A stretch of DNA of 64,000 bases, from assembly GCA_963714375.1 (NCBI GenBank), contig CAVQOG010000006.1:287603-351602 (forward strand), in the 5' to 3' direction. Source of the stretch: an uncultured Acidimicrobiia bacterium (GTDB lineage: Bacteria; Actinomycetota; Acidimicrobiia; Spongiisociales; UBA5794). Made by a program: the position numbers and the translations under genes. Under the pieces are notes generated by a model. That model worked only from the letters and a program-made list of their open reading frames with translations. It did not search any database and was not told the origin of the DNA. Of this stretch, positions 1-64,000 are shown one piece after another; within the stretch, counting starts at the first letter, position 1, and every line of letters starts with the position of its first letter.

Positions 1-98
1 AGTGACAACCAGGAACACGCTCATCCCTACTGCCACAAGAATCACGAGAAGGACCAATTTTGCCTTGGACGTCCAATTGAATCGGATTGCGAGCCACG
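1..98 (-). CDS. ABC transporter permease (FtsX/MacB-like), N-terminal fragment running off the window start
   Basis: The reverse-complement of bases 1-98 reads V-AELNRIAWLAIRFNWTSKAKLVLLVILVAVGMSVFLVV from a GTG at 96-98. This resembles the N-terminus and first TM helix of FtsX-type permeases. It lies directly downstream of the MacB-like ATPase in the same operon orientation. Confidence 0.4.
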
Positions 99-125
99 CG
101 ATGCGGTTCAGTTCGGCCACGGCAT

Positions 126-875
126 CTACCTCAGCTCTCCCTTGACAAGCTCGAGCCGGTGACTGGCCATGGAAGCGATGGTGCTGTCGTGTGTCACCAT
201 CACGACGGTTGTCCCGAACCGTGATGACAGCGACAGGATTGTTTCAGCGACGCTGTTGGCCGTTTCCTCGTCGAGGTTGCCCGTTGGCTCGTCGGCCACG
301 AACAATGAGGGGTCGGAGAACAAGGCGCGCCCGATTGCTACGCGTTGGCGTTGACCGCCAGACATTTGGTTCGGTTTGCGACCAGCGACCTCCCCTATGT
401 CGAGTTGTTCGAGGATCTCGGTGGCTCGTTGGCGGGCAATGCGACGCCGACCGGTTTGGGATCGGAAGAACCAAGGGAGCATCACGTTTTCCGCGGCCGA
501 TAGGGAGCTTTCCAGGTGGTACGACTGAAACACGATTCCGATCGATGTCGAACGCAAGGATGCAATCGTGTTGTCCGACAGCCTTGAGACCTCAACGTCG
601 TCGAGAGTGACGTTTCCCGCCGTCGGTCGCCGAAGCAGTGACAGAACGGAAATTAGAGTCGACTTGCCGCTTCCCGATCTGCCCACGATGGCTGTGGAAG
701 TTCCGCGGCGGAATTCAACGTCGACATCGCGAAGCGCCACAACCGGGCCCAGCGGGGACGGATACTCAACGGTGACCGATGACAGCACCGCCGCATTCGC
801 GCTCAACCTATTGCTCCTCGAGAGGGACGAGCTCGGCACCAACCAATACGTCGGACGTGATAACCCGCAAAACAC
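126..875 (-). CDS. ABC transporter ATP-binding protein (LolD/MacB/FtsE family)
   Basis: Walker A GRSGSGKST, ABC signature LSGGQRQRVAIGRAL and Walker B LFVADEPTGNLD are present. The ORF's 5' end overlaps the upstream adaptor gene, so the true start is probably internal, near 790. Confidence 0.9.
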   Translation of the reverse strand: MFCGLSRPTYWLVPSSSLSRSNRLSANAAVLSSVTVEYPSPLGPVVALRDVDVEFRRGTSTAIVGRSGSGKSTLISVLSLLRRPTAGNVTLDDVEVSRLSDNTIASLRSTSIGIVFQSYHLESSLSAAENVMLPWFFRSQTGRRRIARQRATEILEQLDIGEVAGRKPNQMSGGQRQRVAIGRALFSDPSLFVADEPTGNLDEETANSVAETILSLSSRFGTTVVMVTHDSTIASMASHRLELVKGELR

Positions 876-1707
876 CGTCGGTCACTCCCACAGTGACCGG
901 GACCTTAGAGACCTCGCCGTCGAGCACCACGTTGACGAAGTATCCATCGGTCACCTTGTCGTATCCAACAAATACGTTGGGTACAACGATGGCTCCCTTC
1001 ATCAGCTCCGACTTCAGAATGACCCTCGCCCGAAGACCCGGAGCGGTCTCAATGTGGGCCGGCAGCCGGCAGTGAAGCGCTGAGGAACTAGGAGCCGCCC
1101 CAGCATCAGACTCGTCAGCCAACTCAGGTGCTTGTATCCAGAGAGCGTCGCAGTCAACCTGGCGTTCACCTGCGATCGTCTCGATCACGGCCTCACCTGA
1201 AAAGCGCAAAGATCGATAACGCAAGTCCTGGATTGGTGTCAGAGCGACGACGACATCGATGCCCGGTGACTGCACGATCGGTGTCGTCCCATGGAACCCA
1301 AACACTCCCCCGACCGGGGCGTCGATCGGACCCTCGAGACCGCGGAGACGCTCAAGTCGAGCCGTATCGATGCTGCCGGCCCCGTTGACGTCGAGCGAAC
1401 GTTCGATCACTGGGTCAATAACTGCCGCTCCGACACGCTGCCCCCGCTCCACCGGGTCGCCGACAGCCACGGAAGCCACGAAAGTCAGCTGGGCCAGCGA
1501 TATCAGGCCAACACTCAGGCCGCCTACCGAGACACCATCAAGATTGAACGTGATCTGAAAGTCGTCCCGGCGGATCTCCACCGCGCGGTCGACCAACGGA
1601 TCATCGGATGACATGCCAGGATTGCCAGGATCAGAGACTGCGGGCGAACACGCGGTCAACAGCACCGCTGCAGCAAGACCAAGAGCCCAGGTTCGTCGGT
1701 ACCTCAC
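808..1707 (-). CDS. HlyD-family efflux periplasmic adaptor lipoprotein (MacA-like)
   Basis: N-terminal signal peptide with lipobox (LLTACS). Length and beta-barrel-rich composition are typical of membrane-fusion proteins. It is in an operon with the ABC ATPase and permease. Confidence 0.7.
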   Translation of the reverse strand: MRYRRTWALGLAAAVLLTACSPAVSDPGNPGMSSDDPLVDRAVEIRRDDFQITFNLDGVSVGGLSVGLISLAQLTFVASVAVGDPVERGQRVGAAVIDPVIERSLDVNGAGSIDTARLERLRGLEGPIDAPVGGVFGFHGTTPIVQSPGIDVVVALTPIQDLRYRSLRFSGEAVIETIAGERQVDCDALWIQAPELADESDAGAAPSSSALHCRLPAHIETAPGLRARVILKSELMKGAIVVPNVFVGYDKVTDGYFVNVVLDGEVSKVPVTVGVTDGVLRVITSDVLVGAELVPLEEQ

Positions 1708-2195
1708 TCTTCTCCTTCGACAACGTCCCTGATTGTCGGTCCGGACGCCTCACCGGGGTTCGCCGGGATCCACCGACCGCAACTCCCCTCAGCGGTGAGC
1801 CAGAAGCGAAGCTGCTCCAGTTCACCGGAATCGAGCCTGGTCTCGAGTTGGGCGTACGAGGTCTTCCAGTCTGTATATGACGGCTCTCTGGGGCTGACCG
1901 GTGCCGGGAGCGGACCAAGATCAGGGGCTACCCCTCTGGTGATCCAGTCCTCGTAGACACGAAAGGCATCTCGACAAACCACAAAGTTGATCACAATGCC
2001 CTGAGCCATGCTCTCCTTCGTGTCCTCGGGTTCCTCTTCGATCTTCTGCCGAGCTACCGGATTGACTAGCACCTCAGCCACGACGACCTCATCGAGCCCC
2101 TCAAAAAATGAAGCGTCAACCGATAGCGGTTCCGCTGAATCACAACCGGTAACCACCAACAGAAAACCTACAATGAGAGCTACGTTTCGTTTCAT
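1704..2195 (-). CDS. hypothetical lipoprotein
   Basis: Signal peptide MKRNVALIVGFLLVVTGC with lipobox; no recognisable domain. Confidence 0.45.
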   Translation of the reverse strand: MKRNVALIVGFLLVVTGCDSAEPLSVDASFFEGLDEVVVAEVLVNPVARQKIEEEPEDTKESMAQGIVINFVVCRDAFRVYEDWITRGVAPDLGPLPAPVSPREPSYTDWKTSYAQLETRLDSGELEQLRFWLTAEGSCGRWIPANPGEASGPTIRDVVEGEE

Positions 2196-2508
2196 ACGAA
2201 CCTCAAGTCGAACCGTGTGCGGCCGGGGGACCGGAGATCCACTCCGGTCACCCGCTTGCTTGCGTCAGAACTAACTGCATATTCAATCCTCCTTTGAAAC
2301 AAGCGAGGCCCGGAATTGGCGTTGCTGGCACCCTCCAGGACCGTTCCCGTTCAACCTGCATCCTCCCTTCACAGCTCCGACAGCAACCGGCTCTTGCCGA
2401 CCAACCTATTGTTTGTCAGTCACCGCAGATTGGTTCTCGTCCCGCAAGTTCTCCGCGGCAAAAGCGCACCAGCGTGTACCCGGCAATCGACAACGCGTAC
2501 AAGTGGTG

Positions 2509-5500
2509 TCACCTTCCGATGGCGTTCCGTCCGTGCTCCTGTTCCCTTGTCAGGAGGCGGAGATGACGCTGGACTGCACGCTGGGTGACGATCCATGCGG
2601 CACGCTCGATGACATCGCTGCTGGGCGGTCGCGGTCCGAGGAGGTCGGTAGCATCGTCGGGTATGTCGTGTTCGGTGCGGAATCGGATTGCCCGGTCGAC
2701 GGCAGCGTCCCATGCCCCCTGGCGTTCGTGGTCGCTGGGCCGTTCACCGAGGCTGTTGGTGACCCAATCCGGTGGCTGGAAGGCGATAGTTGCGAGCTGG
2801 TCGCGGTGCCGGTCGCGGATCTCGAGTTCAAGTTTCACGTATTCGACGATCGGTTCGTTTGGAACGTCGTTCGTCTCCGTCAATCGTTCCCCTGCGCCTA
2901 GGGCGGCGAGGCTGTCTTTGACTTCGGTGAGTCGTTGTTTGAGTTGTTCGTCGGTGAGGGTGTTGGGTCCGCGTCCTGTGTCGTGGGCGGCGGGTTCAGC
3001 GGCGGTGCGGGCAAGGGCGGCGATGAGTGCCGGGAGGCGGTCGGGGTGCTCGTGGGCGAGGTGTTCGCATTCTTCCTGGCTCATATCGGGATTGGTGAGG
3101 TAGATCGTGTTGGCTTCGCGACCTCGGCTCATGGTGACGTAAATCCATTCACGGTCGACTCCGTCGCTCGCGACGGTGTGGGCACGTCGTGCTGTGGCTC
3201 CTTGGGCTTTGTGGCCGGTGAGGGCGTATCCCCAGTCGAGGTGACCGTCGTCGAGGTACCAATGCGGCACGTTCGCTGATCGACCGTCGCGGTCCAAACG
3301 GATGGTGACCGTTCGGCGTTCGGTGTCGATTCCGGTGATCGTGGCGAGATCACCGTTGAGGACGCCAAGTCGATCCCGGTTCTTGAGGCACACAACACGG
3401 TCACCGGTCTGGAAGTCGCGGCCCTGAGCCTTCAGAGTGGGTCCCTTGAGCAGTCCGGCTTCGGCAACCAAGGTACGGGCTCGTTGATTGAGTTCATCAA
3501 CGGTGGTGTTGCGGTGACCGATGAGCAGCACCTGGGCAGGATCACCGACCTCTTGGACGTCGCGGTACCAAGCGTCGACTGCCTGGCCGATGGTGTCATC
3601 GTCGGTGGGTGCGACGCTGATTTTGCCGCGTCGGTTGTACATAGCAACCGCCCGCGACACTGAGCCTTCACGTAGTTCGGTGAGTGCGGTTCGTTCCCAC
3701 CCTTGGCCCTGTCGGACATTCTCAGTCAACTCGACGACCGGGAGACGGGCCGTCAGCGCGGCGAAGAGACCACCGGCGTCTATCTCGGCGAGCTGGCGGT
3801 GGTCACCGATCAGGATGAGCTTGCCCGATGCAGCCTCGACGAGGTCGGAGACTTGGGCGAGTTGACGGGTCCCGACCATCCCGGATTCATCAACAACAAC
3901 GATGGCGCCAGCGGGGAGCCCACCGGCTGCCTTGGTCTCCCACAGAAACCGCGTGATCGTCGTGGACGAGATACCGGTGGAGGTTTCGAACCCCGCAGCC
4001 GCCCGAGCAGCGAGAGCCGCACCCACGACGGGCGTGCCGGTCTGTGAGGCGAGGTCGCCGATAATGGACATGACGGTGGTCTTGCCAGTACCTGCGGCTC
4101 CCACCCCCACGTCGATGGCGTTGCCCGATGTGGCGAAGCGGCGGACCATCGCCCGTTGCCCATCGGTCAGACTCAAGTCGGCGTCGAGGGCCGCGTCGAC
4201 TTGCGAATCCGGTACGGCCCAGCGGTCGGCCTCGATCCCGGCGATGGCACGGTTGATGATCCGCTGCTCGATCGTGAGGAGTTCGGTGGTGGTGTAGCGG
4301 CGTTCATTGACAAGTCCCGGGAAGGTCACTCCATTCTTCCGACGCAGAATCCTGGGCCTGGCCGAATCGACGAGCTCGAGAAGGCGTTCGAGTTCAATCG
4401 GGTCAAACTCGATGGGCGGATCTACGCCAGCATCAACGGCCGTATGGCTAGGCAAGATGGCGACCACATCTGAACGGTGCAGGAATGTATCGGCGAGGGC
4501 TTCGACCTCAGCCCGTCGTCCGCCCTCGGGAAGAGCCTCTGCCGCTGCCATGATCACATCTGGGCGCCCGAACGTCGATGCTTGGGCAGTCAGTCCCTCG
4601 GCGGATGCCAACCGGTCAAACACGGGCTCAGGATCAGGGATCGTGACCTCTTGGCGCCGCCCAAGCAACAATGCCACTGATTCGGGTGTCACTCCCACTT
4701 CGGAGCCCCGTTCCATCCAATGCGGGATGAGCGTGTCGAGTGGGTGGTCTCGTTTGGGGCTGCGGGTCGCAAGGGTTGCGATCTCGTTCACACCAGGAGT
4801 ATCGGGAAGGTTCCGAGCGTCACGCCAGGATTCAATCTGTTGGCGTCGCTGGGAGAACGCCACGATCTGGTCCCGGGTGAACCCCTCGATGTCAGCCATA
4901 CCTTTTTGGACTGGTTGCCAGCGGACCCCGAGGCGTTCCGTGAGACGGCTCCGCAGCTCAGCTTCGTGGAGATAGCCAGCTGCGAGCTTGTGCCGATACA
5001 ACAGACGCCCGTCAACAGCACGCCACACCCCATCGACACCTTCCACCCTGTTTCCGACCACAACATGGGTATGGAGCTGTGGGTCGTCGGCACGGCTCGT
5101 GAACTCGGTGAAACACGCAGACACGTACCCGTTGGCACGGATCGGCCACGTCTCCACCCGCTGACGAGGAAGACCGTCCTCGTCGAGGATCGGCTTGCCC
5201 TCGTCGTCCAAGACCGGTGTCCGGGACGCTCCCCGGGTAGAAGATGCCACCGACTCCAGATAGGTCAAAGCCTCGGTGGTGGACTCCCCAAACGCTTCAA
5301 CCACGTGACGTCGGACCTCGTCGTCGCCAAATGCCCAGAGAAGCGATACCGATTTGTCAGCAGAAAAGGTCAGATCCCACGCAGCCACCCCATCCTTTCG
5401 AATCCGACGCCCCAGCTGCTCCCCCGTCGCTGGATGTTGTCCGTCGAAGAGCCGAACCAGACCCTCACCCGACACAGTGCCCGCCAGGCCCAGTTCGGTG

Positions 5501-5622
5501 GCGCCGCTGCCATGCCAGCGACCCTTCGCCGTCCCGCCCCGCAAGTAATAGTCCTCACGAGGCGAGATCTCCCCGAGCTTTTCGAGGTAGTAGTCCTTGT
5601 GGGCCTTGGCGATACTCAACAT
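2509..5622 (-). CDS. MobF-family conjugative relaxase (TrwC domain) fused to a RecD-like/AAA_30 helicase (TraA-like)
   Basis: N-terminal TrwC relaxase region (MLSIAKAHKDYYLEKLGEI...DLTFSADKSVSLLWAFG...HTHVVVGN). Central Walker A GAAGTGKTT and UvrD_C-like C-terminal region. The ORF-track start at 5706 is probably upstream extension; MLSIAK at 5622 fits the family N-terminus. Confidence 0.88.
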   Translation of the reverse strand: MLSIAKAHKDYYLEKLGEISPREDYYLRGGTAKGRWHGSGATELGLAGTVSGEGLVRLFDGQHPATGEQLGRRIRKDGVAAWDLTFSADKSVSLLWAFGDDEVRRHVVEAFGESTTEALTYLESVASSTRGASRTPVLDDEGKPILDEDGLPRQRVETWPIRANGYVSACFTEFTSRADDPQLHTHVVVGNRVEGVDGVWRAVDGRLLYRHKLAAGYLHEAELRSRLTERLGVRWQPVQKGMADIEGFTRDQIVAFSQRRQQIESWRDARNLPDTPGVNEIATLATRSPKRDHPLDTLIPHWMERGSEVGVTPESVALLLGRRQEVTIPDPEPVFDRLASAEGLTAQASTFGRPDVIMAAAEALPEGGRRAEVEALADTFLHRSDVVAILPSHTAVDAGVDPPIEFDPIELERLLELVDSARPRILRRKNGVTFPGLVNERRYTTTELLTIEQRIINRAIAGIEADRWAVPDSQVDAALDADLSLTDGQRAMVRRFATSGNAIDVGVGAAGTGKTTVMSIIGDLASQTGTPVVGAALAARAAAGFETSTGISSTTITRFLWETKAAGGLPAGAIVVVDESGMVGTRQLAQVSDLVEAASGKLILIGDHRQLAEIDAGGLFAALTARLPVVELTENVRQGQGWERTALTELREGSVSRAVAMYNRRGKISVAPTDDDTIGQAVDAWYRDVQEVGDPAQVLLIGHRNTTVDELNQRARTLVAEAGLLKGPTLKAQGRDFQTGDRVVCLKNRDRLGVLNGDLATITGIDTERRTVTIRLDRDGRSANVPHWYLDDGHLDWGYALTGHKAQGATARRAHTVASDGVDREWIYVTMSRGREANTIYLTNPDMSQEECEHLAHEHPDRLPALIAALARTAAEPAAHDTGRGPNTLTDEQLKQRLTEVKDSLAALGAGERLTETNDVPNEPIVEYVKLELEIRDRHRDQLATIAFQPPDWVTNSLGERPSDHERQGAWDAAVDRAIRFRTEHDIPDDATDLLGPRPPSSDVIERAAWIVTQRAVQRHLRLLTREQEHGRNAIGR

Positions 5623-5830
5623 CTCGCCGCCCCCACGATGTCTACATGTATACATCCCGCAACTTGTTGCACATGCGTGTGGTGAAGAGGACGGTTTGAT
5701 TGGCAACGGCTGACAGGGTGCCGCGACGCGATGTTGATGGCTACTTGTCGGTACCTGTTGGTTGTCATCGGGTTCTTCTCCTCGATCTGGCTCATTGGGC
5801 TGATCGTGGAGGAGGACCCTGTCACCAGAA

Positions 5831-5847
5831 TGTCAGTAACCCTGTCA
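5831..5847. repeat. inverted copy of the TGACAGGGTTACTGACA motif
   Basis: tgtcagtaaccctgtca is the exact reverse complement of the 17-mer found at 6065-6081. Confidence 0.7.
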
Positions 5848-6060
5848 AAGGAGAGAAATCTCGCCGAATCCCACCGCGGCAACGAGGGGAATCGGCCGTT
5901 AGGCGCTGCAACGCCTGGGAAACGGCAACCGTGCGGTAGCCACGGCAATATCCAGGAACGTCGGATCTTTCCAAGGATTCCGCCCTCGAAACGTCGCTCT
6001 GTCAGTGAGCGTCGTCACATTTGAGAGTCCTGAAGACGTCAATAGCAATCTGATAACAGT

Positions 6061-6168
6061 CTGATGACAGGGTTACTGACAATCTGATGACAGGGTTGCT
6101 GACACTCTGGTGAGAGGGCTCGCCAAACAGACCTGGCTCCAGGTTGCTGAGACTTTGGTGAGAGGGTT
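6061..6168. repeat. cluster of four direct repeats (ctgRtgaSagggYt), iteron-like
   Basis: ctgatgacagggtta (6061), ctgatgacagggttg (6084), ctggtgagagggct (6105) and ttggtgagagggtt (6155). A degenerate copy tgataacagt lies at 6051 and ttgacagggtc lies in the int promoter at 6320. The cluster sits between the relaxase and integrase genes. Confidence 0.7.
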
Positions 6169-6319
6169 GGGCGGCACGATCGACGTGTAGAAACAACAGA
6201 ACATGAGACCAGCTGAGACGATGCGGTAGATCAGCTCCACCACCGAGATTGTCGGTGTACGAGCCCGTCATGAATGATTGGCATCTCACCACGCGAGGTG
6301 GTCGTGAGATAGCATCGGA

Positions 6320-6348
6320 TTGACAGGGTCGTGGGTCACGACTACTCA
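6320..6348 (+). promoter_or_regulatory. sigma70-like promoter for the integrase gene (TTGACA-17-TACTCA)
   Basis: ttgaca at 6320-6325, 17-nt spacer, tactca at 6343-6348. An AGGAGG RBS at 6384-6389 lies 4 nt before the ATG at 6394. Confidence 0.5.
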
Positions 6349-6393
6349 AGGGAATTCGACATTCAAATCGCAGTCCGACACGAAGGAGGCTGA

Positions 6394-7476
6394 ATGGCAT
6401 CGATCAATCCGCACATGACCACCAGAGGTGAACGCAGATACATCGTGCGTTTCCGAGATCCAGCAAATCGCCAGCAGCAGAAGACGTTCCGGCGCAAGGT
6501 CGATGCTGAACGGTTCCGCAACGCCGTTGAGGTATCCAAGGACCAAGGGACCTACGTCGATGGGCGTGCAGGGAACGTGACCTTTGCGGTTATCGCCGAT
6601 CGTTGGCTTGGGACCCGTAGCGATAAGGCCCGCTCAACCCGTGACCGTGACAGCTCGTACTTGCGGTCATTGATCCTGCCGACATTTGGCGATCGGATCA
6701 TCAAGTCGATCAGGCCATCTGAAGTCGAGACCTGGCTCGCTTCGATGGACAAGGCACCCAACACCAAAGGCCGAGCACTTCAGATTGTCCGAAGCGTCTT
6801 TGATCTTGCTCGCCGGGACCGACTCATCGCCTCGAACCCGGCAGCCGATGTAGGGCCCCCTCCGATGAAACCACTTCGCACCGGACGCGCACTTACCGAC
6901 GGCGAGATGAATGCCATGATCATCGCCGCTGAGGAAGTCGACGAACGAACAGCGGTGATCGTTCACCTGATGGCCCGCTGCGGACTTCGCATCGGAGAAG
7001 CCCTCGCCTTGCGGCGCCAGGACGTGGACCTCGATTCCAACACGCTCACCGTCGCTACGACGATGACCCGCGAGGAAGGCATCCGACCGGTGAAGGGGCG
7101 CGTCAGGGAGGACGAGGGTCGGGTCATACCCATCCCGAGCGATGTCGCCGAACGATTGCGCCATCACTTCAACCAGCGACCCATCACCAACATCGGTGGG
7201 TTCATCGTGACCTCGCCACGCGGTGGCCCGCTCCACTACAACAACTGGCGAGCCAGGGTCTGGGTCAGGATCACACAGCGGATCGACTTCGACGTGACGC
7301 CGCACGACCTACGACGCACCGCAGCAACCCGCTTGTTCCTCGTGGACCGTTGGACACCAGCTGAGGTGCAGGCCTTCATGGGACATCTCGACCCTCGTGT
7401 GACACTCGGAATCTACACCGTTGTTGCATCCGAAAAGCTCCCCCGACCGTCCACTTTGCGCATGCAGATCATTTGA
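6394..7476 (+). CDS. int: tyrosine-type site-specific integrase (phage integrase family)
   Basis: N-terminal SAM-like region and C-terminal catalytic domain. The R..HDLRRTAATRL..GH..........Y residue pattern (HDLRRTAATRLFL, AFMGHLDPRVTLGIYTVV) is present. The gene is adjacent to a tRNA 3' end. Confidence 0.9.
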   Translation: MASINPHMTTRGERRYIVRFRDPANRQQQKTFRRKVDAERFRNAVEVSKDQGTYVDGRAGNVTFAVIADRWLGTRSDKARSTRDRDSSYLRSLILPTFGDRIIKSIRPSEVETWLASMDKAPNTKGRALQIVRSVFDLARRDRLIASNPAADVGPPPMKPLRTGRALTDGEMNAMIIAAEEVDERTAVIVHLMARCGLRIGEALALRRQDVDLDSNTLTVATTMTREEGIRPVKGRVREDEGRVIPIPSDVAERLRHHFNQRPITNIGGFIVTSPRGGPLHYNNWRARVWVRITQRIDFDVTPHDLRRTAATRLFLVDRWTPAEVQAFMGHLDPRVTLGIYTVVASEKLPRPSTLRMQII

Positions 7477-7538
7477 CGTGTGGGGTTTTTGTGGGGTTTT
7501 CACCTCGCAAGCGACACACGGAAAGTCCGAGAAACGAC

Positions 7539-7566
7539 AGAAACCCATGCAGCCGCAAGGGTTTCT
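7539..7566. terminator. hairpin (agaaaccc-N12-gggtttct) between the integrase stop and the tRNA-Val 3' end
   Basis: 8-bp perfect inverted repeat. It lies 5 nt beyond the tRNA 3' end, so it may be the tRNA terminator and/or part of the att region. Confidence 0.45.
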
Positions 7567-7571
7567 GTACG

Positions 7572-7643
7572 TGGGCGATACTGGATTTGAACCAGTGACC
7601 CCTGCCGTGTCGAGGCAGTGCTCTGCCGCTGAGCTAATCGCCC
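7572..7643 (-). tRNA. tRNA-Val (anticodon GAC)
   Basis: Reverse complement GGGCGATTAGCTCAGCGGCAGAGCACTGCCTCGACACGGCAGGGGTCACTGGTTCAAATCCAGTATCGCCCA folds as a 72-nt cloverleaf. Acceptor GGGCGAT/ATCGCCC, T-arm ACTGG-TTCAAAT-CCAGT, anticodon stem CTGCC/GGCAG, loop TCGACAC. Confidence 0.8.
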
Positions 7644-7689
7644 TTTCGGGATTCGGAAGATAGCGGCGGGTTCAGGGAAAGCGCAACGC

Positions 7690-8763
7690 TCAGGCGGCAA
7701 GGGCTTTCTTGGCGCTATCACGTCTCCACAGCAGCAGGGTGATGACACCGATGATGACCTGGGGGAAGTACGTGAAGGCCCTCCATACCAGCGTTGCGGC
7801 GAGCGCGTCGTTCTGTGACATCCCGAATCCCGCGAGCATGCTGGTGATGATGGCATCCGTTGTACCGAGCCCACCGGGTGGGATCGGAATGAACGTCGCC
7901 AAGCGCCCGAGCGCAAAGGCAGCGAACGCCTCGGCGAGCGTGATGGGACCGTCGAAGCCGCCCTGAAGCGCCACCACGGCGAGATAGAGGATCGAGAACT
8001 GAGCGAGTTGCTGTGCAACATTGGCCGCCGTGATGAGAATCCAGCGGTCTGCCACGACGTCGATGATCGAAATCCTGAAGTCAACGAGTGCCTCGGCAGC
8101 ATCGAACGAGACTTCCTTGTGGATCAACCCGGCACCCCAGCCGATGACCGCGTTGCCCCATCCGCCGATCTTTCGAGCCAGGTTCTCGCTCCGCAGGATG
8201 AGGGCAAGCCCACCGACCATCAGCACAACCAGGATCGCGGCGACCACGGTGAGGAGCACATCGTCTGCACCGGTCTGTCCGGTGATCGTGAGCCCGATGA
8301 TCGCCAAGAGGGGCAGAGACAGGGTGACAAGCGTGTTCCATACGCTTGTGATGCCGATGACCGCCGTTGTCGGCGCCGGACCGTATCCGTAGCTCGACAG
8401 CATTCCGTACTGGACCGCAAGCCCCCACGCCCCGCCACCGGGGATGACATTGGAGATCATGAACGATGTTTGGCGCGTGTAGAACCCGTGCTTGAAGCGA
8501 AGCTGTGGCATCGCAGCCGTGTACGGAAAGACGTAGAGGATGATCAGACCAACCGTGGCCGCCGTGATGAGCCCGAGTTGCCACGCCGTCATGCCCTGGA
8601 TCGCTGTCCACGCTGCTGCGTAGTCGCCGAACTGGGGCAGCACCACCACGAAAACAATGACGAGAACAATGAGCGTCAGAATCGTTGCGATGATCTGCTG
8701 CTTGCCAAACTTGGGTTTGGGTGGCTGGAGCGGATCGGGTGTCTGTTGAACGTCGTCGGCCAT
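7690..8763 (-). CDS. lysylphosphatidylglycerol-synthase transmembrane-domain (UPF0104/flippase-like) membrane protein
   Basis: Multi-pass hydrophobic protein with a conserved GxxxRLAT..PIPPGGLGTTD-like segment typical of the MprF TM/flippase-like family. The ORF track extends it to 8910, which would run through tRNA-Cys. The start is placed at MADDVQ (8763). Confidence 0.55.
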   Translation of the reverse strand: MADDVQQTPDPLQPPKPKFGKQQIIATILTLIVLVIVFVVVLPQFGDYAAAWTAIQGMTAWQLGLITAATVGLIILYVFPYTAAMPQLRFKHGFYTRQTSFMISNVIPGGGAWGLAVQYGMLSSYGYGPAPTTAVIGITSVWNTLVTLSLPLLAIIGLTITGQTGADDVLLTVVAAILVVLMVGGLALILRSENLARKIGGWGNAVIGWGAGLIHKEVSFDAAEALVDFRISIIDVVADRWILITAANVAQQLAQFSILYLAVVALQGGFDGPITLAEAFAAFALGRLATFIPIPPGGLGTTDAIITSMLAGFGMSQNDALAATLVWRAFTYFPQVIIGVITLLLWRRDSAKKALAA

Positions 8764-8842
8764 TGTGTGCCTTTGTGCGATACGGACCAAGAAACTCTCG
8801 GGTAGTGGGACTCTAGGCGTTTGGAAGCACCGAATACGGGTT

Positions 8843-8916
8843 TGGAGGCGACGGCGGGATTCGAACCCGCGTACAGGGTTTTGCAGACCCTTGCCTAGCC
8901 ACTCGGCCACGTCGCC
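8843..8916 (-). tRNA. tRNA-Cys (anticodon GCA)
   Basis: Reverse complement GGCGACGTGGCCGAGTGGCTAGGCAAGGGTCTGCAAAACCCTGTACGCGGGTTCGAATCCCGCCGTCGCCTCCA. Anticodon loop CTGCAAA; CCA is encoded. Confidence 0.9.
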
Positions 8917-8956
8917 GAATAAGAAAAGCGGCCACAGCGGACCGCCCTCCTCTCGG

Positions 8957-9030
8957 AGCGGACGACCGGGATCGAACCGGCGACCTCAACCTTGGCAAGG
9001 TTGCGCTCTACCAGCTGAGCTACGTCCGCG
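8957..9030 (-). tRNA. tRNA-Gly (anticodon GCC)
   Basis: Reverse complement GCGGACGTAGCTCAGCTGGTAGAGCGCAACCTTGCCAAGGTTGAGGTCGCCGGTTCGATCCCGGTCGTCCGCT. Anticodon loop TTGCCAA. Confidence 0.9.
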
Positions 9031-9061
9031 CTGGCGTGATGGTATCACGGGGAGGTTCTTT

Positions 9062-9499
9062 CTACGGTTGAGCGACGCCGGTGGATCCGAAGCCCCCAGT
9101 GCCCCGATCTGTGTCATCAAGCCTCTCAACCTCGACGAATTCTGGTGACTCGATCCGCATCACAACCAGTTGCGCGATGCGGTCGCCAACGTCAATCACA
9201 AACACGGCATCCGAGTGATTGATGAGTCCAACCCTGAGCTCGCCCCGGTACCCCGAATCGATGAGTCCGGGAGCATTCGCAACCGTGATCCCGTGTTTGA
9301 TCGCCAAACCCGACCGGGGAAGGACGAAGCCCGCAAAGCCCCGCGGGATCGCCATCGACAAACCGGTTCCAACGAGGACGGTCTCTCCTGGCCCAATGGT
9401 GTGGCCCTCTGCCGCTGAAAGGTCAGCACCGGCATCCCCGAGATGGGCGGCGACAAGCATGGGAATCCGTTGATGTGAGCGAGCGACAGGTATCTTCAT
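9062..9499 (-). CDS. dut: dUTP diphosphatase
   Basis: Conserved Dut motifs (PRSGL, GLIDSGYRGEL, DRIAQLV, DRGTGGFGSTG). The start is placed at MKIPVARS; the longer ORF-track N-terminus is low-complexity. Confidence 0.9.
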   Translation of the reverse strand: MKIPVARSHQRIPMLVAAHLGDAGADLSAAEGHTIGPGETVLVGTGLSMAIPRGFAGFVLPRSGLAIKHGITVANAPGLIDSGYRGELRVGLINHSDAVFVIDVGDRIAQLVVMRIESPEFVEVERLDDTDRGTGGFGSTGVAQP

Positions 9500-9525
9500 G
9501 GGCGGATTCTCCCACGGAGCGCGCA

Positions 9526-10896
9526 CACATGACGACCAAGTTCCCAGACGACCACGACGAAGGCGATGGCTCGTGGTTCTTGGAGGCAGTCGGCGCAACT
9601 CCACCTACGCCAACGGCAGCCGACGCAATGGCCGAGCTCACGAAAGAGAACGAGGTGATTCCACCTCCGGACCCGGACGACACACAGGAACCTGAAGCGG
9701 CACAGACTCCAACCGTTGCCTCTGCTGCGAGGGTCAACGCTGATGCTGCCTCGGAAAACACTGCCTCAGAAAACACTGCCTCGGAAAACACTGCCTCAGA
9801 GAGCAATGTCTCGGAAGACTCTGTCTCGAAGGACGCAGCGACCATTGCCATGCGCACGACCCAGATCACGACATCATCATTCGATGGTGATCCCGGGACG
9901 ACAAACGCCACCTACGACCGCTCCCGTCGGCCACCCAGCAGTCCAACAACAACACGCCCGATGCCTCCGCCGCCGCCTCCCCCAATTCTGGCACCAGCAG
10001 CCACCATTGCTGCCCCTCCCCCGGCTGCGGCGGTTGAACCACCACCTGTCGACGCAACCCTCGCTCGACCGCTCCAAACCAAACGATCGTTTCGCTGGCC
10101 GATCGTGGTGGTCCTCGTCCTCTTGATCGCTGTCGTCGCTATTGCCGCTCTCTGGCTGCCGCAGGCGACTGAGTCAGAAGCGCTCAAGGTTCGCCAGTCG
10201 TACTACGACGCCAGCTCGGCGGTCCGCAACCACTTGCCTCCGACCCAAACGGCACTCGATGCGATCACCACAGTCGATTCATCCCCCGAGTCACTCTCGG
10301 CAGCAATTCCGATCATCGCAACGCTTGACAGCTTGGCATTCGATATGGAGGCCACCGCTGCAGAGCCTCTGCCCAGCGTGCTCCCCCTCGTTCCCAAGGG
10401 TGCGATCGACGAACTCAAGCCACTCCAACAACAAACAGCCATCCTCGGCGTCGAGGGAACCCAGATGGCATCACGCCTCGGAAATGGCTACATCTATCGC
10501 ACGACCATCCCGGGTCTCATGGACACCGGGAATCTTCCGACATCGGCTTCAACCGAAACGATCAACACGATCAGTGTGACCCTCGCAACCTCACTCTCGA
10601 CGGATGCGGCAGCGGTGGCAGGGCTCCCGGATGACGCCACCTTCAATGACGTGCGGGAGGAAGCCTTGACCAGCCACGCGCGCTACACGGATTGGCAGTC
10701 CGAATACCTCTCGGCGCTCACGTCAGAGAACACGGAGCTCGCACTCACCTTGGTCACGGAACTCGATGAAATGCGAATCAATCTGAACGCCGCCAACGCC
10801 ACTGCACTCGGAGAATTCAGGACAGAAGTGGACGTCTGGATCGTCACGTACGCCGGCCAACTCGAGGCGCACATGGCGGAACTCACTCAGAGCTGA
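9526..10896 (+). CDS. hypothetical proline-rich single-pass membrane protein with TASEN tandem repeats
   Basis: Pro/Ala-rich N-terminal region, one TM helix (WPIVVVLVLLIAVVAIAALWL) and a roughly 250-aa C-terminal domain of unknown function. Divergent from dut. Confidence 0.55.
   Translation, partial: HMTTKFPDDHDEGDGSWFLEAVGATPPTPTAADAMAELTKENEVIPPPDPDDTQEPEAAQTPTVASAARVNADAASENTASENTASENTASESNVSEDSVSKDAATIAMRTTQITTSSFDGDPGTTNATYDRSRRPPSSPTTTRPMPPPPPPPILAPAATIAAPPPAAAVEPPPVDATLARPLQTKRSFRWPIVVVLVLLIAVVAIAALWLPQATESEALKVRQSYYDASSAVRNHLPPTQTALDAITTVDSSPESLSAAIPIIATLDSLAFDMEATAAEPLPSVLPLVPKGAIDELKPLQQQTAILGVEGTQMASRLGNGYIYRTTIPGLMDTGNLPTSASTETINTISVTLATSLSTDAAAVAGLPDDATFNDVREEALTSHARYTDWQSEYLSALTSENTELALTLVTELDEMRINLNAANATALGEFRTEVDVWIVTYAGQLEAHMAELTQS
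9746..9835 (+). repeat. in-frame 15-bp tandem repeat (ctgcctcRgaaaaca), four good and two degenerate copies, encoding (TASEN)n
   Basis: Direct reading of 9746-9835. Confidence 0.8.
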
Positions 10897-11341
10897 TCGA
10901 TTCCCCCTCGAGGGAGGCAGCCTCACGTTCAAAGTCGCTCGCATCCTGAAACTCTTTGTACACGGAGGCGAACCTCAGATACGCGACGTCGTCAATGTCG
11001 CGAAGCCCCTCGAGCACAATCTGGCCGATCTCGTCTGCGTCGATATGACCCGGTGAGGTGAAGGCAGCACGTTCGACCGTCGTCACAAGGTCATCGACAG
11101 CATCTTGGGGCACGGGACGGTCGGCAAGGGTTATCTCAACACCCTTACGAATCTTGGTGGCATCAAATGCCTGCCGACGCCCGTCACGCTTGATCACGAT
11201 GACCGCGGTGGCACGCTCGAATGTCGTGAATCGATGCCCACATTGGGGACACGCACGCCGCCGACGAGTCGCAGTGCCCTCTTCGGCTTGTCGCGAGTCC
11301 ACAACCCGGGTGTCGTTCGTTGTGCACAGTGGACATCGCAT
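10883..11341 (-). CDS. nrdR: transcriptional repressor NrdR
   Basis: N-terminal zinc ribbon (CPLC...CPQC) followed by an ATP-cone. Located in the conserved lexA/LysM/nrdR neighbourhood. Confidence 0.93.
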   Translation of the reverse strand: MRCPLCTTNDTRVVDSRQAEEGTATRRRRACPQCGHRFTTFERATAVIVIKRDGRRQAFDATKIRKGVEITLADRPVPQDAVDDLVTTVERAAFTSPGHIDADEIGQIVLEGLRDIDDVAYLRFASVYKEFQDASDFEREAASLEGESISSE

Positions 11342-11394
11342 GGAATCATCGTACCGCTCGATCGGAGAACCGAACCGGGGTGACAGATGTACGC

Positions 11395-11709
11395 CTATGA
11401 CTCGATGCTTGGGATTTCGATGACCTGGCCGATCTGGAGTGAGCCGGCATCTATTTCGTTAATGCGCTCGATCACCGCCACAACCTCTCTGCGATCGCGA
11501 TCGGGAGGGCCGTAGTCCTCAGCGATCTGCCAGAGTGTGTCCCCTCCTTTGACCCGGTACGAAACGGTCTCGCCCGCTTCGAGGGAAGCCTGACTTGCCG
11601 AGGACAGGAGGAGAAGCACCACAACGATCGTGATGGAGATGATGGAGAGCGCCCGAATACGTGCGCTTGCGATTGTCGTCATACTTCTCTCTCCTGCTAC
11701 CTCGTGCAT
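11395..11709 (-). CDS. LysM domain protein (membrane-anchored)
   Basis: TM helix then a C-terminal LysM motif (YRVKGGDTLWQIAEDYG...EIDAGSLQIGQVIEIP). Divergent from lexA as in mycobacteria. The start may be the internal MTTIAS at 11682. Confidence 0.75.
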   Translation of the reverse strand: MHEVAGERSMTTIASARIRALSIISITIVVVLLLLSSASQASLEAGETVSYRVKGGDTLWQIAEDYGPPDRDRREVVAVIERINEIDAGSLQIGQVIEIPSIES

Positions 11710-11861
11710 CCGGGTCGTTGAGGAGTACCTCGGTCACCCAGCTCGGAGCCGAAGCTCCTACGATCCAAGGTACGGATCGGGTGTGACACTTTTCGGTGCT
11801 TTGGGCGCCGCACCGGCGGTGCCCTCGTTTCTACGGCCCTTCAGCCGAGGAAACCACCCGA

Positions 11862-11877
11862 CCGAACGCCTGTTCGA
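11862..11877. promoter_or_regulatory. LexA (SOS) box 1: CCGAAC-GCCT-GTTCGA
   Basis: Matches the actinobacterial SOS box TCGAAC-N4-GTTCGA. It lies in the lexA / LysM divergent intergenic region. Confidence 0.65.
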
Positions 11878-11894
11878 TCGCAGACAACAAGGTA

Positions 11895-11910
11895 TCGAAC
11901 GTCTGTTCGA
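11895..11910. promoter_or_regulatory. LexA (SOS) box 2: TCGAAC-GTCT-GTTCGA (perfect)
   Basis: Perfect palindromic half-sites. Confidence 0.8.
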
Positions 11911-11942
11911 TTGTCAAGGATATGTTCTTCTCAGCCGGGTGA

Positions 11943-11958
11943 TCGAACATATGTTTGG
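11943..11958. promoter_or_regulatory. LexA (SOS) box 3: TCGAAC-ATAT-GTTTGG
   Basis: Left half-site perfect, right half-site 4/6. It lies immediately upstream of the probable lexA GTG start at 12006. Confidence 0.55.
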
Positions 11959-12005
11959 TCGAAACGCAATCTCGTAGTAGTCTCGTCTTGACGAACGGAG
12001 GATTT

Positions 12006-12638
12006 GTGACCGATCCCAGCACACTGACAGCACGACAGCGAGAGATCCTGGAACTCATCAGCTCGACGGTGGCGAGCCGTGGCTATCCCCCATCGGTGCG
12101 CGAGATCGGTGATGCGGTCGGTCTCAGCTCCCCATCGACCGTACACAGTCATCTCTCGACGCTTTCCAACCAGGGGTTCATCCGACGCGATCCCTCCAAG
12201 CCGCGAGCCATCGAGGTCATCCAACCCGACGGGGCGATCCCCATTTCACGGGCAGCGGTGCGTGACGTTCCCCTCGTCGGCTCGATCGCTGCAGGATCAC
12301 CGATCCTCGCTGAGGAAGACATCGAAGAGGTCTATCCACTTCCGACAGAGCTCGTCGGACAAGAGCCCGTGTTCATGTTGACGATCCGCGGGGATTCGAT
12401 GATCGGAGCCGGCATACTCGATAGGGACTATGTCGTCGTCCAGAAGCAGGCGACTGCCCGCAAGGGACAGATCGTCGCTGCACTCGTCGATGGCGAAGAG
12501 GCCACCGTCAAGCGCTATGAGCGCACGGATATCGGGATCGTGCTTCATCCTGAAAATGATGCCTACGAGCCCATGGTGTTCACGGACGGTGTCGAGATTC
12601 TCGGTGTTGTTGTCGCCGTGCTCCGCAGGGTTGACTGA
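12006..12638 (+). CDS. lexA: LexA repressor
   Basis: Winged-HTH N-domain and S24 peptidase C-domain. Cleavage site and Ser/Lys dyad context present (VGSIAAG...GDSM...KQATARKGQIV...VKRY). The ORF track starts at 11955, but SOS box 3 overlaps that position, so the in-frame GTG at 12006 is preferred. Confidence 0.9.
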   Translation: MTDPSTLTARQREILELISSTVASRGYPPSVREIGDAVGLSSPSTVHSHLSTLSNQGFIRRDPSKPRAIEVIQPDGAIPISRAAVRDVPLVGSIAAGSPILAEEDIEEVYPLPTELVGQEPVFMLTIRGDSMIGAGILDRDYVVVQKQATARKGQIVAALVDGEEATVKRYERTDIGIVLHPENDAYEPMVFTDGVEILGVVVAVLRRVD

Positions 12639-12653
12639 CAACTCGTTAGTCAA
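12626..12653. terminator. imperfect hairpin between convergent lexA and dapF stops
   Basis: gttgactga-N-ttagtcaac inverted repeat spanning both stop codons. Confidence 0.3.
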
Positions 12654-13401
12654 CGACTCCCGAGAACACCACCTCCGCGGCGCCCTCCATCCAAGCGCCG
12701 TCGTCATCAAACGAAATTGAGAGCGTCCCTCCCCTGAGATGTACCGTCACGGGCTGTTCCACACCATGGACTGCATGGGCCATGTACGCCGAGGCGGTCG
12801 CACCCGTCCCTGATGCAGGTGTTTCTCCAACACCGCGCTCCCAGATTCGAGCCTTGATTCCACCTTCTTCGAGCACCTCAACGAACTCGACGTTGGTCCT
12901 GTTTGGGAACAGCGCATCGTTTTCAATAAGCGGTCCGCTCTGGTCAACCGCCACAGCCTCGACATCGTCCACAAATACGATGGCATGCGGGTTTCCGATC
13001 GACAGGGGATGTATTTGTAGATCTGCGATCGAAAGTGTTTCTGTCCGATAGCCGATCGGAACACCCACAAAGGCTCGAACTGTCTCTGCCTTGACCGTGA
13101 CGGGATGATCCCCGACAACCGTTCGCACCGTGAAATCCGTGTCTGCGACCCAACCCCGATCGTAGGAGAGCCTTGCGACGCACCGGAGGCCGTTTCCACA
13201 CATCTCGGCTTCACCACCGTCAGCATTCCAGTACCGCATCGAGATCGTGGTCAGGTCGATCGGCTCGATCACCAGGACCCCGTCAGCTCCGATACCCGTC
13301 CTGCGATTGCACCACTTGACAACATCCGCTGAATGTGGCTCGTATGGCCCGTCGAACACGATGAAGTCGTTTCCGAGACCTTGCACCTTCACGAAGTCCA
13401 C
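12646..13401 (-). CDS. dapF: diaminopimelate epimerase
   Basis: Motifs FVKVQGLGNDFIV and MCGNGLRCVARL (catalytic Cys) are present. Confidence 0.9.
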   Translation of the reverse strand: MDFVKVQGLGNDFIVFDGPYEPHSADVVKWCNRRTGIGADGVLVIEPIDLTTISMRYWNADGGEAEMCGNGLRCVARLSYDRGWVADTDFTVRTVVGDHPVTVKAETVRAFVGVPIGYRTETLSIADLQIHPLSIGNPHAIVFVDDVEAVAVDQSGPLIENDALFPNRTNVEFVEVLEEGGIKARIWERGVGETPASGTGATASAYMAHAVHGVEQPVTVHLRGGTLSISFDDDGAWMEGAAEVVFSGVVD

Positions 13402-14300
13402 GATGTAGCCCTCTCGATGTGTTTGATGACGTCATCAATACGCTGCTGGTCGTCATCCTGCCACGCCATCCATGCAATGCGGGGATCTCTTCGGAAGAAC
13501 GTCCGTTGTCGCTTGATCAGGGCGCGGGTCGCGCCTTTGGCGTCGATGATGCCTTCCGCCAAGGGTATGTCCCCGTCCACCGCAGGCTGCAGTTCCTTGT
13601 AACCAACAGCCCCGGAGGCATTGCGACCGAGGCGACCCGCAAGCTGTTTGACCTCGCCAAGCAGCCCGGAATCCAGCATCGCATCAAAGCGAGTGTCGGC
13701 CCGTGCGTGCGCCTGTTCCCCGGAGTCGATGCCGATGCTGAGGTGAGCAATGAGGGGCTCATACGCACGAAATGCAGCCGATTCGGGCTTCGTGGCCCTG
13801 ACTGTGGGCCCTTCACCGGTGATTCGGATCACCTCCACTGCTCGAATCACCCTTCTCGGATTGTGCACGTCGACAATCGAGCCTGCCTCTGGATCGAGGA
13901 GCAACAATTCGGCGACCAGATCCTCCGTGGCCACTGCCTCGAGTTCTACGCGTAAGTCAACATCCGTTGGAGCGAACAACGCCGGATCAACAATCGCGCG
14001 GAAATGGAGACCTGATCCTCCAACAATCAGAGCTCGACCACCTCGGTCTCCGATACCCCTGATCGCCGCGCGGGCATCAGCCTGGAACATTGCAACGTCA
14101 TAGTCCTGCGATGGGTCCACCAGGTCGATCATGTGGTGCGGGACGCGTTCGCGAACTGTCATGCTCGGTTTTGCGGTGCCGATATCCATCCCGCGGTACA
14201 CCTGCATCGAGTCGACCGAGACAATCTCAGCGCCGAACCGCTCAGCGACCGCCTCCGCGATGATCGACTTCCCCGACCCCGTATGACCGACGATTGCTAC
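13389..14300 (-). CDS. miaA: tRNA dimethylallyltransferase
   Basis: QVYRGMDIGTAKP motif. The P-loop GHTGSGKS is encoded upstream of the ORF-track start (reverse strand near 14250-14275), so the gene extends to about 14300. No canonical start codon was found in frame, so the exact start is uncertain. Confidence 0.8.
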   Translation of the reverse strand, partial: VAIVGHTGSGKSIIAEAVAERFGAEIVSVDSMQVYRGMDIGTAKPSMTVRERVPHHMIDLVDPSQDYDVAMFQADARAAIRGIGDRGGRALIVGGSGLHFRAIVDPALFAPTDVDLRVELEAVATEDLVAELLLLDPEAGSIVDVHNPRRVIRAVEVIRITGEGPTVRATKPESAAFRAYEPLIAHLSIGIDSGEQAHARADTRFDAMLDSGLLGEVKQLAGRLGRNASGAVGYKELQPAVDGDIPLAEGIIDAKGATRALIKRQRTFFRRDPRIAWMAWQDDDQQRIDDVIKHIERATSWTS

Positions 14301-14305
14301 AACAC

Positions 14306-15736
14306 TCAGAGCAACACACCTTCAAGATGGTGGGCGGCGGCACGAACGACGCGAACATCAAGGAATGTGCCAGGCTGCCACGACCCTTCGAGATGCACAA
14401 TCCGATTCCCTCGTGTCCGGGTCGTTGCAAAGGCCGAATCCTTCTTTGACGGACCCTCCACCATCACGTTTGCTTCACGTCCGACCTGCAGCTGGTTGTT
14501 CTCAAACGTGATGGCATCCTGGAGGGTTGTCAGGCGATCAAAGCGCTCTTGGATGACTTCCGGATCGACGTGTCCATCCATATCCGCTGCGGGGGTTCCA
14601 GGTCGCGGCGAGAACTGGAACATGTAGGCATTGTCGAATCGTGCTCGACGCATGACATCGAGTGTCCTGTCGAAGTCCTCCTCTGTCTCACCTGGGAAAC
14701 CAACGATCACGTCTGTGGAGGCTGCGAGGTCGGGAACAATGCTCCGCATCATCTCGAGTTTCGCCAAGAAACGTTCGGCGGTGTACCCACGATGCATACG
14801 TGCAAGGATATGGTCACTTCCCGACTGCAGGGGAAAATGGATCTGTTCACAGACTGCTGGCGTCTCCGCCATGGCGAAGGCAACATCCTCGCGAAAGTCC
14901 TTCGGGTGTGGACTGATGTATCGGATTCGCTCGATCCCTGCCACCTCACCGACTCGCCGAAGGAGATCTGCAAAGAGGGGCTTGTGGCCGTTGAGGTCCA
15001 GATCACGCCCATATGAGTTGACGTTCTGCCCGAGCAGCGTGATCTCCTTGACTCGGGAGGCAGCAAGCCCCTCAATCTCTCGAATCACGTCTCCCGGTCT
15101 ACGGGATATCTCCGCTCCCCGGACGATCGGAACGATGCAGAAGGTGCACGAGTTGTTGCATCCGATTGTGATCGTGACCCACGCTGAGTGTTCCGACTCT
15201 CGATGGACCGGAAGACCACTCGGGATATCTTCGGCCCGCTTCGTCTCGTCCCAGATCTCGGTGACAGGGCCCCAATCCTCGGCGTGATCGAGCAGGTCAA
15301 CAACGCGGTGTACGTTGTGTGTGCCAAAGACGACATCAACCCAGCCCGCTCGCTCTTGAATGAGATCGCGCTCTTTTTGGGCCGAACAGCCTCCGACGGC
15401 TATTCGCAGGTTCGGGCGCTCCGTCTTTGCTCGCTTGAGCGAACCCAGATATCCATAGAGCTTGATGTCAGCGTTTTCCCGGATCGTGCACGTGTTCAAC
15501 ACGATCAGATCTGCGGTATCGACTGAATCTGCACGCACCATGCCATCGGCTTCGAGAAGGCCCGCTATGCGTTCTGAGTCGTGTTCATTCATTTGGCACC
15601 CGTAGGTGCGGATGAAGTAGGTCTGGCCCACCCGCGTGCGCGGACGAACCTCTTTGACACCCGGCATTCCAAGCATGACGGGTGCAGACATGGTTACCGC
15701 AGGCACGGCTACTTCAGACACAGTTCCTTCAGACAT
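14306..15736 (-). CDS. miaB: tRNA-i6A37 methylthiotransferase MiaB
   Basis: UPF0004 N-domain (YFIRTYGCQMNEHDS), radical-SAM CxxxCxxC (CNNSCTFC) and a TRAM C-terminus. Confidence 0.9.
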   Translation of the reverse strand: MSEGTVSEVAVPAVTMSAPVMLGMPGVKEVRPRTRVGQTYFIRTYGCQMNEHDSERIAGLLEADGMVRADSVDTADLIVLNTCTIRENADIKLYGYLGSLKRAKTERPNLRIAVGGCSAQKERDLIQERAGWVDVVFGTHNVHRVVDLLDHAEDWGPVTEIWDETKRAEDIPSGLPVHRESEHSAWVTITIGCNNSCTFCIVPIVRGAEISRRPGDVIREIEGLAASRVKEITLLGQNVNSYGRDLDLNGHKPLFADLLRRVGEVAGIERIRYISPHPKDFREDVAFAMAETPAVCEQIHFPLQSGSDHILARMHRGYTAERFLAKLEMMRSIVPDLAASTDVIVGFPGETEEDFDRTLDVMRRARFDNAYMFQFSPRPGTPAADMDGHVDPEVIQERFDRLTTLQDAITFENNQLQVGREANVMVEGPSKKDSAFATTRTRGNRIVHLEGSWQPGTFLDVRVVRAAAHHLEGVLL

Positions 15737-15771
15737 GACACTCCTGCGAGGCGACGACCAGACCGGCGTTC

Positions 15772-17298
15772 CTAGCGGGCGAAGCCCTTGGCCCGGTATT
15801 CGCGGATGACCGTGACCTCGATCTGACCCGGATACTGTAAGTCGTCCTCAAGCTTTTTCGCGATCGAACGTGCAAGATCCTGCGAACCAAGGTCGTCGAG
15901 GGATCCAGGATCGACCACGACCCGGACCTCACGTCCGGCCTGAAGTGCGTAGACCTTTTCCACACCATCGAATCCACGAGCGATCTCCTCGAGCCGCTCG
16001 AGCCGACGAACGTACGATTCGAGCGCCTCACGCCTTGCCCCCGGCCTCGCGGCACTCACGGCATCGGCGGCCTGGACAAGGATTGCCGTCAATGTTCTCG
16101 GCTCGACTTCGTTGTGGTGTGCCTCTATCGCGTGCACAACGCCTGCTTCCTCGCCAAAGCGGCGAGCGATCTCTGCCCCGATCAGCGCATGGGAACCGCC
16201 AACCTCGTGGCTCACTGCTTTGCCGATGTCGTGAAGGAAAGCAGCACGTTTGGCCTCGGTCTCGTCCACGCCCAGTTCTGCGGCAAGCATTCCAGCGATA
16301 TGCGCCGATTCAACCAGATGGTCGAGCACGTTCTGTCCGTAGCTCGTCCGATACCGAAGCCGTCCAATGAGGGTGGTCAGCTCAGGATGGAGCCGGTTGA
16401 GTCCCACCTCGAGCATCGCCCATTCACCGGCATCACGAATCGACTGTTCGACCTCATCGCGCGCCTTCTCGTACGCTTCCTCGATCGATGTCGGATGAAT
16501 CCGACCGTCCTCGACCAGCCGTTGGAGGGTTCGGCGGGCAACCTCACGTCTGACAGGATCGAACGTCGAGACACTCACTGATTCGGGAGTGTCGTCCACA
16601 ATGAGGTCCACACCCGTGACTGCCTCGAACGAACGGATGTTGCGCCCGTCCCTTCCAATGATGCGGCCCTTCATGTCGTCCGAAGGGATCGCAACCGCAG
16701 ATACGGTCGCCTCTGACACCACGTCTGAGGCCACTCGCTGGATCACGGTCGCAAGAATCCGCCGTGACCGCCTCTCAGCTTCCTCGCGGGCCTTCGCTTC
16801 CATGTCACGTACGAGCACCATCGCGTCTCGTCGTGCCTCGTCTTCGACCTTCTGGAGCAACTCTTCCTTCGCCGCCTTGCTGTCAAAGCCAGCAAGAGCC
16901 TCAAGCTCAAGTCGTGCATCCTCGGCCATCCGTGCCGCCTCAGCTGACACTTCCGTGGCCTCGCGCTCCTTTTCGATCGCCATTTCCTCACGTTGGGCCA
17001 GGTTCTTGGCTCTCTGTTCGAGCGTGACCTCTCGCTGAGTCACTCGTGTCTCGTGTGAGCCAATCTCAACCTTTCGGTGTTCGAGGGTGGCTTCTTCTCG
17101 ATCGCGGAAGGTGTCGGCCTTCGCGCGACCCTCCTCTTCGGCCCGCGCAAGAATGCGTTGTGCCTCAATTCGGGCGTCAGCGAGGATTTCTTCGGGGGCC
17201 TGTGGGATGCGGACGAGTTTTCGTCCAAGGTACAGACCCACGAGAAACACCCCAGCGATGATCGCCCCGGGAATCAGGAATCCTGTTATCGAATCCAT
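15772..17298 (-). CDS. rny: ribonuclease Y
   Basis: N-terminal TM helix, coiled-coil region, KH domain (GRIIGRDGRNIRSFEAVTGVDL) and HD domain (FLHDIGKA). Start placed at MDSITGF. Confidence 0.85.
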   Translation of the reverse strand: MDSITGFLIPGAIIAGVFLVGLYLGRKLVRIPQAPEEILADARIEAQRILARAEEEGRAKADTFRDREEATLEHRKVEIGSHETRVTQREVTLEQRAKNLAQREEMAIEKEREATEVSAEAARMAEDARLELEALAGFDSKAAKEELLQKVEDEARRDAMVLVRDMEAKAREEAERRSRRILATVIQRVASDVVSEATVSAVAIPSDDMKGRIIGRDGRNIRSFEAVTGVDLIVDDTPESVSVSTFDPVRREVARRTLQRLVEDGRIHPTSIEEAYEKARDEVEQSIRDAGEWAMLEVGLNRLHPELTTLIGRLRYRTSYGQNVLDHLVESAHIAGMLAAELGVDETEAKRAAFLHDIGKAVSHEVGGSHALIGAEIARRFGEEAGVVHAIEAHHNEVEPRTLTAILVQAADAVSAARPGARREALESYVRRLERLEEIARGFDGVEKVYALQAGREVRVVVDPGSLDDLGSQDLARSIAKKLEDDLQYPGQIEVTVIREYRAKGFAR

Positions 17299-17530
17299 GT
17301 CGTTCTCGCTCCTGGCGAGACACAAACGAAGTGGCAAATGACGGTGCCGAACCACGCAGGGCTCGGCACACACACGACATACGTTGGATGGGTCGGTTTA
17401 CCCGGTCATCACCATGTATCTCTGCTTGGTTCGGTCATGTCTCAGTTCGGTTTCAGTATTTGTGTGCGTGTTGTGACTCGATGCTACAACACGAAACGCC
17501 ATCTGGAAACGCGAAATGTGAGATTGTTTG

Positions 17531-18637
17531 CTAATCGCTCTCAGATTCCTCGGAACCATCACCATCAGCCGCACCGTCAGTTGCCCCGTCAACAACGGCT
17601 TCAGCCGATGCTTCGACGCCATCATCGATGACACCCACCGATCGCAAGACCTGATCCTGGAGCTGCATTGCTAGCTCAGGGTTCTGTCGGAGATAGTCCT
17701 TGGCCTTCTCCCGTCCCTGACCGAGCTGGTCTCCGTCGTAGGTGAACCAGGCTCCTGCCTTATGCACGATGCCTTCCTCAACCGCCACATCAAGGAGGCT
17801 TCCCTCTCGTGAAATCCCTTCACCAAACATGATGTCAAACTCAGCGAGACGGAACGGAGGCGCAACCTTGTTCTTGACGATCTTGGTCCGTACGCGGTTT
17901 CCGATGTTCTCTGTTCCGACCTTGATGGCCTCAATGCGGCGAATATCGATCCGCACACTTGCATAGAACTTGAGCGCGCGCCCACCGGGTGTCGTTTCCG
18001 GCGACCCGAACATGACACCGATCTTCTCTCGGAGCTGGTTGATGAAGATCGCAGTCGTGTGTGATCGGTTGATCGTTCCTGACAGCTTGCGAAGTGCCTG
18101 TGACATCAGGCGTGCCTGGAGACCGACATGGGTATCCCCCATGTCACCCTCGAGTTCTGCCCTCGGTACCAGCGCTGCAACGGAGTCGATCACAACGACA
18201 TCAAGCGCACCAGAGCGAATCAACATGTCCGCGATCTCGAGGGCCTGTTCTCCGGTATCGGGCTGCGATATCAAAAGCTCATCGATATCCACCCCGATCG
18301 CTTTCGCATAGATGGGGTCAAGCGCGTGCTCCGCGTCGATGAAGGCAGCATTGCCACCGTTGCGCTGAGCCTCGGCGATGACATGGAGTGCAAGGGTCGT
18401 CTTTCCCGACGACTCGGGCCCATAAATCTCAACCACGCGCCCACGGGGAAGACCACCGATACCCAGTGCAAGATCGAGTGACAGCGCACCCGTGGGGATG
18501 ATGTCCATCTTCGTGATCTCGTCGGTGCCGAGTCGCATGATGGCGCCCTTGCCGAACTGCCGCTCGATCTGAGACATTGCGATGTCGAGATTCTTTCCCT
18601 TTTCCGCCCGTTCTTTGTCTTCAGGTGATGTCGCCAT
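17531..18637 (-). CDS. recA: recombinase RecA
   Basis: Walker [10 protein letters not shown] and canonical RecA sequence throughout. No intein. No recX downstream. Confidence 0.95.
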
Positions 18638-18717
18638 GTGCGGTTCCTTTCATCAATGTCCCATCAACGTACTTGCCACGTATGACAGATTGTGAGTTGC
18701 TGTGGACGACACCCTAA

Positions 18718-18733
18718 CCGAACACGTGTTCGA
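18718..18733. promoter_or_regulatory. LexA (SOS) box upstream of recA: CCGAAC-ACGT-GTTCGA
   Basis: Lies 81-96 nt upstream of the recA ATG. Confidence 0.7.
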
Positions 18734-18762
18734 TACCAAGGCATTCGCCTTGAGCTCACAGC

Positions 18763-19320
18763 TCACAGCTCGTACACATGGAGAGGCACGTAGGTGATGC
18801 CGTTCGGCGTCTCGGTGGTTTGGAACATCGTGACGGCTGTGACCTCGATCTTGACGGGGGCGAGTTCAAGACGGCCAACAAGGGATCGAACGTCGCGCGG
18901 TGGGCGGATGCGCGACAGCGTCAGATGGGGGACGAACGGTCGCCCCTCTGGTTCGAACCCGACATCCGTGGCTGCTTCATCGCAAATCCCAGCGAGCGCG
19001 GACAGGAGTCCTGACCGATCGGCGATCGACGCAAAGAGAACCGTTGCCTTCGCCAGCCTCGGAAACGCATCGAGACCCTCCGCCGTCACCGTGCCGCGGC
19101 CGGGAGCGGAGAGCCTGAGAAGGGAGTCCGTCCGCCCCGCGAGCCGGTCCGTTTGGACCTCGGTTGCCTCGCCGACGAATCGAAGCGTGATATGCCAGTT
19201 GGCTGGTCTCGTACGTCGACCCGGGATGCGAACCGCGGCCCCGCTTTCAGAGAGGGTTGCCGCAAGGGCATGCCGTGTGTCGTCGGCGAAGTCAACCGCA
19301 AGAAAGACGTTTCCAGGCAC
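18763..19320 (-). CDS. thpR: RNA 2',3'-cyclic phosphodiesterase (2H phosphoesterase, ThpR/LigT)
   Basis: Two H-x-T-x motifs (HITLRF, HLTLSR) with the expected spacing. Confidence 0.75.
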   Translation of the reverse strand: MPGNVFLAVDFADDTRHALAATLSESGAAVRIPGRRTRPANWHITLRFVGEATEVQTDRLAGRTDSLLRLSAPGRGTVTAEGLDAFPRLAKATVLFASIADRSGLLSALAGICDEAATDVGFEPEGRPFVPHLTLSRIRPPRDVRSLVGRLELAPVKIEVTAVTMFQTTETPNGITYVPLHVYEL

Positions 19321-19322
19321 GA

Positions 19323-20561
19323 TTACTCGGCTTCAAGGGCAGAGCGCACCATGTGGAGAGCTGCAGTCGCCGTGTATGCCCTGATGCGCTCGCGGTCCCC
19401 TGGCATGGTGAAGGTTCGCACGTATTCCGTCGTCGGTGTCGCAACCGCGACAATCATTGTTCCAACGGGCTGCTCCATCGGTTCGGGCCCAGCCGAACCG
19501 GTGACGGCAACCGCAATGTCGGTTCCGAGGACACCTCTGGCGCCCTTCGCCATAGCAACAGCGGTTTCCTGCGAGACAACGCCATATTCCTCTATGACAC
19601 TCGATGAAACACCGAGAATCCCTGTCTTCAAGTCGGTCGCATACGCAACGATCGAACCGCGGAACGTGGCGCTCGAACCACCGATCATGGTGAGACGTCG
19701 TGCAATGAGACCGCCTGTCGCCGATTCTGCCGATCCGATCGTCCATCCACGGTCCAAGAGCTGGTTGTGGATCACTCGCTCAACCGTTTCGTCATCCACC
19801 CCGAATATCCGATCGCCAAGACGTGCACGAACCTCCGCTTCGACGGGGGCGATCAGCGCCTCCGCCTCGACGGTCGAAGCGGCAGCTGCCGTCAACCTGA
19901 TCTTGATTTCACCCGCCGAAGCGAGAAAAGCCACCGTCGGGTTCACGGAACCGACGAAGAGATCATCAAGCACCTCGCCGACCTTCGCCTCGGACATCCC
20001 CCAGCTGCGGAGCATCCGACTCGTCACCACGCCAAGAGCGGTTCCCGATTCGGCAAGAAGGAAAGGCATAACCGTCTCGTCGAGCATTGTGCGCATCTCA
20101 GCAGGTACACCCGGAAGACAGATGACCCAGCAGTCCCCGATCTTGATGCGAAACCCCGGTGCCGACCCCTTTGGGTTGTCGATCACGACGGCACCCTGTG
20201 GGCGATACGCCTGCTTCATGTTCGATTCCGGGAATTGACTGTTGCGCGCCTCCCACTGGGCACGCATTTCGGCCGCGTACTCCTCGTCAAGCATGAGCGG
20301 CATTCCGGAGACCGCAGCCACGCTCTCGCGTGTGGCATCGTCCTGGGTCGGGCCGATTCCCCCTGTGATGATCAACGCGTCGGATCGCACGACGGCTGCT
20401 CCAATCGCCCCATCCATACGATCCCTGTTGTCTCCGACGACGGATTGCCTCATGTGGGTGAGTCCCGAGTCTGCTAGCCGAATCGCGATCTCGGAGGCAT
20501 TGGTGTTGACGACCTGGCCAAGGAGTAGTTCGGTCCCAACGGCAAGGGTCTCAACAATCAT
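19323..20561 (-). CDS. cinA: competence/damage-inducible protein CinA (MocF-like N-domain + nicotinamide-nucleotide amidase C-domain)
   Basis: MIVETLAVGTELLLGQVVNTN N-terminus and C-terminal CinA domain (ESATGGLIA). The start overlaps the rimO stop by 4 nt. Confidence 0.85.
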   Translation of the reverse strand: MIVETLAVGTELLLGQVVNTNASEIAIRLADSGLTHMRQSVVGDNRDRMDGAIGAAVVRSDALIITGGIGPTQDDATRESVAAVSGMPLMLDEEYAAEMRAQWEARNSQFPESNMKQAYRPQGAVVIDNPKGSAPGFRIKIGDCWVICLPGVPAEMRTMLDETVMPFLLAESGTALGVVTSRMLRSWGMSEAKVGEVLDDLFVGSVNPTVAFLASAGEIKIRLTAAAASTVEAEALIAPVEAEVRARLGDRIFGVDDETVERVIHNQLLDRGWTIGSAESATGGLIARRLTMIGGSSATFRGSIVAYATDLKTGILGVSSSVIEEYGVVSQETAVAMAKGARGVLGTDIAVAVTGSAGPEPMEQPVGTMIVAVATPTTEYVRTFTMPGDRERIRAYTATAALHMVRSALEAE

Positions 20562-21874
20562 GGCTCCACCACAGACGCCGAGAGATCCGTTCCGTACGCA
20601 CCGTCGATGCGTGCATGGACCCACTCGCCAGCACTTCCGTTGTCGAGGAGGATCATGCCATCAATCTCGGGAGCTTCCCGATAGGAACGACCGACAGCCT
20701 GACCATCTTCGACCTGATCGATGAGGACCGCAAGAGTTGAGCCAACGACAGCAGCGTTTGCTGCCGCAGTGATGTCATCTTGAATGTGCTGCGCCTCCCG
20801 TAAGCGCTCCATGATCAATTCGTGGGGTAGCTGATCGGGAAGGTCCGCGGCGGTCGTGCCTTCTTCCCTCGAATATGGGAAGAAGCCGGCCCAATCGAGT
20901 CTTGCTGCGGTGAGGAACTCACAAAGCTCTGCATGGTCCTCTTCCGTTTCACCGGGATATCCCACGATGAATGAGGAACGGGTCGCAGCGTCTGGAACAG
21001 CGTCACGAATGCGATCGATGAGTGCAAGATGCTTGTCACCACTCCCGGGTCGGCGCATCGACCGAAGCAGAGAGGGTGAGGCGTGCTGAAGACTGAGATC
21101 GAAGTAGTTGGCGATGGTCACGTGCCCGGCCATGACATCGATGAGTCCTTGACGGATCTCCCGGGGGAACAGGTAGTAGAGCCTCATTCTCTTCAGGCCG
21201 TCAACGTCCGCTGCATCTGCAACAAGTTCTTCGATCGAACCGGCATCGTTGTCCCGACCGTATGCCGCAAGGTCCTGCGCCACGAGGACGACCTCTTGGA
21301 CTCCCCCAGCAACGAGACCCTCGATTTCTGCGATGATGCCCGTGCTTGTACGTGATCGTTGTTTCCCCCGGATCAGGGGTATTGCGCAGAAGGCGCAGGT
21401 CTTGTTGCATCCCTCAGCAACTTTGACGTAGGCGAAGGGCGTTGTTGGTGTCGGACGATTCACGACCTCAAGGATGTCCATGTGCGATCGCTTCACGCCT
21501 GAGATCTCAATCGGCTGCCAGCCCGTCATTGCGTCGAGGCGATCCACGAGTTCGGGGTATCGGTCAAGGCCAATCACGGCGTCGGCCTCGGGGAGCGCCG
21601 CCACAAGCTCGGACTCATAGCGCTGAGCCATGCAGCCCATCACGACAAGCTTTGCATCGGAGCGCTTGGCTTCGGCAAGATCGAGGATCGTCTGGACCGA
21701 CTCGCGACGGGCGTCTTCGATGAAACCACAGGTGTTGACCATCACCACGTCGGCGAATTCCGGACTCTCTGCATCGACATAGCCAGAATCGCCGAGCACG
21801 GAAGAGATCTTGTCCGAGTCAACCTGGTTCTTTGAACAGCCGAGCGTGGTCAGCCAAATGGTGGGTGCAGACAT
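20558..21874 (-). CDS. rimO: ribosomal protein S12 methylthiotransferase RimO
   Basis: UPF0004 N-domain (WLTTLGCSKNQVDS), radical-SAM CNKTCAFC and a TRAM domain. Start placed at MSAPTIW. Confidence 0.85.
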   Translation of the reverse strand: MSAPTIWLTTLGCSKNQVDSDKISSVLGDSGYVDAESPEFADVVMVNTCGFIEDARRESVQTILDLAEAKRSDAKLVVMGCMAQRYESELVAALPEADAVIGLDRYPELVDRLDAMTGWQPIEISGVKRSHMDILEVVNRPTPTTPFAYVKVAEGCNKTCAFCAIPLIRGKQRSRTSTGIIAEIEGLVAGGVQEVVLVAQDLAAYGRDNDAGSIEELVADAADVDGLKRMRLYYLFPREIRQGLIDVMAGHVTIANYFDLSLQHASPSLLRSMRRPGSGDKHLALIDRIRDAVPDAATRSSFIVGYPGETEEDHAELCEFLTAARLDWAGFFPYSREEGTTAADLPDQLPHELIMERLREAQHIQDDITAAANAAVVGSTLAVLIDQVEDGQAVGRSYREAPEIDGMILLDNGSAGEWVHARIDGAYGTDLSASVVEP

Positions 21875-21896
21875 TGAAGCGAGTGTATCGCCACAT

Positions 21897-22784
21897 CTAG
21901 AGCGGAATGTACCGTCGCTCACGTTGCGAGAACGTCACCCGCTCGCGGTATCCGACCGAACGTGCGAATTCGATCGCGGTATCGCGATCACGAGCGGTCT
22001 CCCCAGGACGATGTGCATCGGAGGACACCGTGATCGGGACGCCATGTGCGTGGAATCGAGTGAGGAGATCGGGATGTGGGTACATCTCGTTCGTTGGCTG
22101 GTAGAGCCCAGCCGTTGAGACTTCGATCGCAACCCCGGACCGGCCCGCAGCGGCAGCCAACCCCTCGTGGAGATCGTTTGGTGGTTCGGAGAGATGTCTC
22201 CCGAGCTTCTTCACTACGTCGCTGTGGGCAAGTACGTCGACAGTTCCCGAAGCGGCGAGTTCAGTCTCGATCGCAAAGTAGTCCTCGTATGACGCCTCCA
22301 CTCCCCGGCGATCGAACTCGTAGAGCTGGCTTGGCAGATCGAAACCCCACTCCCGAATCCAATGGGTGGATCCAACCAGAAAGTCGAACGGATACCGACC
22401 GAGAAGTGCAAGCACAGCCTCGATCGTCTCAGGAAAGAAATCGACCTCAAGCCCGAGCAGCACTGGCAGACCACGGTCCTTGGCATCGGTGACAACTGCC
22501 ACATACCGATCAAGCGAGAGCACTCTTTCAAGCGCTACATGTTCAGCTGTCAGCTTTGCAAGATCGGGTTGCTCAGCGTCCTCCCACCACCGACCAAGCA
22601 CCTCCGCGGATTCGTGGCAGCGATACAGGTGCTCCGTGAACCCGATTTCGTCAGCGCCATTGGCCAGCCCGTGCTCCACGAAACTGTCAAGAAATCCATC
22701 TGGGTAGACGCCAGGCTCTGGTCCGATGCCGTCGTAGGCACCGTGGGGATGAAGATGTACATGATGGTCGCCCATGACTGTCAA
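21897..22784 (-). CDS. PHP-domain phosphoesterase (histidinol-phosphatase HisJ-like family)
   Basis: HHVHLHPHG metal-binding motif and further His/Asp/Glu ligands distributed as in PHP hydrolases. Confidence 0.65.
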   Translation of the reverse strand: MTVMGDHHVHLHPHGAYDGIGPEPGVYPDGFLDSFVEHGLANGADEIGFTEHLYRCHESAEVLGRWWEDAEQPDLAKLTAEHVALERVLSLDRYVAVVTDAKDRGLPVLLGLEVDFFPETIEAVLALLGRYPFDFLVGSTHWIREWGFDLPSQLYEFDRRGVEASYEDYFAIETELAASGTVDVLAHSDVVKKLGRHLSEPPNDLHEGLAAAAGRSGVAIEVSTAGLYQPTNEMYPHPDLLTRFHAHGVPITVSSDAHRPGETARDRDTAIEFARSVGYRERVTFSQRERRYIPL

Positions 22785-22806
22785 GAATAGGGTCGGTCAT
22801 CCCTCG

Positions 22807-23217
22807 TCAATCTGCGGGAGGAATCTCGACATCTCGGTCGGTGAGGATTCCCTTGATCAGACCGATCCGCGCCTTGATCTTGGGCATACCCATCGCATCA
22901 TCGATTCCCTTGTTGATCTGAACACCGCCAAGGTTCCCCATTTCGGCGGCACCCGGACCACCCGTACCTGCCTGTCTGACAAGGTCGATGCGCTGGCTCT
23001 CGATGTGTCGCATCTGGGACCGTAGACCGCCAAGTTCGGCCAGAAGGTCCTCCGTTGAACGCTGCTTATCAAGGTCCTGGGCGCGCGAACGGGCTTGGAT
23101 ACGAAGTGCATCCTGACGCTTCTTGAGTTCAAATCGCTCGGCGAAGGCATCGTCTGGAAGATCGAGGAGCTGTCGCTGGACTTGAGCGAGCTGTGCGGTG
23201 AGGTCTCCTATGTCGTC
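22807..23217 (-). CDS. hypothetical protein (coiled-coil, conserved actinobacterial)
   Basis: ORF with codon-usage consistent coding. Start placed at MDDIGDL downstream of the E2 gene stop. Confidence 0.45.
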   Translation of the reverse strand, partial: DDIGDLTAQLAQVQRQLLDLPDDAFAERFELKKRQDALRIQARSRAQDLDKQRSTEDLLAELGGLRSQMRHIESQRIDLVRQAGTGGPGAAEMGNLGGVQINKGIDDAMGMPKIKARIGLIKGILTDRDVEIPPAD

Positions 23218-23242
23218 CATCACCAAACAGTACTCCGTTGGG

Positions 23243-24394
23243 TCAGCGGCCCAACACCGTGATGAGATCGGCCATGAATGATCGTCCGGCACCTCCGTCG
23301 ATGACGCGGTGGTCGTATGAGAGTGACAGCGGGAATTCGGTCGCGATCACGATCTCATTGTCGCGAACAACCGCTTCGGGCTCGGCACGTCCGATCGAAA
23401 GAATGGCAGTGGTTCCGTACGGAACGATCGGTGTCCCGAAACGACCGCCAACAGCACCGATATTGGAAATGGTGAAGGTCTGCCCGGTCAGCTGCTGCCG
23501 ATGAAGTGTGCGATCCTTTGCGCCTTTTGCGAGGTCGCGGATCTCGCCTCCGAGCGCTTCAATCGACTTCTCATCAGCGTCAGCGATGACGGCGACCATG
23601 AGCCCGTCGGGTGTGTCAACGGCGAACCCAATGTCGTAGCGGTCGTGTTCGATGACGGCGTCGGGGGCGAACGTTGCGTTGAACGCTCGGAATCTCTTGA
23701 GGAGTGGCACGATCTTTGCGATCAGCAGGGCCTCAAGGGGAACCTTCCCCGCATCAGCGCGGGCGGCGAGCAGCGCTGATGCGTCAACAGTTCCATAGGT
23801 CGTGACGTGGGGAATCTCATTCCACGAACGTGTGAGATTGCGGATGATGGCTTTGCGGGTCGCGCTGAACGGAACACGCGTATGGGGCCCAAGGGACTGC
23901 GACGCCGCCTCACGAACATCGTCCTCGGTGATACGACCTCCCGGACCCGTGCCGGGAAGGGTCTCCACATCGACACCGAGTTCTGAGGCGAGCCTCCGCA
24001 CCAGTGGCAGAGTCTGAACACCCGACGCAACGTCCTGTATCAAATCTGATTCGAGTGTGCCGACGATCGGCGCGACCTCGTCGGTTGATTCCCCGCGATC
24101 GGTTGATTCCCCGTAGGTGATCTCGGGAGGAGCCACGGACGCTGCCCACAGCTCTCCTTCCTCGCCGATCACAGCAAGAAGATGTTCCACGGCAAGCACC
24201 TCATCTGGTGCCGCGCCGTGATGGAGGACGACACCGCCGATCGGTGCAGGGATCTCGACGACCGCCTTGTCGGTTTCGACCTCGACGAGGGGTGCATCTG
24301 CCTCGACTCGGTCGCCGACTTCGACAAACCAGTGCAGGATGGTGGCCTCAGCAAGCCCTTCTCCGATGTCGGGTAGGTAGAACGCGGTCGCCAT
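23243..24394 (-). CDS. dihydrolipoamide acyltransferase E2 component of a 2-oxoacid dehydrogenase complex
   Basis: N-terminal lipoyl domain (VETDKAVVEIPAP), E3-binding domain and catalytic domain with DHRVIDG. Confidence 0.88.
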   Translation of the reverse strand: MATAFYLPDIGEGLAEATILHWFVEVGDRVEADAPLVEVETDKAVVEIPAPIGGVVLHHGAAPDEVLAVEHLLAVIGEEGELWAASVAPPEITYGESTDRGESTDEVAPIVGTLESDLIQDVASGVQTLPLVRRLASELGVDVETLPGTGPGGRITEDDVREAASQSLGPHTRVPFSATRKAIIRNLTRSWNEIPHVTTYGTVDASALLAARADAGKVPLEALLIAKIVPLLKRFRAFNATFAPDAVIEHDRYDIGFAVDTPDGLMVAVIADADEKSIEALGGEIRDLAKGAKDRTLHRQQLTGQTFTISNIGAVGGRFGTPIVPYGTTAILSIGRAEPEAVVRDNEIVIATEFPLSLSYDHRVIDGGAGRSFMADLITVLGR

Positions 24395-25368
24395 CAGGCC
24401 TCCATGGTCCTCATCGTGGCGTTGACGATCCGATCGACACCAGGTGTGTAGTGCCTCTCTGCCCGCCGCAGCGGAACGATGATGTCCCAGCCAGTGACGC
24501 GTTCAATCGGTGCTCTCAGCGAATACAGCGCCTTTTCGGCGATGACCGCCGCTATCTCTGCGCCGAAGCCTGCGGTGCGAGGAGCTTCGTGGACAACCAC
24601 CGCCCTTCCGGTGTGTTCAACCGATGCGAGAATCGTTTCTACATCGAGCGGGACGAGCGTTCGGAGATCGATGACCTCAGCGTCGACACCGTTGGCCGCC
24701 AGAAGTTCGGCGGCCTGGCGGGTCTCCTTCATCATTGCCCCGTAGGCAATGAGGGTGACATCTGACCCGACACGCTCGATTGACGCAACACCGATCGGGA
24801 TTTCGTACTGCCCGTCAGGGACATCTTCCTTCAACGCCCGATACGCCCGGATCGGCTCAAGAAAGATGACCGGATCGGGATCGGCGATTGCTGCGGTGAG
24901 GAGGCCCTTGGCATCGATCGGCCGTGACGGCACAACGACTTTGAGTCCCGGAACGTGTGCGTAGATTGCTTCGAGGGACTCGGAGTGATGCTCAGCAGCA
25001 CCGATGCCTCCGCCATAGGGGATACGGATCACAAGCGGTGCCGTGAAACGGTGGCGGGAACGATTTCTGATACGCGAGACGTGGTTGACGACTTGGTCGT
25101 ATGCGGGATAGGAGAACCCCATGAATTGCATCTCGGCGATCGGCTTCATGCCGGCGACAGCAAGGCCGAAGGCTGCACCGACGATGCCAGATTCAGAGAC
25201 GGGTGTATCGACGACACGATCGGATCCAAACCGTTGCTGAAGTCCGTCGGTGACTCGGAAGACTCCACCGGTGGTCCCGACATCCTCACCGAGGAGCATC
25301 ACGGAATCATCGGCCAACGCCTCGGCGAGCGCTGCGTTGAGGGCTTGAGCGATCGTTCGTTCGGCCAT
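24394..25368 (-). CDS. 2-oxoacid dehydrogenase E1 component beta subunit
   Basis: Transketolase-like pyrimidine-binding and C-terminal domains. Start overlaps the E1-alpha stop. Confidence 0.9.
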   Translation of the reverse strand: MAERTIAQALNAALAEALADDSVMLLGEDVGTTGGVFRVTDGLQQRFGSDRVVDTPVSESGIVGAAFGLAVAGMKPIAEMQFMGFSYPAYDQVVNHVSRIRNRSRHRFTAPLVIRIPYGGGIGAAEHHSESLEAIYAHVPGLKVVVPSRPIDAKGLLTAAIADPDPVIFLEPIRAYRALKEDVPDGQYEIPIGVASIERVGSDVTLIAYGAMMKETRQAAELLAANGVDAEVIDLRTLVPLDVETILASVEHTGRAVVVHEAPRTAGFGAEIAAVIAEKALYSLRAPIERVTGWDIIVPLRRAERHYTPGVDRIVNATMRTMEA

Positions 25369-26405
25369 CAGCCGTCCCTCTCAAACATGGCCTGCTGGTC
25401 GATCAGCGGCTGGGTCGGTTGCGCGAACATCGCGGAGAAGATCTCTGCCCCGCTCAACGGTTCCAATGCTTCAGCTTCGGCGACCGCGTCCTCGACCTTG
25501 GTCGAAGCGTTGTTGGTGACCTCGTTTTCCCAGGTCTCATCCCATGCGTCGTTTACCTGGAGATGGAGTCGGACGCGACGGATTGGATCTCTGTCGCGCC
25601 ACGTGTTCGTCAGATCCTCGGTGCGGTATCGGCCCGGATCGTCGGCCGTTGTGTGCGGTCCGACGCGGTATGTCATCGCCTCGATGAACGTCGGGCCCTC
25701 CCCCGCTCGAGCAGCGTCGACAGCCTGCGTCGTCGCGCTCACTACGGCGAGGAGATCGTTGCCGTCGATCCTGATGCCCGTCATGCCATATCCAACGGCC
25801 TTGTCCACGAGTGATGCCGCGGCTGTTTGTCTCTCGAACGGCAGCGAGATCGCCCACCCATTGTTCTGGCAGAAGAAGACTGTCGGCGTTGCAAAGACGC
25901 CAGCAAAATTCATGGCTTCGTGGAAGTCACCCTCCGATGTGGCGCCATCGCCGAACATGGTGAGGGAGACGCGACCGCTCGATTGCAGTTTGTCTGCCCA
26001 CGCGGTCCCGACGGCGTGGATCATGTGTCCACCGACGGTGATCGACGGGGGTAGCACGTTGATCCCTTCGGGTGTTTTGCCGCCTCGCTCGTCTCCGATC
26101 CGGCCAAGGAGGAGGTTGACCATCGGATATCCGGCAAACCACATCGCCGCAGCATCGCGGTACGTCGCAACAACCCAGTCATCGGTATTGAGCGGCGCAA
26201 CCGCACCGATCTGACACGCCTCCTGCCCCTCAAACGGCGCGTAGGTCGCAAGCCTTCCCTGCTTCTGCATGGCTGTGCACTTGCGGTCATAGACCCGTCC
26301 GACCACCATTGCCTCGTACAGCTCGCGCGTTCGTTCGATGGTGATCGGAGGCTCGCCAACAAGCTTGCCTCCCTCGGACAGTATCTGAAGTGTCTGGTGC
26401 GGCAT
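25368..26405 (-). CDS. 2-oxoacid dehydrogenase E1 component alpha subunit (TPP-dependent)
   Basis: TPP-binding GDGATSEGDFHEAMNFA motif. Confidence 0.9.
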   Translation of the reverse strand: MPHQTLQILSEGGKLVGEPPITIERTRELYEAMVVGRVYDRKCTAMQKQGRLATYAPFEGQEACQIGAVAPLNTDDWVVATYRDAAAMWFAGYPMVNLLLGRIGDERGGKTPEGINVLPPSITVGGHMIHAVGTAWADKLQSSGRVSLTMFGDGATSEGDFHEAMNFAGVFATPTVFFCQNNGWAISLPFERQTAAASLVDKAVGYGMTGIRIDGNDLLAVVSATTQAVDAARAGEGPTFIEAMTYRVGPHTTADDPGRYRTEDLTNTWRDRDPIRRVRLHLQVNDAWDETWENEVTNNASTKVEDAVAEAEALEPLSGAEIFSAMFAQPTQPLIDQQAMFERDG

Positions 26406-26531
26406 CAGCGGCAGGCTACCTCGCTCCGATCAGCGAAAGATCGAGCGGGCTCAGTGAAGCGCTGTGTCGATCGCCACATGACGGTCGGGTTCGGCGTATC
26501 GTGTGCTCGAACCGGCGCCAGGAGCTTTTTC

Positions 26532-28151
26532 ATGCATATGCAAGACGACTTTCCCCTGCTGTTGAGCACGCTGTACGACAACGCCGTGTGGCAGTATGGG
26601 CAGCAGGAAATCGTGTCGGTCGAGGCTGATCTCTCGATTCATCGAACAACCTATGCCGAGACAGACGTTCGGATACGAAAGCTTGCAACCGCCATAGCAA
26701 CAATGCTCGGTGTGGGGGAAGGCGAGCCGATCGGTACGTTCGCATGGAACAACCATCGGCACCACGAGCTGTACTGGGCGACAAGCAACACCGGTCGCGT
26801 GTGCCACACGCTCAACATCCGGCTGTTTGCGGACCAATTGACATACATCGTGAACCATGCCGGAGACAAGGCCATCTTCATCGATCCTGACCTCGCACCG
26901 GCCATCGCACCCCTGGTCGACACCTTCGAAACCGTTGAGCATTTCATCATCATGGGTCCCTCAACGGATGGCTGTGGGATTGACGGAGCGATCGCGTACG
27001 AGGATTTGATCGCCGATGTCGAGCCCCAGTCCGACTGGCCGATGCTCGACGAACGCAGCCCCATGATGTTCTGCTACACGTCGGGGACGACAGGTAACCC
27101 GAAGGGTGTGGCGTACACGCAGCGTTCCACGTATCTGCACACAATCTCGAATCTGGCCATGAACCCAATCGGCACAGAGGACAATGTGCTCCCCGTCGTC
27201 CCGATGTTTCACGCTGCGGCGTGGGGCTACCCCTTCATGGCTGTGACCGTTGGAGCAAAGCTCACATACCCCGGCCCTGACATGACAGGATCGGGGATCG
27301 TCGGGCTGATCACCGATGAGCATGTCACGTTCTCTGCTGGGGTTCCAACGGTATGGCTCGGCATCCAACACCACCTTGAAGCCAACCCCGATATCGATCT
27401 CAGCCATGTTCGGGCGCTCTTCTGCGGGGGTGCCGCTGTTCCACGATCAATGATCGACTGGTTCAAGACACATCGTGGGGTACGGGTCATCCAGGGTTGG
27501 GGGATGACCGAGACAAACCCTGTTGCGTCGGCTGCAACGCTCAAGCCGTGGATGCAGGACTGGGACTGGGAAAAGCAACTCAATGTCCTCGAGACTGCGG
27601 GAAGGCCGGTGCCGGGGCTCATCGTCAAGATCGTCGACGACATGAACGAACCTCTCCCCCACGACGGTGAGGCGTTCGGCGAGCTTCTCATCCGCGGACC
27701 ATGGATCGCAGCCGAGTACTACAAGGACGACCGCTCGCCAGCATCGTTCGTTGATGGTTGGCTCCGTACCGGAGATGTGTGCAAGATCACACCCGACGGC
27801 TACATCCGAATCACCGATCGGGCGAAAGATGTCATCAAGTCGGGTGGTGAGTGGATTTCATCCCTCGATATCGAGAACACCATCATGGGCCATCCCGACG
27901 TTGCTGAGGCCACCGTGGTTGGCCTGAAGCATGCCAAATGGCAGGAGCGACCTGTTGCGTTCATCGTCGCGAAACCTGGCACGAACCTCACATCCGACAC
28001 CATCAAGGAGTTTCTCGAGCCCAAGATCGCCTCATGGTGGATGCCGGATCAGATCCTGTTCATCGATGCGATACCCAAGACGGGTACGGGCAAGTTCGAC
28101 AAGAAGGTCGTGCGAGCCGAATACGAAGATCTTCTGGTCGATGCCGACTAG
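26532..28151 (+). CDS. long-chain fatty-acid--CoA ligase / AMP-dependent synthetase
   Basis: AMP-binding signature YTSGTTGNPKGV, plus WGMTE and the C-terminal GKFDKK lysine motif. Start placed at MHMQDD (26532). Confidence 0.85.
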   Translation: MHMQDDFPLLLSTLYDNAVWQYGQQEIVSVEADLSIHRTTYAETDVRIRKLATAIATMLGVGEGEPIGTFAWNNHRHHELYWATSNTGRVCHTLNIRLFADQLTYIVNHAGDKAIFIDPDLAPAIAPLVDTFETVEHFIIMGPSTDGCGIDGAIAYEDLIADVEPQSDWPMLDERSPMMFCYTSGTTGNPKGVAYTQRSTYLHTISNLAMNPIGTEDNVLPVVPMFHAAAWGYPFMAVTVGAKLTYPGPDMTGSGIVGLITDEHVTFSAGVPTVWLGIQHHLEANPDIDLSHVRALFCGGAAVPRSMIDWFKTHRGVRVIQGWGMTETNPVASAATLKPWMQDWDWEKQLNVLETAGRPVPGLIVKIVDDMNEPLPHDGEAFGELLIRGPWIAAEYYKDDRSPASFVDGWLRTGDVCKITPDGYIRITDRAKDVIKSGGEWISSLDIENTIMGHPDVAEATVVGLKHAKWQERPVAFIVAKPGTNLTSDTIKEFLEPKIASWWMPDQILFIDAIPKTGTGKFDKKVVRAEYEDLLVDAD

Positions 28152-28956
28152 CGAAGGATTGTTTCGGAAGGCCACTTCAGTCAGAGCCGATGGCGACGGA
28201 CGCTGGCAAACCCAGCTGGCTGACGGTTGGGACATCTTGGGCAACACCAACGGTGGGTACATGCTCGCGATCGCTTCACGGGCATCGAGCGAAGCTACTG
28301 GTGGCCGGCTACCGGTGACGATCACCGGCCACTACACGAGACGTGGACACGGTGGGCCTGCGGAAGTCGAAACGGAAGTTGTGCGATCGGGCAGGCAATT
28401 GTCGGTCGTGCGCAGCCGGCTTCTTCAGAACGGTCAGGTGATCCTCGAAGTCCTCGGAACCTTCACGGAACCGAGGGGCGATGCCCAGTCAGTCCTGCTC
28501 ACCGACGCGACGCCGGTCGACCTTCCTCCTCCCGATGCGTGTGTACGTTCGATTCCTGCCGATGCCGCACCGTTTCCACCACCGTCTGTCGGCAAGATCG
28601 ATCTGAGGACCAGCCCGCGTGTCGCTGGGATGTTTGAAACCGGTCCCTACGGTGAAGCGGCTCTTGAAGGCTGGTTCCGGCTCCTTGACGGTGAACCGCT
28701 CGATGCCCACGCATTGATACTCGCGAGTGATTCGTTTCCACCGACAGCTTTCACAGCCGGCCTCCCAATCGGGTGGACACCGACGATCGAACTCACGGTG
28801 CATATCCGAGATCCCCACGTCCAAGGATGGATCAGGTGCGAATTCCGGAGCCGGTTCGTTTCCGGAGGCTACATCGAGGAGGATGGCTTGTTCTGGGACG
28901 AATCCGGCAGTCTCGTTGCGCAATCGCGACAACTCGCAATGGTCTCAACGGACTAG
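28143..28956 (+). CDS. acyl-CoA thioesterase II-like (double hot-dog, TesB family)
   Basis: N-terminal EGLFRK...GNTNGGY resembles TesB. The ATG at 28143 overlaps the ligase stop. The longer ORF-track version (27931) would overlap the ligase in another frame. Confidence 0.65.
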
Positions 28957-28970
28957 GAGCTTTTCAGCTC

Positions 28971-29408
28971 TCAGCTTTCAGCCTGTGGCACCGCGTACGT
29001 GCCTTGCGCTACGGCGACGAGGCGGTCGGGTGCGCCGTCTACCCAGACTTCGATTGTTCCAACGATTCGACGAGCGCTCGACGAGTTGACAACGGCGCGA
29101 GCCAGAAGATCGGCGCCTTTGGCCGGCCGAAGAAATCGAATGGACATTTCGGTTGTCACCGCCATCGGCTCCACACCAATGAGCGTGAATGCAGCGAACC
29201 AGAGTGCCATATCAGCGGCCGAGAAGATGGTCGGTCCTGGGATGTACCCACCCGGTCTCAGCCGTGTGTCATCGAATGTCCAGCGAACGACAGCGGTGCC
29301 CTTCCCCAACGTGTCACAGCGCAAGCCCATGTCATAGATCGATGGAAAGGCTTCCTCCACCGCAGTATTGAGAGCCTCAACGGTCAAACCAAATGCGTTC
29401 TCTGTCAC
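28971..29408 (-). CDS. PaaI-family hot-dog thioesterase
   Basis: Single hot-dog fold, about 145 aa, with a conserved GG..PGP...AD.A-type segment. Confidence 0.7.
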   Translation of the reverse strand: MTENAFGLTVEALNTAVEEAFPSIYDMGLRCDTLGKGTAVVRWTFDDTRLRPGGYIPGPTIFSAADMALWFAAFTLIGVEPMAVTTEMSIRFLRPAKGADLLARAVVNSSSARRIVGTIEVWVDGAPDRLVAVAQGTYAVPQAES

Positions 29409-29548
29409 GTGTCGATACTCTAGATCCCAACCGCCAACCTGTTCTTCGCGGTCCCAGGTTCGGGTGTCAGTGGTCGGTCAATCGATCCACAATGACGAAG
29501 AGCGCCACCAAGGGTGACGCTCCTCTGTTGGCCCGGAATGGCAAGTTC

Positions 29549-31801
29549 CTAGCCGAGAACGCTCTCCAGTTCATCCTCTGAGATCAGTACTGATCTTGCC
29601 TTCGATCCGACCGAAGGACCGACGATGCCCCGTGACTCAAGAATGTCCATCACGCGGCCGGCTCTGGCAAACCCGATGCGCAGCTTGCGCTGGAGCATCG
29701 AAGTCGAACCGAGTTGGCTTCGTACGATGAGCTCGATCGCCTCTCGCATGATCTCGGGATCTTCCCCATCGAAATCCTCCAAGTCAGCTGCTTCCTGCTT
29801 CGCTTGCTCGAACACTTCGGCGTCCCGATACTGGGCATCGCGCTGCTCACGAACCCAGTCAACGGCAGCATGGACTTCAGCCTCGGTGACGAACGATCCC
29901 TGTATGCGCTCAGGCTTGGGTTCACGAGATGTCACCACGAGCATGTCGCCAAGACCTACGAGCTTGTCCGCCCCGCCCTGGTCGATAATGACGCGGGAAT
30001 CCGTCTGGGATGCCACCGAGAAGGCAAGACGAGAAGGCACGTTTGCCTTGATGACACCGGTAATCACGTTTACGGACGGGCGTTGTGTTGCAAGCACGAG
30101 GTGTATTCCAACCGCTCGGGCCATCTGGGCGATCCGGACGATCGAATCCTCGACGACCTTGCCGGCAACCATCATGAGGTCGTTGAGCTCATCAACAACG
30201 ATGACGATGTAGGGAAAACGATCGAACATCTCCTCGTCGAGGCCACCGGCGTCGTACTGCTCACGGTATGAGTCAATGTCACGAACACCGGCGTCGGCGA
30301 GAAGGTCGTAACGACGATCCATTTCCGACACGGCCCATTGGAGGGCGTCGGCAGCCTTCTTGGGGTTCGTGATGACTCTCGTGAGAAGGTGCGGCACGTC
30401 GTTGTACTGACCAAGCTCCACACGTTTCGGATCGACGAGGATCAAACGCACCTCTTCCGGGGTGGCTCTCATGAGGATCGACGTCAGAAGAGAGTTGATA
30501 CAGGACGATTTTCCGGCACCCGTTGCACCTGCGATCAACACGTGCGGAAGCTCGGTGAGTCGCAACATGCGGGCAGCACCAGAAACGTCCATGCCGAGGG
30601 CAACAAGCATCGGGTCGTGGTCAAGTGTTGCGATGTCTGACCGGAGGATCTCGCCGAGCGTGACAAGATGACGTTTCCGGTTTGGAACCTCGATCCCAAT
30701 TGCTGACTTGCCAGGAATCGGAGCAAGGATCCGCACATCGTGCGCCGCCAAGGCATACGCGATGTCGTTACTCAAATTCGTGACCTTGGCGACCTTGACC
30801 CCAGGGGCAAGTTCGATCTCATAGCGTGTCACGGTGGGTCCTGGAACAATCCGCGTGAGGTTCGCTTCGACCCCGTGCTGGCGAAGGGCGTCCTCGAGTG
30901 CTTCGCCGGTCTCCTTGAGACCTCGTCCGTCGTGGCCATTGTTGGAAGACACAGACAGGATGTCGAGTGGCGGAAGCGTGTAGCCGTCCATCTTCACCGG
31001 TACAGCGACCTTCGGCTGAACGGGCTTGGCGTTTTGCGGTCCTGTTGGCTCTGGATTTCGCTGCTTCTTCGGTCGGGTGTTCGGCGCTGGCTCCACCGAC
31101 TCGGGTTGGGTTGAGGCGATGAGAGGCCTATCCACGAGCACGGTCGAATCTGCCTCCGCGTCTGATCGACCAAAACCGGAGAACCGAACAAATCCAGTGA
31201 AGTAGGTGCCGATCTGGCGGAAGACATCCCCAAGGGATGCCCTGGTGATCAGGAGAGCACCCACACCGATCACAGCGACGAGGACCACTGATGTACCCCA
31301 GTAGCCGATCAGGCGTTCGAGTGGGAACGTGATGAGCGATCCAACCGCTCCCCCGTGCTCTGACACAGATTCGGTTCCCCCCGCAAGCGGCACATTTCCC
31401 GTGAAGAGGTGGAAAAGAGCGACCGAACCGACGAAGAGGATTCCAACACCAACCACGGTGCGGCCGTGATCGTCCTTGTTGATGAGACCGATCAGAGAAG
31501 CTCCAGCAATGATGAGAGCGAGCGGAACAGCGAATGCCCAGACACCGAATAGGACCCTCGCCACTCCCGATGCCGAGGAACCAACCGGCCCCGAAAGCTC
31601 GAAGAACGAGAGGGTCAGAAGGAGTGATGCAACGATGAGGACGACACCCCAAACGTCCCTGCGATGGTCGCCGAGTGATTCGCCGATCTTTCCCGGCACT
31701 GCCCCCAGCGCGGAGGTCGTCCGTTTCAGTCTCGACTGTTTCTTCTTTTTTCGTGCGGTACTCCGCCCCTTGGCCCCACCCGATGTGGTGCGAGTGGCCA
31801 T
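29549..31801 (-). CDS. ftsK: DNA translocase FtsK/SpoIIIE
   Basis: N-terminal TM segments, Pro/Gln-rich linker, motor domain with Walker A GATGAGKS, and a C-terminal gamma (winged-helix) domain. Confidence 0.93.
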   Translation of the reverse strand: MATRTTSGGAKGRSTARKKKKQSRLKRTTSALGAVPGKIGESLGDHRRDVWGVVLIVASLLLTLSFFELSGPVGSSASGVARVLFGVWAFAVPLALIIAGASLIGLINKDDHGRTVVGVGILFVGSVALFHLFTGNVPLAGGTESVSEHGGAVGSLITFPLERLIGYWGTSVVLVAVIGVGALLITRASLGDVFRQIGTYFTGFVRFSGFGRSDAEADSTVLVDRPLIASTQPESVEPAPNTRPKKQRNPEPTGPQNAKPVQPKVAVPVKMDGYTLPPLDILSVSSNNGHDGRGLKETGEALEDALRQHGVEANLTRIVPGPTVTRYEIELAPGVKVAKVTNLSNDIAYALAAHDVRILAPIPGKSAIGIEVPNRKRHLVTLGEILRSDIATLDHDPMLVALGMDVSGAARMLRLTELPHVLIAGATGAGKSSCINSLLTSILMRATPEEVRLILVDPKRVELGQYNDVPHLLTRVITNPKKAADALQWAVSEMDRRYDLLADAGVRDIDSYREQYDAGGLDEEMFDRFPYIVIVVDELNDLMMVAGKVVEDSIVRIAQMARAVGIHLVLATQRPSVNVITGVIKANVPSRLAFSVASQTDSRVIIDQGGADKLVGLGDMLVVTSREPKPERIQGSFVTEAEVHAAVDWVREQRDAQYRDAEVFEQAKQEAADLEDFDGEDPEIMREAIELIVRSQLGSTSMLQRKLRIGFARAGRVMDILESRGIVGPSVGSKARSVLISEDELESVLG

Positions 31802-31900
31802 GGGAGACGAACACTACCCCAACTCCCGAGCAGAACAAACCACCGATCGCGCGTGGTCACGCGCGAAGAGTTACATCCGTGTAATTCGGTACCACGATCG

Positions 31901-33529
31901 TCAGACTTCGAACACCACGGGAAGCACGACAGGTCGGCGTCCTGCATGCTTCTTGACAGCCCGTGCCGCTGAGTTCCGGACCCGTTGACGCAGCGTGTCC
32001 ATGTCGATGGGTACGTCAAGACTGCCGACAGAGTCGATGATCCGACTGCGGATCAGGGTGTGGAGCTCTTCCTCATCTGCGGTAACCCCGTGGGAGTCGA
32101 TGTCGGGTCCGATCAGGATCTCGCCCGTGCGGAGATTGATACCGATCGTCACCGTCATCACCCCATCGTCTGCAAGGTGTCTGCGATCGCGAATGACCTC
32201 ATCATCGCCGCCGATGTCTGTCCCATCGACATAGACATACCCGGATGGGACGACGCCCCGCTCAACCGTGAGTTTGCCATTCTTGAGAGTCACCCGATCG
32301 CCGTCCTGGCAGATCTCGACTTCGGGAATCCGCATCTCACGTCCGAGTGCGGCGTTTGCATGCATATGTCGGTATTCGCCGTGCACCGGAATCATCGCCT
32401 CTGGTCTGACCGTGTTGTAAAACGTCTTGAGCTCCTCGGCTGCTGCGTGACCCGACACATGCACGTGCGTGTTGCGACCGTGGTACACCGTCACACCTGC
32501 TCGATACAGGTTGTTGATCACCTTCGACACCTTCTTCTCGTTACCAGGGATCGGCGTCGCCGAGATGATCACCGTGTCGGTATCGGCGAGCGACACCGAC
32601 CGATGCTGTCCGGCTGCCATGAGAGAGAGCGCTGCAAATGGCTCTCCCTGACTCCCGGTCGAGATGATGGCCGTGTCTGCTGGCGGCATATCGACGAGTT
32701 CGTTCAGCTCGACAAGTCCATTCTTGGGGATATTCAGCGACCCGAGGTCGGCGGCGATCTCCGAGTTGCGCAACATCGAACGACCGATGAATGCAAACTT
32801 CCGATTGTCGGCCACAACTGCATCGATTGCCTGTTGGACACGGTGCACGTGGGAGGCAAAGCACGCCATGATGACACGCCCTTCGGCGCGTGAAACGATC
32901 TGATTCAGGCGCTCTCCAACGGTGATCTCTGACGGTATATAGCCTTCACGCTCGGCATTGGTGGAATCGGCGAGGAGCAGCCTGACTCCCTTCTCCCCGA
33001 TGGTGCCGAACGATCTGAGATCGGTCGGGATACCGTCGAGTGGTGTGGGGTCGAGTTTGAAGTCGCCACTGTGGAGAACGATGCCTTCGGGCGTGTTGAA
33101 CGCAATCGCCGCCGCGTCTGGGATCGAGTGTGACACGGGAATGAACGTGAACCGGAAGGGTCCATCCTCGACCCAGTCGTAGTACTGGACTGGCCTCAGG
33201 TCTGGTACGAGTCCGTATTCTTCGATACGTGCTCTGGCGAACCCGACGGTCAGCGGTGTCCCATAGATGGGAACATTGACCTCACGCAGGAGGAACGAAA
33301 GCGCTCCGATGTGATCCTCATGGCCGTGGGTGAGAATGATGCAGGAAAGGTCGTCTTTCCGTTCAACCACACCGGAGAAGTCCGGGAGCACGAGGTCGAC
33401 ACCGAGCATGTCCTCTTCGGGGAACATGAGGCCGCAGTCGATCATTGCCATGGAGCCATCGATTTCGATGGTTGCACAGTTTCTTCCGACCTCGCCGAGG
33501 CCACCGAGGAACCCGATCTGGACCGTCAC
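31901..33529 (-). CDS. rnj: ribonuclease J
   Basis: Metallo-beta-lactamase motif ILTHGHEDHIGAL, beta-CASP and C-terminal domains. Confidence 0.9.
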   Translation of the reverse strand: MTVQIGFLGGLGEVGRNCATIEIDGSMAMIDCGLMFPEEDMLGVDLVLPDFSGVVERKDDLSCIILTHGHEDHIGALSFLLREVNVPIYGTPLTVGFARARIEEYGLVPDLRPVQYYDWVEDGPFRFTFIPVSHSIPDAAAIAFNTPEGIVLHSGDFKLDPTPLDGIPTDLRSFGTIGEKGVRLLLADSTNAEREGYIPSEITVGERLNQIVSRAEGRVIMACFASHVHRVQQAIDAVVADNRKFAFIGRSMLRNSEIAADLGSLNIPKNGLVELNELVDMPPADTAIISTGSQGEPFAALSLMAAGQHRSVSLADTDTVIISATPIPGNEKKVSKVINNLYRAGVTVYHGRNTHVHVSGHAAAEELKTFYNTVRPEAMIPVHGEYRHMHANAALGREMRIPEVEICQDGDRVTLKNGKLTVERGVVPSGYVYVDGTDIGGDDEVIRDRRHLADDGVMTVTIGINLRTGEILIGPDIDSHGVTADEEELHTLIRSRIIDSVGSLDVPIDMDTLRQRVRNSAARAVKKHAGRRPVVLPVVFEV

Positions 33530-34431
33530 GATGCGCGGTACTCGGCGATAGCGTCGAGTGCGTTGCCGACGAGTTCGAGTGTCTCGGGCTTTGCAGGAAG
33601 CAGGGGAAGCTTCGGATCACCCACGTGATCCCAGTATTTCGTAAGTCCAGCCTTGAGCGGCATGGGATTCGGCTCGCTGAAGAGGGCCGTGTTGAGTGGT
33701 GCAATCAAGTCGTCGAGCTCCTTGGCCGTTGTGTCGTCGCCATCGATGACGGCCGAGACCATCGCTGCGATCTCGCGCCCTGCGAGGTGTGAAGAAACCG
33801 ATACGACGCCGACTCCGTTGGCTTCCACGATCCGTCGTGTGTGTCCATCGCTTCCGCTGTATACGGCAAACCCCTCGGGGAGCGCTTCGATGCAACGACG
33901 TGACCAATCCGGATCGTCAACCGCGTCCTTGACGGCGATGATACGGGGATGCTCGGCGAGTTCGCTCAGGGTCTCGATCTCCACGAGCGTCGCTGTCCGT
34001 CCGGGGATGTTGTAGATCATGAGCGGCCGGTCGGTTGCGTCGGCAATCGCAGTCATGTGCGCCACAATGCCGGCCTGTGGCGGCTTCGAGTAGTACGGCG
34101 TCACAGCCATGACACCGTCGACCCCGGCAATCGCTGCCGCCTCGGCGAGTTCGATCGACACCGCGGTGTTGTACGTCCCGACACCGGCGACGACCGTCAT
34201 TTTGTCTCCGGTCGCGTCTACGGCGGCCTTGAACAGAGCAATCTTTTCGGCCTTCGACAGAACGGGTGACTCCCCGGTTGTCCCGGCGACGACCACCCCA
34301 TCGGAACCGTTTACCCCAAGGTGGTGAATCAACTTCCAGAAGGTTGCGTAGTCGACGGATCCCTCAGACGTGAACGGTGTGATGATGGCGGTGAGGACCC
34401 GCCCAAAAGGTGCGCCCGGTCTGTTCTGCAT
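33526..34431 (-). CDS. dapA: 4-hydroxy-tetrahydrodipicolinate synthase
   Basis: GTTGESPVLS motif and full-length DapA similarity. Confidence 0.9.
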   Translation of the reverse strand: MQNRPGAPFGRVLTAIITPFTSEGSVDYATFWKLIHHLGVNGSDGVVVAGTTGESPVLSKAEKIALFKAAVDATGDKMTVVAGVGTYNTAVSIELAEAAAIAGVDGVMAVTPYYSKPPQAGIVAHMTAIADATDRPLMIYNIPGRTATLVEIETLSELAEHPRIIAVKDAVDDPDWSRRCIEALPEGFAVYSGSDGHTRRIVEANGVGVVSVSSHLAGREIAAMVSAVIDGDDTTAKELDDLIAPLNTALFSEPNPMPLKAGLTKYWDHVGDPKLPLLPAKPETLELVGNALDAIAEYRAS

Positions 34432-34471
34432 CCCATGAAGATATCACTAGTCGGACGAGGAATTACGGATG

Positions 34472-34515
34472 ACGGACGACAGACGACAGACGACAGACGA
34501 CAGACGACAGACGAG
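34472..34515. repeat. (GACAGAC)n heptanucleotide microsatellite, about 6 copies
   Basis: gacggac then gacagac x5, in the divergent intergenic region between dapA and the thioredoxin-like gene. Confidence 0.85.
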
Positions 34516-34575
34516 ACTTTCGGATTGCGGAGGCGGAGCGACAGATCAGTTCTCCGTCGTCGGTAGTCTGTTGGT

Positions 34576-35421
34576 ATGGCATCAGCAAGTCCCCATGTGC
34601 GTGACGTATCGATGGCGGAGTTTCAGCAGGAGGTTCTGCTTCGGTCCCGCGAGGTGCCCGTCTTGGTCGACTTCTGGGCAGAGTGGTGTCAGCCGTGCAA
34701 GACCTTGTCCCCGTATCTTGAGGCACTCGCCGACGAGTATGCCGGCCAGTTCGAGTTGGCCAAAGTGGACGTCGACGCAAACCAGGAGTTGTCGGCGCAA
34801 TTCATCGTCCAGTCGATCCCTACGGTCATTGCCATCAAGAACGGAAAGGAAGTCGGACGATTCCAAGGGGCGATCCCCGAGGCATCCATCCGAGAGTTCC
34901 TTACCGAAGTGCTGCCGACAGAACTCGACCTGATGTTCGAGCAGGCGCGAACGGCGCTGATCACAGGAGATACACCCGGCGCGGAACACATCCTGCGCCA
35001 AGTTCTTTCCGAGAAGGCCGATCACCAGGACGCAGGAACAAGCCTCGCTGCCCTCCTCATCGATCGCGGGGATATCGACGAGGCAATGATTGTTCTTGGG
35101 AAGCTGATACCCGATGCGGATGTCGAGCGACTCCAGGCAGCGGCCCGCCTCAGACAGAGCGCCGGAGGCGACATCGCAGAGCTCGAAGCGGTCGCCACAG
35201 CCAATCCCGACGATGACGCTGCCCAGCTCGATCTTGCCCGAGCTCTCGCAGCGCACTCAGAGTACGAGCCTGCACTTGATCGGATGCTCGCGATCGTTGT
35301 CCGCGCTGGTGATGTGAAGGAAGCGGCCAGACTCGCGATGGTCGATATCTTCGATGTCCTTGGGAATGAACACCCGCTGACCCAGACGTACCGCCGAAAG
35401 CTCGCGGCGGCATTGTTCTAG
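34576..35421 (+). CDS. thioredoxin-domain protein with C-terminal TPR-like region (YbbN/CnoX-like co-chaperone)
   Basis: WAEWCQPCK thioredoxin active site followed by a helical repeat C-terminus. Confidence 0.8.
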   Translation: MASASPHVRDVSMAEFQQEVLLRSREVPVLVDFWAEWCQPCKTLSPYLEALADEYAGQFELAKVDVDANQELSAQFIVQSIPTVIAIKNGKEVGRFQGAIPEASIREFLTEVLPTELDLMFEQARTALITGDTPGAEHILRQVLSEKADHQDAGTSLAALLIDRGDIDEAMIVLGKLIPDADVERLQAAARLRQSAGGDIAELEAVATANPDDDAAQLDLARALAAHSEYEPALDRMLAIVVRAGDVKEAARLAMVDIFDVLGNEHPLTQTYRRKLAAALF

Positions 35422-35445
35422 CCGTTGAGCGTTCAGCGTTGGACG

Positions 35446-36207
35446 TTAGGCGATTCCCAGGAGGGAATCGAGGCCGACAGCAAGGGGGGCTTTCTGCGCC
35501 GATACCGAACGGACTGCGAGCAAGATTCCCGGCAGGAACGCGTCGCGGTCCATCGTGTCGTGGCGAAGCGAAAGTGTTTCACCCTCGGAGCCAAACATCA
35601 CGAGCTGATGGGCGAGCAGGCCCGGCATCCGGACCGAATGCACCGACACGCCATCAACGGTCGCTCCCAGCGCCCCAATGTGAAACTCCTCGGATTCCTT
35701 CGCACGTCGCTGTGCTCCCCCGGCAGCGGCAATGCGAGCTGCCGTCGCGATCGCCGTCCCCGATGGGGCATCAATCTTTCGATCGTGGTGCATCTCGATG
35801 ACTTCAGCGACCTCGAAGTACTTCGCGGCCATCTCGGCCATCTTCATCATCAGAACGCCACCGATCGAGAAGTTCGGGACGACAAGGCAGTTGCCTGGTC
35901 CATTCCCCCACAGCTCCTCGAGCGCCGCAAGCCTCTCCGCATCGAAACCGGAGGTGCCCACGACAACGTTCGAGCCGAATTGTCTCCAGTGCGCAAGGTG
36001 ATCCATCACCGAAGCCGGCGGCGAGAACTCCAAAATGACATCACATCCGTCGAGGGTTTCAGGATCCTGACTGATCGACAGCCCGGCGATATTCCCTGCG
36101 GTGTTCTGGTCGTACAGTGCGATCAGGTGAAGATCGTCCGCCTCAGCGAATGCCCTGGCGGCAAGGCTCCCCATCCTGCCCGAGGCCCCGGAGACACCGA
36201 CTTTCAC
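35446..36207 (-). CDS. dapB: 4-hydroxy-tetrahydrodipicolinate reductase
   Basis: N-terminal NAD(P)-binding VGVSGASGRMG motif and full-length DapB similarity. Confidence 0.9.
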   Translation of the reverse strand: MKVGVSGASGRMGSLAARAFAEADDLHLIALYDQNTAGNIAGLSISQDPETLDGCDVILEFSPPASVMDHLAHWRQFGSNVVVGTSGFDAERLAALEELWGNGPGNCLVVPNFSIGGVLMMKMAEMAAKYFEVAEVIEMHHDRKIDAPSGTAIATAARIAAAGGAQRRAKESEEFHIGALGATVDGVSVHSVRMPGLLAHQLVMFGSEGETLSLRHDTMDRDAFLPGILLAVRSVSAQKAPLAVGLDSLLGIA

Positions 36208-37451
36208 TGGACAAACTCCTCAAGATCATCGGCGGAAAAGGGTCCGACGGCGCCAAGCACGTAGGGACCCTGGTATGCCGCCTTGACGGCCTCGAGCACT
36301 TCGTCCTGAGTCACGTTCGAGATCACTTCTACCGTTTCGTCGACGGTGAGATGCTCCATGCCGGTCAGCTCGGTTTGACCGATGCGATTCATGCGGCTGA
36401 GAGCATCCTCGAGTCCGAGAGCAAGGGCGCCCTTCACATAGCCCTTGGCTCGGTTGAGTTCCTCATCGGTCAATCCATCATTCATCAGTCTGGCGATCTC
36501 CGTGCGGACAAGACCGAGAACCTCAGCGGTCTGACTCGGAGCAGTGCCGACGTAGACGGCGCTCGCACCGGCGTCTGCGAACGGCATCCGAAAACTGTGA
36601 ACGGAATAGGCCAGGCCACGGGTCTCGCGAATCTCATGGAACAAGCGCGAGTTCATACCACCACCAAGAACGTGGTCAGCAAGCATCAGGGCGTAGCGGC
36701 GCTCATCGTCGCGTGCAAAAGACTCGCTTCCGAAAACGAGGTGGGCCTGCTCGGTGTCCTTGGTTCTGACCTGCACCCGCGACGAAACCACCGGCTTGGT
36801 CAGCACGTGGTCGGTTTGGAGACCGGACCACTCTCCGAACCGTGCCGCAACCTGATCAATGACGTCGTCAGGGAGGTTCCCTGCGATCGATATCACTGTC
36901 GAATAAGGCGTATAGCGACGAGACCAATACGCATCGATCGTTTCGCGGGACATGTCCGTGATGGACTCCTTCGTCCCGAGGATCGGTGGCGACAGCGGGT
37001 GGTTGGACCACAACGCCTCGACGAACTGTTCATGGGCGACATCGGTCGGGTCATCCTCGTTCATGTTGATCTCTTCAAGAACGACGTGACGTTCGCTGTC
37101 GATTTCAGCCTGACGGAATGCGGGGCGCTGGATCATCTCCGAGAGAATCTCAAGACCGAGCGGGAAATCCTCGTCTCGCAGACGCGTCCAAAAACACGTG
37201 TACTCCTTCGACGTAAACGCATTGTGCCGCGCACCAACTCCGTCGAACGCTCCGGAGATGTCCCTGGCAGACCATGACTCCGATCCTTTGAACAACAGAT
37301 GCTCCAGAAAGTGTGACGCACCCGCTTCGGGACCAGCCTCGTCTCGGCTCCCCGTGGCAACCCAGCACCCGATCGCGACTGATCGAGTCGACGGCATGTG
37401 GTGCGTGATGATTCTGAGCCCGTTGGGGAGAGTTGTTAGTTGGTGTTCCAT
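36204..37451 (-). CDS. M16-family zinc peptidase (pitrilysin/PepR-like)
   Basis: Inverted zinc motif HFLEHLLFKG near the N-terminus; 415 aa. Confidence 0.85.
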   Translation of the reverse strand: MEHQLTTLPNGLRIITHHMPSTRSVAIGCWVATGSRDEAGPEAGASHFLEHLLFKGSESWSARDISGAFDGVGARHNAFTSKEYTCFWTRLRDEDFPLGLEILSEMIQRPAFRQAEIDSERHVVLEEINMNEDDPTDVAHEQFVEALWSNHPLSPPILGTKESITDMSRETIDAYWSRRYTPYSTVISIAGNLPDDVIDQVAARFGEWSGLQTDHVLTKPVVSSRVQVRTKDTEQAHLVFGSESFARDDERRYALMLADHVLGGGMNSRLFHEIRETRGLAYSVHSFRMPFADAGASAVYVGTAPSQTAEVLGLVRTEIARLMNDGLTDEELNRAKGYVKGALALGLEDALSRMNRIGQTELTGMEHLTVDETVEVISNVTQDEVLEAVKAAYQGPYVLGAVGPFSADDLEEFVQ

Positions 37452-37515
37452 CGTTGCTCGATGATAGGAACCCCTTGGTTGACCGAAACTCGATGGACGG
37501 TTTCAGCGTCGCCGA

Positions 37516-37908
37516 CTACTCAAGCGGACCGGGGGGCTTTCTGAGGAGCTTCGTTCGCGATCGCATTCTCTTGTCTTCGATCCGTTTCTTCCGCGCGGAT
37601 CGCGACGGCTTCGTAAATCGCCTCGGAGGTGGGTCTGGCTTGGCTGCACCGTCGAGCACCGCTTCGAGACGACGGCGTGCCCTTTTCCGATTCGTCGCCT
37701 GGGACCGCGATCGGTCCTCCACGATCCGGATCTCGGAACCAACCTTGTTCACGATGCGGGCTCGTGACCGCTCATCGATCGCTGTTGACGTCTCGACATC
37801 GAACCGCAGCTCAACACGTGTTGAAGACCTGTTTGCATGCTGGCCGCCGGGTCCTCCCGTGGGTGAGAATCGCCATTGGAGTTCCCGATCAGGAATGTCG
37901 AACGACAG
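37516..37908 (-). CDS. arfB: alternative ribosome-rescue factor ArfB (peptidyl-tRNA hydrolase domain, GGQ motif)
   Basis: Minus-strand frame reads ...LSFDIPDRELQWRFSPTGGPGGQHANRSSTRVELRFDVETS...RSRSQATNRKRARRRLEAV... with a basic C-terminal tail. The ORF track reports only the C-terminal 78 aa from a GTG at 37752. The full frame is open back to a stop at 37927-37929 but contains no ATG, GTG or TTG, so the start is probably CTG (37906-37908) or ATT (37894-37896). Confidence 0.6.
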   Translation of the reverse strand: MSFDIPDRELQWRFSPTGGPGGQHANRSSTRVELRFDVETSTAIDERSRARIVNKVGSEIRIVEDRSRSQATNRKRARRRLEAVLDGAAKPDPPPRRFTKPSRSARKKRIEDKRMRSRTKLLRKPPGPLE

Positions 37909-37953
37909 GGTGCCCTCCGTGAGACTTCAACGGCATCGTACACTTGGCGGTTG

Positions 37954-40185
37954 ATGCGCGAACGAGACGAATCCGTACTTCACGAGATCCTTCCCCCGGA
38001 GGAACGGGCGATTGAAGCCGTCGTCGCTCGCTATCAGCGGGTCGCGCCAGCGGTAACCCGATTTGCCAGGTCGCTTGCTGGCAACGAGGAACTCCAGGTG
38101 CGCCTCGGCACGCAAGCCGCCTCCACGCCCGAAACGATCGTTATCGACCCTCGATCATTTCAGACTGCATATGCACGCTCGGCACCCGTCACACCGGCCG
38201 AGGTTGCACTGACATCCGCACTCCACGAAGTCATCCATCTCATAGCCACCGACCTCGACGAGGAACGTCCGATTCCCAAGGAGTGGCTCGCGTTTGCCAC
38301 AACCGTCGAGGAAGACCCTGACCTTGAACACGAGGGACCGATGGTTCCCGTCGGCCTGTTCCAGCTCGGAGAGATGGATGACGACCTCATTCGGCCGGAC
38401 CTCGAGGAAGACGACATCGACTTCGGCGACGGAGAGGCGACGGACGCACGCGCTGTCTCGGTTCTCGACGCACTCCACACCATCGGTGGACCAGCTGCCG
38501 AAGCACTCTTCTTTGCCATCGAAGATGCCAGACAAGAACGCATCCATTTCGATGCGTATCCGGGTGCCGGATCAGTCCTCAAGGACCTCTACCGCACATC
38601 GGTTGGCCACGCCATGGGGAATGCAAGGCCACTTGGTCAGTTTGCGCTCGCATGCTTCATGATCGTTGGGGGGCATGAGGAGCGAGACCTCATGCAGAAG
38701 CGTCTACCGGCAAATGTCGCGGTAGCGATCGACGACGCCATGGGATTCTTGGATCCCGTATTCGATGTCGATGACGCATGGTCGATCGGAACGATCGCTC
38801 TTCAGCTGCTGTCAGTCGCCAAACTGCACAACCTCGTGCAGGAAGGCGCGGCCACTTCGAGCCAGAAACAACTCCAGGACGAGGTTGACGGGGCGGCCAT
38901 ATCCGAGACCGTTGACGCGGTTCGGATGGTGACACCGTCCCTCGCTGATCGCGAGTCCTACGACCAGACGCGACAAGCTGCTCAAGCCGTCAGCGCTCAG
39001 GACGGAGTCAAGGGCGAAGCTGATCAGGCTGGCGATCCCGCTACCGACCAGATCATGAAAGTCTCGACTGCCCCGACAATCTTCCTCCCCTCGGGTCAGG
39101 GCGGCAAGCTCCTTGTTACCGATCTTCCCTCCGGGTTTGCTGCGTTCGCACCGCAGGGCCGCGAGATGCTTGAGAAAGCGAGCGCCGACTGGGGTGTGGC
39201 CCAGCATCGGGTGTCTGGTGAGCTGTATCCGCTGTTCCTCGCAAACCAGCGGCGTGGCTTGCGCTCTGGGTTCGACGCGGGTGACCTCTCTCCCTACACC
39301 CCGCTCCTGCTTGGTGCTGGTCTCTATGAACGCATGTTCGAACGTCGCGACCTTCCGTCTCGACGCTCGTATGCGGTGAGCCTGCTCGTCGACGGATCGG
39401 CATCAATGCTCCAGCCTCGAGAGACCGGAGGGAGAAAGGCACCGTGGGCGATGGCTGCCGCACTGCTTGGTGCGTGGACACTTGCCAAGCTTGCAGATGA
39501 GCTCCAACTCGATTTTGAGGTTGCAATCTTCAATCGTTCGTTTGCAGCCAAACGCGACGACACCGAGTTCACGTACCGCGACATCCGTTCGAAAGCGACC
39601 GCAGGGCTTCGCCAATCCCAGGGCGGCAATGCCGAACGGCTCACGCGAACCGTCAACCATTATCTCGTCAAGGGATTCAACGATCGGTGGCGAAAGAGTG
39701 AGGACGTCCTCGCCGGTCTCTTCTTCACCGCCGCCGCTCCTCAGGAGGCGGCACGAGAGGCTCGGAAGGATCCGAAAACCGCCCCGCCAGTGTCCATGTT
39801 CGACAAAGCGGCAAACGTGGACGAATTCAACGTGGCACACGCCGCAGAACGACTTGCCGGCCAACACGCGTCGCACCGAATCATGGTGGTGCTCGCAGAC
39901 GGCATGACCAGAGGCTCCGTTCAAGCCCTCGCTGAAACCGTTGCTGATGTCGAACGCGGCGGTGCGACCGTCCTTGGAATCGGTATCGGCGATGACACCG
40001 TTCGAGCGGCTTATTCGCGAGCACAAGTCGTTGAGCAACCGCTGCAACTCGCTGCAGCGATGGTCGAAGGTGTGCGTTCAACGCTGTACAAGTCAATTGC
40101 CGCATCGGGAGTCGATTCCTGGTGGGCGCACGAGGGGGAACGAGTTCTTATGGATCACATGGCAACAGGAGCAATCAATGGCTAA
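37954..40185 (+). CDS. large HExxH-motif / von Willebrand factor A (VWA) domain protein
   Basis: C-terminal VWA with MIDAS motif (SLLVDGSASM ... VVLADGMT). N-terminal region carries LHEVIHL (HExxH), resembling the putative-metallopeptidase + VWA architecture of MoxR partner proteins. Start placed at MRERDES to avoid overlapping arfB. Confidence 0.65.
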   Translation: MRERDESVLHEILPPEERAIEAVVARYQRVAPAVTRFARSLAGNEELQVRLGTQAASTPETIVIDPRSFQTAYARSAPVTPAEVALTSALHEVIHLIATDLDEERPIPKEWLAFATTVEEDPDLEHEGPMVPVGLFQLGEMDDDLIRPDLEEDDIDFGDGEATDARAVSVLDALHTIGGPAAEALFFAIEDARQERIHFDAYPGAGSVLKDLYRTSVGHAMGNARPLGQFALACFMIVGGHEERDLMQKRLPANVAVAIDDAMGFLDPVFDVDDAWSIGTIALQLLSVAKLHNLVQEGAATSSQKQLQDEVDGAAISETVDAVRMVTPSLADRESYDQTRQAAQAVSAQDGVKGEADQAGDPATDQIMKVSTAPTIFLPSGQGGKLLVTDLPSGFAAFAPQGREMLEKASADWGVAQHRVSGELYPLFLANQRRGLRSGFDAGDLSPYTPLLLGAGLYERMFERRDLPSRRSYAVSLLVDGSASMLQPRETGGRKAPWAMAAALLGAWTLAKLADELQLDFEVAIFNRSFAAKRDDTEFTYRDIRSKATAGLRQSQGGNAERLTRTVNHYLVKGFNDRWRKSEDVLAGLFFTAAAPQEAAREARKDPKTAPPVSMFDKAANVDEFNVAHAAERLAGQHASHRIMVVLADGMTRGSVQALAETVADVERGGATVLGIGIGDDTVRAAYSRAQVVEQPLQLAAAMVEGVRSTLYKSIAASGVDSWWAHEGERVLMDHMATGAING

Positions 40186-41170
40186 GACCGTCACATTCAC
40201 CGACCCAACCGGCGCTGGAGCCGATGTTGAACTGCCGATCACCGAGGTCTCAAAGGATCTCGATGACTATGCGTCGCGGATGGATCACATTCCGACCGTG
40301 GACGGGTTCTACATCGACCTCGGCATGCAATACCAGCTTGCGCGGCTCGAACAGATTCGGCGTTCGCACTTCACGGACAGCCCACTCCACCTTGCACTGC
40401 GAGGTCACATGGGAACGGGAAAGGACCACGACCTCGAGCAGTTTGCTGCGATGCTCAAGACTCCGTACTACCGGATCCCCCTGACGGGCGAGGTTCGCGA
40501 CATCACGTTGATAGGTTCTGTGAAGCTCCACGGTGACGGAAAGGGCGGGACGGAGAGCCGCTGGCAGGATGGCGACATGACCCGTGCGTTGCGAGGACCA
40601 GCGCTTGTCAACCTGTCTGAGCTGAACGCTGCCGGAGCTGAGACCCTCTTCGCTCTCCATGGCCTCCTCGACCGTCACAGAGCGCTGGAGTTGCCGACCG
40701 GTGAGATGGTGCGACTGCGTGACGATGTTCGCATCTTCGGCACACTCAACCCAACCGACCTGCGCGACTACGCAGGCACACAGACCCTCAACAAGGCCTT
40801 CGCCGATCGCTGGATCATCTGGGAGAAACTGTTCCCTGGCGAGGATGATCTCGTCCTGATGATCGAACGTCGCCATCCGGACATGACCCCCAAGGTGCGG
40901 GAACTACTCACGAAGCTTGCTGTTGAAATCAACACATCGTTCTCGGCCGGCGACTCACGTACGCGAGTTGAGACACCAATGTCGCTCCGTACCGTCCTCG
41001 ATCGCTACCCAGCCGGGTTGCGGATGTATGCAGACCGCGAGGATCCGATGCGTTGGGCATGGCAGGAGTTCATCCTCCCTCACATCGATCAGTACGACCG
41101 CGATCACTATGAGACCGTGTGGTCAGCCGTCGTCAGGAAGGGCCCCGCCGGCGACCCCTTCGGCGGATAG
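40178..41170 (+). CDS. AAA_5/MoxR-like ATPase with non-canonical Walker motifs
   Basis: GHMGTGKD (Walker A with Asp where Ser/Thr is expected). ALVNLSELNAA in the Walker B / LDEINRA position. VRIFGTLNPTD sensor-1 region. The ATG overlaps the upstream gene's stop by 8 nt (ATGGCTAA). Confidence 0.7.
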   Translation: MAKTVTFTDPTGAGADVELPITEVSKDLDDYASRMDHIPTVDGFYIDLGMQYQLARLEQIRRSHFTDSPLHLALRGHMGTGKDHDLEQFAAMLKTPYYRIPLTGEVRDITLIGSVKLHGDGKGGTESRWQDGDMTRALRGPALVNLSELNAAGAETLFALHGLLDRHRALELPTGEMVRLRDDVRIFGTLNPTDLRDYAGTQTLNKAFADRWIIWEKLFPGEDDLVLMIERRHPDMTPKVRELLTKLAVEINTSFSAGDSRTRVETPMSLRTVLDRYPAGLRMYADREDPMRWAWQEFILPHIDQYDRDHYETVWSAVVRKGPAGDPFGG

Positions 41171-41201
41171 ACATCGCCACCCGAGGACCAGCTGACGAGG
41201 A

Positions 41202-42317
41202 TCATGGCTCGTGTTGCGTCTTGCGCGTCAGTCGTCGTCGGTGTGGTGGTGAATCGTGGTCGATGTGGTAGCCGTTGGTGTGTATGGCGATGTGGTGGTG
41301 GTACCAGCACAGTGTGGTGAGGTTGTCAGGTTCATGGCTGCCATCGTGGGACCATGGGATGATGTGGTGGGGTTCGAGGCGGTATTTGCTTTGGCATCCG
41401 TCGATGGTGCAGCCACTGTCACGGAACAGGACACTGTCACGGATCGCTTTCGGGATGGCGCGTGCGGAACGTGAGGTCACGACTGGCTTGCCTCGTGTGT
41501 CGAGACCGATCACACGAACCGTGCCCCCACACAGCAGCGCTTCGAGGGTTTCGGGTCCGACCCGTGGGCCGCTGGGAATTTCGGCCGTGTAGCCACCAGC
41601 CATGTTGACCGTATCAGTGCGTGCATCGACAAACACGGTCACTTGGCCAGACATTGCGCTGTCGACCCCTGTGGTATCACCACTGAGGGAGTCCTGCATC
41701 AATGCCACCAACGCATCGGCTTGGCGTTGACCTCGTGAGGATTGTTCTGCACCCACAAGAAGTCGGAGTTCGTCAGCTTTTTGGGCAATGGCCTTGTCGA
41801 CAATGCGTCCCATCAATCCTGGTAGCCGTCCATGGATCGTCCATGCGCCTTCGTCAAGGGACGGCTGGATCGTGAAATGACGATCAGCGTGTTCTTTGCG
41901 TTCATCGCCTGCTGTCATGTGTCGGCGACGGACCCGCATCTTGCGCAGATCCTCCAAATTGAGTCCCCCGGTTTCGAGTGCTTCAGCTTCGGTGGCACCG
42001 GCCTCAACAAAGCGGTGCATCTCAACAACCCGATCAAACGTCGCACCCCCATATCCCAACCGGCGTTGGATCCCACGACACTTGACACCGTTGCGAGCCG
42101 CTGTCACCAAACCAGCTGCAGTCGTCTTTGAAACATCAAGATGCGACTGAACCCACTCGCCAAGAGTGCGTGACGCGTCACTGCGATGAGCGTTGATCTT
42201 GGCCAACTCGTTGACGATCGTCACCTGCTCAGCACGACGCTCAGAAATCTCAGCCTCAAGAACAACCAGACGCTTTCCAAGCTCTGAAACTGAAAACGGT
42301 GCAAACAAACTTCCCAT
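41202..42317 (-). CDS. DUF222 + HNH endonuclease protein (REP13E12-type repetitive/mobile gene family of actinobacteria)
   Basis: C-terminal HNH signature CTIDGC...EPHHIIPWSHDGSHEPDNLTTLCWYHHHIAIH and a DUF222-like N-terminal region. Confidence 0.8.
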   Translation of the reverse strand: MGSLFAPFSVSELGKRLVVLEAEISERRAEQVTIVNELAKINAHRSDASRTLGEWVQSHLDVSKTTAAGLVTAARNGVKCRGIQRRLGYGGATFDRVVEMHRFVEAGATEAEALETGGLNLEDLRKMRVRRRHMTAGDERKEHADRHFTIQPSLDEGAWTIHGRLPGLMGRIVDKAIAQKADELRLLVGAEQSSRGQRQADALVALMQDSLSGDTTGVDSAMSGQVTVFVDARTDTVNMAGGYTAEIPSGPRVGPETLEALLCGGTVRVIGLDTRGKPVVTSRSARAIPKAIRDSVLFRDSGCTIDGCQSKYRLEPHHIIPWSHDGSHEPDNLTTLCWYHHHIAIHTNGYHIDHDSPPHRRRLTRKTQHEP

Positions 42318-42386
42318 ACCAACAACGTACCAGCGGCGTATGACAGATCCTCAGAGATCAGACGTCAGAAGTCAGAAGCGGGCTGC

Positions 42387-42872
42387 TCAGTCGCGGAAGT
42401 TGATGTATTGGAGCGGGAGTCGGAAGTCGAGCCCTTTCACTGCAGCAATCACGTCTTGGAGGTCATCGCGTTTCTTGCCCGAGATTCGCAACTGATCGCC
42501 TTGGATCGCAACCTGGACCTTGAGTTTCTCGTCCTTGATGAACTTGGTGAGTTCCTTGGCCGCGTCCTGGGCGATTCCTTGGTTGAGGTCGAACGCGGCC
42601 TGGTATCGGCCACCAGCGATCTCCTTTGGCTCTCCCCCACCGATCGACTTGAGACTCACGTTTCGTTTCACCAGCTTGGTCTTGAGGACGTCGACGGCGG
42701 CCGCCAGGCGACCATCTGAGTCGGACTCGACCACGATCCCGTCGTCGGTGAGCTTCACGGTTGAGGACGTCCCTTTGAAGTCGTAGCGGTTCACGATTTC
42801 ACGGGAAGCCTGGTCAACGGCGTTGCGGACTTCCTGTATGTCTACCTGGGAAACGATGTCGAATGAGGGCAT
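42387..42872 (-). CDS. yajQ: YajQ-family cyclic-di-GMP/nucleotide-binding protein (UPF0234)
   Basis: MPSFDIVSQVDIQEVRNAVDQ N-terminus and 161-aa length are diagnostic. Confidence 0.85.
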   Translation of the reverse strand: MPSFDIVSQVDIQEVRNAVDQASREIVNRYDFKGTSSTVKLTDDGIVVESDSDGRLAAAVDVLKTKLVKRNVSLKSIGGGEPKEIAGGRYQAAFDLNQGIAQDAAKELTKFIKDEKLKVQVAIQGDQLRISGKKRDDLQDVIAAVKGLDFRLPLQYINFRD

Positions 42873-43018
42873 GTCTCCAGCCTAACGACCGAAGGCGCAT
42901 CTCACATCGAGCGAGTCACCCCAATGGACGACCACAACTCCCGACATATCGGTACTACCGAGGCTGCAGCGTTGCCTCGGTGGTGACAACGGACGCACAA
43001 GGCAACTACCTTGGTGTC

Positions 43019-44068
43019 ATGACAGACAAACCAACCCCCCTGTCTCTCGACGCCCAGATTGCCGAACTCATCAGTCGCGTCGTTCCGGTCGGGTCGAATG
43101 GAACAAGGGACCAAGACCTTGTCCACGAGATCATCAATACAGCGCTCAAACTCGTGAAGGACAACACGGACCGGGGCGACGTGAAGATCATGAATACCGC
43201 CCTGAAGGAGTTGCGATACTCATTCCTGGTATTCGACCCCTACCGCGACTACCCGAAGGTCGCTGTGTATGGATCAGCAAGAACCGATCCCTCGGAGGCG
43301 AACTACAAGCTCGCCGAGGAGTTCGGACGGCGAATGGCACAGGACCACAACTGGATGGTGATCACCGGAGCCGGTCCGGGGATCATGGAGGCAGCCAACA
43401 AGGGAGCTGGCTCCGAAGCAAGTTTCGGGGTCAACATCAGGCTGCCCTTCGAGGCAGGGGCAAACGAATATCTCTCGCCGGGGAAAGTCATCAACTTCAA
43501 GTATTTCTTCACCCGAAAAGTACAGTTCGTCAAGGAGTCCAACGCCTTCGCCCTCTTCCCCGGAGGATTCGGAACCATGGACGAAACGTTCGAACTTCTC
43601 ACGTTGATCCAAACGGGGAAGTCCGACATGCATCCGATCGTGATGCTCGACGCTGACGGAACCGGCTACTGGGACGCATGGGTATCGATGTGTCACGTAC
43701 TCGAACAACAGGGAATGATCTCCCCCCATGATGCAAACCTCTACAAGGTGGCCGCCAACCTGGACGAAGCTATCGACGAAATAGTCAGCTTTTTCCGGGT
43801 CTACCACTCACAGCGGTATGTGAATGGAAAGTTGGTTCTGCGACTCAATTCTGAGATCCCTGATGACCTGGTCGCGACGTTGTCGTCTGAATACGCTGAC
43901 ATCATCCCGAGCGGCGCGATCACCAAGGTGCCAACGAGCCAGGCGGAGATCGATACGGACGATGTTGTCAATCTCCCACGTATCTCGTTCGATTACGACC
44001 GCCGAAGTTTTGGTCGCCTTCGTGCCCTCATCGACGACCTGAATGCTGCAGGATCCGACACGTCCTGA
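43019..44068 (+). CDS. LOG-family protein (TIGR00730; PpnN-like nucleotide 5'-monophosphate nucleosidase)
   Basis: Central LOG motifs (VYGSART..., ITGAGPGIMEAANKGA, PGGFGTMDE) with N- and C-terminal extension domains as in PpnN. Start placed at MTDKPT (43019). Confidence 0.78.
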   Translation: MTDKPTPLSLDAQIAELISRVVPVGSNGTRDQDLVHEIINTALKLVKDNTDRGDVKIMNTALKELRYSFLVFDPYRDYPKVAVYGSARTDPSEANYKLAEEFGRRMAQDHNWMVITGAGPGIMEAANKGAGSEASFGVNIRLPFEAGANEYLSPGKVINFKYFFTRKVQFVKESNAFALFPGGFGTMDETFELLTLIQTGKSDMHPIVMLDADGTGYWDAWVSMCHVLEQQGMISPHDANLYKVAANLDEAIDEIVSFFRVYHSQRYVNGKLVLRLNSEIPDDLVATLSSEYADIIPSGAITKVPTSQAEIDTDDVVNLPRISFDYDRRSFGRLRALIDDLNAAGSDTS

Positions 44069-44104
44069 GTCCGGCAAGCGCTCCACGTACGGTAGAATCT
44101 GCCG

Positions 44105-44887
44105 ATGCGCGAGATTCTCTCTGACTTGGTTGCCGAACAGCAACAACTGGACCAATTCCTCCAGACACTGCGAGTTCGCCAGTGGCCCCTTGAGACCGCC
44201 GCCGCTGGATGGAGCATTCAGGACACGGTCAGTCACCTCGCGTTCACCGAAGCATTTGCCGCGGAGGTGCTCGATCAAGGTGCTGCGCGAATCAAGGCCG
44301 AAAAGATCACGGACATCGACGAGTGGACCCAGCGAGGCGTCGAGCAGGGCCGCGGACGCAGACATCAAGAGATCATCGAGTGGTGGCGCTTCGGGAGAGC
44401 CGATGTTGTCGAGGCGCTTTCACGGATGGTGGCAACCGATCGTGTTGCATGGCTGCACGGCGAAATGAGTGCGCGTTCGTTCGCATCAACCCGTCTGATG
44501 GAAACGTGGGCCCACGGTCTCGATGTGAAGATGGCGATTCTTGGACGAATCGAACCCCTTCCGGAACCACCCGAAGAGGACGAGGATCCTGATCCGCTTG
44601 CCGACACCGCCCGCCTTCGACATATCGCTTCCCTCGGACAGCGAACGCTTCCCTTTGCTTTCGAACAGGCCGGAGAGGAATTCCCCGAGTCGGGAATCCG
44701 GGTAGAGGTGATGGGACCCCTGTATGCGGCTTGGCGCTTCGGACCAGAGGACACCGACCAGGTCATCAAGGGCATGGCGGGTGACTGGTGCCGAGTAGTC
44801 GTTCAGCGACAGGCCGCCGAAGACACCGGACTCCAAGCGGTCGGCGAACATGCCGAAAAGGCACTGCAGCTCGCCAGGGCGTACTGA
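44105..44887 (+). CDS. mycothiol-dependent maleylpyruvate-isomerase-like (TIGR03083, DinB_2) family protein
   Basis: N-terminal W..QD..SHLA metal-binding-type motif characteristic of the family. Confidence 0.72.
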   Translation: MREILSDLVAEQQQLDQFLQTLRVRQWPLETAAAGWSIQDTVSHLAFTEAFAAEVLDQGAARIKAEKITDIDEWTQRGVEQGRGRRHQEIIEWWRFGRADVVEALSRMVATDRVAWLHGEMSARSFASTRLMETWAHGLDVKMAILGRIEPLPEPPEEDEDPDPLADTARLRHIASLGQRTLPFAFEQAGEEFPESGIRVEVMGPLYAAWRFGPEDTDQVIKGMAGDWCRVVVQRQAAEDTGLQAVGEHAEKALQLARAY

Positions 44888-45157
44888 CGTCTCAGCTCTC
44901 CGCAATCGGGAACCCACCTGCGGAGGACTCCACGCATCCGTAATCGGCAATCGAACCGAAATCCGTAATCCGATCTCGTCTTACCCACAGAACCATGCAT
45001 AAGTCGATTTTGTCATTCGCTGAGTCCTCAACAGATGGTCGAGATATCTGCCAACGGCCCTTTGACACCAAGGGTTTTGACCACCCTCTACCTGGGGTTG
45101 AAGGTTCCTTCATGATCCACGCTCGGGATTCGTGTCCTTGCTACAAAGCGTTTACTG

Positions 45158-45586
45158 TTGCCTCTGATCGCCAATCATTGGACACTCGTGCCAGACCCCA
45201 TCGACAAGCTACTCGCTGAAGCCCGAGCGCTGAGCCACAAGATCAGTAGCCTTGGCCCTGATGATCAACGCGTTCCGGGCCTCATTGAACAGCGCGACGA
45301 ACTGCGAGTCCAGGCGCGACTGGCATTCGACAGCCACCGGCATCCCGAGGCGATCGCAACCCAGATCTCCGCACTCGAAGACAGACTTGCGGAGATCGAG
45401 TCCTTGAAGATTGGCGAGAGTTGGGCCGAACGTCGATCGGGACCCTACATCCAAGACCCGAGTGCATACAGCCACACCATCAACAAAGCCATCGGAGACG
45501 AATATGCCGACGAGATAGCCTCGATCACGACACAGCTTGCCCGGCTCCGGCAAGCCGCAAGCAATGCCGAGAGCGCTGGCACCTGA
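45158..45586 (+). CDS. hypothetical protein
   Basis: ORF with a TTG start in the track; an alternative in-frame GTG lies about 30 nt downstream. Preceded by an unusually long, lower-GC leader (44888-45157). No recognisable domain. Confidence 0.4.
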   Translation: MPLIANHWTLVPDPIDKLLAEARALSHKISSLGPDDQRVPGLIEQRDELRVQARLAFDSHRHPEAIATQISALEDRLAEIESLKIGESWAERRSGPYIQDPSAYSHTINKAIGDEYADEIASITTQLARLRQAASNAESAGT

Positions 45587-45621
45587 CACACGATGTCGAA
45601 ATCGAACCTAAGCTTGGGTCG

Positions 45622-46155
45622 ATGCATGTCCTCGTTGCCACAGCAGGTGCCCTCAGCCCGACTCCCGTTGTCGAGTTCGCCCGTCATCTCATCGGCGGCA
45701 CAGGTTCAGTAACCGTCGCAACCGTCGTTGAAGTGCCACGCTCCTTTCTCGAGGAGATCAACCAAGGTGACTGGCACCCGCTCCGGGAATCGAATGTCAC
45801 AACACCGAACGACACCGTGATCGCCCAATATCTCGAGGAGCGAGCTCACCGGCTGACCGAACCGCTCAGGCTTGCCCTTGAGAGGGCACGAATCCCGTGT
45901 GAGCTTCTCGTCCTTGAAGGCGAGGATGCCGCTGCAGCGATATCCATGGCAGCATCGGAACTCAATGCGGACGTTGTCATCTTGGGGGCGACGAAGCAGA
46001 TCTTTGACCGTGACGCGTGGGAATCGGTATCGAGCCGAGTGATGCTTGAGTCAGGAAAGGCAGTCCTTGTCGTTCCGGAGGCTCGCAAGGATCCTGACGA
46101 CGTCGAAAAGGTTGAGGATCTCGCTCAGGTCGTCGAGTCGAGCATCGTTACGTAG
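45622..46155 (+). CDS. universal stress protein (UspA family)
   Basis: Usp fold hallmarks: HVLVATAG N-terminus and C-terminal DVVILGATK...AVLVVP. Start placed at MHVLVA (45622). Confidence 0.72.
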   Translation: MHVLVATAGALSPTPVVEFARHLIGGTGSVTVATVVEVPRSFLEEINQGDWHPLRESNVTTPNDTVIAQYLEERAHRLTEPLRLALERARIPCELLVLEGEDAAAAISMAASELNADVVILGATKQIFDRDAWESVSSRVMLESGKAVLVVPEARKDPDDVEKVEDLAQVVESSIVT

Positions 46156-46679
46156 GCCACAAGCGCTGCCCATGAGGAGGGAACAAACCCACCACGATTG
46201 GTCACAAGCTCGTGCCTCACATCGGCAATCAGCCACCATCTGACATCTGTCGTGGCACCCGGCTCGGGTCTCGGTGTTCCCTCTCCGACAGCCACAAGGA
46301 CCGTGTGCGTGGCGGGAAACGCACCCTCAATGCCTGCAATGACGACGAGTGGTCGGACCGTTGATACTGAGCGCCGGTCGTCGATGCGGTCATCGATAAT
46401 GCCCTCCACGTGGACGAGAGCAACACCGGTTTCCTCAAATACCTCGCGGGTCACCGCAGCAGCAGGTGACTCGGCGGCAATCCACCGTCCACCTGGGATT
46501 TCGAAAAGACCACGCACCGACTCGATGGGTGAGTCGCGCCGCTGGAGCAAGATGTGGTCTCCCGAGCGATCTGTCACGACGGCGCGGATCACCGGAATCA
46601 TGACATTGTCAGGTCCACTCACGGGAACATCGACTTCGACATGGCGCGAACCATCCCACATCGTATGTCTTCCGGTCAT
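46125..46679 (-). CDS. NUDIX hydrolase
   Basis: NUDIX box GGRWIAAESPAAAVTREVFEETGV. Confidence 0.75.
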   Translation of the reverse strand: MTGRHTMWDGSRHVEVDVPVSGPDNVMIPVIRAVVTDRSGDHILLQRRDSPIESVRGLFEIPGGRWIAAESPAAAVTREVFEETGVALVHVEGIIDDRIDDRRSVSTVRPLVVIAGIEGAFPATHTVLVAVGEGTPRPEPGATTDVRWWLIADVRHELVTNRGGFVPSSWAALVAYVTMLDSTT

Positions 46680-46703
46680 TGTCGTCCGTTCACTGTCGTC
46701 CGT

Positions 46704-47267
46704 TCATGGTGCCACTTCACTCCTCACGCACTTGAGATCAGCGCCGTACCCAAGATCTCGAATGCTCTGTTCGAGCGTTGAGCACGCAGCCACCCAGACA
46801 GCTTGACCGTCGGCGAACGCAGAGCCAGCGAGTACCGCTCCGACGCCGTCGATCGAGGTGGTCCCATTGACCGCCGAGCGCAGTGCAGGCAAGGTGTCGT
46901 GGACAGTGCCGACGACATCGACATATCCATCGTGTGGCACGACCAGATCGCTCGGAGGCTCAAGTTCAGAAAGCGCATCGCGAAACCGACCAATCGTGCC
47001 GTCGAGTTGTGTGAGGTATCTCACCGTTTCCTCACGCACGAACACAGCCGCCTCTTCGATCGCGGTCGGGGCGCCGGCTGCCGCCAGTTCAGCGACCTTC
47101 CGTTCGACATCTCCTTGGTACTTGAGGGAGTTTGATTGTGATTCAGCGACATATACAGCAGCGGCGGCCGATACTTGCTCGGCGTATTCGTCGATCGGCA
47201 ACGCGGTATCGCTCGCGCAGGATGCGAGGCAGATCATTGCGGTGATCGCAATCACAGCAAGTCTCAT
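46704..47267 (-). CDS. hypothetical lipoprotein
   Basis: Signal peptide MRLAVIAITAMICLASCAS with lipobox. Stop overlaps the start of the upstream ABC exporter gene. Confidence 0.5.
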   Translation of the reverse strand: MRLAVIAITAMICLASCASDTALPIDEYAEQVSAAAAVYVAESQSNSLKYQGDVERKVAELAAAGAPTAIEEAAVFVREETVRYLTQLDGTIGRFRDALSELEPPSDLVVPHDGYVDVVGTVHDTLPALRSAVNGTTSIDGVGAVLAGSAFADGQAVWVAACSTLEQSIRDLGYGADLKCVRSEVAP

Positions 47268-49153
47268 GTGAGCTCCGGTGCGGCGTCGCGGAATTGCGTC
47301 TGGAAAAGATGGGTGTAGAGACCTCCCACAGCGAGGAGTTCATCATGGGTACCTGACTCGACCATTCTGCCCGCTTCGATCACGAGAATCCTGTCTGCAC
47401 TCACAACCGTGGAAAGCCTGTGCGCAATGACGAGTGAAGTGCGTCTCCTCATGATTCGCTCGAGTGCGTCCTGAACCAATGCCTCAGAGACCGCGTCAAG
47501 ATGCGATGTGGCCTCGTCGAGAATGAGCACTGAGGGATCCTTGAGGATCACTCGTGCAATCGCTACCCGCTGTTTCTCACCTCCCGACAGCCGATACCCA
47601 CGCTCGCCGACTCGGGTTTGCATCCCGTCTGCGAGTGAATCAATGAACTCAAGAATGTTCGCAGCCTCTGCCGCGGATCTCAGCTCGTCCATCGTCGCAG
47701 CCGGCTTGGCGTAGCGAAGGTTCATTTCGATCGTGTCATGGAACAGGTATGTCTCCTGCGTCACGACACCGACAGCGCGAGCGATCGAGTCGAACGACAG
47801 GTCACGAACATCGATGCCATCGATAAGCACGCGTCCCTTCGTGGCGTCGTACAGCCTCGGAACGAGATAGGTCAGCGTCGTCTTCCCGGCACCTGACGGT
47901 CCCACGAGTGCAATCGTCTCTCCTTGCTGCGCACGAAATGACACATCCTCAAGTGCCCACCCGGCAGGGGAACGCTTCTGTACCTCGTCGACCTGGCCCG
48001 TTTCGCGCCATCCGTACCTGCGCACCGACTCAAGACCGGAGCCCACTGTCGCGTCGTAGCTGAACCACACACCGTCGAATTCGACTGATCCCTCCACGGC
48101 GGTCAGCTCGACGGGTTCATCGGCCTCAGCAACATCAACCGGCATATCAAGCACCTCGAACACGCGCTCGAACGACACGAGCGAGGTGGTGAATTCGACG
48201 CGTGCCGTCGAGAGAGCTGACAGCGGGCCATAGAGCGAACCGAGGTATGCGCTGAGTGCGACGATTGTCCCAACGGTCAATCCCCCGTTGATGACGAGGT
48301 ACGCACCAAGCCAGAACACGAGCGCTGTTCCAATCGCAGACACGACGCCGAGAGCCATGAAGAACCACCGACCGATCGTCGCCTGCCTGATGCCGAAGTC
48401 CCGTACCTCACCGGCATACTCGGTGAATCGTCCGTCTTCATGGGCGGCACGACCGAACAGCTTCACCAACAAGGCGCCTGAGACAGATAGCGTCTCCTGC
48501 ATCACCGAGTTCATGTTTGCGTTCGACTCCATCTGTTCGCGGCGGATATCGCGCAAACGCCCGCCGACCTTGCGAGACGCAACGATGAACAGAGGAAGGA
48601 TGAGGAGCGACAGCAGCGTGAGTCGCCACTCAAGATTGAGCATGACGATGAGCGTGGCCACGACCGTGAAGACATTCGCTGCAAGTGTGACAAACGTACT
48701 CGTCACGGCCTGCTGCGCTCCCACGACATCGGAGTTCAACCGCGACATCAACTCGCCCGTCTTGGTATTCGTGAAGAACCCAAGCGACATGCCTTGCAGA
48801 TGGGCGAAGAGTTCCCGGCGAAGGTCGAAGATGATCCCCTCACCCATCGAGGCGCTCGCCCAGCGCTGGGCAACACCAACAGCGCCGTTGATGAGCGGGA
48901 TGGCGATCATGGCGAGACCGAGCCACGTCACGAGTTTCAGGTTCTCGTCTGGAATCGCCGTGTCGATCAACCCACGCATGAGGAGTGGGGGGAGCAGTGA
49001 AAGCCCTGAGATCACGACAATGGTGATGACCACCACGATGAGCTCAAGTCGATAACCAGTCGCATATCCCAGCACACGCTTGAGCAGAACCCTGTCAACC
49101 TCCGGCTTGGGCTGTTCCTCGTCGTGCTGGAGATACGCGCCCCATCCTCTGTG
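47264..49153 (-). CDS. ABC exporter, fused permease/ATP-binding protein (MsbA-like)
   Basis: Six-TM N-domain followed by an NBD with Walker A GPSGAGKTT, signature LSGGEKQRVAIAR and Walker B ILILDEATS. Start placed at MHRGWG. Confidence 0.85.
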   Translation of the reverse strand, partial: HRGWGAYLQHDEEQPKPEVDRVLLKRVLGYATGYRLELIVVVITIVVISGLSLLPPLLMRGLIDTAIPDENLKLVTWLGLAMIAIPLINGAVGVAQRWASASMGEGIIFDLRRELFAHLQGMSLGFFTNTKTGELMSRLNSDVVGAQQAVTSTFVTLAANVFTVVATLIVMLNLEWRLTLLSLLILPLFIVASRKVGGRLRDIRREQMESNANMNSVMQETLSVSGALLVKLFGRAAHEDGRFTEYAGEVRDFGIRQATIGRWFFMALGVVSAIGTALVFWLGAYLVINGGLTVGTIVALSAYLGSLYGPLSALSTARVEFTTSLVSFERVFEVLDMPVDVAEADEPVELTAVEGSVEFDGVWFSYDATVGSGLESVRRYGWRETGQVDEVQKRSPAGWALEDVSFRAQQGETIALVGPSGAGKTTLTYLVPRLYDATKGRVLIDGIDVRDLSFDSIARAVGVVTQETYLFHDTIEMNLRYAKPAATMDELRSAAEAANILEFIDSLADGMQTRVGERGYRLSGGEKQRVAIARVILKDPSVLILDEATSHLDAVSEALVQDALERIMRRRTSLVIAHRLSTVVSADRILVIEAGRMVESGTHDELLAVGGLYTHLFQTQFRDAAPELT

Positions 49154-49155
49154 CA

Positions 49156-49884
49156 TCAGCGCACCAGCAATTCGGACAGAGGCATGGCGGACTCGGCAAT
49201 CTCGATGCACAGCTGTTCGGAGATCTCCGTTCGACAAAACAGTTCATACCGCATCAGGGCGTCGGTCCACCCAACGCTGAACCCGTCTGGAACAGCGATC
49301 GGTGAGATCGCACCTTGTTCGGAAAACGTGCCGATCGTGGCGACACCAACTCGCAGCACACCGATCCGTCCCGTGTCGGACTGGTATGGCTCGGTGGTCC
49401 AAAGTCCGAACGCTGCGGATGTATTGGGGTCAAGCGTTTCGGTCACTTCGTCATAGACGAGTTGGCTTGTCACCCACCGCACCTGCTCTGGCACCAGCGA
49501 GGGGAACTTCAGATCCGGGAGTGCATCGGCGATCTCACCTCGGGAGGCCTGCACGAATCGGCTGTTCCCGACGCGCGTATTCCAAACATCAGCGATCACC
49601 TGAGCTGATTCCCCACGATGCTGTGGATCCTTCTGATCGTTGTACCACACGACATCGACGGCACCAACGGCTGCTTCGCCCGAAAGGCCAGCATCGATGG
49701 ATGGGAGCGCCACGGTGGTCGTTGTCTCCCCCTGAACAAACGCACGTGTTCGCTCGCCTGCGCCGTCGAGAACTCCGGCTTCACCGCACGCCGCGGTGAA
49801 GACGACAAGAAAAAGGAGAGTTGCAAGGCGTTTCACACGTGAAGGATGGCATGGAATCCATCCAACCGACATCACCTCTACCAC
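49156..49884 (-). CDS. hypothetical lipoprotein
   Basis: Signal peptide with lipobox (LLFLVVFTAACG). The start may be the internal GTG (VKRLATLL). Confidence 0.5.
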   Translation of the reverse strand: MVEVMSVGWIPCHPSRVKRLATLLFLVVFTAACGEAGVLDGAGERTRAFVQGETTTTVALPSIDAGLSGEAAVGAVDVVWYNDQKDPQHRGESAQVIADVWNTRVGNSRFVQASRGEIADALPDLKFPSLVPEQVRWVTSQLVYDEVTETLDPNTSAAFGLWTTEPYQSDTGRIGVLRVGVATIGTFSEQGAISPIAVPDGFSVGWTDALMRYELFCRTEISEQLCIEIAESAMPLSELLVR

Positions 49885-49905
49885 TGCGATCTACTCTGGC
49901 GACCG

Positions 49906-50721
49906 ATGACCCACGAAACGCTTGCCGTACTTTCGAACGCCTCAACGGGCGACGGTCCCCTCGACACGGCTACTTCTCGAGCGATTCTTCAGGCCGTCAG
50001 TCGCGGAGATATGGGTGAGACATTCGAGATCGGATCGACATCAAGGATCGTTGCATTCGGCAAGCACGACACAACTTCGCCATCGTTCGCCGAAGCCGTC
50101 CGCGTCGCTGTCGATCACGGATTCCAACCAACTGTTCGGATCGCAGGGGGACGGGCCGCCGTATTCCACGAAACGACCCTCCGCTTCGGCTGGACCCGAA
50201 CCGTCGATGATCCCACGACCGAGATCCACGAGGGGTTTCGTCAGATGTCGACGATGGTCACCGATACGCTCGCAACATTCGGAGTGCACGGTGTCGTTGG
50301 GGAGATCCCAGGCGAATACTGCCCTGGCTCATACAGCGTGCATATTGCAGGACGCAAGGTAATGGGTGTCGGGCAACGTCTCATTCGCAATGCTGCTCAC
50401 GTCGGCGGAGTTGTTGTCGTCGCGAACAGTGAGGCGATCAACGACGTACTCATACCGATCTATCGCCTGCTCGACCTCCCCCTCGACCCGTCCGTAACCG
50501 GTTCGATAGCTGATGCCATCCCAATCGTCGTCAAGGACTTCGCCGACACCCTTGTGGCCAGGGTGGCGCAAGGAAGACCCGCCGCGGAGATAGCTCTGTC
50601 CGACAGCGTGTGTGAAGAAGCGCTCCGGTTCCGACCTGACCACGACCCGCTGCTGTCGTCGGTGACTTCCCGCGATGCTGCTACTTGCGCTCCCGACGAA
50701 TTCGATCAAGACTCGCAATGA
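49906..50721 (+). CDS. lipoate-protein ligase / octanoyltransferase family protein (BPL/LplA/LipB catalytic domain)
   Basis: BPL_LplA_LipB-like core. Start placed at MTHETLAV. Stop overlaps the aroQ start. Confidence 0.65.
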   Translation: MTHETLAVLSNASTGDGPLDTATSRAILQAVSRGDMGETFEIGSTSRIVAFGKHDTTSPSFAEAVRVAVDHGFQPTVRIAGGRAAVFHETTLRFGWTRTVDDPTTEIHEGFRQMSTMVTDTLATFGVHGVVGEIPGEYCPGSYSVHIAGRKVMGVGQRLIRNAAHVGGVVVVANSEAINDVLIPIYRLLDLPLDPSVTGSIADAIPIVVKDFADTLVARVAQGRPAAEIALSDSVCEEALRFRPDHDPLLSSVTSRDAATCAPDEFDQDSQ

Positions 50722-51161
50722 TGAACATCCTTGTTGTCAACGGACCCAACCTGAATCTCCTCGGTACAAGGGAACCCACCATTTATGGGAGCGAGACCCT
50801 CGCCGATCTCGAAGCACAGTGGCTCGAGCGTGGGAGCCTGCTGGGGATTGAGGTGAACTCGTTCCAATCCAACCACGAAGGCGCAATCATCGATGCGATC
50901 CACGCGGCTCATGAAACGACCGATGGCATCGTGCTCAACGCAGGTGCGTTGACTCACTACAGCCTCGCCCTCGCCGATGCCCTGGTCGCGGTCGGCATTC
51001 CGTATGTCGAGGTCCACATTTCCAATATCTACGAACGTGAGGAGTGGAGGCACCATTCGGTGTTGTCCGAGCACGCCGAAGCGGTGATCGTCGGCCATGG
51101 AACGGCCGGCTACCTCGACGCGATCTCACATCTCAACACGTTGCTCGGCGGACTCAGCTGA
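50718..51161 (+). CDS. aroQ: type II 3-dehydroquinate dehydratase
   Basis: [15 protein letters not shown]...HISNI motifs; 147 aa. Confidence 0.9.
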
Positions 51162-52368
51162 CCAACGCCTGAATCCGTCCGAGTCCCTCGACAAGGTCGT
51201 CGTCGGAGAGAGCAAATGAGAACCGAGCATATCCAGATACACCAAATGCCTCACCAGGCACGAAGGCAACCTTTGCTTGGTCGAGCACGATCGAGGCGAG
51301 TTCAAGCGACGTCGAAGCGACCTGCCCCCCAATGCTCCTACCGAGCAGGCCCGTCACATTCGGGAAGGTGTAGAACGCCCCACCCGGCTCCTGGCACGTC
51401 ACACCGTCGATCGTCCTGAGCATCTCGATCATGGTCTTGCGCCTTCGATCGAACGCGACCCGCATCGTCTCTGCTGCTTCCAAGGATCCGGTGACCGCTT
51501 CGAGTGCCGCTGCCTGGGCCACGTTGTTGACGTTTGATGAAAGGTGGGACTGGATTCGTCCAGCGGCCGAGGCAACTTCTTGTGGGGCGATCATCCATCC
51601 GACACGCCACCCTGTCATGGCATATGTCTTGGCAACACCGTTGACGATCACACATCGATCGGCGATCTCGGGAACCTCAACAGGCATCGAGGTGAACACG
51701 GAGTCGCCATAGATGAGATGCTCATAGATCTCATCAGTCATCACCCAGATTCCCCGCTCAGCAGCCCACTTGCCAACCGCTATCACCTGGTCGCGTGTGT
51801 AGACCGAGCCTGTCGGATTCGACGGACTCACAAAGATCAGCATCTTTGTGCGCGCCGTAGTCGCTGCCTCGAGCTGATCCACCGTGACCGTGAAATTCGT
51901 TGACTCCTCAGTCGGAACCATGACCGGCACACCCCCGGCCAAGGCGACGGCTTCGGGGTACGTGACCCAATACGGTGACGGAAGGAGCACCTCGTCGCCA
52001 GGATCGAGAAGGGCCTGACACGTGAGATAGACACCCTGCTTGCCGCCGTTTGTGATGATCACCTGCGACGCTGCCGCATCAAATCCTGAATCTCTCCGTG
52101 TCTTTGCGGCAACTGCCTCGCGAAGCTCAGGCTGTCCGGCAGCAGGCGAATAGTGATGCGAGGCTGGGTTCGAGGCAGCACGAATCGCGGCTTCCACGAT
52201 CGGACGTGGTGTAGGGAAGTCCGGCTCGCCTGCTCCGAATCCGATGACCGGCTCTCCTTGAGCCTTCAGCTCGTTCGCCCGATTGGTGATCGCCATGGTG
52301 GCCGATGGTTGCACAGCCCTCGCTCGCTGTGACACGGATTCAGCCGCCGACGATTTGCCTTGTTTCAC
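51154..52368 (-). CDS. pyridoxal-phosphate-dependent aspartate/aromatic aminotransferase
   Basis: Class-I aminotransferase; PLP lysine in a [19 protein letters not shown] context. Confidence 0.85.
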
Positions 52369-52422
52369 TGCCGCTACGCTCCTGCCAATCGGTCGTTGTG
52401 GTCTGCGAGCGGAACGATAGGC

Positions 52423-53553
52423 ATGTCAGTGAAGTCCCCCATCACCATCCCACCCGATCTGCTGCCCGACGACGGGCGGTTCGGGTCGGGGCCATCAAAG
52501 GTTCAGAAGACCTTTGTCGACGATCTCGCTGGAACCGGACAGGCGTTCCTGGGAACGAGTCACCGTCGCGACACCGTGAAGTCGGTGGTTGGCAGCATCA
52601 GGAGCGGACTTGCCGCGTTCTACGACCTTCCAGACGGGTATGAGGTTGTACTTGGCGTCGGAGGTGCAACAGCGTTCTGGGATGCAGCAGTGTTCGGTCT
52701 CATCGAGGAACGCTCTGTGCATTTTGTCTGCGGTGAGTTCTCCCACAAGTTTGCAGCGTCGGTGCAAAGCGCACCCCACCTCGGCGAACCGATCATCCTT
52801 GAGGCCCCTCCCGGGGACGCGCCGTCACCCATCGCAGTCGACGGGGTGGACGTCGCTTCGTTCATCCACAACGAGACCAGTACCGGCGTCACGGCACCAT
52901 TCGAACGTCTCTCCGATGCACTCGTGGTCATCGACGGTACGTCGGGTGCCGGTGCCATCCCATTCGATGTCCCAAGCGTCGATGCGTACTACTTCTCACC
53001 CCAGAAGGCGCTTGGTTCCGAAGGTGGACTGTGGCTCGCACTGATGTCACCCGCAGCGATCGATCGTATCGCAAGGCTTGCACGGTCACAGCGCTGGATT
53101 CCCCCCTTTCTCTCCCTTGCCACGGCGGTCGACAATTCACTGAAGAACCAGACATACAACACGCCTGCACTCGCCACGCTGTATCTCCTCGATCGGCAAC
53201 TCAGCGCAGCGCTGGAACGTGGTGGGCTCTCGTGGGCGTCGCAGCGATGCACCGACTCATCGAATCGGCTGTATCGCTGGGCTGAAGACAACGATGCGAT
53301 GGCGCCATTTGTGTCAAATCCGGCGTTGCGCTCGACCACGGTGGTCACGATCGAAGTTGACTCCAGCATCGATGCCGATGCCGTGTCCGACGCCCTCAGG
53401 TTCAATGGCATCGTAGACACCGAGTCATATCGCAAGCTCGGTCGCAATCAACTCCGAATTGCGACCTTCCCCAATATCGACCCCGACGACGTCACGGCGT
53501 TGACCCGCTGCATCGATTTCGTCGTTGACCGACAACGGAAAGCTGAGAGCTGA
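52423..53553 (+). CDS. serC: phosphoserine aminotransferase (actinobacterial SerC type)
   Basis: [10 protein letters not shown]...[10 protein letters not shown]-terminus and class-V aminotransferase fold. Confidence 0.82.
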
Positions 53554-53585
53554 AAGCTGAGAGCTCTTCTTGGTACGATCTTGGG

Positions 53586-54083
53586 ATGCTCAATCTCATG
53601 TTCATGCGCCACGCCAAGTCGGATTGGGACGCGGAGTCGTCTGATGACCATTCGCGACCATTGAACGATCGTGGCAAGCGTTCAGCCGAGCGGATGGGGG
53701 TTGTCGTCCGTGAACTCGGACTCGTCCCCGAACTGGTCGTGTCGTCAACGGCACTCCGCGCCCGATCGACGGCAGAACTCGCCAGGATCAGTGGTGGCTG
53801 GGACAGCCGCCTCGTGCTCGAAGACGATCTCTATGGGGCGAGCGTGTCCGAGACTCTCGCTGTTGCCGCCCATCACGGCGGTTCGGCTCATCGCATCATG
53901 CTTGTTGGACACCAGCCAACCTGGGGCATGGTGGTTGCCCATCTGACTGGCTCCCGAGCAGAGATGCGTACAGCCACGATCGCCGATATCGAGGTTCACG
54001 CGGAATCGTGGGATGTCGTCCCCCAATCACGCGGAGCACTCGTATCCCTCCTCCAAGTACGGACCTTCTTGCACACCGGATAG
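53586..54083 (+). CDS. sixA: phosphohistidine phosphatase SixA-like (histidine phosphatase superfamily)
   Basis: RHAKS catalytic motif near the N-terminus; about 160 aa. Confidence 0.75.
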
Positions 54084-54142
54084 CGGAAAGCAGGCATCCC
54101 GCCAGTGCATATCCTGCAATCGCCCACAACAGCGAGGCATTG

Positions 54143-55177
54143 ATGATTGATCTGCGGAGCGACACCATCACAAAACCATCCGACGGCATGCGTCAGGCCA
54201 TGGCAAATGCAATCGTCGGGGACGATGTCTACCACGATGACCCCACCGTGAACGCACTCGAAGAGTACGTCGCATCTGTCTTGGGAACAGAAGCAGCCAT
54301 GTACGTACCGACGGGCACGATGAGCAACCAGGTCGCGATTCGCGTTCACACCCAGCCTGGTGATTCGGTCGTGATCGAAGCACTCGGGCATATCGGAAAC
54401 CATGAACTCGGCGGTGCGGCCCATCACTCGGGTGTCACACTGAACCGAATCCAAGGCACCCTCGGCACGTTCACCGCCGACCAGCTCGTTGAAGTGGTCC
54501 CGGTCCCCCATCCAGCGATGCCGTCACACCTGTATGACCCGCACACACTCATCTGTCTCGAGAACACGCACAACCTTGCAGGCGGAACGATCTGGCCCAT
54601 CGATCAGATCCGCAGCGTCACAGAAACAGCAGTTGAACTCGGGATGGCTTGTCACCTCGATGGAGCACGAATATGGAATGCGGCCGCGGCCTCCGGCGTG
54701 GGACCAGAGGAGTATGCAGCCCTGTTCGACACCGTGAGTGTGTGCTTCTCGAAGGGTCTTGGGGCTCCCGTTGGATCAGCTCTTTGTGGTCCGGCCGAAA
54801 CCATTTCTGAGGCACGGCGCTTCAAACAGATGTTCGGGGGTGGGTTCCGTCAGGCGGGCATCATCGCTGCCGCTGCGCTCTACGCACTCAACAACAACCG
54901 TGAACGTCTTGTCGAGGATCAGGTCAACGCACGCACGTTCGCAGAAGGAGTTGCCGAAATCGGGGGTGTGACGGTCAACCTTGACGCTGTTCAGACGAAC
55001 ATCGTGAACTTCGGCGTCGAGAACCCCGGTCGCATCGTCGACACGTGTCTTGACGATGGCCTTGCGATGTTGGTCAACGGACCGCGAGAGATCCGTGCGG
55101 TCTTCTCCATGGAGGCTGACGCGGCGGATGCACACAAGGCGGTCACGATCGTTACTGGAGCGTTGAGCGACCAGTGA
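54143..55177 (+). CDS. ltaE: low-specificity L-threonine aldolase
   Basis: [13 protein letters not shown]-terminus and PLP-dependent Beta_elim_lyase fold. Start placed at 54143. Confidence 0.85.
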
Positions 55178-55198
55178 TTTCAGCGGCGGATCCGAACG

Positions 55199-55618
55199 CT
55201 ATTCGGTGTCGTCCGCAGCTTCAAAGGCAAGAGACGCAGAGTTGATGCAGTAGCGCAATCCGCTGTCGCCAGGGCCGTCAGGGAACACGTGACCGAGATG
55301 CGCGCCGCAGTTGCTGCAAGTGGATTCGGTACGAGCCATCCCGAGTGAACGGTCGACATGTTCGTCAACAGCATCCGGTGATGCTGGGTCTGTGAAACTC
55401 GGCCAACCGGATCCAGAGTCGAACTTGGTGTCGGATGAGAACAGCGGTTCGCTGCACACGACGCAGCGGTATACACCTCCGGCTTTGTTGTTGAGGAGTT
55501 CCCCAGTGAAGGGACGCTCAGTCGCTGCCTCCTGCGTCACAGCAAATTGCTCGGAGGACAGTCGATTGCGGAGATCTGATTCTGAGTACTTCGATGACAT
55601 GACAGAAGCGTACTGCAT
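55199..55618 (-). CDS. msrB: peptide-methionine (R)-S-oxide reductase MsrB
   Basis: Two CxxC zinc knuckles and catalytic RYCINS/GHVF motif. Confidence 0.9.
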
Positions 55619-55649
55619 TATCTGATGCCGACTGTCGGCTGCCAGACCT

Positions 55650-56117
55650 CTAGAGGGAGGTGCTCAGCATCAACAGGGCAGCCATCAAGAGACACGAAAC
55701 GGCGACGATCGTGAAGGTGAGCATGCCCCCAAGCACCTCGGTCTTACCGACAGACTTCAGCGGTTCAATCCTTGTCGGCTCAGCCGGCTCCCTCTTCTGC
55801 TTCTTCTTGCCCTCGGTCTGCGATTCGAGACGAGCGGCAAGCGGAATCGAGGCGCCATTGGGATCGACGGATGCCGCCATAGCCTCAGCGAATTGTCTTG
55901 GCGTATCGGGGGTAAACATAACCACTTCGCCCCCAAGCACCATCTCGAAGGCTCCCTGTCCGGCCGAAGTGACCGTGCAATCATCCTGGGCCCACGATCC
56001 GAGTTCCAACTCCCCCGCAACGAGCTTGACATCCCTCTCGACGGTTTCGAGGACAGCGCCGAGCCCCGGGCCTTCCTCGCCCGGGAGCAGAAGCGTTCCT
56101 GCAAACGCCTGACTCAT
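55650..56117 (-). CDS. hypothetical tail-anchored membrane protein
   Basis: Start MSQAFAG at 56117 is preceded by AGGAGG (56121-56126). C-terminal TM helix. The longer ORF-track version would overlap dnaE2. Confidence 0.5.
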
Positions 56118-56193
56118 GTGCCTCCTATCGCTCTCCAAGAGATATGTCGGATCCAAACCCGTTTGAGTAAAGCGATTCCTTGAGCTGTGGTGC

Positions 56194-59100
56194 CTACCGA
56201 AAATCTCTCGAAGCAACCTCGGGTGCCGGCCACGGCATGAGACGCCGCGCCACGAGGTTCGTGACCCCGTCGCGATACTCGAGGGTCCCGGTGATGACCA
56301 CACCGACAGCCTTGCGGGCAACCTCGTAATTCGCCTCCCACACGGGCGGCATGAGTATGACGTTCATTATTCCTGTCTCATCCTCAAGGTTGAAGAACCG
56401 GACGCCGTGGGCTGTTTCTGGACGCTGGCGGTGCGTCACGATCCCAGCCACCATGATGGTGGAGTTGTGCTTCCTCAGCCTGAGTCCGTCAGCAATCGCC
56501 ATGACACCCCTAGCGTCAAGTTGATCCCTGATGAGCGAAACCGGGTGCGTCAGCGAAATCCCTGTTGACCACAGATCTGCCTCAAGGGTCTCGAGTGCCT
56601 CCATACGGGGAAGATCGGGGATCGCCGACCCATTTCCGAGCGCCAACCGATCCGGCCCAAGGTCCGCTAGCGCACCTGCAAGCCACATGCCGTCTCGCTT
56701 GCCGACCCCAAGCGAACCGAAAGCGCCCGAAGCACTCAATGCCTCATGGCTTGTGACAGACAGACCGGTCCTTTGCGCAAAGTCTTCGGGCGAAACGAAC
56801 GAACCACCGGTGAATCGGGCCGCTTCGATGCGGGTGATATCCGACTCGCCGAGATCACGTACATATCGCAGTCCAAGTCTGAGTGCGACCGGGGTGCGGA
56901 TTGGATCATCGACAGCACCCATCCCCCGTCGCCATCCACCTGCGAGATAGGTCGCGATGTCAGATCCATGGTCGTCGTGAGGCTCAATCGTGCAGTCATG
57001 GATCGAATGGTTGATATCGGGTGTGAGAACTTTCACACCGTGGTGCACAGCATCGGCAACAAGCGAGTTGGGTGAGTAGAACCCCATCGGTTGTGCGTTC
57101 AGGAGCCCCGCAAAGAACTCTGCTGGCCAGTGGTACTTGAGCCATGATGCTGCGTACACGATGTAGGCAAACGACACGGAGTGCGACTCGGGGAATCCGA
57201 ACGAAGCGAAGCCCTGAAGCTTCTCCCACAAATCATCAGCAGGCTTTCCGATAATCCCATTGGCGCGCATCCCTGAGTACACCTCATCACGCAACTTTGC
57301 CATCTCCTCGTCAGACCGTTTGTGGGTCATCGCCTGACGGAGTCGATCCGACTGACCGGGTGAGAACCCGGCGCAGACCCGTGCAAGTTCCATGAGTTGC
57401 TCCTGAAAGATCGGGACGCCAAGTGTCTTTGCAAGAATCGGCTCAGCGGACGGATGGAGATAGGTGACCGGTTCCTCGCCATTGCGTCTACGCAGGTATG
57501 GATGCACCGACTGGCCCTGAATCGGCCCAGGTCTGATGAGAGCGACTTCAACAGCAAGGTCATAGAACGTGCGAGGTTTCATCTTGGGGAGTGTCGCCAT
57601 CTGCGCACGCGACTCAACCTGGAAGATCCCAACAGTGTCTGCCCTCGTGAGCATGTCATAGACAACGGGTTCCTGTGGGATCAGCGCAAGGTCGACGTCA
57701 ATTCCATGGGTGTCTGCGATGAGGTCGACCGACAGGTGCAGGGCGTTAAGAGCGCCAAGGGCCAACAGATCAAACTTGACAAGCCCCATCATTGCCGTGT
57801 CGTTCTTGTCCCACTGGAGTACCGAACGATCAGCCATCCTCCCCCATTCGAGTGGAGTTGTCTCCCACAAGGGTCGCCGAGTGATGACCATGCCACCCGA
57901 GTGAATACCGAGATGACGTGGAAAGCCATCGAGACGATGACATACGTCATATATGTGATCTGCCGTGAGACCCTCCGGGAGATCCACAGCCTCCCTCAGC
58001 GCCTTCGGGCTCCGTGTGTCGAGGTATTTTGTGAGTCCGTTGACCTGCGCTTGTGTCAGCCCAAAGGCCTTCCCAACATCTTGGAGGACTGACTTGGCTC
58101 GGTACGTAATCACGTTCGCAACCATCGCTGCTCGTTCGCGCCCGTAACGTCGATAGCAGTACTGAATGACCTCCTCGCGTCGTTCGGCTTCAAAATCAAT
58201 ATCAATGTCGGGTGGCCTACCCCGCTCATGGGAAAGAAATCGCTCAAAGGGGAGGCCAAGCCTGATCGGATCGACACGGGTCACCTTGAGGCAGCGACAC
58301 ACGGCCGAGTCTGCACCCGATCCCCTGATCTGACAGTAGATGTTGCGGTTGCGGGCGAACTGGACGATGTCCCATGCAACAAGGAAGTAGCCGGCAAACC
58401 CGAGGGACTCGATCACCCCGAGCTCATGTTCGAGCCTTCGACGTGCTTGAGGGTCGATTCCGTCCTCTGAACCCGGATAGACGTCCCGTGCTCCCTCATA
58501 CACGAGGGATGCGAGGTATTCGTCCTCGGTGGTGAATGACCCAGGCATCGCGAAGTCGGGTAGTTCGGGGGCAAGAAGATCGAGATCGAACGCCAGGGAT
58601 GTACCAAGGTCTGCTGCGCGCTCGACCGCACCGGGGTATCGCTTGAACCTGGCAGCCATATCGTCAGATGTCCGCAAGTGACGCAGGTCAGTTGCGGGGC
58701 GAAACCCGTCAGAGACCTCAAGTGATCGTCGACCTCCAATGGCTGCGAGCACCTCACCAAGATCGGCATCGTGGCAATAGGCGTAGTGAACGTTGTTGGT
58801 CGCAACCGTGGGTATCGACAACCTCGCTCCGACCTCCGCGAGTAGTCCGTTGCGGTCGTCATCCATGGGGAGCCCATGGTGTGTCAGCTCGATGAAGAAC
58901 CGGTCTCCAAAGATGTCCTTGAGACGAGCGGCTTGCTCCATAGCACCGAACAGATCTCCTGTAGCTGCAGCGCGTGGTATTGCGCCCTGCCAGCAGCCCG
59001 AGAGTGCAACCAGAGAACCGTCGTGTGCTGCCTCGGTGAGGTCACGATATGAATAGAGCGGTGCGTCCTTTTGACCGCGGAATTGTCCTCGCGTCACCAG

Positions 59101-59517
59101 CCTGCTGATTGCGGCATATCCGTGTGGATCCGGTGCAAGAAGCACGAGGTGGTCGGTCTCGGGGCGTTCCGTCGGCTTGGTTCCGTGCATACGCCGGATG
59201 CGACCCCTTCGAGTGAGGTCATTCACACCGGTAATCGGAACGATCTCGTCAACCGGTTCGAGAAGTGCGGTGATTGATTTCTCGGATGCTGCGATATTGC
59301 GTGTAGGCATACCAATTTCGGTTCCATAGACGACGGGAAGACCTATGGCTGAAGCGTGTGCGTGTACCTGGACGGCACCGCGGAACCCATCGTGATCGGT
59401 AATACCGAGCGCCTCATACCCGAGTTCGGCAGCTCGTGCCACCAGTTCGCCTGCCCACGAAGCACCATCGAGGAACGAGTAATTCGTGTGGCAGTGCAGC
59501 TCGGCGTATCGACTCAT
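56194..59517 (-). CDS. dnaE2: error-prone DNA polymerase DnaE2 (ImuC)
   Basis: PHP domain start MSRYAELHCHTNYSFLDGAS, polymerase core and OB domain. About 1107 aa, without the tau-binding C-terminus of DnaE1. Confidence 0.9.
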   Translation of the reverse strand: MSRYAELHCHTNYSFLDGASWAGELVARAAELGYEALGITDHDGFRGAVQVHAHASAIGLPVVYGTEIGMPTRNIAASEKSITALLEPVDEIVPITGVNDLTRRGRIRRMHGTKPTERPETDHLVLLAPDPHGYAAISRLVTRGQFRGQKDAPLYSYRDLTEAAHDGSLVALSGCWQGAIPRAAATGDLFGAMEQAARLKDIFGDRFFIELTHHGLPMDDDRNGLLAEVGARLSIPTVATNNVHYAYCHDADLGEVLAAIGGRRSLEVSDGFRPATDLRHLRTSDDMAARFKRYPGAVERAADLGTSLAFDLDLLAPELPDFAMPGSFTTEDEYLASLVYEGARDVYPGSEDGIDPQARRRLEHELGVIESLGFAGYFLVAWDIVQFARNRNIYCQIRGSGADSAVCRCLKVTRVDPIRLGLPFERFLSHERGRPPDIDIDFEAERREEVIQYCYRRYGRERAAMVANVITYRAKSVLQDVGKAFGLTQAQVNGLTKYLDTRSPKALREAVDLPEGLTADHIYDVCHRLDGFPRHLGIHSGGMVITRRPLWETTPLEWGRMADRSVLQWDKNDTAMMGLVKFDLLALGALNALHLSVDLIADTHGIDVDLALIPQEPVVYDMLTRADTVGIFQVESRAQMATLPKMKPRTFYDLAVEVALIRPGPIQGQSVHPYLRRRNGEEPVTYLHPSAEPILAKTLGVPIFQEQLMELARVCAGFSPGQSDRLRQAMTHKRSDEEMAKLRDEVYSGMRANGIIGKPADDLWEKLQGFASFGFPESHSVSFAYIVYAASWLKYHWPAEFFAGLLNAQPMGFYSPNSLVADAVHHGVKVLTPDINHSIHDCTIEPHDDHGSDIATYLAGGWRRGMGAVDDPIRTPVALRLGLRYVRDLGESDITRIEAARFTGGSFVSPEDFAQRTGLSVTSHEALSASGAFGSLGVGKRDGMWLAGALADLGPDRLALGNGSAIPDLPRMEALETLEADLWSTGISLTHPVSLIRDQLDARGVMAIADGLRLRKHNSTIMVAGIVTHRQRPETAHGVRFFNLEDETGIMNVILMPPVWEANYEVARKAVGVVITGTLEYRDGVTNLVARRLMPWPAPEVASRDFR

Positions 59518-59530
59518 CCATGCATCATAA

Positions 59531-59546
59531 TCGAACACACGTTCGA
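59531..59546. promoter_or_regulatory. LexA (SOS) box upstream of dnaE2: TCGAAC-ACAC-GTTCGA (perfect)
   Basis: Lies 14 nt upstream of the dnaE2 start codon. Confidence 0.75.
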
Positions 59547-59633
59547 TTACTTGTGAGGATGCACGCGAAGGACGGTTATCGCGCTCTGCTCGATTCGGTT
59601 TCGCATTGGATGTTGGTGGCGTATGGTTGATCC

Positions 59634-60014
59634 ATGACCGAGTTCTCTGTTCGTCTCGCAAACACCCCGGGCCAACTAGCGACACTTGCCCGGATGCTGG
59701 CGGATGCAGAAGTCGGTATTGAGGCCTTCGCAACAATCGCAGATATGGACCAATCCCATGTGCGATTCATCGCAGACAACGACGCTCGTGTCCGCCGTGT
59801 TCTCCAACTCGCTGGCGTTCAATATGACGAGACCGATGTCCTCGACACCTTCATCCCTCGAGGAACATCCGGGTTGGCTGCGATGGCCGAAGGCCTCGCA
59901 AAGGCAGGCGTGAACATTGACTCGATGTACCTTCTCCACACCGATGCCCAGGGCTACCACATCGCGGTCACCGTCAGCGACCCCGATCTCGCCCGAACAG
60001 CCCTGGCGGGCTGA
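59634..60014 (+). CDS. ACT-domain protein
   Basis: Two short ACT-like beta-alpha-beta-beta-alpha-beta units; 126 aa. Confidence 0.6.
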   Translation: MTEFSVRLANTPGQLATLARMLADAEVGIEAFATIADMDQSHVRFIADNDARVRRVLQLAGVQYDETDVLDTFIPRGTSGLAAMAEGLAKAGVNIDSMYLLHTDAQGYHIAVTVSDPDLARTALAG

Positions 60015-60103
60015 AGTCCAGACGTCGGACATCGGTCATCAGATTCCGGTCATCGGTCATCGGACGTCGGACGTCGGTCATCGGATTTCGGTAGATTGCG
60101 CTT

Positions 60104-61114
60104 ATGAACCTCGGATTTGGTCTGCTTTCTGGTCAGCGTGCACCTGACGACCCACGGTCGTGGGAGGACGTCTACCGCGAGCTGATCGAACTCACCGTTC
60201 ACCTCGAACGTCGCGGCTACACGTCGGCGTGGACCACCGAGCACCATTTCGTCGACGACGGCTACATGCCGTCATTGCTCGTGACCTCCGCAGCCATGGC
60301 AGCAGTCACCTCCCGTATACAGATCGGAACTGGCCTGGTGCTCGCTCCGCTCCACAATCCGATCCGACTTGCTGAGGATGCTGCGACCGTCCAGCTGATC
60401 TCGCAGGGGCGTCTCCTCCTTGGGCTTGGCCTTGGCTGGTCGGAGACTGAGTACGCGACATTTGGCGTGGACATCACCAAGCGTGGAAAGGCCATGACGG
60501 AGATCCTGCAATTCCTCCCCAAGGCGTGGACAGGCGAACCGTTCACATGGGACGGCAATCTATATACCTATCCCGAACTGGCGGTTCGACCAGCACCGTC
60601 AGGTCCGATTCCGATCATCGTGGGAGGATCAGTCGACGCTGCGGTGAGGCGAGCCGCTCGATACGCAGACGGGTTCTTCTCGAACGCCTCTCCCGAGCGA
60701 TTCATCGCCCAGGTTGCTGCGGCAACCGAAGAGATGGAGCGTATCGATAGGGATCCGTCTGGCTTTCGCTGGATCCACTACAGCGTCATGTACCCGGGAC
60801 ATCGCGACGAGATCCTCGAGCACGTGTGGCACCAGATCTGGAAGTACACCGACATGGAGGATTCGGTGACTCGTGGAGGTCCGATTGCCCGAACACCGCC
60901 ATTGACGAACGACATTGCCGATCGGGTTCGCAGCCGTATTGTCGGTGGATCGCCGGAGGAGATCGTCCACACGATCGGTACATTGCGCGACCGCGTGGGG
61001 GTGCCGGTGGAATGGGTCGCTCGATCCCATTTCTCGGATCTCCATTACGGACCGCAGGTCGAACTCGTCGACCGGCTCGCCCAAGAAGTCGGCCCCCACC
61101 TGCCTGCGGACTGA
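60104..61114 (+). CDS. LLM-class (luciferase-like) flavin-dependent oxidoreductase
   Basis: TIM-barrel LLM signature (WTTEHHF, GLGLGW). Confidence 0.85.
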   Translation: MNLGFGLLSGQRAPDDPRSWEDVYRELIELTVHLERRGYTSAWTTEHHFVDDGYMPSLLVTSAAMAAVTSRIQIGTGLVLAPLHNPIRLAEDAATVQLISQGRLLLGLGLGWSETEYATFGVDITKRGKAMTEILQFLPKAWTGEPFTWDGNLYTYPELAVRPAPSGPIPIIVGGSVDAAVRRAARYADGFFSNASPERFIAQVAAATEEMERIDRDPSGFRWIHYSVMYPGHRDEILEHVWHQIWKYTDMEDSVTRGGPIARTPPLTNDIADRVRSRIVGGSPEEIVHTIGTLRDRVGVPVEWVARSHFSDLHYGPQVELVDRLAQEVGPHLPAD

Positions 61115-61148
61115 CGTCGGACATCGCACAGCAGACAGCAGACAGCAG

Positions 61149-61174
61149 AGAGCCTCGGATTGTTCCGAGGCTCT
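61149..61174 (+). terminator. GC-rich hairpin terminator after the LLM gene (agagcctcgg-attgtt-ccgaggctct)
   Basis: Perfect 10-bp stem and 6-nt loop. No U-tract, which is common for actinobacterial terminators. Confidence 0.5.
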
Positions 61175-61344
61175 CTCAATGCTGGGCGCTTACCACATGG
61201 CCTCATGGTCGATATTGACCCGCCGCAGTGCGACGTACGTATCTTGGCCATCAGCGCATATCCCGACCCCATGGTATCCCAGACAGCAGACACACGTCAA
61301 CGGTTACGCAGAACTGTCACAGCAGGTTCATACGGTGAAACTGC

Positions 61345-61433
61345 GGAGGGTTGGCAGAGAGGCCGAATGCGGTCGATTGGTATTCGGCTGGCCGGTTACG
61401 TACTGGTCCGGGGTTTGAATCCCCCACCCTCCG
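61345..61433 (+). tRNA. type-II (long variable arm) tRNA-like gene with apparent anticodon GGT; possibly a variant tRNA or a pseudogene
   Basis: Fold: acceptor GGAGGGT/ACCCTCC, D-stem GCA/TGC with 11-nt D-loop, anticodon stem GTCGA/TCGGC with loop TTGGTAT, 20-nt variable arm (CCGG-TTACGTA-CTGG) and T-arm CGGGG-TTTGAAT-CCCCC, then discriminator G + CC. Deviations: T instead of C at T-loop position 56, and a C:C pair at 49:65. Confidence 0.45.
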
Positions 61434-61499
61434 CCTTTGGGAACGAAGGCAGAAGTCAGAAGTCAAACCCCTGATGAGCAGGAGTTGCAAAGCAACCCA

Positions 61500-61517
61500 A
61501 CGTCGGCGGTAGCCGAC
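61500..61517. terminator. hairpin cgtcggc-ggta-gccgacg downstream of the minus-strand gene ending at 61544
   Basis: 7-bp perfect stem with 4-nt loop. Confidence 0.4.
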
Positions 61518-61543
61518 GCGCTGAAAGCCAAGAGCTGTGGGTC

Positions 61544-62527
61544 CTATACCGCGTCGACGGCCGAGAGGATCCAGGCGATTTCGTCTTCGGGATCCTCGAT
61601 ACCGAGATGCAGGTTCCAGCCCCCGATACGGTCGCCCGGATCCCAGAGGACCCAACGAAGTTCGTCAGCTTCGCCCCCAAGAACCGAGAGATCCTCAGGC
61701 GGTTCGTCGTATCCAAGCGCTTCGAGAAGCACCCACCACGCACCGGCGCGCCCTGTCGGTGTTCCTCGTCGGCGTCCGTGACCCCCACCGCTCGCACCAG
61801 CCCACACCATCGCCTCCATCGCGGTTGACGGATCGACATCAGCGATCCGGGCGCGCCTCGGTCCCAGAGCCCGGATTCCTGTCTCGATCGTCCCATCGAC
61901 GGTGATCGCTTCTGACTTTCCGAGCGAGTCCTCCCACCAAGGTTTTACGAGCTCCATCATTGCATGGCATACGCTGTCCTCGTCCTGGGGATCGTCAGAC
62001 TCGGGGAGGTCCGTCCAATCCATATCGATGTCGAAGATGTCGTCTGGAAAGACGGCGCGGTCCGACTGGTAGACGGCGACCGGATACTCCGGCTCCCACG
62101 CCTGGAGCTTCAACGGGACAGAAAGGACATGGGTGTCGATCCCATGGCTGTCGACCGTGTCGCCACGGATGGATCGCTCGTGAGCGATCATTGCCTTCAC
62201 CGTCGGTGCCAGGTCGTGGGAGGCGAATTCCTCCCACGGGTGTGTCGAGGCTGCGACCTCCCAAAGCGGCCCGAGAGCGAACCGTCCTCGACCGTCGGCA
62301 AAGATCCCTGCCCCAAACGAGACTGCCACCGGCGCTTCGAGTGCAAGCCGATACTCGGCGAACTGAGCAATGGCCCACACCTGCTTGCCGCGCTCGACAG
62401 CCTCCTCACACCTGTCCCTGAGATCGACGAGCTCATCCCACCCGCGGCGCTCACACACCGCGTCGATGCGGCGCGAGAGGCCCGCAAGATCCGATGCCTC
62501 AATGAGCGGTGTCAAGATGTCAGTCAC
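61544..62527 (-). CDS. hypothetical protein (acidic, 327 aa)
   Basis: Long ORF with consistent coding statistics; no recognisable motif. Confidence 0.5.
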   Translation of the reverse strand: MTDILTPLIEASDLAGLSRRIDAVCERRGWDELVDLRDRCEEAVERGKQVWAIAQFAEYRLALEAPVAVSFGAGIFADGRGRFALGPLWEVAASTHPWEEFASHDLAPTVKAMIAHERSIRGDTVDSHGIDTHVLSVPLKLQAWEPEYPVAVYQSDRAVFPDDIFDIDMDWTDLPESDDPQDEDSVCHAMMELVKPWWEDSLGKSEAITVDGTIETGIRALGPRRARIADVDPSTAMEAMVWAGASGGGHGRRRGTPTGRAGAWWVLLEALGYDEPPEDLSVLGGEADELRWVLWDPGDRIGGWNLHLGIEDPEDEIAWILSAVDAV

Positions 62528-62576
62528 ACGACAACCCTAGAGGCAGCAGCCGCAGTGAGCTCAACAAATCCTTCGA

Positions 62577-62996
62577 TTAGCCGACTCGCGGTTCTGCACA
62601 GGTATCGACCGCAATGTCGATGCCGGACGCTCCGAGGAAGCCGAGCGTGGCTGGGAGATACCGATCGCGTACCGTGACACACACCTGGAGTAGCGTCGCT
62701 TCGACATAGACGACAGCACTGCTACGGGCGAGCGCCGTCCCGACAGCCATCGATTCGTTCCTTGCACGCAAGGCATCGACCGCCACCGCATCGGCGTACG
62801 CTCGATCCTCAGCAAGCATCGCGGCCCCAGCCTCAGCCGCGGCATCTGCGGCGGCGGCCGCGGAGCGGTATGCGAATCCGAGCAGGGTGAGTTCCACGAC
62901 CAGGGCAACCATGACGAAGGACGTGAAGAGCAGCGCGCCAAACATGGGAAGCATCGAGCCACCCTCAGAGCGTTCGGTCAGCGTGCCACCCATCAT
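62577..62996 (-). CDS. TadE-like pseudopilin (Flp pilus assembly)
   Basis: N-terminal ER-S-EGGS followed by hydrophobic helix LLFTSFVMVALVVELTLLGFAY, typical of TadE/TadF. Confidence 0.55.
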   Translation of the reverse strand: MMGGTLTERSEGGSMLPMFGALLFTSFVMVALVVELTLLGFAYRSAAAAADAAAEAGAAMLAEDRAYADAVAVDALRARNESMAVGTALARSSAVVYVEATLLQVCVTVRDRYLPATLGFLGASGIDIAVDTCAEPRVG

Positions 62997-63388
62997 CAGC
63001 GACTACTGCGATAGGGACTGATCGGCATCTCAAATTCTGCCGACACGGTCGTCTGCACTTTCGAGCCACCAACAGCGATCAGCTCCACGTCGAGGGACGA
63101 CGAGACTCGCACGGTCTCGCCGTCAAGGTCGACGTGGATCTGTGATTGACGATCTCCCACAGGCATCTCTCCGTGACGGGCGTACCAAACAGCGACCGTC
63201 CGAGCCTCATCGGTAACGACATCCGTCGCCTCTGCCATCCGCACGGCGACGAGCAGAAACGGGATCGTTACCAACAGGACGGCAAAGCTGAGCACAAGCG
63301 TCTCGATCAGGGTGGTGCCCCTCTCCCCGAGAGTGGTGCCCCTCTCCCCGAGAGTGGTGCCCCTCTCCCCGACAGACAGTTCGGTCAC
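62996..63388 (-). CDS. TadE/TadF-like pseudopilin with N-terminal (GERGTTL)x3 repeat
   Basis: IETLVLSFAVLLVTIPFLLV pilin-like helix after a triple 7-aa repeat. Confidence 0.55.
   Translation of the reverse strand: MTELSVGERGTTLGERGTTLGERGTTLIETLVLSFAVLLVTIPFLLVAVRMAEATDVVTDEARTVAVWYARHGEMPVGDRQSQIHVDLDGETVRVSSSLDVELIAVGGSKVQTTVSAEFEMPISPYRSSR
63313..63375. repeat. 21-bp perfect tandem repeat x3 (gtggtgcccctctccccgaga) inside the TadE-like gene
   Basis: Direct reading; the third copy ends ...gaca. Confidence 0.85.
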
Positions 63389-63750
63389 GGTGGCACGACA
63401 ACCGGAGCAGCCCGGGTAACGGAGATCCGAATCGGAATGAGGTCAGGTCCTGGAGGTGCCCAATCGAACGAGACGGTCCCCGTAGCCAGGCGACCGTCCG
63501 ATGTCACGGAGATCTCGGCATCAATCGTCCCCGGGACGGTGGCACGCAGATCACGACCAAGTCGCTGCTGGACGACGGCGAGATCTCCGCTCGTAGCAGC
63601 GCGCCGAACCGCGCCTTCCACAGCAGCGGAGGCAGCACCCCTCGCAACCACGAGAAACCCGATCTGCACGATGAGCGTGAGCACAACAAAGAACACAAGC
63701 ATCGACGCCAAACCCTCAAGCGTTACCGATCCGTCGTTTCTGGATGGCAC
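63385..63750 (-). CDS. TadE-like pseudopilin
   Basis: GSVTLEGLASMLVFFVVLTLIVQIGFLVV N-terminus. Start placed at GTG 63750, immediately after the flp stop; the longer ORF-track version overlaps flp. Confidence 0.5.
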   Translation of the reverse strand: MPSRNDGSVTLEGLASMLVFFVVLTLIVQIGFLVVARGAASAAVEGAVRRAATSGDLAVVQQRLGRDLRATVPGTIDAEISVTSDGRLATGTVSFDWAPPGPDLIPIRISVTRAAPVVVPP

Positions 63751-63752
63751 AG

Positions 63753-63917
63753 TTAGCCGAAGAAACCCCCGAATTCGCCAGCGACGTTGCTCCAGATGTC
63801 GCCGGCAGTGCCCCGAACCTGTGGCAAGAGGAGTGCAATCACCAGGACGGCGATGGTCGCCAACCCAAGCCATTCGACGGTGGTCGCACCCCGTTGGCCT
63901 ATCAATCTGTCGAACAT
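63753..63917 (-). CDS. flp: Flp-family type IVb pilin (54 aa; below the ORF-track size cutoff)
   Basis: Translation MFDRLIGQRGATTVEWLGLATIAVLVIALLLPQVRGTAGDIWSNVAGEFGGFFG. It has the Flp motif (G-A-T-x-V-E-[YW]-G-L) and a hydrophobic stretch, and lies upstream of the tadE-like genes. Confidence 0.62.
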   Translation of the reverse strand: MFDRLIGQRGATTVEWLGLATIAVLVIALLLPQVRGTAGDIWSNVAGEFGGFFG

Positions 63918-64000
63918 GTTCCCTTCCTTCCTTTCGTGTGGTCACTGTGTACCCGATAGTTCCTTCAGCCCAACCAAGGTCGGATACAGGAGAAATAGCA

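Follow-up and report, generated by a model that had tools for sequence, protein, structure and literature searches.

The 64,000-nt window analysed here carries a relaxase gene and a tyrosine integrase gene beside a tRNA-Val gene, which raises the question of whether this segment is an integrated mobile element and, if so, how it would move. We consider it likely that an integrated mobilizable element (IME), one of a family common in uncultured Acidimicrobiia, begins at ~7570 and extends leftwards beyond position 1. An IME at this tRNA had been proposed by a sequence-only reading. That proposal is now supported by an empty site in a syntenic relative, by the conserved residues of the relaxase and by the recurrence of the module beside tRNA genes.

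Insertion at tRNA-Val(GAC)

The integration target, tRNA-Val(GAC), lies on the minus strand at 7571-7643 (ARAGORN; 7572-7643 in Rfam). The integrase gene on the plus strand (6394-7476) was correctly placed near it by the sequence-only reading and stops 94-95 bp short of the tRNA 3' end. It encodes a full-length protein of 360 amino acids that matches Phage_integrase (PF00589, 3e-19), Phage_int_M (PF22022) and SAM_3 (PF14659), and the motifs ARCGLRIGE, HDLRRT, and GH...LGIYT are legible in its translation. Integrases 65-86% identical to it are encoded on nine metagenome contigs (L085-L093), all of them adjoining tRNA-Val(GAC). A strong hairpin is predicted by DNA folding at 7534-7572, between the integrase stop codon and the tRNA 3' end (z = -3.9, both strands). 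It is partly similar to the hairpin located 3' of tRNA-Val in the syntenic relative L096. This hairpin is probably the tRNA-Val terminator and probably fixes the right edge of the inserted DNA within ~40 nt.

In L096, the tRNA-Val locus is empty and has neither integrase nor relaxase. The two sequences are collinear for more than 13 kb at ~77% identity from window position 7555, and the genes to the left of tRNA-Val in L096 (Mtb12_C, NMO, PRTase, and NifU) are all absent from the window. The search for an empty site suggested earlier has thus yielded one, adjoined by unrelated genes, and it demonstrates an insertion relative to that site. Because L096 is only ~77% identical to the window, the synteny break could include rearrangements besides the insertion. 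The comparison also contradicts identical gene content at this tRNA among relatives, which would have pointed to ancestral genes. Ancestral paralogues on the chromosome or the remains of a prophage, as opposed to a mobile element, are very improbable explanations for these genes. The GC content, which is like that of the rest of the window, and the ~30-34% identity of the integrase to actinophage integrases would fit such an origin. However, besides the empty site, the module is associated with ten different tRNA genes and accompanied by att repeats, the Pfam and NCBIfam matches include no phage structural gene, and a search of viral contigs with the window integrase as query returned no match.

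The att core at tRNA-Val(GAC) is predicted to comprise the ~3' 45-50 nt of the gene (7571 to ~7620). The tRNA-Val stretch whose 40-50-nt second copy would mark the left att is GTGGGCGATACTGGATTTGAACCAGTGACCCCTGCCGTGTCGAGGCAGT. No second copy of the tRNA-Val 3' half was detected in the 64-kb window outside the tRNA gene, down to ~60% identity, which bears out the earlier remark that the left copy is not visible here. Therefore, the element is at least 7.5 kb in size. At its visible left end is a MacAB-like export operon of four genes on the minus strand (1-2195), which encode a lipoprotein (1704-2195), an adaptor-like lipoprotein (808-1707), an ABC ATPase (126-875; Pfam ABC_tran, NCBIfam LolD/MacB-type), and a membrane protein of which only the start (120 to 1) lies inside the window. 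The NCBIfam search also gave a weak RND_mfp match. The operon has no homologue at the L096 empty-site locus and sits where relatives bear variable cargo. We infer that it is probably cargo of the element.

MobF relaxase-helicase

The minus-strand gene at 2509-5622 encodes a fusion protein made up of a MobF (TrwC-type) relaxase, an SF1B helicase, and a C-terminal domain, as identified with Pfam and NCBIfam. The earlier description of an intact TrwC-relaxase/helicase fusion holds, although the protein has 1037 rather than 1038 amino acids. Its Pfam matches are TrwC (PF08751, 3.5e-72), AAA_30 (2.3e-51), AAA_19, and SH3_13. The score against the NCBIfam MobF equivalog NF041492 is 211.7 bits (cut-off 100), and HMM searches thus agree with the original assignments of both proteins, the relaxase as MobF in NCBIfam and the integrase as Phage_integrase in Pfam. 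The relaxase aligns to the structures of R388 TrwC, pCU1 TraI, and F TraI (1OMH, 3L57, 1P4D). It keeps YY11-12, YY25-26, D82, H183xH185, and the Walker motifs of the helicase, none of which varies among 21 homologues, and the Walker A motif GAAGTGKT is legible in the translation. The second tyrosine pair (YY25-26) aligns with the DDYY of pCU1 TraI. The first His of the three-His relaxase motif (H...HxH) is replaced by an invariant Glu172 throughout the family to which the window relaxase belongs, while H183xH185 is kept. The protein had been suspected of possibly being a chromosomal TraA-like paralogue without catalytic tyrosines; both tyrosine pairs and HxH are present, and the MobF model is passed. 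Homologues in Acidimicrobiia metagenome-assembled genomes (MAGs) form more than 100 clusters at 60-84% identity.

HUH relaxases are related in mechanism to rolling-circle initiators, and certain relaxases of integrative and conjugative elements (ICEs) replicate the excised form. The TrwC-type protein might therefore act mainly as a rolling-circle initiator and helicase that maintains an excised circle, which would make the locus an integrative plasmid-like island. Such a role, which we regard as improbable, would be consistent with the finding of no helper or coupling protein in the scanned window ORFs or in relatives with defined ends. Against it, the protein passes the MobF relaxase model, and its nearest characterised relatives are all conjugative (pCU1 TraI, R388 TrwC, F TraI, and actinobacterial plasmid MobF). 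In other loci, the same relaxase clade adjoins genes of a kind typical for transfer regions (ArdC-primase, LysM, and secretion-ATPase). Replication of excised ICEs has been reviewed (PMC5704250).

Candidate oriT and box-rich spacer

The relaxase and integrase genes are separated by a repeat-rich spacer of 771 bp. A candidate oriT core lies on the plus strand at 5659-5681, 36-58 nt upstream of the relaxase start, and consists of a conserved tail, ACATGCGTGTG, preceded by the inverted repeat GCAAC-TT-GTTGC. The motif is unique in the window. Of 53 Acidimicrobiia loci, 51 have an oriT-like motif whose distance to the relaxase start is fixed at -59, -47, or -38, and the stem takes five different sequences according to clade. 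The tail motif and an inverted repeat occur together in 59 of 63 distinct upstream regions, compared with 1% of shuffles and one of 68 internal controls. The inverted repeat in the window, of only 5 bp, folds no better than shuffled sequence, and the hairpin alone is not thermodynamically stable. It could instead be a double-stranded operator. At the candidate oriT, the plus strand is predicted to be the nicked (T) strand, and the position of the nick is likewise a prediction.

The non-coding control region (5684-6393) contains six exact TGACAGGG/CCCTGTCA boxes, at 5711, 5817(-), 5840(-), 6065, 6088, and 6321. The 64-kb window as a whole has nine exact TGACAGGG copies, of which these six fall within 5711-6328. 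Degenerate copies are present at 6094-6118 and 6142-6166, direct repeats of 23-25 nt at 6046-6166, and a 32-nt inverted pair at 5816-5847 and 6065-6096. The dense repeat cluster noted earlier between the two genes is thus real. The strong TTGACA-17-TACTCA promoter claimed for the same spacer was not recovered: a consensus scan of 2100-7700 gave no sigma-70-like site, and the TTGACA is part of the repeated TGACAGGG box at 6321-6328. In relatives, including some without an integrase, boxes recur at matching distances from the relaxase start (-96, -202, ~-420, and -443), and the control regions of the window and its closest relative, L086, have no small ORF in common. The boxes are probably binding sites for a relaxosome or regulatory factor.

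Related elements in Acidimicrobiia

The integrase is divergent from the relaxase in 31 of 58 loci, with a median spacing of ~0.8 kb. The divergent pair lies beside a tRNA gene in ~30 Acidimicrobiia loci, and the tRNA gene adjoins the integrase itself in ~24 loci; ten tRNA species are used. Seven loci, representing five distinct elements, are bounded by tRNA-derived direct repeats of 42-56 bp and span 6.3-13.9 kb: L032 (6.3 kb), L050 (10.6 kb), L033 (12.3 kb), L001 and L018 (13.1 kb each), L045 (13.3 kb), and L057 (13.9 kb). Of four distinct att-bounded relatives, three have repeats that match the last 47-49 nt at the tRNA 3' end, whereas in the Arg-CCT type the repeated stretch is the 5' part. 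Several copies can be present in one MAG, such as the four loci in MFD05684.bin.2.275. Downstream of the relaxase, the loci share no conserved gene. Cargo in the integrase-type elements includes export pumps, ion pumps, and stress proteins, and restriction/defence systems adjoin the same relaxase family in other contexts.

Within the visible 7.5 kb, no Pfam or NCBIfam match to a T4SS, VirB4, or VirD4/TcpA coupling protein was found. Of the ORFs located beyond 24 kb, the ten largest were scanned and include a single FtsK-domain protein, a housekeeping FtsK with alpha, gamma, and 4TM domains (29549-31801), 22 kb away, and no helper conjugative system was found among the window proteins scanned. 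These results agree with the sequence-only reading, which had listed no T4SS, coupling protein, or FtsK-like TraB. The cargo of the att-bounded relatives has no Pfam match to a T4CP, VirB4, or FtsK-type translocase either. Because many of these cargo proteins lack any Pfam match, they may include an unrecognised transfer protein.

A small HTH_17 excisionase-like gene is kept in 29 related loci and in integrase relatives of 65% identity, and is absent from the window and from L086. Its absence would fit an immobilised remnant of a mobilizable or larger conjugative element that has lost this gene and perhaps the left att, no copy of which is visible in the window. In addition, the window relaxase and its box pattern (-96, -202, and ~-450) are closest to those of the larger elements L022 (83% identity), L014, and L048, which bear an ArdC-primase fusion and Tad-like genes; this similarity suggests a recombinant origin. 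We nevertheless consider a remnant unlikely, though less so than the two alternatives above. Both the integrase and the relaxase are full length and retain their catalytic residues. The same layout without HTH_17 is seen in L086, an independent relative whose integrase is 80% identical, indicating that this layout has persisted and spread. The left end lies outside the window, in which only 7.5 kb is visible, whereas the bounded relatives measure 6-14 kb.

Relation to known systems

The mobilizable element proposed here resembles canonical IMEs, as defined by Guedon et al. 2017 (PMC5704250). Like NBU1 and Tn4555 of Bacteroides and the streptococcal IMEs, it encodes a site-specific integrase together with its own relaxase, carries variable cargo, and is inserted at a tRNA 3' end. 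An oriT-like site, here a candidate, lies by the relaxase, and the visible part contains no coupling protein or mating-pore genes, so the element would borrow the channel of a helper. It differs in its MobF-type relaxase with a fused helicase, its host from the uncultured Acidimicrobiia, for which we found no described conjugation system, and the lack of a recognisable excisionase. According to the 2017 review, the canonical IMEs then known encode MobP, MobQ, MobV, or MobC relaxases and none encodes MobF or MobH, and only one actinobacterial IME is listed (PMC5704250).

The relaxase has in common with R388 TrwC, pCU1 TraI, and F TraI an N-terminal TrwC fold signature that includes LHTH and paired tyrosines and, after it, an SF1B helicase. 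Identity to the solved domains is low (E ~1e-24), the first metal-binding His is a Glu, and the tyrosine pairs are spaced by 14 residues instead of 8. As in MOBF oriTs, a short inverted repeat precedes a conserved tail of 8-12 nt in the candidate oriT, an arrangement that resembles R388 IR2 plus GTATTGTCT/AT. A distant relative, L080, has the oriT-like stem GCACC/GGTGC. Differences from these plasmid systems are the stem of only 5 bp in the window and the location of the gene, which is carried by a small integrated element instead of a conjugative plasmid. The best annotated matches in the plasmid collection are MobF (TraA-like) proteins of Arthrobacter, Rhodococcus, Dietzia, Mycobacterium, and Kocuria plasmids, which have the same domain order and ~30% identity over ~77-80% of the protein. 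In contrast to the window relaxase, they are plasmid-borne and adjoin transfer genes.

Actinomycete ICEs (AICEs) of the pSAM2 type are also tRNA-targeting tyrosine-integrase elements of Actinomycetota, 9-24 kb in size. Their transfer, of double-stranded DNA, relies on an FtsK-like TraB; they encode a Rep protein and have no relaxase (PMC3218068). The locus described here has a relaxase and, in its visible part and in the bounded relatives, no element-borne FtsK-domain protein. We therefore rejected assignment as an AICE, since neither the visible part nor the bounded relatives have an FtsK/TraB-type translocase and the sole scanned FtsK is the housekeeping one. Assignment as a T4SS-type ICE was rejected for the visible part and the bounded relatives, in which no VirB4 or VirD4/TcpA Pfam match was present; the stretch of this copy left of position 1 may differ.

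Proposed transfer pathway and significance

We propose a transfer pathway based on the gene content of the locus and its relatives. The tyrosine integrase would recombine the att site of the element with the 3' part of tRNA-Val(GAC), resulting in insertion or excision. The MobF relaxase would nick one strand of the excised circle at the oriT just upstream of its own gene, in the candidate nick region formed by the inverted repeat GCAAC/GTTGC and the tail ...TGCGTGTG (5659-5681). It would stay covalently bound via one N-terminal tyrosine while the helicase domain unwinds the DNA. The nucleoprotein would then pass to the coupling protein and mating channel of another self-transmissible element in the same cell. 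If the plus strand is the T-strand, transfer into the recipient would begin with the integrase side and end with the relaxase gene. As no transfer machinery of its own is visible, the element probably borrows that of another element. We infer this helper dependence, and also that the window copy may be mobile at present, although it lacks the HTH_17 excisionase-like gene.

Soils, sediments, and marine systems harbour abundant Acidimicrobiia, almost all of which are uncultured. We found no paper describing conjugative or mobilizable elements in this class. The kind of element reported here is well known, and the result thus refines annotation rather than concepts. A tRNA gene, an integrase, a box-rich spacer, an oriT-like motif, a MobF relaxase, and variable cargo make up a simple, recognisable module, which is useful for annotating genomic islands in MAGs and for tracing the flow of cargo genes. 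It can also explain assembly breaks, because the contigs of close relatives end just upstream of the relaxase. The locus further provides a specific 23-nt sequence as a candidate substrate for nicking by the relaxase. Tentatively, and as something possible rather than probable, we suggest that these loci represent an undescribed, abundant family of minimal MobF mobilizable elements in uncultured Acidimicrobiia. Its core would be the integrase, the small HTH_17 protein, the oriT, and the relaxase, in elements down to 6.3 kb. The relaxase/oriT module would remain constant while integrase modules are swapped, giving access to at least ten tRNA genes, and larger elements with the same module (ArdC-primase fusion, 1120-aa LysM protein, and Tad-like secretion genes) would serve as helpers. 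If this is true, the minimal MobF family would be a first handle on DNA conjugation in Acidimicrobiia.

Insertion at tRNA-Val

The gene for tRNA-Val(GAC) lies at 7571-7643 on the minus strand (ARAGORN, with Rfam in agreement), and tRNA-Cys and tRNA-Gly come after it. A tyrosine recombinase of 360 aa (the integrase, 6394-7476, plus strand; Phage_integrase 3e-19 with central and SAM-like N-terminal domains) stops 94-95 bp from the 3' end of this tRNA. The MobF relaxase of 1037 aa (2509-5622, minus strand) has a TrwC domain (3.5e-72), an AAA_30/AAA_19 helicase core and a RecD-like SH3 domain. The sequence-only reading had described an integrase beside the tRNA-Val 3' end and an intact TrwC-relaxase/helicase, and Pfam, NCBIfam and ARAGORN bear out both. 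Between the relaxase and the left end of the window are genes for two lipoproteins, one of them adaptor-like, for a LolD/MacB-type ATPase and for a membrane protein of which only the start is visible.

The remainder of the window is housekeeping chromosome, in which Pfam recognised ftsK, RNase J and dnaE, and the order nrdR-lexA-dapF-miaA-miaB-rny-recA is syntenic with L096, a 38-kb JGI contig of a relative. Rfam matched the three tRNAs and no other known RNA in 1-10000, and megablast of 1-9100 against plasmids returned tRNA matches only. ARAGORN also called a tRNA-Thr(GGT) at 61345-61435 (plus strand), whose 91 nt are unusually long for a Thr tRNA.

L096 provides an empty site. Its flanking gene is 76% identical to that of the window, and collinearity of the two sequences begins at 7555 and extends to the right over more than 13 kb (~77% nucleotide identity), with the shared order tRNA-Val, flippase-like gene, tRNA-Cys, tRNA-Gly. 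To the left of its tRNA-Val, L096 has Mtb12_C, NMO, PRTase, NifU and GPAT genes, none of which is present in the window, and neither integrase nor relaxase. This places a synteny break at the tRNA-Val 3' end, with all sequence left of ~7555 (at least 7.5 kb) non-syntenic, and answers the proposal that a relative might show an unoccupied tRNA-Val. A strong hairpin at 7534-7572 (z = -3.9) partly resembles the hairpin after tRNA-Val in L096, so the right edge of the element is placed only within ~40 nt.

The left att, expected as a 40-50-nt direct copy of the tRNA-Val-derived sequence GTGGGCGATACTGGATTTGAACCAGTGACCCCTGCCGTGTCGAGGCAGT, had been reported as not visible, and indeed no second copy of the tRNA-Val 3' half was detected in the window, whether by exact words, with as many as 3 mismatches allowed, by ungapped scans (~50-60% identity) or by local alignment. 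The left end probably lies beyond the window; the visible length is 7.5 kb, and bounded relatives measure 6-14 kb. The MacAB-like genes occupy the position of cargo in relatives and are absent from the empty-site locus, and on this comparison they are probably cargo.

Two observations concern the surroundings of the tRNA. Just left of tRNA-Val, L096 has GACAGGG / CCCTGTC palindromes (7270-7315) similar to the TGACAGGG boxes of the window's spacer between integrase and relaxase, which may be chance or the trace of a former insertion. The flippase-like gene (LPG_synthase_TM / MprF N-terminal type; 7690-8763, minus strand) separates tRNA-Val from tRNA-Cys, as in L096; the gap between these tRNAs is only 22 bp in the more distant relatives L088-L090 and L092, 21 bp in L085 and 67 bp in L093.

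A metagenome scan with the integrase returned 11 contigs. In all nine that reach far enough, tRNA-Val(GAC) is downstream of the integrase (65-86% identical), usually at ~95 bp and usually in a Val-Cys-Gly cluster; one of these, L086, also has the start of a divergent relaxase. The viral contigs scanned with the integrase gave no relatives. In L085, whose integrase is the closest to that of the window (86% identity), the stretch from the integrase stop to tRNA-Val encodes a protein of 595 aa (1533-3320) that by eye reads like a sensor histidine kinase, so cargo is also possible on the integrase side.

A family of related elements

Relaxase homologues form more than 100 clusters at 60-84% identity, and their MAGs are almost all labelled Acidimicrobiia. 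We collected 84 relaxase-homologue loci (6 by contig look-up and 78 by genome-contig scan) and restricted further analysis to 58 of Acidimicrobiia type. The integrase is upstream of and divergent from the relaxase in 31 of the 58, at a median distance of ~0.8 kb. In about 24 loci the integrase directly adjoins a tRNA gene; in the others, the contig mostly stops at that point. The targets comprise ten tRNA species: Arg-CCT, Arg-ACG, Val-CAC, Val-TAC, Val-GAC, Ala-CGC, Ile-GAT, Lys-TTT, SeC and Phe. Direct repeats of 42-56 bp, each part of a tRNA, bound the element in seven loci representing five distinct elements (L032, 6.3 kb; L050, 10.6 kb; L033, 12.3 kb; L001 and L018, 13.1 kb; L045, 13.3 kb; L057, 13.9 kb). 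Several copies are present at different tRNAs within single MAGs.

Clustering of all ORFs identified only three conserved genes, namely the relaxase, the integrase and, between them, a ~63-aa HTH_17 protein (29 loci); no conserved gene was found downstream of the relaxase across the clustered loci. Among the cargo of the bounded elements are Fic, Usp, a P-type ATPase, an ECF sigma factor and IS elements, together with many unknowns; this cargo contains no T4CP, VirB4 or FtsK-type match. Among the ORFs scanned in the window, the sole FtsK-domain protein is the housekeeping FtsK (alpha, gamma and 4TM domains), which agrees with the earlier statement that an FtsK-like TraB is missing. Judged by gene content, the profile of the related loci is that of a mobilizable, not self-transmissible, element.

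In the Arg-CCT-targeting relatives (L001:6492-6565 and 19606-19647; L032, L045, L050), the att repeat is the 5' part of the tRNA and the called integrase gene overlaps the tRNA gene, unlike the Val, Ile and Phe cases, where the 3' end is targeted. Defence genes are found directly downstream of the relaxase in four loci (L022:19371-21873, L043:13157-20053, L014:15267-22552 and L099:4321-11061), comprising McrBC, a complete type I restriction-modification system, DUF6079 with an Eco57I-like methylase, and helicase/SMC-like/MTaX1 genes. The contigs of close relaxase relatives L099 (1-450), L100 (1-775) and L101 (1-399) stop within the box-rich spacer, upstream of the relaxase by a few hundred bases; a multi-copy region that disrupts assembly would be expected to have this effect.

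Relaxase and candidate oriT

With 211.7 bits, the relaxase exceeds the cut-off (100) of the NCBIfam MobF equivalog. Both tyrosine pairs (YY11-12 and YY25-26) are present and, together with D82, H183 and H185, invariant in 21 homologues; in the alignment to pCU1 TraI, the segment ...TSRxxDPxLHTH...N is conserved. Compared with the classical three-histidine metal site of MOBF relaxases, the first histidine is replaced by glutamate in all 21 aligned family members (E172 by the pCU1 TraI alignment; E172-F173 are encoded at 5104-5109). We treat E172 as a putative family-specific variant of the metal site because the family passes the MobF model.

Upstream of the relaxase gene, 51 of 53 Acidimicrobiia loci carry CACACGCA-NN-TGCAAC-N(1-3)-GTTGC at -59, -47 or -38 from the start codon. 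In the window, this is seen on the plus strand at 5659-5681 as an inverted repeat, GCAAC/GTTGC, followed by A-N-R-TGCGTGTG, and it occurs nowhere else in the window. Relaxases that are more distant (from Nitriliruptoria and others, at 36-42% identity) have the same layout with different stems (GCACTGG/CCAGTGC, GCACTCG/CGAGTGC, GCACAC/GTGTGC and GCACC/GGTGC) and tails ending in GTCTGTGT or GTGTGTGG. The inverted repeat was detected in each sequence separately, with shuffles and internal segments as controls, because MAFFT put differing stem lengths out of register; motif and inverted repeat occur together in 59 of 63 distinct upstream regions, versus 1% of shuffled sequences and one of the 68 internal controls.

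In R388, IR2 is followed by GTATTGTCT/AT, and the nic region of F reads ...GCGTGGGGTGT/GGTG. The layout at 5659-5681 resembles these MOBF nic regions and is a well-supported candidate oriT. Two points speak against an oriT: the 5-bp stem folds no better than shuffles, and symmetric stem changes would equally be produced by a double-stranded operator. If the candidate oriT is nicked on the plus strand, transfer into the recipient would begin with the integrase side and finish with the relaxase gene.

Repeats between integrase and relaxase

The 771-bp spacer is repeat-rich, as noted from the sequence at the outset: six exact copies of TGACAGGG, out of nine in all 64 kb of the window, are within 5711-6328, direct repeats of 23-25 nt occur at 6046-6166, and a 32-nt inverted pair is formed by 5816-5847 and 6065-6096. 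The strong TTGACA-17-TACTCA promoter proposed for this region was not supported; a sigma-70 consensus scan detected no promoter, and the TTGACA is one of the boxes. In relatives, the boxes recur at equal offsets (-96, -202, about -420 and -443), also where the integrase and HTH_17 gene are absent, which links them to the relaxase/oriT module and not to integrase arm binding.

No small spacer ORF of the window is conserved in L086 or in other relatives, and the small spacer genes called in relatives are translations of repeat boxes or are unconserved. A 62-aa gene called upstream of the relaxase in the att-bounded locus L001 (9644-9832) contains a partial duplicate of the HTH_17 N-terminus (LLTVQDLAEYLG) fused to translated repeat boxes; rather than a true gene, it is probably the scar of a rearrangement.

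Classification and origin

The empty site, the att-bounded relatives and their cargo lacking a transfer-channel match support the initial interpretation as an integrative mobilizable element (IME) at tRNA-Val, and the locus is quite likely an integrated member of a mobilizable-element family. On the visible evidence, an AICE was ruled out by the lack of TraB and Rep, as was a T4SS-type ICE; a prophage or ancestral chromosomal genes were ruled out by the empty site and gene content.

No MobF or MobH relaxase occurs among the known canonical IMEs reviewed by Guedon et al. 2017 (PMC5704250), which encode MobP, MobQ, MobV or MobC and include a single actinobacterial example; later surveys list thousands of IMEs across phyla (PMC10201445). 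By the definition in PMC5704250, the element would work like a canonical IME, but its MobF relaxase is unlike those of the known ones. Actinobacterial surveys sought TrwC-type relaxases within T4SS-type ICEs only (PMC3218068), and our literature search turned up no paper that deals with Acidimicrobiia elements bearing a relaxase. With its relatives, the element probably makes up the first described family within a known kind of element.

The window's copy has its own peculiarities. A tBLASTn search of its spacer with all 29 members of the family gave no match to the excisionase-like HTH_17 gene; this gene is present in integrase relatives of 65% identity (L087, L088, L090 and L091) and absent from the closest relative, L086. 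In relaxase and box pattern, it comes closest to loci that have a gene other than an integrase as divergent neighbour; a 646-aa ArdC-N/DnaG-primase fusion takes this place in L022 (83% identity), L048 and L014. Such loci also have a LysM protein of about 1120 aa and Tad-like genes (T2SSE ATPase, T2SSF, RcpC/CpaB-SAF; L022:1-9516, L054:536-9059 and L014:1298-9534), with restriction/defence genes downstream, and may represent a self-transmissible element type in Acidimicrobiia. Given this affinity and the absent HTH_17 gene, the window's copy looks like a recombinant of an integrase module and a relaxase/oriT module common to larger, possibly self-transmissible elements. Speculatively, these larger primase/LysM/Tad-like elements are candidate helpers.

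Follow-up and report, generated by a model that had tools for sequence, protein, structure and literature searches.

Two genes on the forward (+) strand overlap within the window, the whole 64-kb stretch of DNA that we analysed; all coordinates given for the pair are on this strand. The first (37954..40185) encodes a CobT-like VWA protein. Its ORF is 743 aa from the ATG, not 744 aa as the earlier note had it, and the note's description of HExxH plus VWA architecture stands. The start, M1-R2, is invariant among homologues. The second gene (40178..41170) is an ORF of 330 aa for a CobS-like AAA+ ATPase of the AAA_5/MoxR class. The stop of the VWA gene had been seen to overlap the start of the ATPase gene, and it does so by 8 nt, ATGGCTAA (40178..40185), with the ATPase ATG at 40178 and the VWA-gene TAA at 40183-40185. 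An AGGAG ribosome-binding site for the ATPase lies within the 3′ end of the VWA gene (40167..40171), 6 nt upstream of the ATG. By an approximate estimate, the two genes are closely adjacent or overlapping in most of 79 related loci. They stand next to each other in the order VWA, then ATPase, in 80/80 related loci and in the opposite order in four comparator pairs, so the arrangement is reversed, as had been claimed. Lengths are stable across the family, 736-743 aa for the VWA protein and 330 aa for the ATPase. Together, the two proteins, with their VWA and MoxR-class AAA+ domains, make up a divergent CobT-like/CobS-like module.

The CobT-like VWA protein

The VWA protein (37954..40185) consists of a putative M48-like N-domain, a linker, a shaft-like segment and a C-terminal VWA/MIDAS domain, after which nothing follows. 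It matches Pfam CobT_C at 22.8 bits (cut-off 21), by profile it hits the CobT_C structure 21vt (E=0.014), and hhalign pairs the protein with the CobT of Roseobacter phage CRP-810 at a probability of 96%. PHROGs 1576, 5298 and 17276 are matched as well; 5298 and 17276 are annotated as CobT, and the match to phrog_5298 is at the N terminus of the protein. The families expected by the earlier note, PF13203 and PF09967 (DUF2201-type), are absent at E <= 1 in Pfam. CobT_C matches the VWA domain instead, and the lineage is CobT/CobS-like. The VWA domain is of the CobT type with a full D-S-S-N-D MIDAS: the DxSxS motif is D480-G-S482-A-S484 (39391..39405), and alignment to CobT_C and phage CobT adds N621 (39814-39816) and D649 (39898-39900), all invariant. 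The corresponding residues of CobT are D422/S424/S426/N518/D546, and its N-domain is reported to be M48C-peptidase-like (bioRxiv 10.64898/2026.07.21.739949). The AF2 model of the VWA protein is poor (pLDDT 54.6); the structures closest to it are the NorD VWA and MDN1 MIDAS domains.

The N-domain carries an HExxH motif (H91-E92-V-I-H95; 38224..38238) in which H91, E92 and H95 are invariant. Both signatures read earlier from the sequence, LHEVIHL and DGSAS, hold up: HEVIH (aa 91-95) and DGSAS (aa 480-484) do not vary in an alignment of 37 sequences and reach at least 98% conservation across a set of 194. Downstream lies an invariant EDARQE (aa 190-195; 38521..38538), followed by YPGAG, and this motif may supply the third metal ligand of the M48-like domain. 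Phage CobT has it too (ALEDIWLERR..YPGA; BLASTP E=0.01), and motifs of its type are found in the metagenomic loci L083, L116 and L117. Four CobT-like proteins used as comparators have HExxH at the corresponding place, and the whole signature, HExxH...ED.R.E..YPG, is common to the VWA protein and four CobT-like proteins. The distance from HExxH to ED.R.E is 99 aa here versus 36-56 aa in the comparators. Between the two motifs, the conservation profile reveals a poorly conserved acidic insertion at aa ~110-170 (38281..38463; AF2 pLDDT ~33). An M48-like fold is suggested by these motifs together with the published description of CobT. The AF2 N-domain is of low confidence and without a structural match, and Pfam CobT (PF06213), the CobT N-domain family, has no match in the protein.

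Since HExxH and the downstream Glu/Asp motif are invariant and common to the wider CobT-like family, and the CobT N-domain resembles M48C peptidases (bioRxiv 10.64898/2026.07.21.739949), the pair could be an ATP-regulated metalloprotease: the intact HExxH/EDARQE site would do the work, and the AAA+ ring would position or unfold substrates for cleavage. We consider this quite unlikely. The only role described for the M48-like domain in CobST is that of an interaction module, with the CobS lid and CobN as its binding partners (same preprint); no member is known to have zinc or protease activity, and the N-domain model has low confidence.

A highly conserved pre-VWA segment (aa 361-472; 39034..39369) precedes the VWA domain, with aa 420-475 nearly invariant. 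It occupies the place of the CobT shaft, 9-49 aa ahead of the MIDAS Asp, and holds the most conserved stretch of the VWA protein. Its position makes it a candidate "shaft" or "finger" that would enter the ATPase pore. The layout of the adaptor resembles that of CobT: a putative M48-like N-domain leads through a disordered linker to the pre-VWA shaft region, and a VWA domain follows whose MIDAS is D-S-S-N-D. The adaptor is ~100 aa longer than CobT, with the extra acidic insertion inside the N-domain.

The ATPase and its magnesium site

Pfam agrees with the earlier assignment of the second protein to AAA_5 (51.1 bits, cut-off 22, E=1.9e-13, profile positions 1-138 of 139). The NCBIfam CobS equivalog (TIGR01650) aligns with it collinearly (30-231 versus 32-234), but at 49.4 bits against a cut-off of 558.55. 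Its match to phrog_249 (phage CobS) is at 4.5e-25, and it is only 23-33% identical to annotated phage CobS. Sequence matches in the PDB are midasin, CobS 9ujv (6.6e-13), NorQ and CbbQ. The AF2 model (pLDDT 71.7) is closest to NorQ and CbbQ, and its confidence is lowest at the P-loop, in the helix-2 insert and around sensor 1 and the Arg finger; strands 169-171 and 177-179 are at the pre-sensor-1 place, and the helix-2-insert region, 103-127, has pLDDT <50. At 330 aa, the ATPase is close in size to CobS (328 aa). The motifs of Brucella melitensis CobS, Walker A 71-78, Walker B 141-142, N186, R210 and R271 (bioRxiv 10.64898/2026.07.21.739949), are collinear with 76-83, 147-148, N191, R211 and R271 of the ATPase.

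The top named matches are CobS and CobT, and CobS size and motif spacing are the same, as would suit a genuine aerobic cobaltochelatase CobS/CobT serving a CobN from elsewhere in the genome. We regard this as highly improbable, for the similarity is remote: the CobS score is far below the equivalog cut-off, there is no match to the CobT equivalog or to the Pfam CobT N-domain, and even phage CobS is distant. The 64-kb window contains no cob genes, CobN or B12 context, and the neighbourhood is made up of dap, ArfB and YajQ genes. Moreover, CobT-like proteins occur on 1091 plasmid records, mostly of Klebsiella, Escherichia and Acinetobacter, and among the matches listed a chelatase annotation is mostly absent.

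Almost all such ATPases hold magnesium with two residues, the Ser/Thr that follows the Walker A lysine (K+1) and the Walker B Asp. In this ATPase, Walker A is GHMGTGKD (aa 76-83; 40403..40426), with Asp83 (40424-40426) instead of the Mg-binding Ser/Thr. Walker B is LVNLSE (aa 143-148; 40604..40621), with Ser147 instead of Asp, Glu148 kept and Asn145 instead of a hydrophobic residue. Neither canonical motif, Walker A GxxxxGK[S/T] or Walker B hhhhDE, is present. GHMGTGKD aligns with GxxGxGKT and LVNLSE with hhhhDE both in HMMER comparisons with several midasin AAA domains and in a MAFFT alignment with 21 outgroup ATPases. The earlier reading of GHMGTGKD and ALVNLSE as Walker motifs with Asp at K+1 and Ser for Asp is therefore correct, and the ATPase has no candidate besides LVNLSE for a Walker B, canonical or otherwise. 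Sensor 1 (Asn191; 40748-40750), the Arg finger (Arg211; 40808-40810) and sensor 2 (Arg271; 40988-40990) are all retained in the outgroup alignment.

We found GHMGTGKD in 119/120 close homologues. The Asp/Ser pair is invariant in 182 family sequences, and so is NLSELN in the same alignment. In the 21 nearest outgroup ATPases, K+1 is always Thr/Ser, and Walker B always reads Asp-Glu or Glu-Glu. Asp at K+1 is absent from all 518 Walker-A-like motifs of midasin-type homologues; the degenerate K+1 sites among them carry R, L, E, Q, G, H, I or K, and never Asp together with Ser-Glu. Lys82, Glu148, Asn191, Arg211 and Arg271 are common to the family and to outgroups only 17-28% identical, and the P-loop glycines are intact. 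With the swap, the P-loop and strand beta3 still have one carboxylate between them and the same total side-chain length, and the swap is accompanied by Thr->Met78, Ile->Asn145 and a Lys-Asp-His-Asp cluster. Judged from these alignments, the exchange is derived and fixed, and it is reciprocal and not decay, as the earlier note proposed. The swapped Mg-site is a rare natural departure from an active site that is nearly universal, and we found no precedent for such an inversion in the literature. As exceptions to the canonical pair, PMC9599734 names the NMP kinases, with Gly at K+1, and Glu at Walker B.

Single replacement of the K+1 Ser/Thr or the Walker B Asp abolishes activity in many P-loop NTPases (PMC9599734), and an inactive site is therefore a serious alternative. 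The exchange would kill Mg-ATP binding or hydrolysis, the ring would be no more than a platform for the VWA/M48-like protein, either static or locked by nucleotide, and conservation would reflect protein-protein interfaces. Hardly any position of the ATPase core (aa 65-215) varies within the family, so that the conserved catalytic residues are uninformative there on their own. AF2 is unsure at the P-loop, the related midasin and dynein rings often contain degenerate AAA sites, and sporadic non-Ser/Thr sites occur in midasin-type homologues. Those degenerate sites, however, hold assorted residues, and a reciprocal exchange that conserves charge and length is unlike random decay. The retention of five catalytic residues at such distance from canonical outgroups, with the P-loop glycines intact, also argues against a pseudo-ATPase scaffold, which we consider somewhat unlikely.

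Conservation and neighbourhood of the pair

The pair is chromosomal and is kept by many uncultured Acidimicrobiia. The neighbourhood check advised in the earlier note places it at one conserved core-genome position, among housekeeping genes, in 80/80 related Acidimicrobiia genomes. It is vertically inherited and lineage-specific to uncultured Acidimicrobiia. In 66/72 loci, the ATPase evolves more slowly than any other gene of the neighbourhood; its median identity is 78%, versus 70% for dapA, 66% for M16 and 59% for dapB. The neighbours of the pair are an ArfB-like gene, YajQ, HNH, LOG-like, M16 and dapB genes. The divergent ArfB-like gene (37516..37908, - strand) encodes a GGQ peptidyl-tRNA hydrolase and is found at most 300 bp upstream of the VWA gene in 48/56 loci. 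A DUF222-HNH endonuclease gene, identified by Pfam, adjoins the ATPase gene (41202..42317, - strand), as had been noted. At that position it occurs in 0/80 related loci; the insertion is peculiar to the genome of this window. It lies between the ATPase gene and an inverted YajQ/DUF520 gene (42387..42872, - strand), which in most relatives is 12-52 bp 3′ of the ATPase gene on the same strand.

The earlier note had hinted at an NTP-dependent conflict or signalling module and pointed to the neighbouring mobile HNH endonuclease. MoxR-class ATPases and vWA proteins do form the core of ternary conflict systems (Kaur, Burroughs, Iyer, Aravind 2020, PMC7159879), the DUF222-HNH gene adjoins the pair, and phage-borne pairs are among its nearest canonical relatives. 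The Acidimicrobiia pair shares this core with vWA-MoxR ternary conflict systems but little else. A third component (VMAP, iSTAND, FtsH-type or beta-propeller) is found neither in the conserved block nor among the neighbours, and the neighbours encode no effector domain. Variable effectors, architectural diversification and a mobile neighbourhood are all missing (synteny 80/80), the length and architecture of the pair are fixed, and its family was not found on viral contigs. Slow evolution of the ATPase relative to its neighbours is the opposite of conflict-system behaviour. No family of the PADLOC-DB 2.0 defence models matches either protein at E <= 0.01. With vertical inheritance at a conserved position flanked by housekeeping genes, a defence role is very hard to credit, and the link to the mobile gene falls with the absence of HNH from this site in all relatives.

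A proposed motor-adaptor module and its relatives

We propose, with a probability of roughly 60%, that the pair is a CobT/CobS-like motor-adaptor module of the CobST/NorQD type, whose rewired nucleotide-Mg site would still work. By homology with CobST and NorQD, the ATPase would form a hexamer whose helix-2-insert loops grip the conserved pre-VWA "shaft" of the adaptor. Nucleotide-driven motion would pass through the adaptor linker to the MIDAS and M48-like domains, and these may remodel, metallate or perhaps cleave a putative client. We infer by analogy how ring and shaft would work together, how the metal would be coordinated and that there is a client; the mechanistic precedents are the CobSTN cryo-EM preprint (bioRxiv 10.64898/2026.07.21.739949) and a published study of NorQD. 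At the Mg-site, the H-bonded pair would be kept in inverted form, with Asp83 touching the metal directly. Nucleotide handling would be retained, and the hydrolysis rate or the metal preference is probably altered. That the site is truly inverted in this sense, with a carboxylate on the P-loop binding metal directly and a hydroxyl on strand beta3, is a tentative suggestion. If true, the inversion, with His84/Asp85 and Asn145, could shift metal preference or hydrolysis gating in a chelatase-like motor, and nature would have provided an experiment on whether the K+1/Walker B residue pair acts as a proton relay, as has been proposed.

As in CobS-CobT, the two genes are adjacent, but the adaptor comes first, and the ATPase has Asp for Ser in Walker A and Ser for Asp in Walker B. 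The nearest sequence relatives are phage, plasmid and cellular CobS-like/CobT-like pairs (phrog_249 with phrog_1576/5298), for example gp06-gp07 of Roseobacter phage CRP-810 and the three metagenomic loci. Their genes are tightly adjacent, their ATPases are 17-28% identical overall and up to 43% locally, and their adaptors have the same HExxH...ED.R.E...DxSxS signature. They differ in their canonical GKT/GKS and DE (or EE) motifs and in having the ATPase first, and some are on phage-like contigs, whereas the Acidimicrobiia family stands apart as a cluster and is chromosomal and syntenic.

NorQ-NorD and CbbQ-CbbO, each a MoxR AAA+ protein with a VWA partner, are the best structural matches of both AF2 models. 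In these systems, the VWA protein inserts a finger into the AAA+ pore, and its MIDAS engages the client that is to be remodelled or supplied with metal (PMC13036017, PMC9976466). We suggest that the Acidimicrobiia pair may have this principle in common with them. They belong to a separate subfamily with canonical Walker motifs and the ATPase first; the partner has no M48-like HExxH domain, and the clients, cNOR and Rubisco, are known. Midasin/Rea1, which acts in eukaryotic ribosome assembly and has a C-terminal MIDAS, gives the top-scoring sequence matches of the ATPase (E ~4e-28 summed over several AAA domains), a score inflated by its repeated AAA domains. Its MIDAS resembles the Acidimicrobiia VWA domain, and both have an acidic linker, but midasin is one giant polypeptide with six fused AAA domains and is found only in eukaryotes.

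Identity and layout of the gene pair

The two proteins make up a module of familiar type, in which a MoxR-class AAA+ ATPase is paired with a VWA protein, both from the CobS/CobT lineage. What is new is that the nucleotide site of the ATPase has its Asp/Ser pair inverted, that the gene order is reversed and overlapping with the adaptor first, and that the pair is fixed in the core genome of an uncultured actinobacterial lineage. The VWA gene lies at 37954-40185 (+) and codes for 743 aa counted from its ATG; the earlier note had given 744 aa, and the remainder of that observation stands. The ATG of the ATPase gene (40178-41170, +, 330 aa) overlaps the stop of the VWA gene as ATGGCTAA, with AGGAG located 6 nt upstream of this ATG. 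A TTG start at 37876, giving a longer VWA protein, was rejected, since all homologues start at the Met-Arg of the ATG. Each of the motifs that the note had quoted was found in its place: HEVIH (aa 91-95) and DGSAS (aa 480-484) in the VWA protein, and GHMGTGKD (Walker A, aa 76-83) and LVNLSE (Walker B, aa 143-148) in the ATPase. The current labels are "hypothetical" for the VWA protein and "AAA family ATPase" or "midasin" for the ATPase. A promoter and terminator scan of 37300-42950 gave no promoter-like site and one terminator-like site, within the VWA gene on the opposite strand, a count below chance expectation.

Describing the first protein as HExxH-VWA proved right. All CobT-like comparators read have in common an HExxH, an ED.R.E (often followed by YPG) and a MIDAS DxSxS, with 36-56 residues from HExxH to ED.R.E and a further ~300-410 to DxSxS. 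In the VWA protein an acidic insertion of poor conservation (aa ~110-170) brings the spacing from HExxH to EDARQE to 99 residues. The MIDAS residues D480, S482, S484, N621 and D649 are all invariant. The match to Pfam CobT_C is barely above threshold, and that to the CobT_C crystal structure has a profile E value of 0.014. PHROGs matched phrog_5298 to the N-terminus and phrog_17276 to the C-terminus (both annotated CobT), as well as phrog_1576, and hhalign gave a probability of 96% for an alignment of aa 425-708 with the Roseobacter phage CRP-810 CobT. The DUF2201 families, which had been expected, did not appear in the Pfam search. The AF2 model of this protein is poor (mean pLDDT 54.6); from it, Foldseek recognized the VWA part alone, as NorD-VWA-like and MDN1-MIDAS-like, and returned no match for the N-domain. 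The N-domain of the phage CobT likewise had no match among PDB sequences. In the CobSTN preprint on Brucella melitensis (bioRxiv 10.64898/2026.07.21.739949), CobT is described as having an N-domain that resembles M48C peptidases and binds to the lid of CobS, followed by a ~90-residue disordered linker, a "shaft" that reaches into the ring of CobS, and a VWA domain whose MIDAS is D-S-S-N-D. The layout of our VWA protein appears to match this. That its N-domain is an active metalloprotease would be compatible with our main explanation; we consider it improbable.

The ATPase had been predicted to be of the AAA_5 class, and its Pfam match is indeed AAA_5 (51 bits). PHROGs assigns it to phrog_249, a phage "CobS/porphyrin biosynthesis" family (4.5e-25), and its sequence matches among solved structures are midasin, CobS (9ujv, 6.6e-13), NorQ and CbbQ. 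The AF2 model (pLDDT 71.7) is nearest to the NorQ and CbbQ structures and falls below a pLDDT of 50 at the P-loop, at the helix-2 insert and in the region of sensor 1 and the Arg finger. The lid alone (aa 221-330) gave no meaningful match to PDB sequences. By alignment, the ATPase also has a sensor 1 (N191), an Arg finger (R211) and a sensor 2 (R271), at almost identical positions to those in the 328-aa Brucella CobS, which has Walker A at 71-78, Walker B at D141-E142, and N186, R210 and R271 (bioRxiv 10.64898/2026.07.21.739949). The correct frame, as far as sequence comparison can set it, is that of a CobT-like/CobS-like pair. A genuine cobaltochelatase is nonetheless very improbable. The match to NCBIfam CobS is collinear (residues 30-231 on 32-234) but weak, 49 bits against an equivalog cut-off of 558; the genomic context in the window, dap and core genes, is unfavourable; and CobT-like proteins also occur on >1000 plasmid records, many of them from Klebsiella and Escherichia.

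The exchanged nucleotide site

HMMER alignments to several midasin AAA domains place GHMGTGKD on GxxGxGKT and LVNLSE on hhhhDE, and alignment with the 21 nearest non-family ATPases gives the same register. The nearest outgroup protein, P0276, reads GHTGTGKT and IVILDELNAA where the window ATPase reads GHMGTGKD and ALVNLSELNAA. The residue after the Walker lysine (K+1) is thus Asp83 in place of Thr, and the Walker B Asp is replaced by Ser147. The swapped residues noticed earlier therefore hold in this register, and no alternative Walker B was found in the ATPase.

GHMGTGKD is kept in 119 of 120 close homologues, and NLSELN is invariant in a 182-sequence alignment. In all 21 of the nearest outgroup ATPases the lysine is followed by Thr or Ser, and Walker B reads Asp-Glu, or Glu-Glu in one subclade; Asp at K+1 occurred in none of the 518 Walker-A-like motifs of the midasin-type matches. 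The Glu-Glu subclade consists of P0381 and P0393-P0396, with Walker B LLLEE[LM]N; Glu for Asp is already in the literature as a rare exception. Other family-specific changes against the outgroups that line the site are Thr to Met78 in the P-loop, His84-Asp85 after Asp83, and Asn145 in place of a hydrophobic residue two positions ahead of the Walker B site. Lys82, Glu148, Asn191, Arg211 and Arg271 are unchanged, despite overall identities of 17-28%. This outgroup comparison is the informative one; the core of the ATPase is nearly all invariant within the family, and conservation of catalytic residues there therefore adds little. The ATPase is also the most conserved neighbourhood gene in 66 of 72 related loci, with a median identity of 78%, compared with 73% for YajQ, 70% for dapA, 66% for both the M16 peptidase and the VWA protein, and 59% for dapB. 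Judged from these alignments, the Asp/Ser exchange is derived, fixed and under constraint, and the pattern does not resemble that of a decaying site in a dispensable protein. This bears out the view that the exchange is reciprocal and not decay: the outgroups are of canonical type, all other catalytic residues are kept in the family, and the constraint on the ATPase exceeds that on dapA or dapB.

According to PMC9599734, no proton-capable residues are strictly conserved throughout the P-loop NTPases except the Walker A Ser/Thr and the Walker B Asp, which together are described as an H-bonded catalytic module. In this module the hydroxyl that follows the Walker Lys coordinates Mg2+ directly and makes a short H-bonded pair with the Asp. 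The main text of that work names as exceptions Gly at K+1, in nucleotide monophosphate kinases, and Glu at Walker B. Because the exchanged pair would retain one carboxylate, one hydroxyl and an equal summed side-chain length across the gap, while either single step alone would give two carboxylates or none, we infer that the two changes compensate each other. They would preserve the connection from the P-loop to strand beta3 and place a carboxylate directly on the metal, and the inverted site might show slower hydrolysis or a shifted metal preference. The main alternative is a pseudo-ATPase ring, and it stays so because a single substitution at either position kills other P-loop enzymes; we regard it as possible, if rather unlikely. 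Retained nucleotide handling is what we predict, and such an active-site variant would be surprising to specialists and directly testable. The natural exchange allows a test of whether the P-loop module works by geometry and charge alone or requires a hydroxyl on the P-loop. The searchable literature held no account of such a Walker motif exchange, which is absence of evidence only. Searches on "GKD" Walker A motifs in AAA+ proteins, on deviant or degenerate Walker motifs in MoxR or CobS, and on MoxR/VWA in Acidimicrobiia gave nothing relevant.

Helix-2 inserts of CobS surround the CobT shaft in CobS-CobT structures (bioRxiv 10.64898/2026.07.21.739949), and in NorQ-NorD a VWA-domain finger is inserted in the pore, with ATPase activity remodelling the NorD linker (NorQD paper). 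By analogy, a hexameric ATPase ring would be expected to grip the adaptor ahead of its VWA domain, at a nearly invariant segment (aa ~420-472) whose position relative to the MIDAS Asp is that of the CobT shaft. The MIDAS and M48-like domains may then act on a client. There is no CobN-like gene within the 64-kb window, and the conserved neighbours, an ArfB-like gene and YajQ, are leads only to a possible client.

Distribution and genomic setting

By word-index search, the ATPase has 1597 relatives and the VWA protein 1113. The best 120 of each are 76-100% and 75-95% identical, respectively, constant in length and mostly from Acidimicrobiia MAGs. Among 1.84 billion 50%-identity representatives, the ATPase family is reduced to a single full-length cluster (P0241, 70% identity) and some fragments; after these come eukaryotic midasins, with scores summed over repeats, and a few single-domain proteins ~40% identical locally. 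Given the one full-length cluster at 50% identity, the constant lengths and the 75-100% identity, the family is, by these searches, a tight and isolated clade.

A species-level genome collection contained 184 relatives, and we took synteny from the best 80 loci. The VWA gene comes first in 80 of 80, and the ATPase gene comes first in all four comparator pairs (loci L083, L116 and L117 and phage CRP-810), in agreement with the claim that the order is the reverse of the usual one. The pair is flanked by a dapA-thioredoxin-dapB-M16 peptidase block and by YajQ, a LOG-like gene and an MDMPI-like gene. In 48 of 56 loci, a divergent gene for an ArfB-like GGQ hydrolase lies within 300 bp of the VWA gene start. 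In most related loci YajQ lies on the same strand 12-52 bp after the ATPase gene, which suggests a VWA-ATPase-YajQ operon in most of these genomes; YajQ is a possible partner or client of the pair. The window is an exception, with YajQ inverted and a DUF222-HNH gene occupying the gap, and homology to the closest relative ends at the ATPase stop and restarts at YajQ. The earlier note had drawn attention to this endonuclease gene. It is present beside the ATPase gene, but at that position in none of the 80 related loci.

The note had also raised a conflict-system module, a reading that we think highly unlikely. The pair shows none of the features that define such systems, namely a third component, variable effectors, mobility and diversification (Kaur et al. 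2020, PMC7159879). Neither protein matched a PADLOC model, synteny is kept in 80 of 80 loci, length is constant, and the ATPase is the most conserved local gene. A search of viral contigs found no member of the family, and an IMG/VR scan with a degenerate GTGKDHD DNA pattern gave 29 matches, none in a Walker A context, in keeping with a rough chance estimate of ~28. P0276 is on a contig of merely 1.6 kb, and this protein is absent from the viral contigs searched. The window itself is ordinary actinobacterial core chromosome, with FtsK, RNase J, dapA, dapB and DnaE. CobS/CobT-like modules are widespread on phages and plasmids without a B12 link; here the module is a fixed core-genome component across an Acidimicrobiia lineage, which argues for a housekeeping client.

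Neighbouring genes and related loci

The ArfB-like peptidyl-tRNA hydrolase gene (37516-37908, -; GGPGGQ motif, basic tail, Pfam RF-1 E=2e-4) lies within the "intergenic" 500 bp that precede the VWA gene. It has no ATG, GTG or TTG ahead of the GGQ motif, a CTG (37908-37906) at the site of the ATG of the relatives' "MRFDIP", and an in-frame TGA 6 codons upstream, so either its start is non-canonical or the gene is impaired in this genome. An ORF of 173 aa at 37433-37954 (+), ending at the VWA start, was rejected as a gene; it is an antisense shadow of the ArfB-like gene.

The DUF222-HNH endonuclease gene (41202-42317, -) lies in a variable spot between ATPase and YajQ, which in locus L001 is taken up by 290 bp of unrelated sequence. 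Four loci have distant copies (38-40% identity) at other places, and the match to NCBIfam IscB is weak, 33 bits against a cut-off of 175, covering the HNH motif alone. YajQ (42387-42872, -), of the YajQ/DUF520 nucleotide-binding protein family, is inverted in the window and in about eight other loci of the L002-L080 set. The LOG-like (Lysine_decarbox/SLOG) ORF at 42863-44068 (+), 401 aa, overlaps the YajQ 5' end by 10 nt; its Pfam matches span aa 132-306 alone and the alignments of relatives are shorter, so the true start probably lies downstream of the listed one. At the beginning of the window, a TrwC-type relaxase with a RecD-like helicase (1065 aa), at 2509-5706 and 7572-9029 (-) and adjoining three tRNA genes, is probably part of an integrated conjugative or mobilisable element.

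A total of 1091 plasmid records carry CobT-like VWA proteins, with Klebsiella (348), Escherichia (229) and Acinetobacter (147) as the most frequent genera. Several of the records listed for matches H26-H37 are ~110 kb, and the annotations read "CobT", "porphyrin biosynthesis protein" or "VWA domain-containing protein". These proteins are a large uncharacterised family outside the B12 context. Locus L116, from a metagenome (JGI 3300013125), has a canonical CobS-like/CobT-like pair in a cellular context, preceded by DUF362/ferredoxin-like and ParA-like genes on the opposite strand and directly followed by a radical SAM gene. This setting could hint at a metallocofactor-related client for the wider CobS/CobT-like family.

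Follow-up and report, generated by a model that had tools for sequence, protein, structure and literature searches.

Introduction

Natural tRNAs in which the body and the anticodon do not match are raw material for codon reassignment and for deliberate mistranslation. In the literature that we searched, the bacterial cases with experimental support are the allo-tRNAs and tRNAProX. The allo-tRNAs are known from Clostridia, Proteobacteria and Acidobacteria, where toxin-antitoxin genes often lie close by (Mukai et al. 2017, PMC5389517). They combine an 8/4 or 9/3 acceptor branch with a tRNA-Sec-like D arm that has a long stem and a tetraloop, and the group includes inactive members and pseudogenes in which mutations destabilise the stems (PMC5389517). 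In tRNAProX, found in Streptomyces and Kitasatospora, different non-cognate anticodons, including that of Thr, are carried by one body; its distribution is polyphyletic and strain-specific, which may reflect either horizontal transfer or loss (PMC10404621, PMC11415595). In the tRNA-Ser(CAG) of the CUG-clade yeasts and the G35A variant of human tRNA-Ser AGA, the anticodon has been mutated while recognition by SerRS is kept (PMC11415595, PMC12993449). Serine identity is set by the long arm, G73 and the pairs G1-C72/G2-C71, and it is independent of the anticodon (PMC9976931).

Here we analyse a tRNA gene with such a mismatch in a stretch of 64,000 nucleotides (the window, always meant at its full length), the host of which is, from the homologues of the neighbouring proteins, an uncultured Acidimicrobiia bacterium. 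We compare the gene with its orthologue in a sister species, with syntenic loci of other relatives and with the families introduced above.

Results

Four tRNA genes are called by ARAGORN in the window, namely those for Cys, Val and Gly and a tRNA-Thr(ggt) of 91 nt on the plus strand, hereafter tRNA(ggt). A first, sequence-only reading had proposed a complete cloverleaf tRNA gene at 61345-61435. This is borne out, with exact boundaries, by ARAGORN and by a score of 37.6 bits on Rfam RF00005 (E 2e-6), which lies above the gathering threshold of 29 and supplies the tRNA hit of a covariance-model check. This score comes from a local scan; the gathering scan of the whole window passed over the gene, which is a filter loss. 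The architecture described in that reading, with a 7-bp acceptor stem, a 3-bp D stem, an 11-nt D-loop and the loop TTGGTAT with anticodon GGT, is seen in full in the ARAGORN structure, and the long variable arm is confirmed at about 19 nt with a 7-bp stem. The coordinates are collected in Table 1. The sequence also folds more stably than expected by chance (MFE z-score -2.9, with 0/200 shuffles equally stable).

Table 1. Features at the tRNA(ggt) locus, with positions counted from the first nucleotide of the window.
Feature	Position	Strand	Basis or remark
LLM-class (Bac_luciferase) flavin/F420-dependent oxidoreductase, left neighbour	60104..61114	+	PF00296
Non-coding insert, ~331 nt, tRNA-bearing	61120..61450	.	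MAFFT gap of 331 nt vs L138 (third lineage)
Heptamer ACAGCAG x3.7, then perfect 13-bp hairpin AGAGAGCCTCGGA/TCCGAGGCTCTCT	61128..61176	+	terminator-like, 3' of LLM gene
Upstream part of insert	61177..61344	+	~93% identical to sister species; non-coding, no detectable structure
Class II serine-type tRNA, anticodon GGT	61345..61435	+	ARAGORN; RF00005 37.6 bits; model R1 68.1 bits
Acceptor stem, 7 bp, GGAGGGT/ACCCTCC	61345-61351 / 61426-61432	+	ARAGORN structure
D arm, 3-bp stem GCA/TGC, 11-nt loop GAGAGGCCGAA	61354..61370	+	fits pattern TGGCAGAGNGGNNGAATGC
Anticodon arm GTCGA-TTGGTAT-TCGGC	61372..61388	+	anticodon GGT 61379-61381; sister species GAT
Variable arm, ~19 nt, 7-bp stem GGCCGGT/ACTGGTC, loop TACGT	61390..61408	+	fold, ARAGORN structure
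T arm CGGGG-TTTGAAT-CCCCC	61409..61425	+	1-nt G deletion vs orthologue; T56 at 61416
Discriminator G	61433	+	next CC then t; CCA not encoded
Right flank: heptamer GAAGTCA x3 and hairpin CGTCGGC-GGTA-GCCGACG	61445..61518	.	not conserved with L130 (sister lineage)
327-aa conserved hypothetical protein of Acidimicrobiia, right neighbour	61544..62527	-	followed by Tad-pilus genes

The three ordinary tRNAs of the window score 65-69 bits on RF00005, clean class II tRNAs 42.8-44.2 bits and the orthologue from the sister species 44.2 bits. The gap between tRNA(ggt) and the ordinary tRNAs is thus mostly a class effect, and because clean class II tRNAs reach only 43-44 bits on this model, 37.6 bits is not far under normal. 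For the same reason a low Rfam score was rejected as a sign of decay. The lack of an encoded CCA is likewise uninformative as a pseudogene mark, since among the three normal tRNAs of the window only that for Cys encodes it.

The universal core of the gene is present at U8, A14, G18G19, U33, G53, T54, T55, A58 and C61. Position 56, which is T here, is the sole universal position lost; the orthologue has C there, as do 120/120 comparison tRNA-Ser among the matches listed. In addition, alignment to the orthologue places a G deletion in the T stem, which leaves either a C49.C65 juxtaposition or a 4-bp stem. The T at position 56 and the C.C closing the T stem, both pointed out in the sequence-only reading, are real.

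The body is of serine type. Its serine elements are G1-C72, G2-C71, G73, a 7-bp variable-arm stem and a D arm laid out as in bacterial tRNA-Ser, with G13.A22, G18G19 and 20a/20b. A pattern free of any anticodon, made from the acceptor, the D arm and the T loop, was run on metagenome contigs and returned at least 120 tRNAs; these are ordinary tRNA-Ser, so the set carries no information on the spread of the window gene itself. For the pattern TGGCAGAGNGGNNGAATGC, serine anticodons are found in 120/120 among the matches listed (TGA 88, CGA 31, GGA 1), and G73 is present in 58/60 aligned family members. Identity of tRNA(ggt) is up to 75/92 to tRNA-Ser and 50-54/92 to tRNA-Leu.

A covariance model, R1, was built on 60 of these metagenomic tRNA-Ser. 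Held-out family members score 90-104 bits on it, other Ser isoacceptors 74-85, the sister-species copy 71.7 and tRNA(ggt) 68.1, while the tRNA-Cys, tRNA-Val and tRNA-Gly of the window score 58.3, 33.7 and 26.5 bits. What is absent from the gene is a serine anticodon (NGA or GCU), with GGT in the window and GAT in the orthologue. Of the features of tRNA-Thr, the anticodon (G35, U36) is present and the class I body with its variable loop of 4-5 nt is absent. The proposal of a serine-type body (class II, G73) with a Thr anticodon is supported. The inner anticodon stem with its loop, CGA-UUGGUAU-UCG, is two bases away from the CGA-UUGGAAA-UCG of GGA isoacceptors in the loci compared, and from this the simplest origin would therefore be a tRNA-Ser(GGA) with an A36U change.

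We now consider the surroundings of the gene. The insert site lies between two convergent genes, those for the LLM oxidoreductase and the 327-aa protein, and the non-coding island of about 430 bp noted from the sequence corresponds to a gap of 429 bp (61115-61543). The idea of a tRNA-insertion context holds as far as the insertion goes; its flanking by cagcagaca repeats does not, as both copies of CAGACAGCAGACA (61132, 61280) are upstream of the tRNA. Heptamer tandem repeats of this kind are found in many spacers of the window, and they are a genome-wide spacer habit and not a signature of tRNA insertion, contrary to what had been suggested. A repeat-flanked insertion was accordingly rejected, the repeats being general in spacers and no target-site duplication or terminal inverted repeats being present; at the 61120/61450 junctions, neither target-site duplication nor terminal repeats were seen. 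The motif GTCAGACAGCAGAGAGCC, related to the left heptamer/hairpin region, is also in the insert-less spacer of the third lineage. The repeat and hairpin of the right flank probably terminate transcription of the 327-aa gene, which is on the minus strand. By eye only, a weak promoter-like TTGACC-19-TATCTT can be made out at 61215-61245.

Several candidate functions for the rest of the insert were tried and rejected. For a small protein, the only ORF start common to both lineages (MLGAYHMASWSI...) is followed by a 1-nt indel that breaks the frame, and the substitutions are without codon periodicity. For a structured upstream RNA, the fold z-score is +0.9 on both strands with no Rfam family, and the Rfam scan of the insert gave the tRNA and no further family. 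RNAalifold predicted pairing between the upstream region and the tRNA, at its D, anticodon and variable parts, as in an anti-tRNA leader; this was rejected on duplex energies, which are no better than those of dinucleotide shuffles (z +0.16 in the window, -1.57 in L130, the sister lineage). A phage or plasmid origin was also dismissed, the tRNA core and the upstream segment being unmatched in viral contigs, phage genomes and plasmids; the plasmid search gave one generic tRNA-like match only. No second copy of the insert was found in the 64-kb window or in the fetched loci, and no compositional anomaly of its upstream part was seen. Among the neighbours (LLM oxidoreductase, ACT protein, DnaE2, a hypothetical protein and Tad-pilus genes) there is no regulator, synthetase or toxin-antitoxin gene.

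Syntenic loci of relatives were retrieved via the LLM and 327-aa neighbour proteins. In L001-L005 and L008 (79-84% protein identity) the spacer is 1-240 bp long and holds no tRNA, and in L006 and L134-L137 the same spacer has an unrelated three-gene insert, also with no tRNA. A third lineage (L138-L144, GCA_002418265.1) has a 90-bp spacer with no tRNA. The sister lineage (L130-L133, LLM 93% identical) has a 378-bp spacer that aligns to that of the window, and here ARAGORN calls a long-arm tRNA-Ile(gat). It is represented by four mutually identical assemblies, namely three sequencing-run assemblies and the NCBI MAG GCA_008501565.1. The insert is missing from L138-L144, L001-L008 and L134-L137. 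L138 is nearer to the window than L130 is, with nucleotide identities of 87.0 vs 83.4% for the LLM gene and 87.9 vs 78.2% for the 327-aa gene. It had been envisaged that relatives would show the gene to be a decayed version of an ordinary tRNA-Ser(GGA); the only orthologue found, however, has GAT (Ile), again a non-serine anticodon.

Between the window and L130, the insert is 88-95% identical (~90% over 338 nt), and the similarity ends sharply at the 3' end of the tRNA. At four-fold sites, 50% differ in the LLM gene, 67% in the 327-aa gene and 25% in the ACT gene, and other spacers are 31-51% identical. A vertically inherited neutral relic should be unalignable at this distance, so that a relic would have to have been acquired laterally in recent times; neither a donor nor a mechanism nor a second copy was found for such a transfer. 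Two explanations of the identity remain, either strong constraint on the whole cassette together with a deletion in L138, or recent lateral transfer.

Within the tRNA, 6/92 positions differ between the two copies. Position 5 is G in the window and A in the sister copy, which gives the latter an A5.C68 mismatch. Position 35 is G in the window and A in the sister, hence the anticodons GGT and GAT. Two transitions in the variable arm both preserve pairing, through G.U. In the T arm, the window copy is one G short on the 5' strand and has T56, while the sister has C56, with a 7-bp acceptor and a 5-bp T stem. Of the four stem changes, two keep and two break pairing, a pattern that looks as expected for random, neutral transitions. 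If canonical features are assumed to be ancestral, two lesions would have arisen in the T arm of the window copy and one in the acceptor of the sister copy. The 1-nt deletion in the T stem is probably real, because an alignment to L138 over ~11 kb of nearby coding sequence shows in-frame gaps only, with no frameshift-type indels. Divergence of the tRNA (6/92, ~6.5%) and of the upstream 168 nt (~12 substitutions, ~7%, plus one indel) is alike, and in these figures nothing suggests that the tRNA is under stronger constraint than its non-coding leader.

It is also of interest whether the gene could affect the genetic code of its host. At sites where at least three orthologues agree, the ACC (23/23) and ACT (7/7) codons of the window align with Thr and never with Ser. 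With 30/30 ACC/ACT codons at conserved Thr sites, ACY codons are therefore not reassigned; the count excludes reassignment only, low-level mistranslation being outside the reach of the test. Yeast cells are killed by the accumulation of a tRNA-Ser bearing a GAU anticodon (PMC6125640), which makes efficient decoding by the sister copy unlikely. The yeast tS-T(AGU), on the other hand, is barely toxic and gives no measurable Ser misincorporation (PMC6125640), so the window copy could be tolerable even if active.

The combination of a Ser-type D arm, a YTGGTA loop, a long arm and the T loop has a single match in 185,579 species genomes, in a survey with one genome per species from a collection outside which the window's own genome lies, and with a pattern that takes in only E. 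coli-like Ser D arms starting GGAG and so makes the survey a partial one. The match is in an alphaproteobacterial MAG (L009, CAWJDD010000013.1).

Discussion

To the reading that tRNA(ggt) is an accessory, drifting tRNA-Ser derivative without a real decoding role we give about half of our confidence. It would be a genuine tRNA gene that arose from a bacterial serine tRNA, most simply one of GGA type by the change UUGGAAA to UUGGUAU, and its carrier would be an accessory insert of ~330 nt that codes for no protein, in a variable position flanked by convergent genes. The gene would be dispensable and freed from decoding constraint, because the anticodons differ (GGU/GAU), the damage at invariant features is specific to each copy and the insert is missing in L138. 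As a relic or orphan tRNA heading to a pseudogene, it would play little or no part in translation. If it were transcribed and processed, it should be charged with serine, since recognition by SerRS depends on the long arm, G73 and G1-C72/G2-C71 and not on the anticodon. The serylated tRNA would then weakly compete with tRNA-Thr(GGU) at ACC/ACU, with Thr-to-Ser substitution, and the weakened T arm (U56, 4-bp stem) would be expected to limit stability and EF-Tu delivery. The decaying or dispensable gene considered in the sequence-only reading is partly upheld in this way: the comparison leans toward it through the absence from the closest relative, the variable anticodon, the copy-specific lesions and the neutral-looking substitutions.

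Some observations speak against a relic. Both lineages have a full cloverleaf, and C56 is the one universal position that is not retained. On RF00005, the gene scores only ~5-7 bits less than clean class II tRNAs. The insert is 88-95% identical despite 50-67% four-fold divergence in the flanking genes. Finally, both known copies have non-serine anticodons, as in tRNAProX and the allo-tRNAs, families with proven mistranslators.

The leading alternative, which we consider doubtful, is an active missense tRNA. The gene would be transcribed, its product processed and serylated by SerRS, and it would read ACC/ACU with low-level Thr-to-Ser substitution, the sister copy would cause Ile-to-Ser substitution, and the irregularities of the T arm and the acceptor would be attenuators that keep mistranslation tolerable. 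The full Ser identity set on an intact cloverleaf, U33 and U36-A37 retained in the anticodon loop, the pairing preserved by both variable-arm substitutions and the conservation of the insert far beyond nearby synonymous sites all agree with such a role, as does the occurrence of one body with varied non-cognate anticodons and a patchy spread, known from tRNAProX (PMC10404621) and the allo-tRNAs (PMC5389517). Thr-to-Ser is moreover a mild substitution, and tS-T(AGU) has little toxicity in yeast; yet that same tRNA shows no measurable Ser misincorporation there, and a tRNA-Ser with the GAU anticodon of the sister copy should be highly toxic (PMC6125640). Also against this role are the damage at C56 and the T stem in the window and at A5.C68 in the sister, a tRNA no more conserved than its non-coding leader and its loss or absence in the closest relative. 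Nor was a convincing promoter found, or a regulator, synthetase or toxin-antitoxin gene nearby.

The roughly equal conservation of the tRNA, its 168-nt upstream stretch and the hairpin, with a sharp end at the 3' end of the tRNA, brings up a different explanation, in which the ~330-nt cassette as a whole is the conserved unit, a small mobile or regulatory non-coding element with no translational role. Its 3' tRNA-like module would be a processing signal, a stabiliser or a recombination site, and the anticodon would be free to vary. In line with this, lesions in the tRNA core are tolerated, and the phyletic pattern conflicts with the flanking-gene phylogeny, since the window shares the insert with L130 and not with its nearer relative L138; in other lineages, moreover, the same spacer is a hot spot for insertions. 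We regard it as rather improbable in view of the lack of a second copy in the 64-kb window and all fetched loci, of terminal repeats or a target-site duplication at 61120/61450, of upstream structure beyond that of shuffles, of significant upstream-tRNA complementarity, of Rfam matches other than the tRNA and of matches in the viral, phage and plasmid collections. That the gene is a genuine, odd threonine tRNA, charged by ThrRS via G35-U36 with no mistranslation, is very improbable. The anticodon loop of E. coli tRNA-Thr(GGU) is UUGGUAA, close to the UUGGUAU found here together with the GGU anticodon. A Ser body with a Thr anticodon gave no detected Ser misincorporation in yeast (PMC6125640), but the class II body with G73 and G2-C71 does not fit, the Ile anticodon on the same body in the orthologue indicates a body unadapted to one synthetase, and relatives without the gene must decode ACC by a normal tRNA-Thr. 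Least credible of all is that errors in sequencing or assembly have altered a normal tRNA-Ser gene. The window sequence does come from a single assembly and the T-stem lesion is a 1-nt change within a G run, but ~11 kb of adjacent coding sequence is free of frameshift-type indels, there are several independent differences from any Ser anticodon loop, and four independent sister assemblies have the same odd gene with a non-Ser anticodon.

If the preferred reading of a drifting relic is correct, the gene is a warning for annotation, as the anticodon-based names (tRNA-Thr in the window, tRNA-Ile in the relative) mislabel it. As an orthologous pair of Ser bodies with Thr and Ile anticodons, the two copies would extend the known cases of mismatched tRNAs to a new phylum-level group, the uncultured Acidimicrobiia. 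The pair may represent an intermediate stage, in which a serine tRNA with a mutated anticodon has persisted through one or more lineage splits or transfers, and it would be a simple system, a dedicated synthetase being unnecessary. A bolder idea, which we think quite unlikely, is that of an undescribed family, 'tRNA-SerX', of canonical 7/5 Ser-body tRNAs with switching anticodons (GGU, GAU) on a laterally moving ~330-nt Acidimicrobiia cassette, with a part in conditional mistranslation or a toxic or selfish nature. It would be the counterpart of Streptomyces tRNAProX and of the allo-tRNAs.

Compared to canonical bacterial tRNA-Ser of the GGAGGG-N-TGGCAGAG type (UCN), to which it is up to 82% identical, the window gene is alike in the acceptor, G73, G1-C72/G2-C71, the D arm, the long arm and the T arm. 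It differs in having GGT and UUGGUAU where the canonical tRNAs have an NGA/GCT anticodon and the loop CUNGAAA, and also in A16, U56, the shortened T stem and an accessory instead of a core location. The alphaproteobacterial gene shares the Ser-type body and the anticodon GGT and is unrelated to the window gene in sequence. It is a single-base variant of a normal tRNA-Ser(GGA), with the loop CTGGTAA, a canonical T arm and an encoded CCA, and either a point mutation or an error in base calling could account for it. In nematodes, Hamashima et al. reportedly described nev-tRNAs, which are long-arm tRNAs of class II that have Gly or Ile anticodons and are charged by body and not by anticodon; these are eukaryotic, of leucine identity and multi-copy. 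For the eukaryotic tRNA-Ser variants, in contrast to the present gene, expression and misincorporation have been demonstrated, and the yeast case is a fixed reassignment.

With the allo-tRNAs, the window gene has in common the Ser identity (long arm, G73), the varied non-serine anticodons and the patchy occurrence. It has, however, a 7/5 branch (7/4 with the deletion), a canonical Ser D arm and no toxin-antitoxin neighbour. Membership was rejected, as neither the two stems of the acceptor branch nor the D arm, with its 3-bp stem and 11-nt loop, fit; an optional C-1:G73 pair is possible in the window gene, but it leaves an extra C65. The resemblance to tRNAProX lies in non-cognate anticodons on one body in related actinobacteria. 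There, the body is that of proline (C1:G72) with A34 anticodons, and mistranslation is backed by experiment, whereas for the window gene it would be a prediction. While tRNAProX adjoins a dedicated ProRSx, the window gene has no synthetase neighbour, and it would not need one, because SerRS ignores the anticodon.

The spacer between the LLM oxidoreductase gene and the 327-aa conserved hypothetical gene, which holds the serine-type long-arm tRNA gene with the threonine anticodon GGT (window 61345-61435, plus strand), is an insertion hot spot, since other Acidimicrobiia lineages carry an unrelated three-gene insert at the same place, encoding a 117-aa protein, a DinB/MST-family protein and a glyoxalase. 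At another site in the window, a tyrosine integrase gene ends ca 95 nt from tRNA-Val(gac), which suggests that an element has integrated at this tRNA gene. The coordinates are collected in the table.

Features in the window and in the compared loci
Feature	Locus	Position	Strand	Remark
Tyrosine integrase	window	6394-7476	+	PF00589
tRNA-Val(gac)	window	7571-7643	-	
Heptamer repeats	window	34471-34514, 42358-42378, 53541-53565, 60021-60092, 61128-61153, 61445-61465; also 18753, 28964		
Heptamer repeats	L130 (sister lineage)	9010-9060		
ACT-domain gene	window	59634-60014		
Small Tad-locus protein ORF	window	62996-63388	-	
Three-gene insert	L006; L134 (other Acidimicrobiia)	7005-8382; 7311-8691		spacer equivalent to window 61115-61543
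tRNA-Ser, anticodon GGT	L009 (uncultured Alphaproteobacteria MAG)	6811-6897	-	contig CAWJDD010000013.1

Many intergenic spacers of the window carry tandem heptamer repeats in 3-9 copies, of the types GACAGAC, GTCAGAA, GACATCG/GTCGGAC, ACAGCAG and AGCTGAG. They often lie directly 3' of a stop codon, adjoining hairpins, and are present in relatives too. A perfect 21-nt repeat of 2.9 copies (window 63312-63372) is found inside the small Tad-locus ORF and gives the protein three ERGTTLG units at its N-terminus. In the ACT-domain gene, only 25-30% of the four-fold sites differ in all three pairwise lineage comparisons, as against 35-67% in its neighbours; either synonymous change in this gene is unusually slow, or the gene has been exchanged through recombination.

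One of the sister-lineage loci (GCA_008501565.1, QQUL01000332.1) is labelled 'Armatimonadetes bacterium' at NCBI. Its contig is syntenic with Acidimicrobiia genomes, with proteins that are 78-93% identical. The contig is probably mis-binned, or the MAG mislabelled.

A survey of 185,579 species genomes, one per species, for a serine-type D arm, a YTGGTA anticodon loop, a long arm and a T loop gave a single match, the alphaproteobacterial tRNA-Ser. Its anticodon loop, CTGGTAA, gives GGT in place of GGA, and the gene is otherwise canonical, with an encoded CCA and a normal T arm. The GGT may reflect either a true point variant or an error in base calling.

When the entire 64-kb window was scanned with Rfam at default gathering settings, the tRNA at 61345-61435 was not reported; in a local scan the same gene exceeds the gathering threshold. 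Long-arm tRNAs can be hidden by filter loss. Directly 5' of the tRNA, both lineages have a C (window 61344, L130 9254) that could pair with G73, and for this reason ARAGORN draws the sister copy in L130 with an 8-bp acceptor stem, together with a 5-bp T stem. This is the configuration of bacterial tRNA-Sec; the D arm is not Sec-like.
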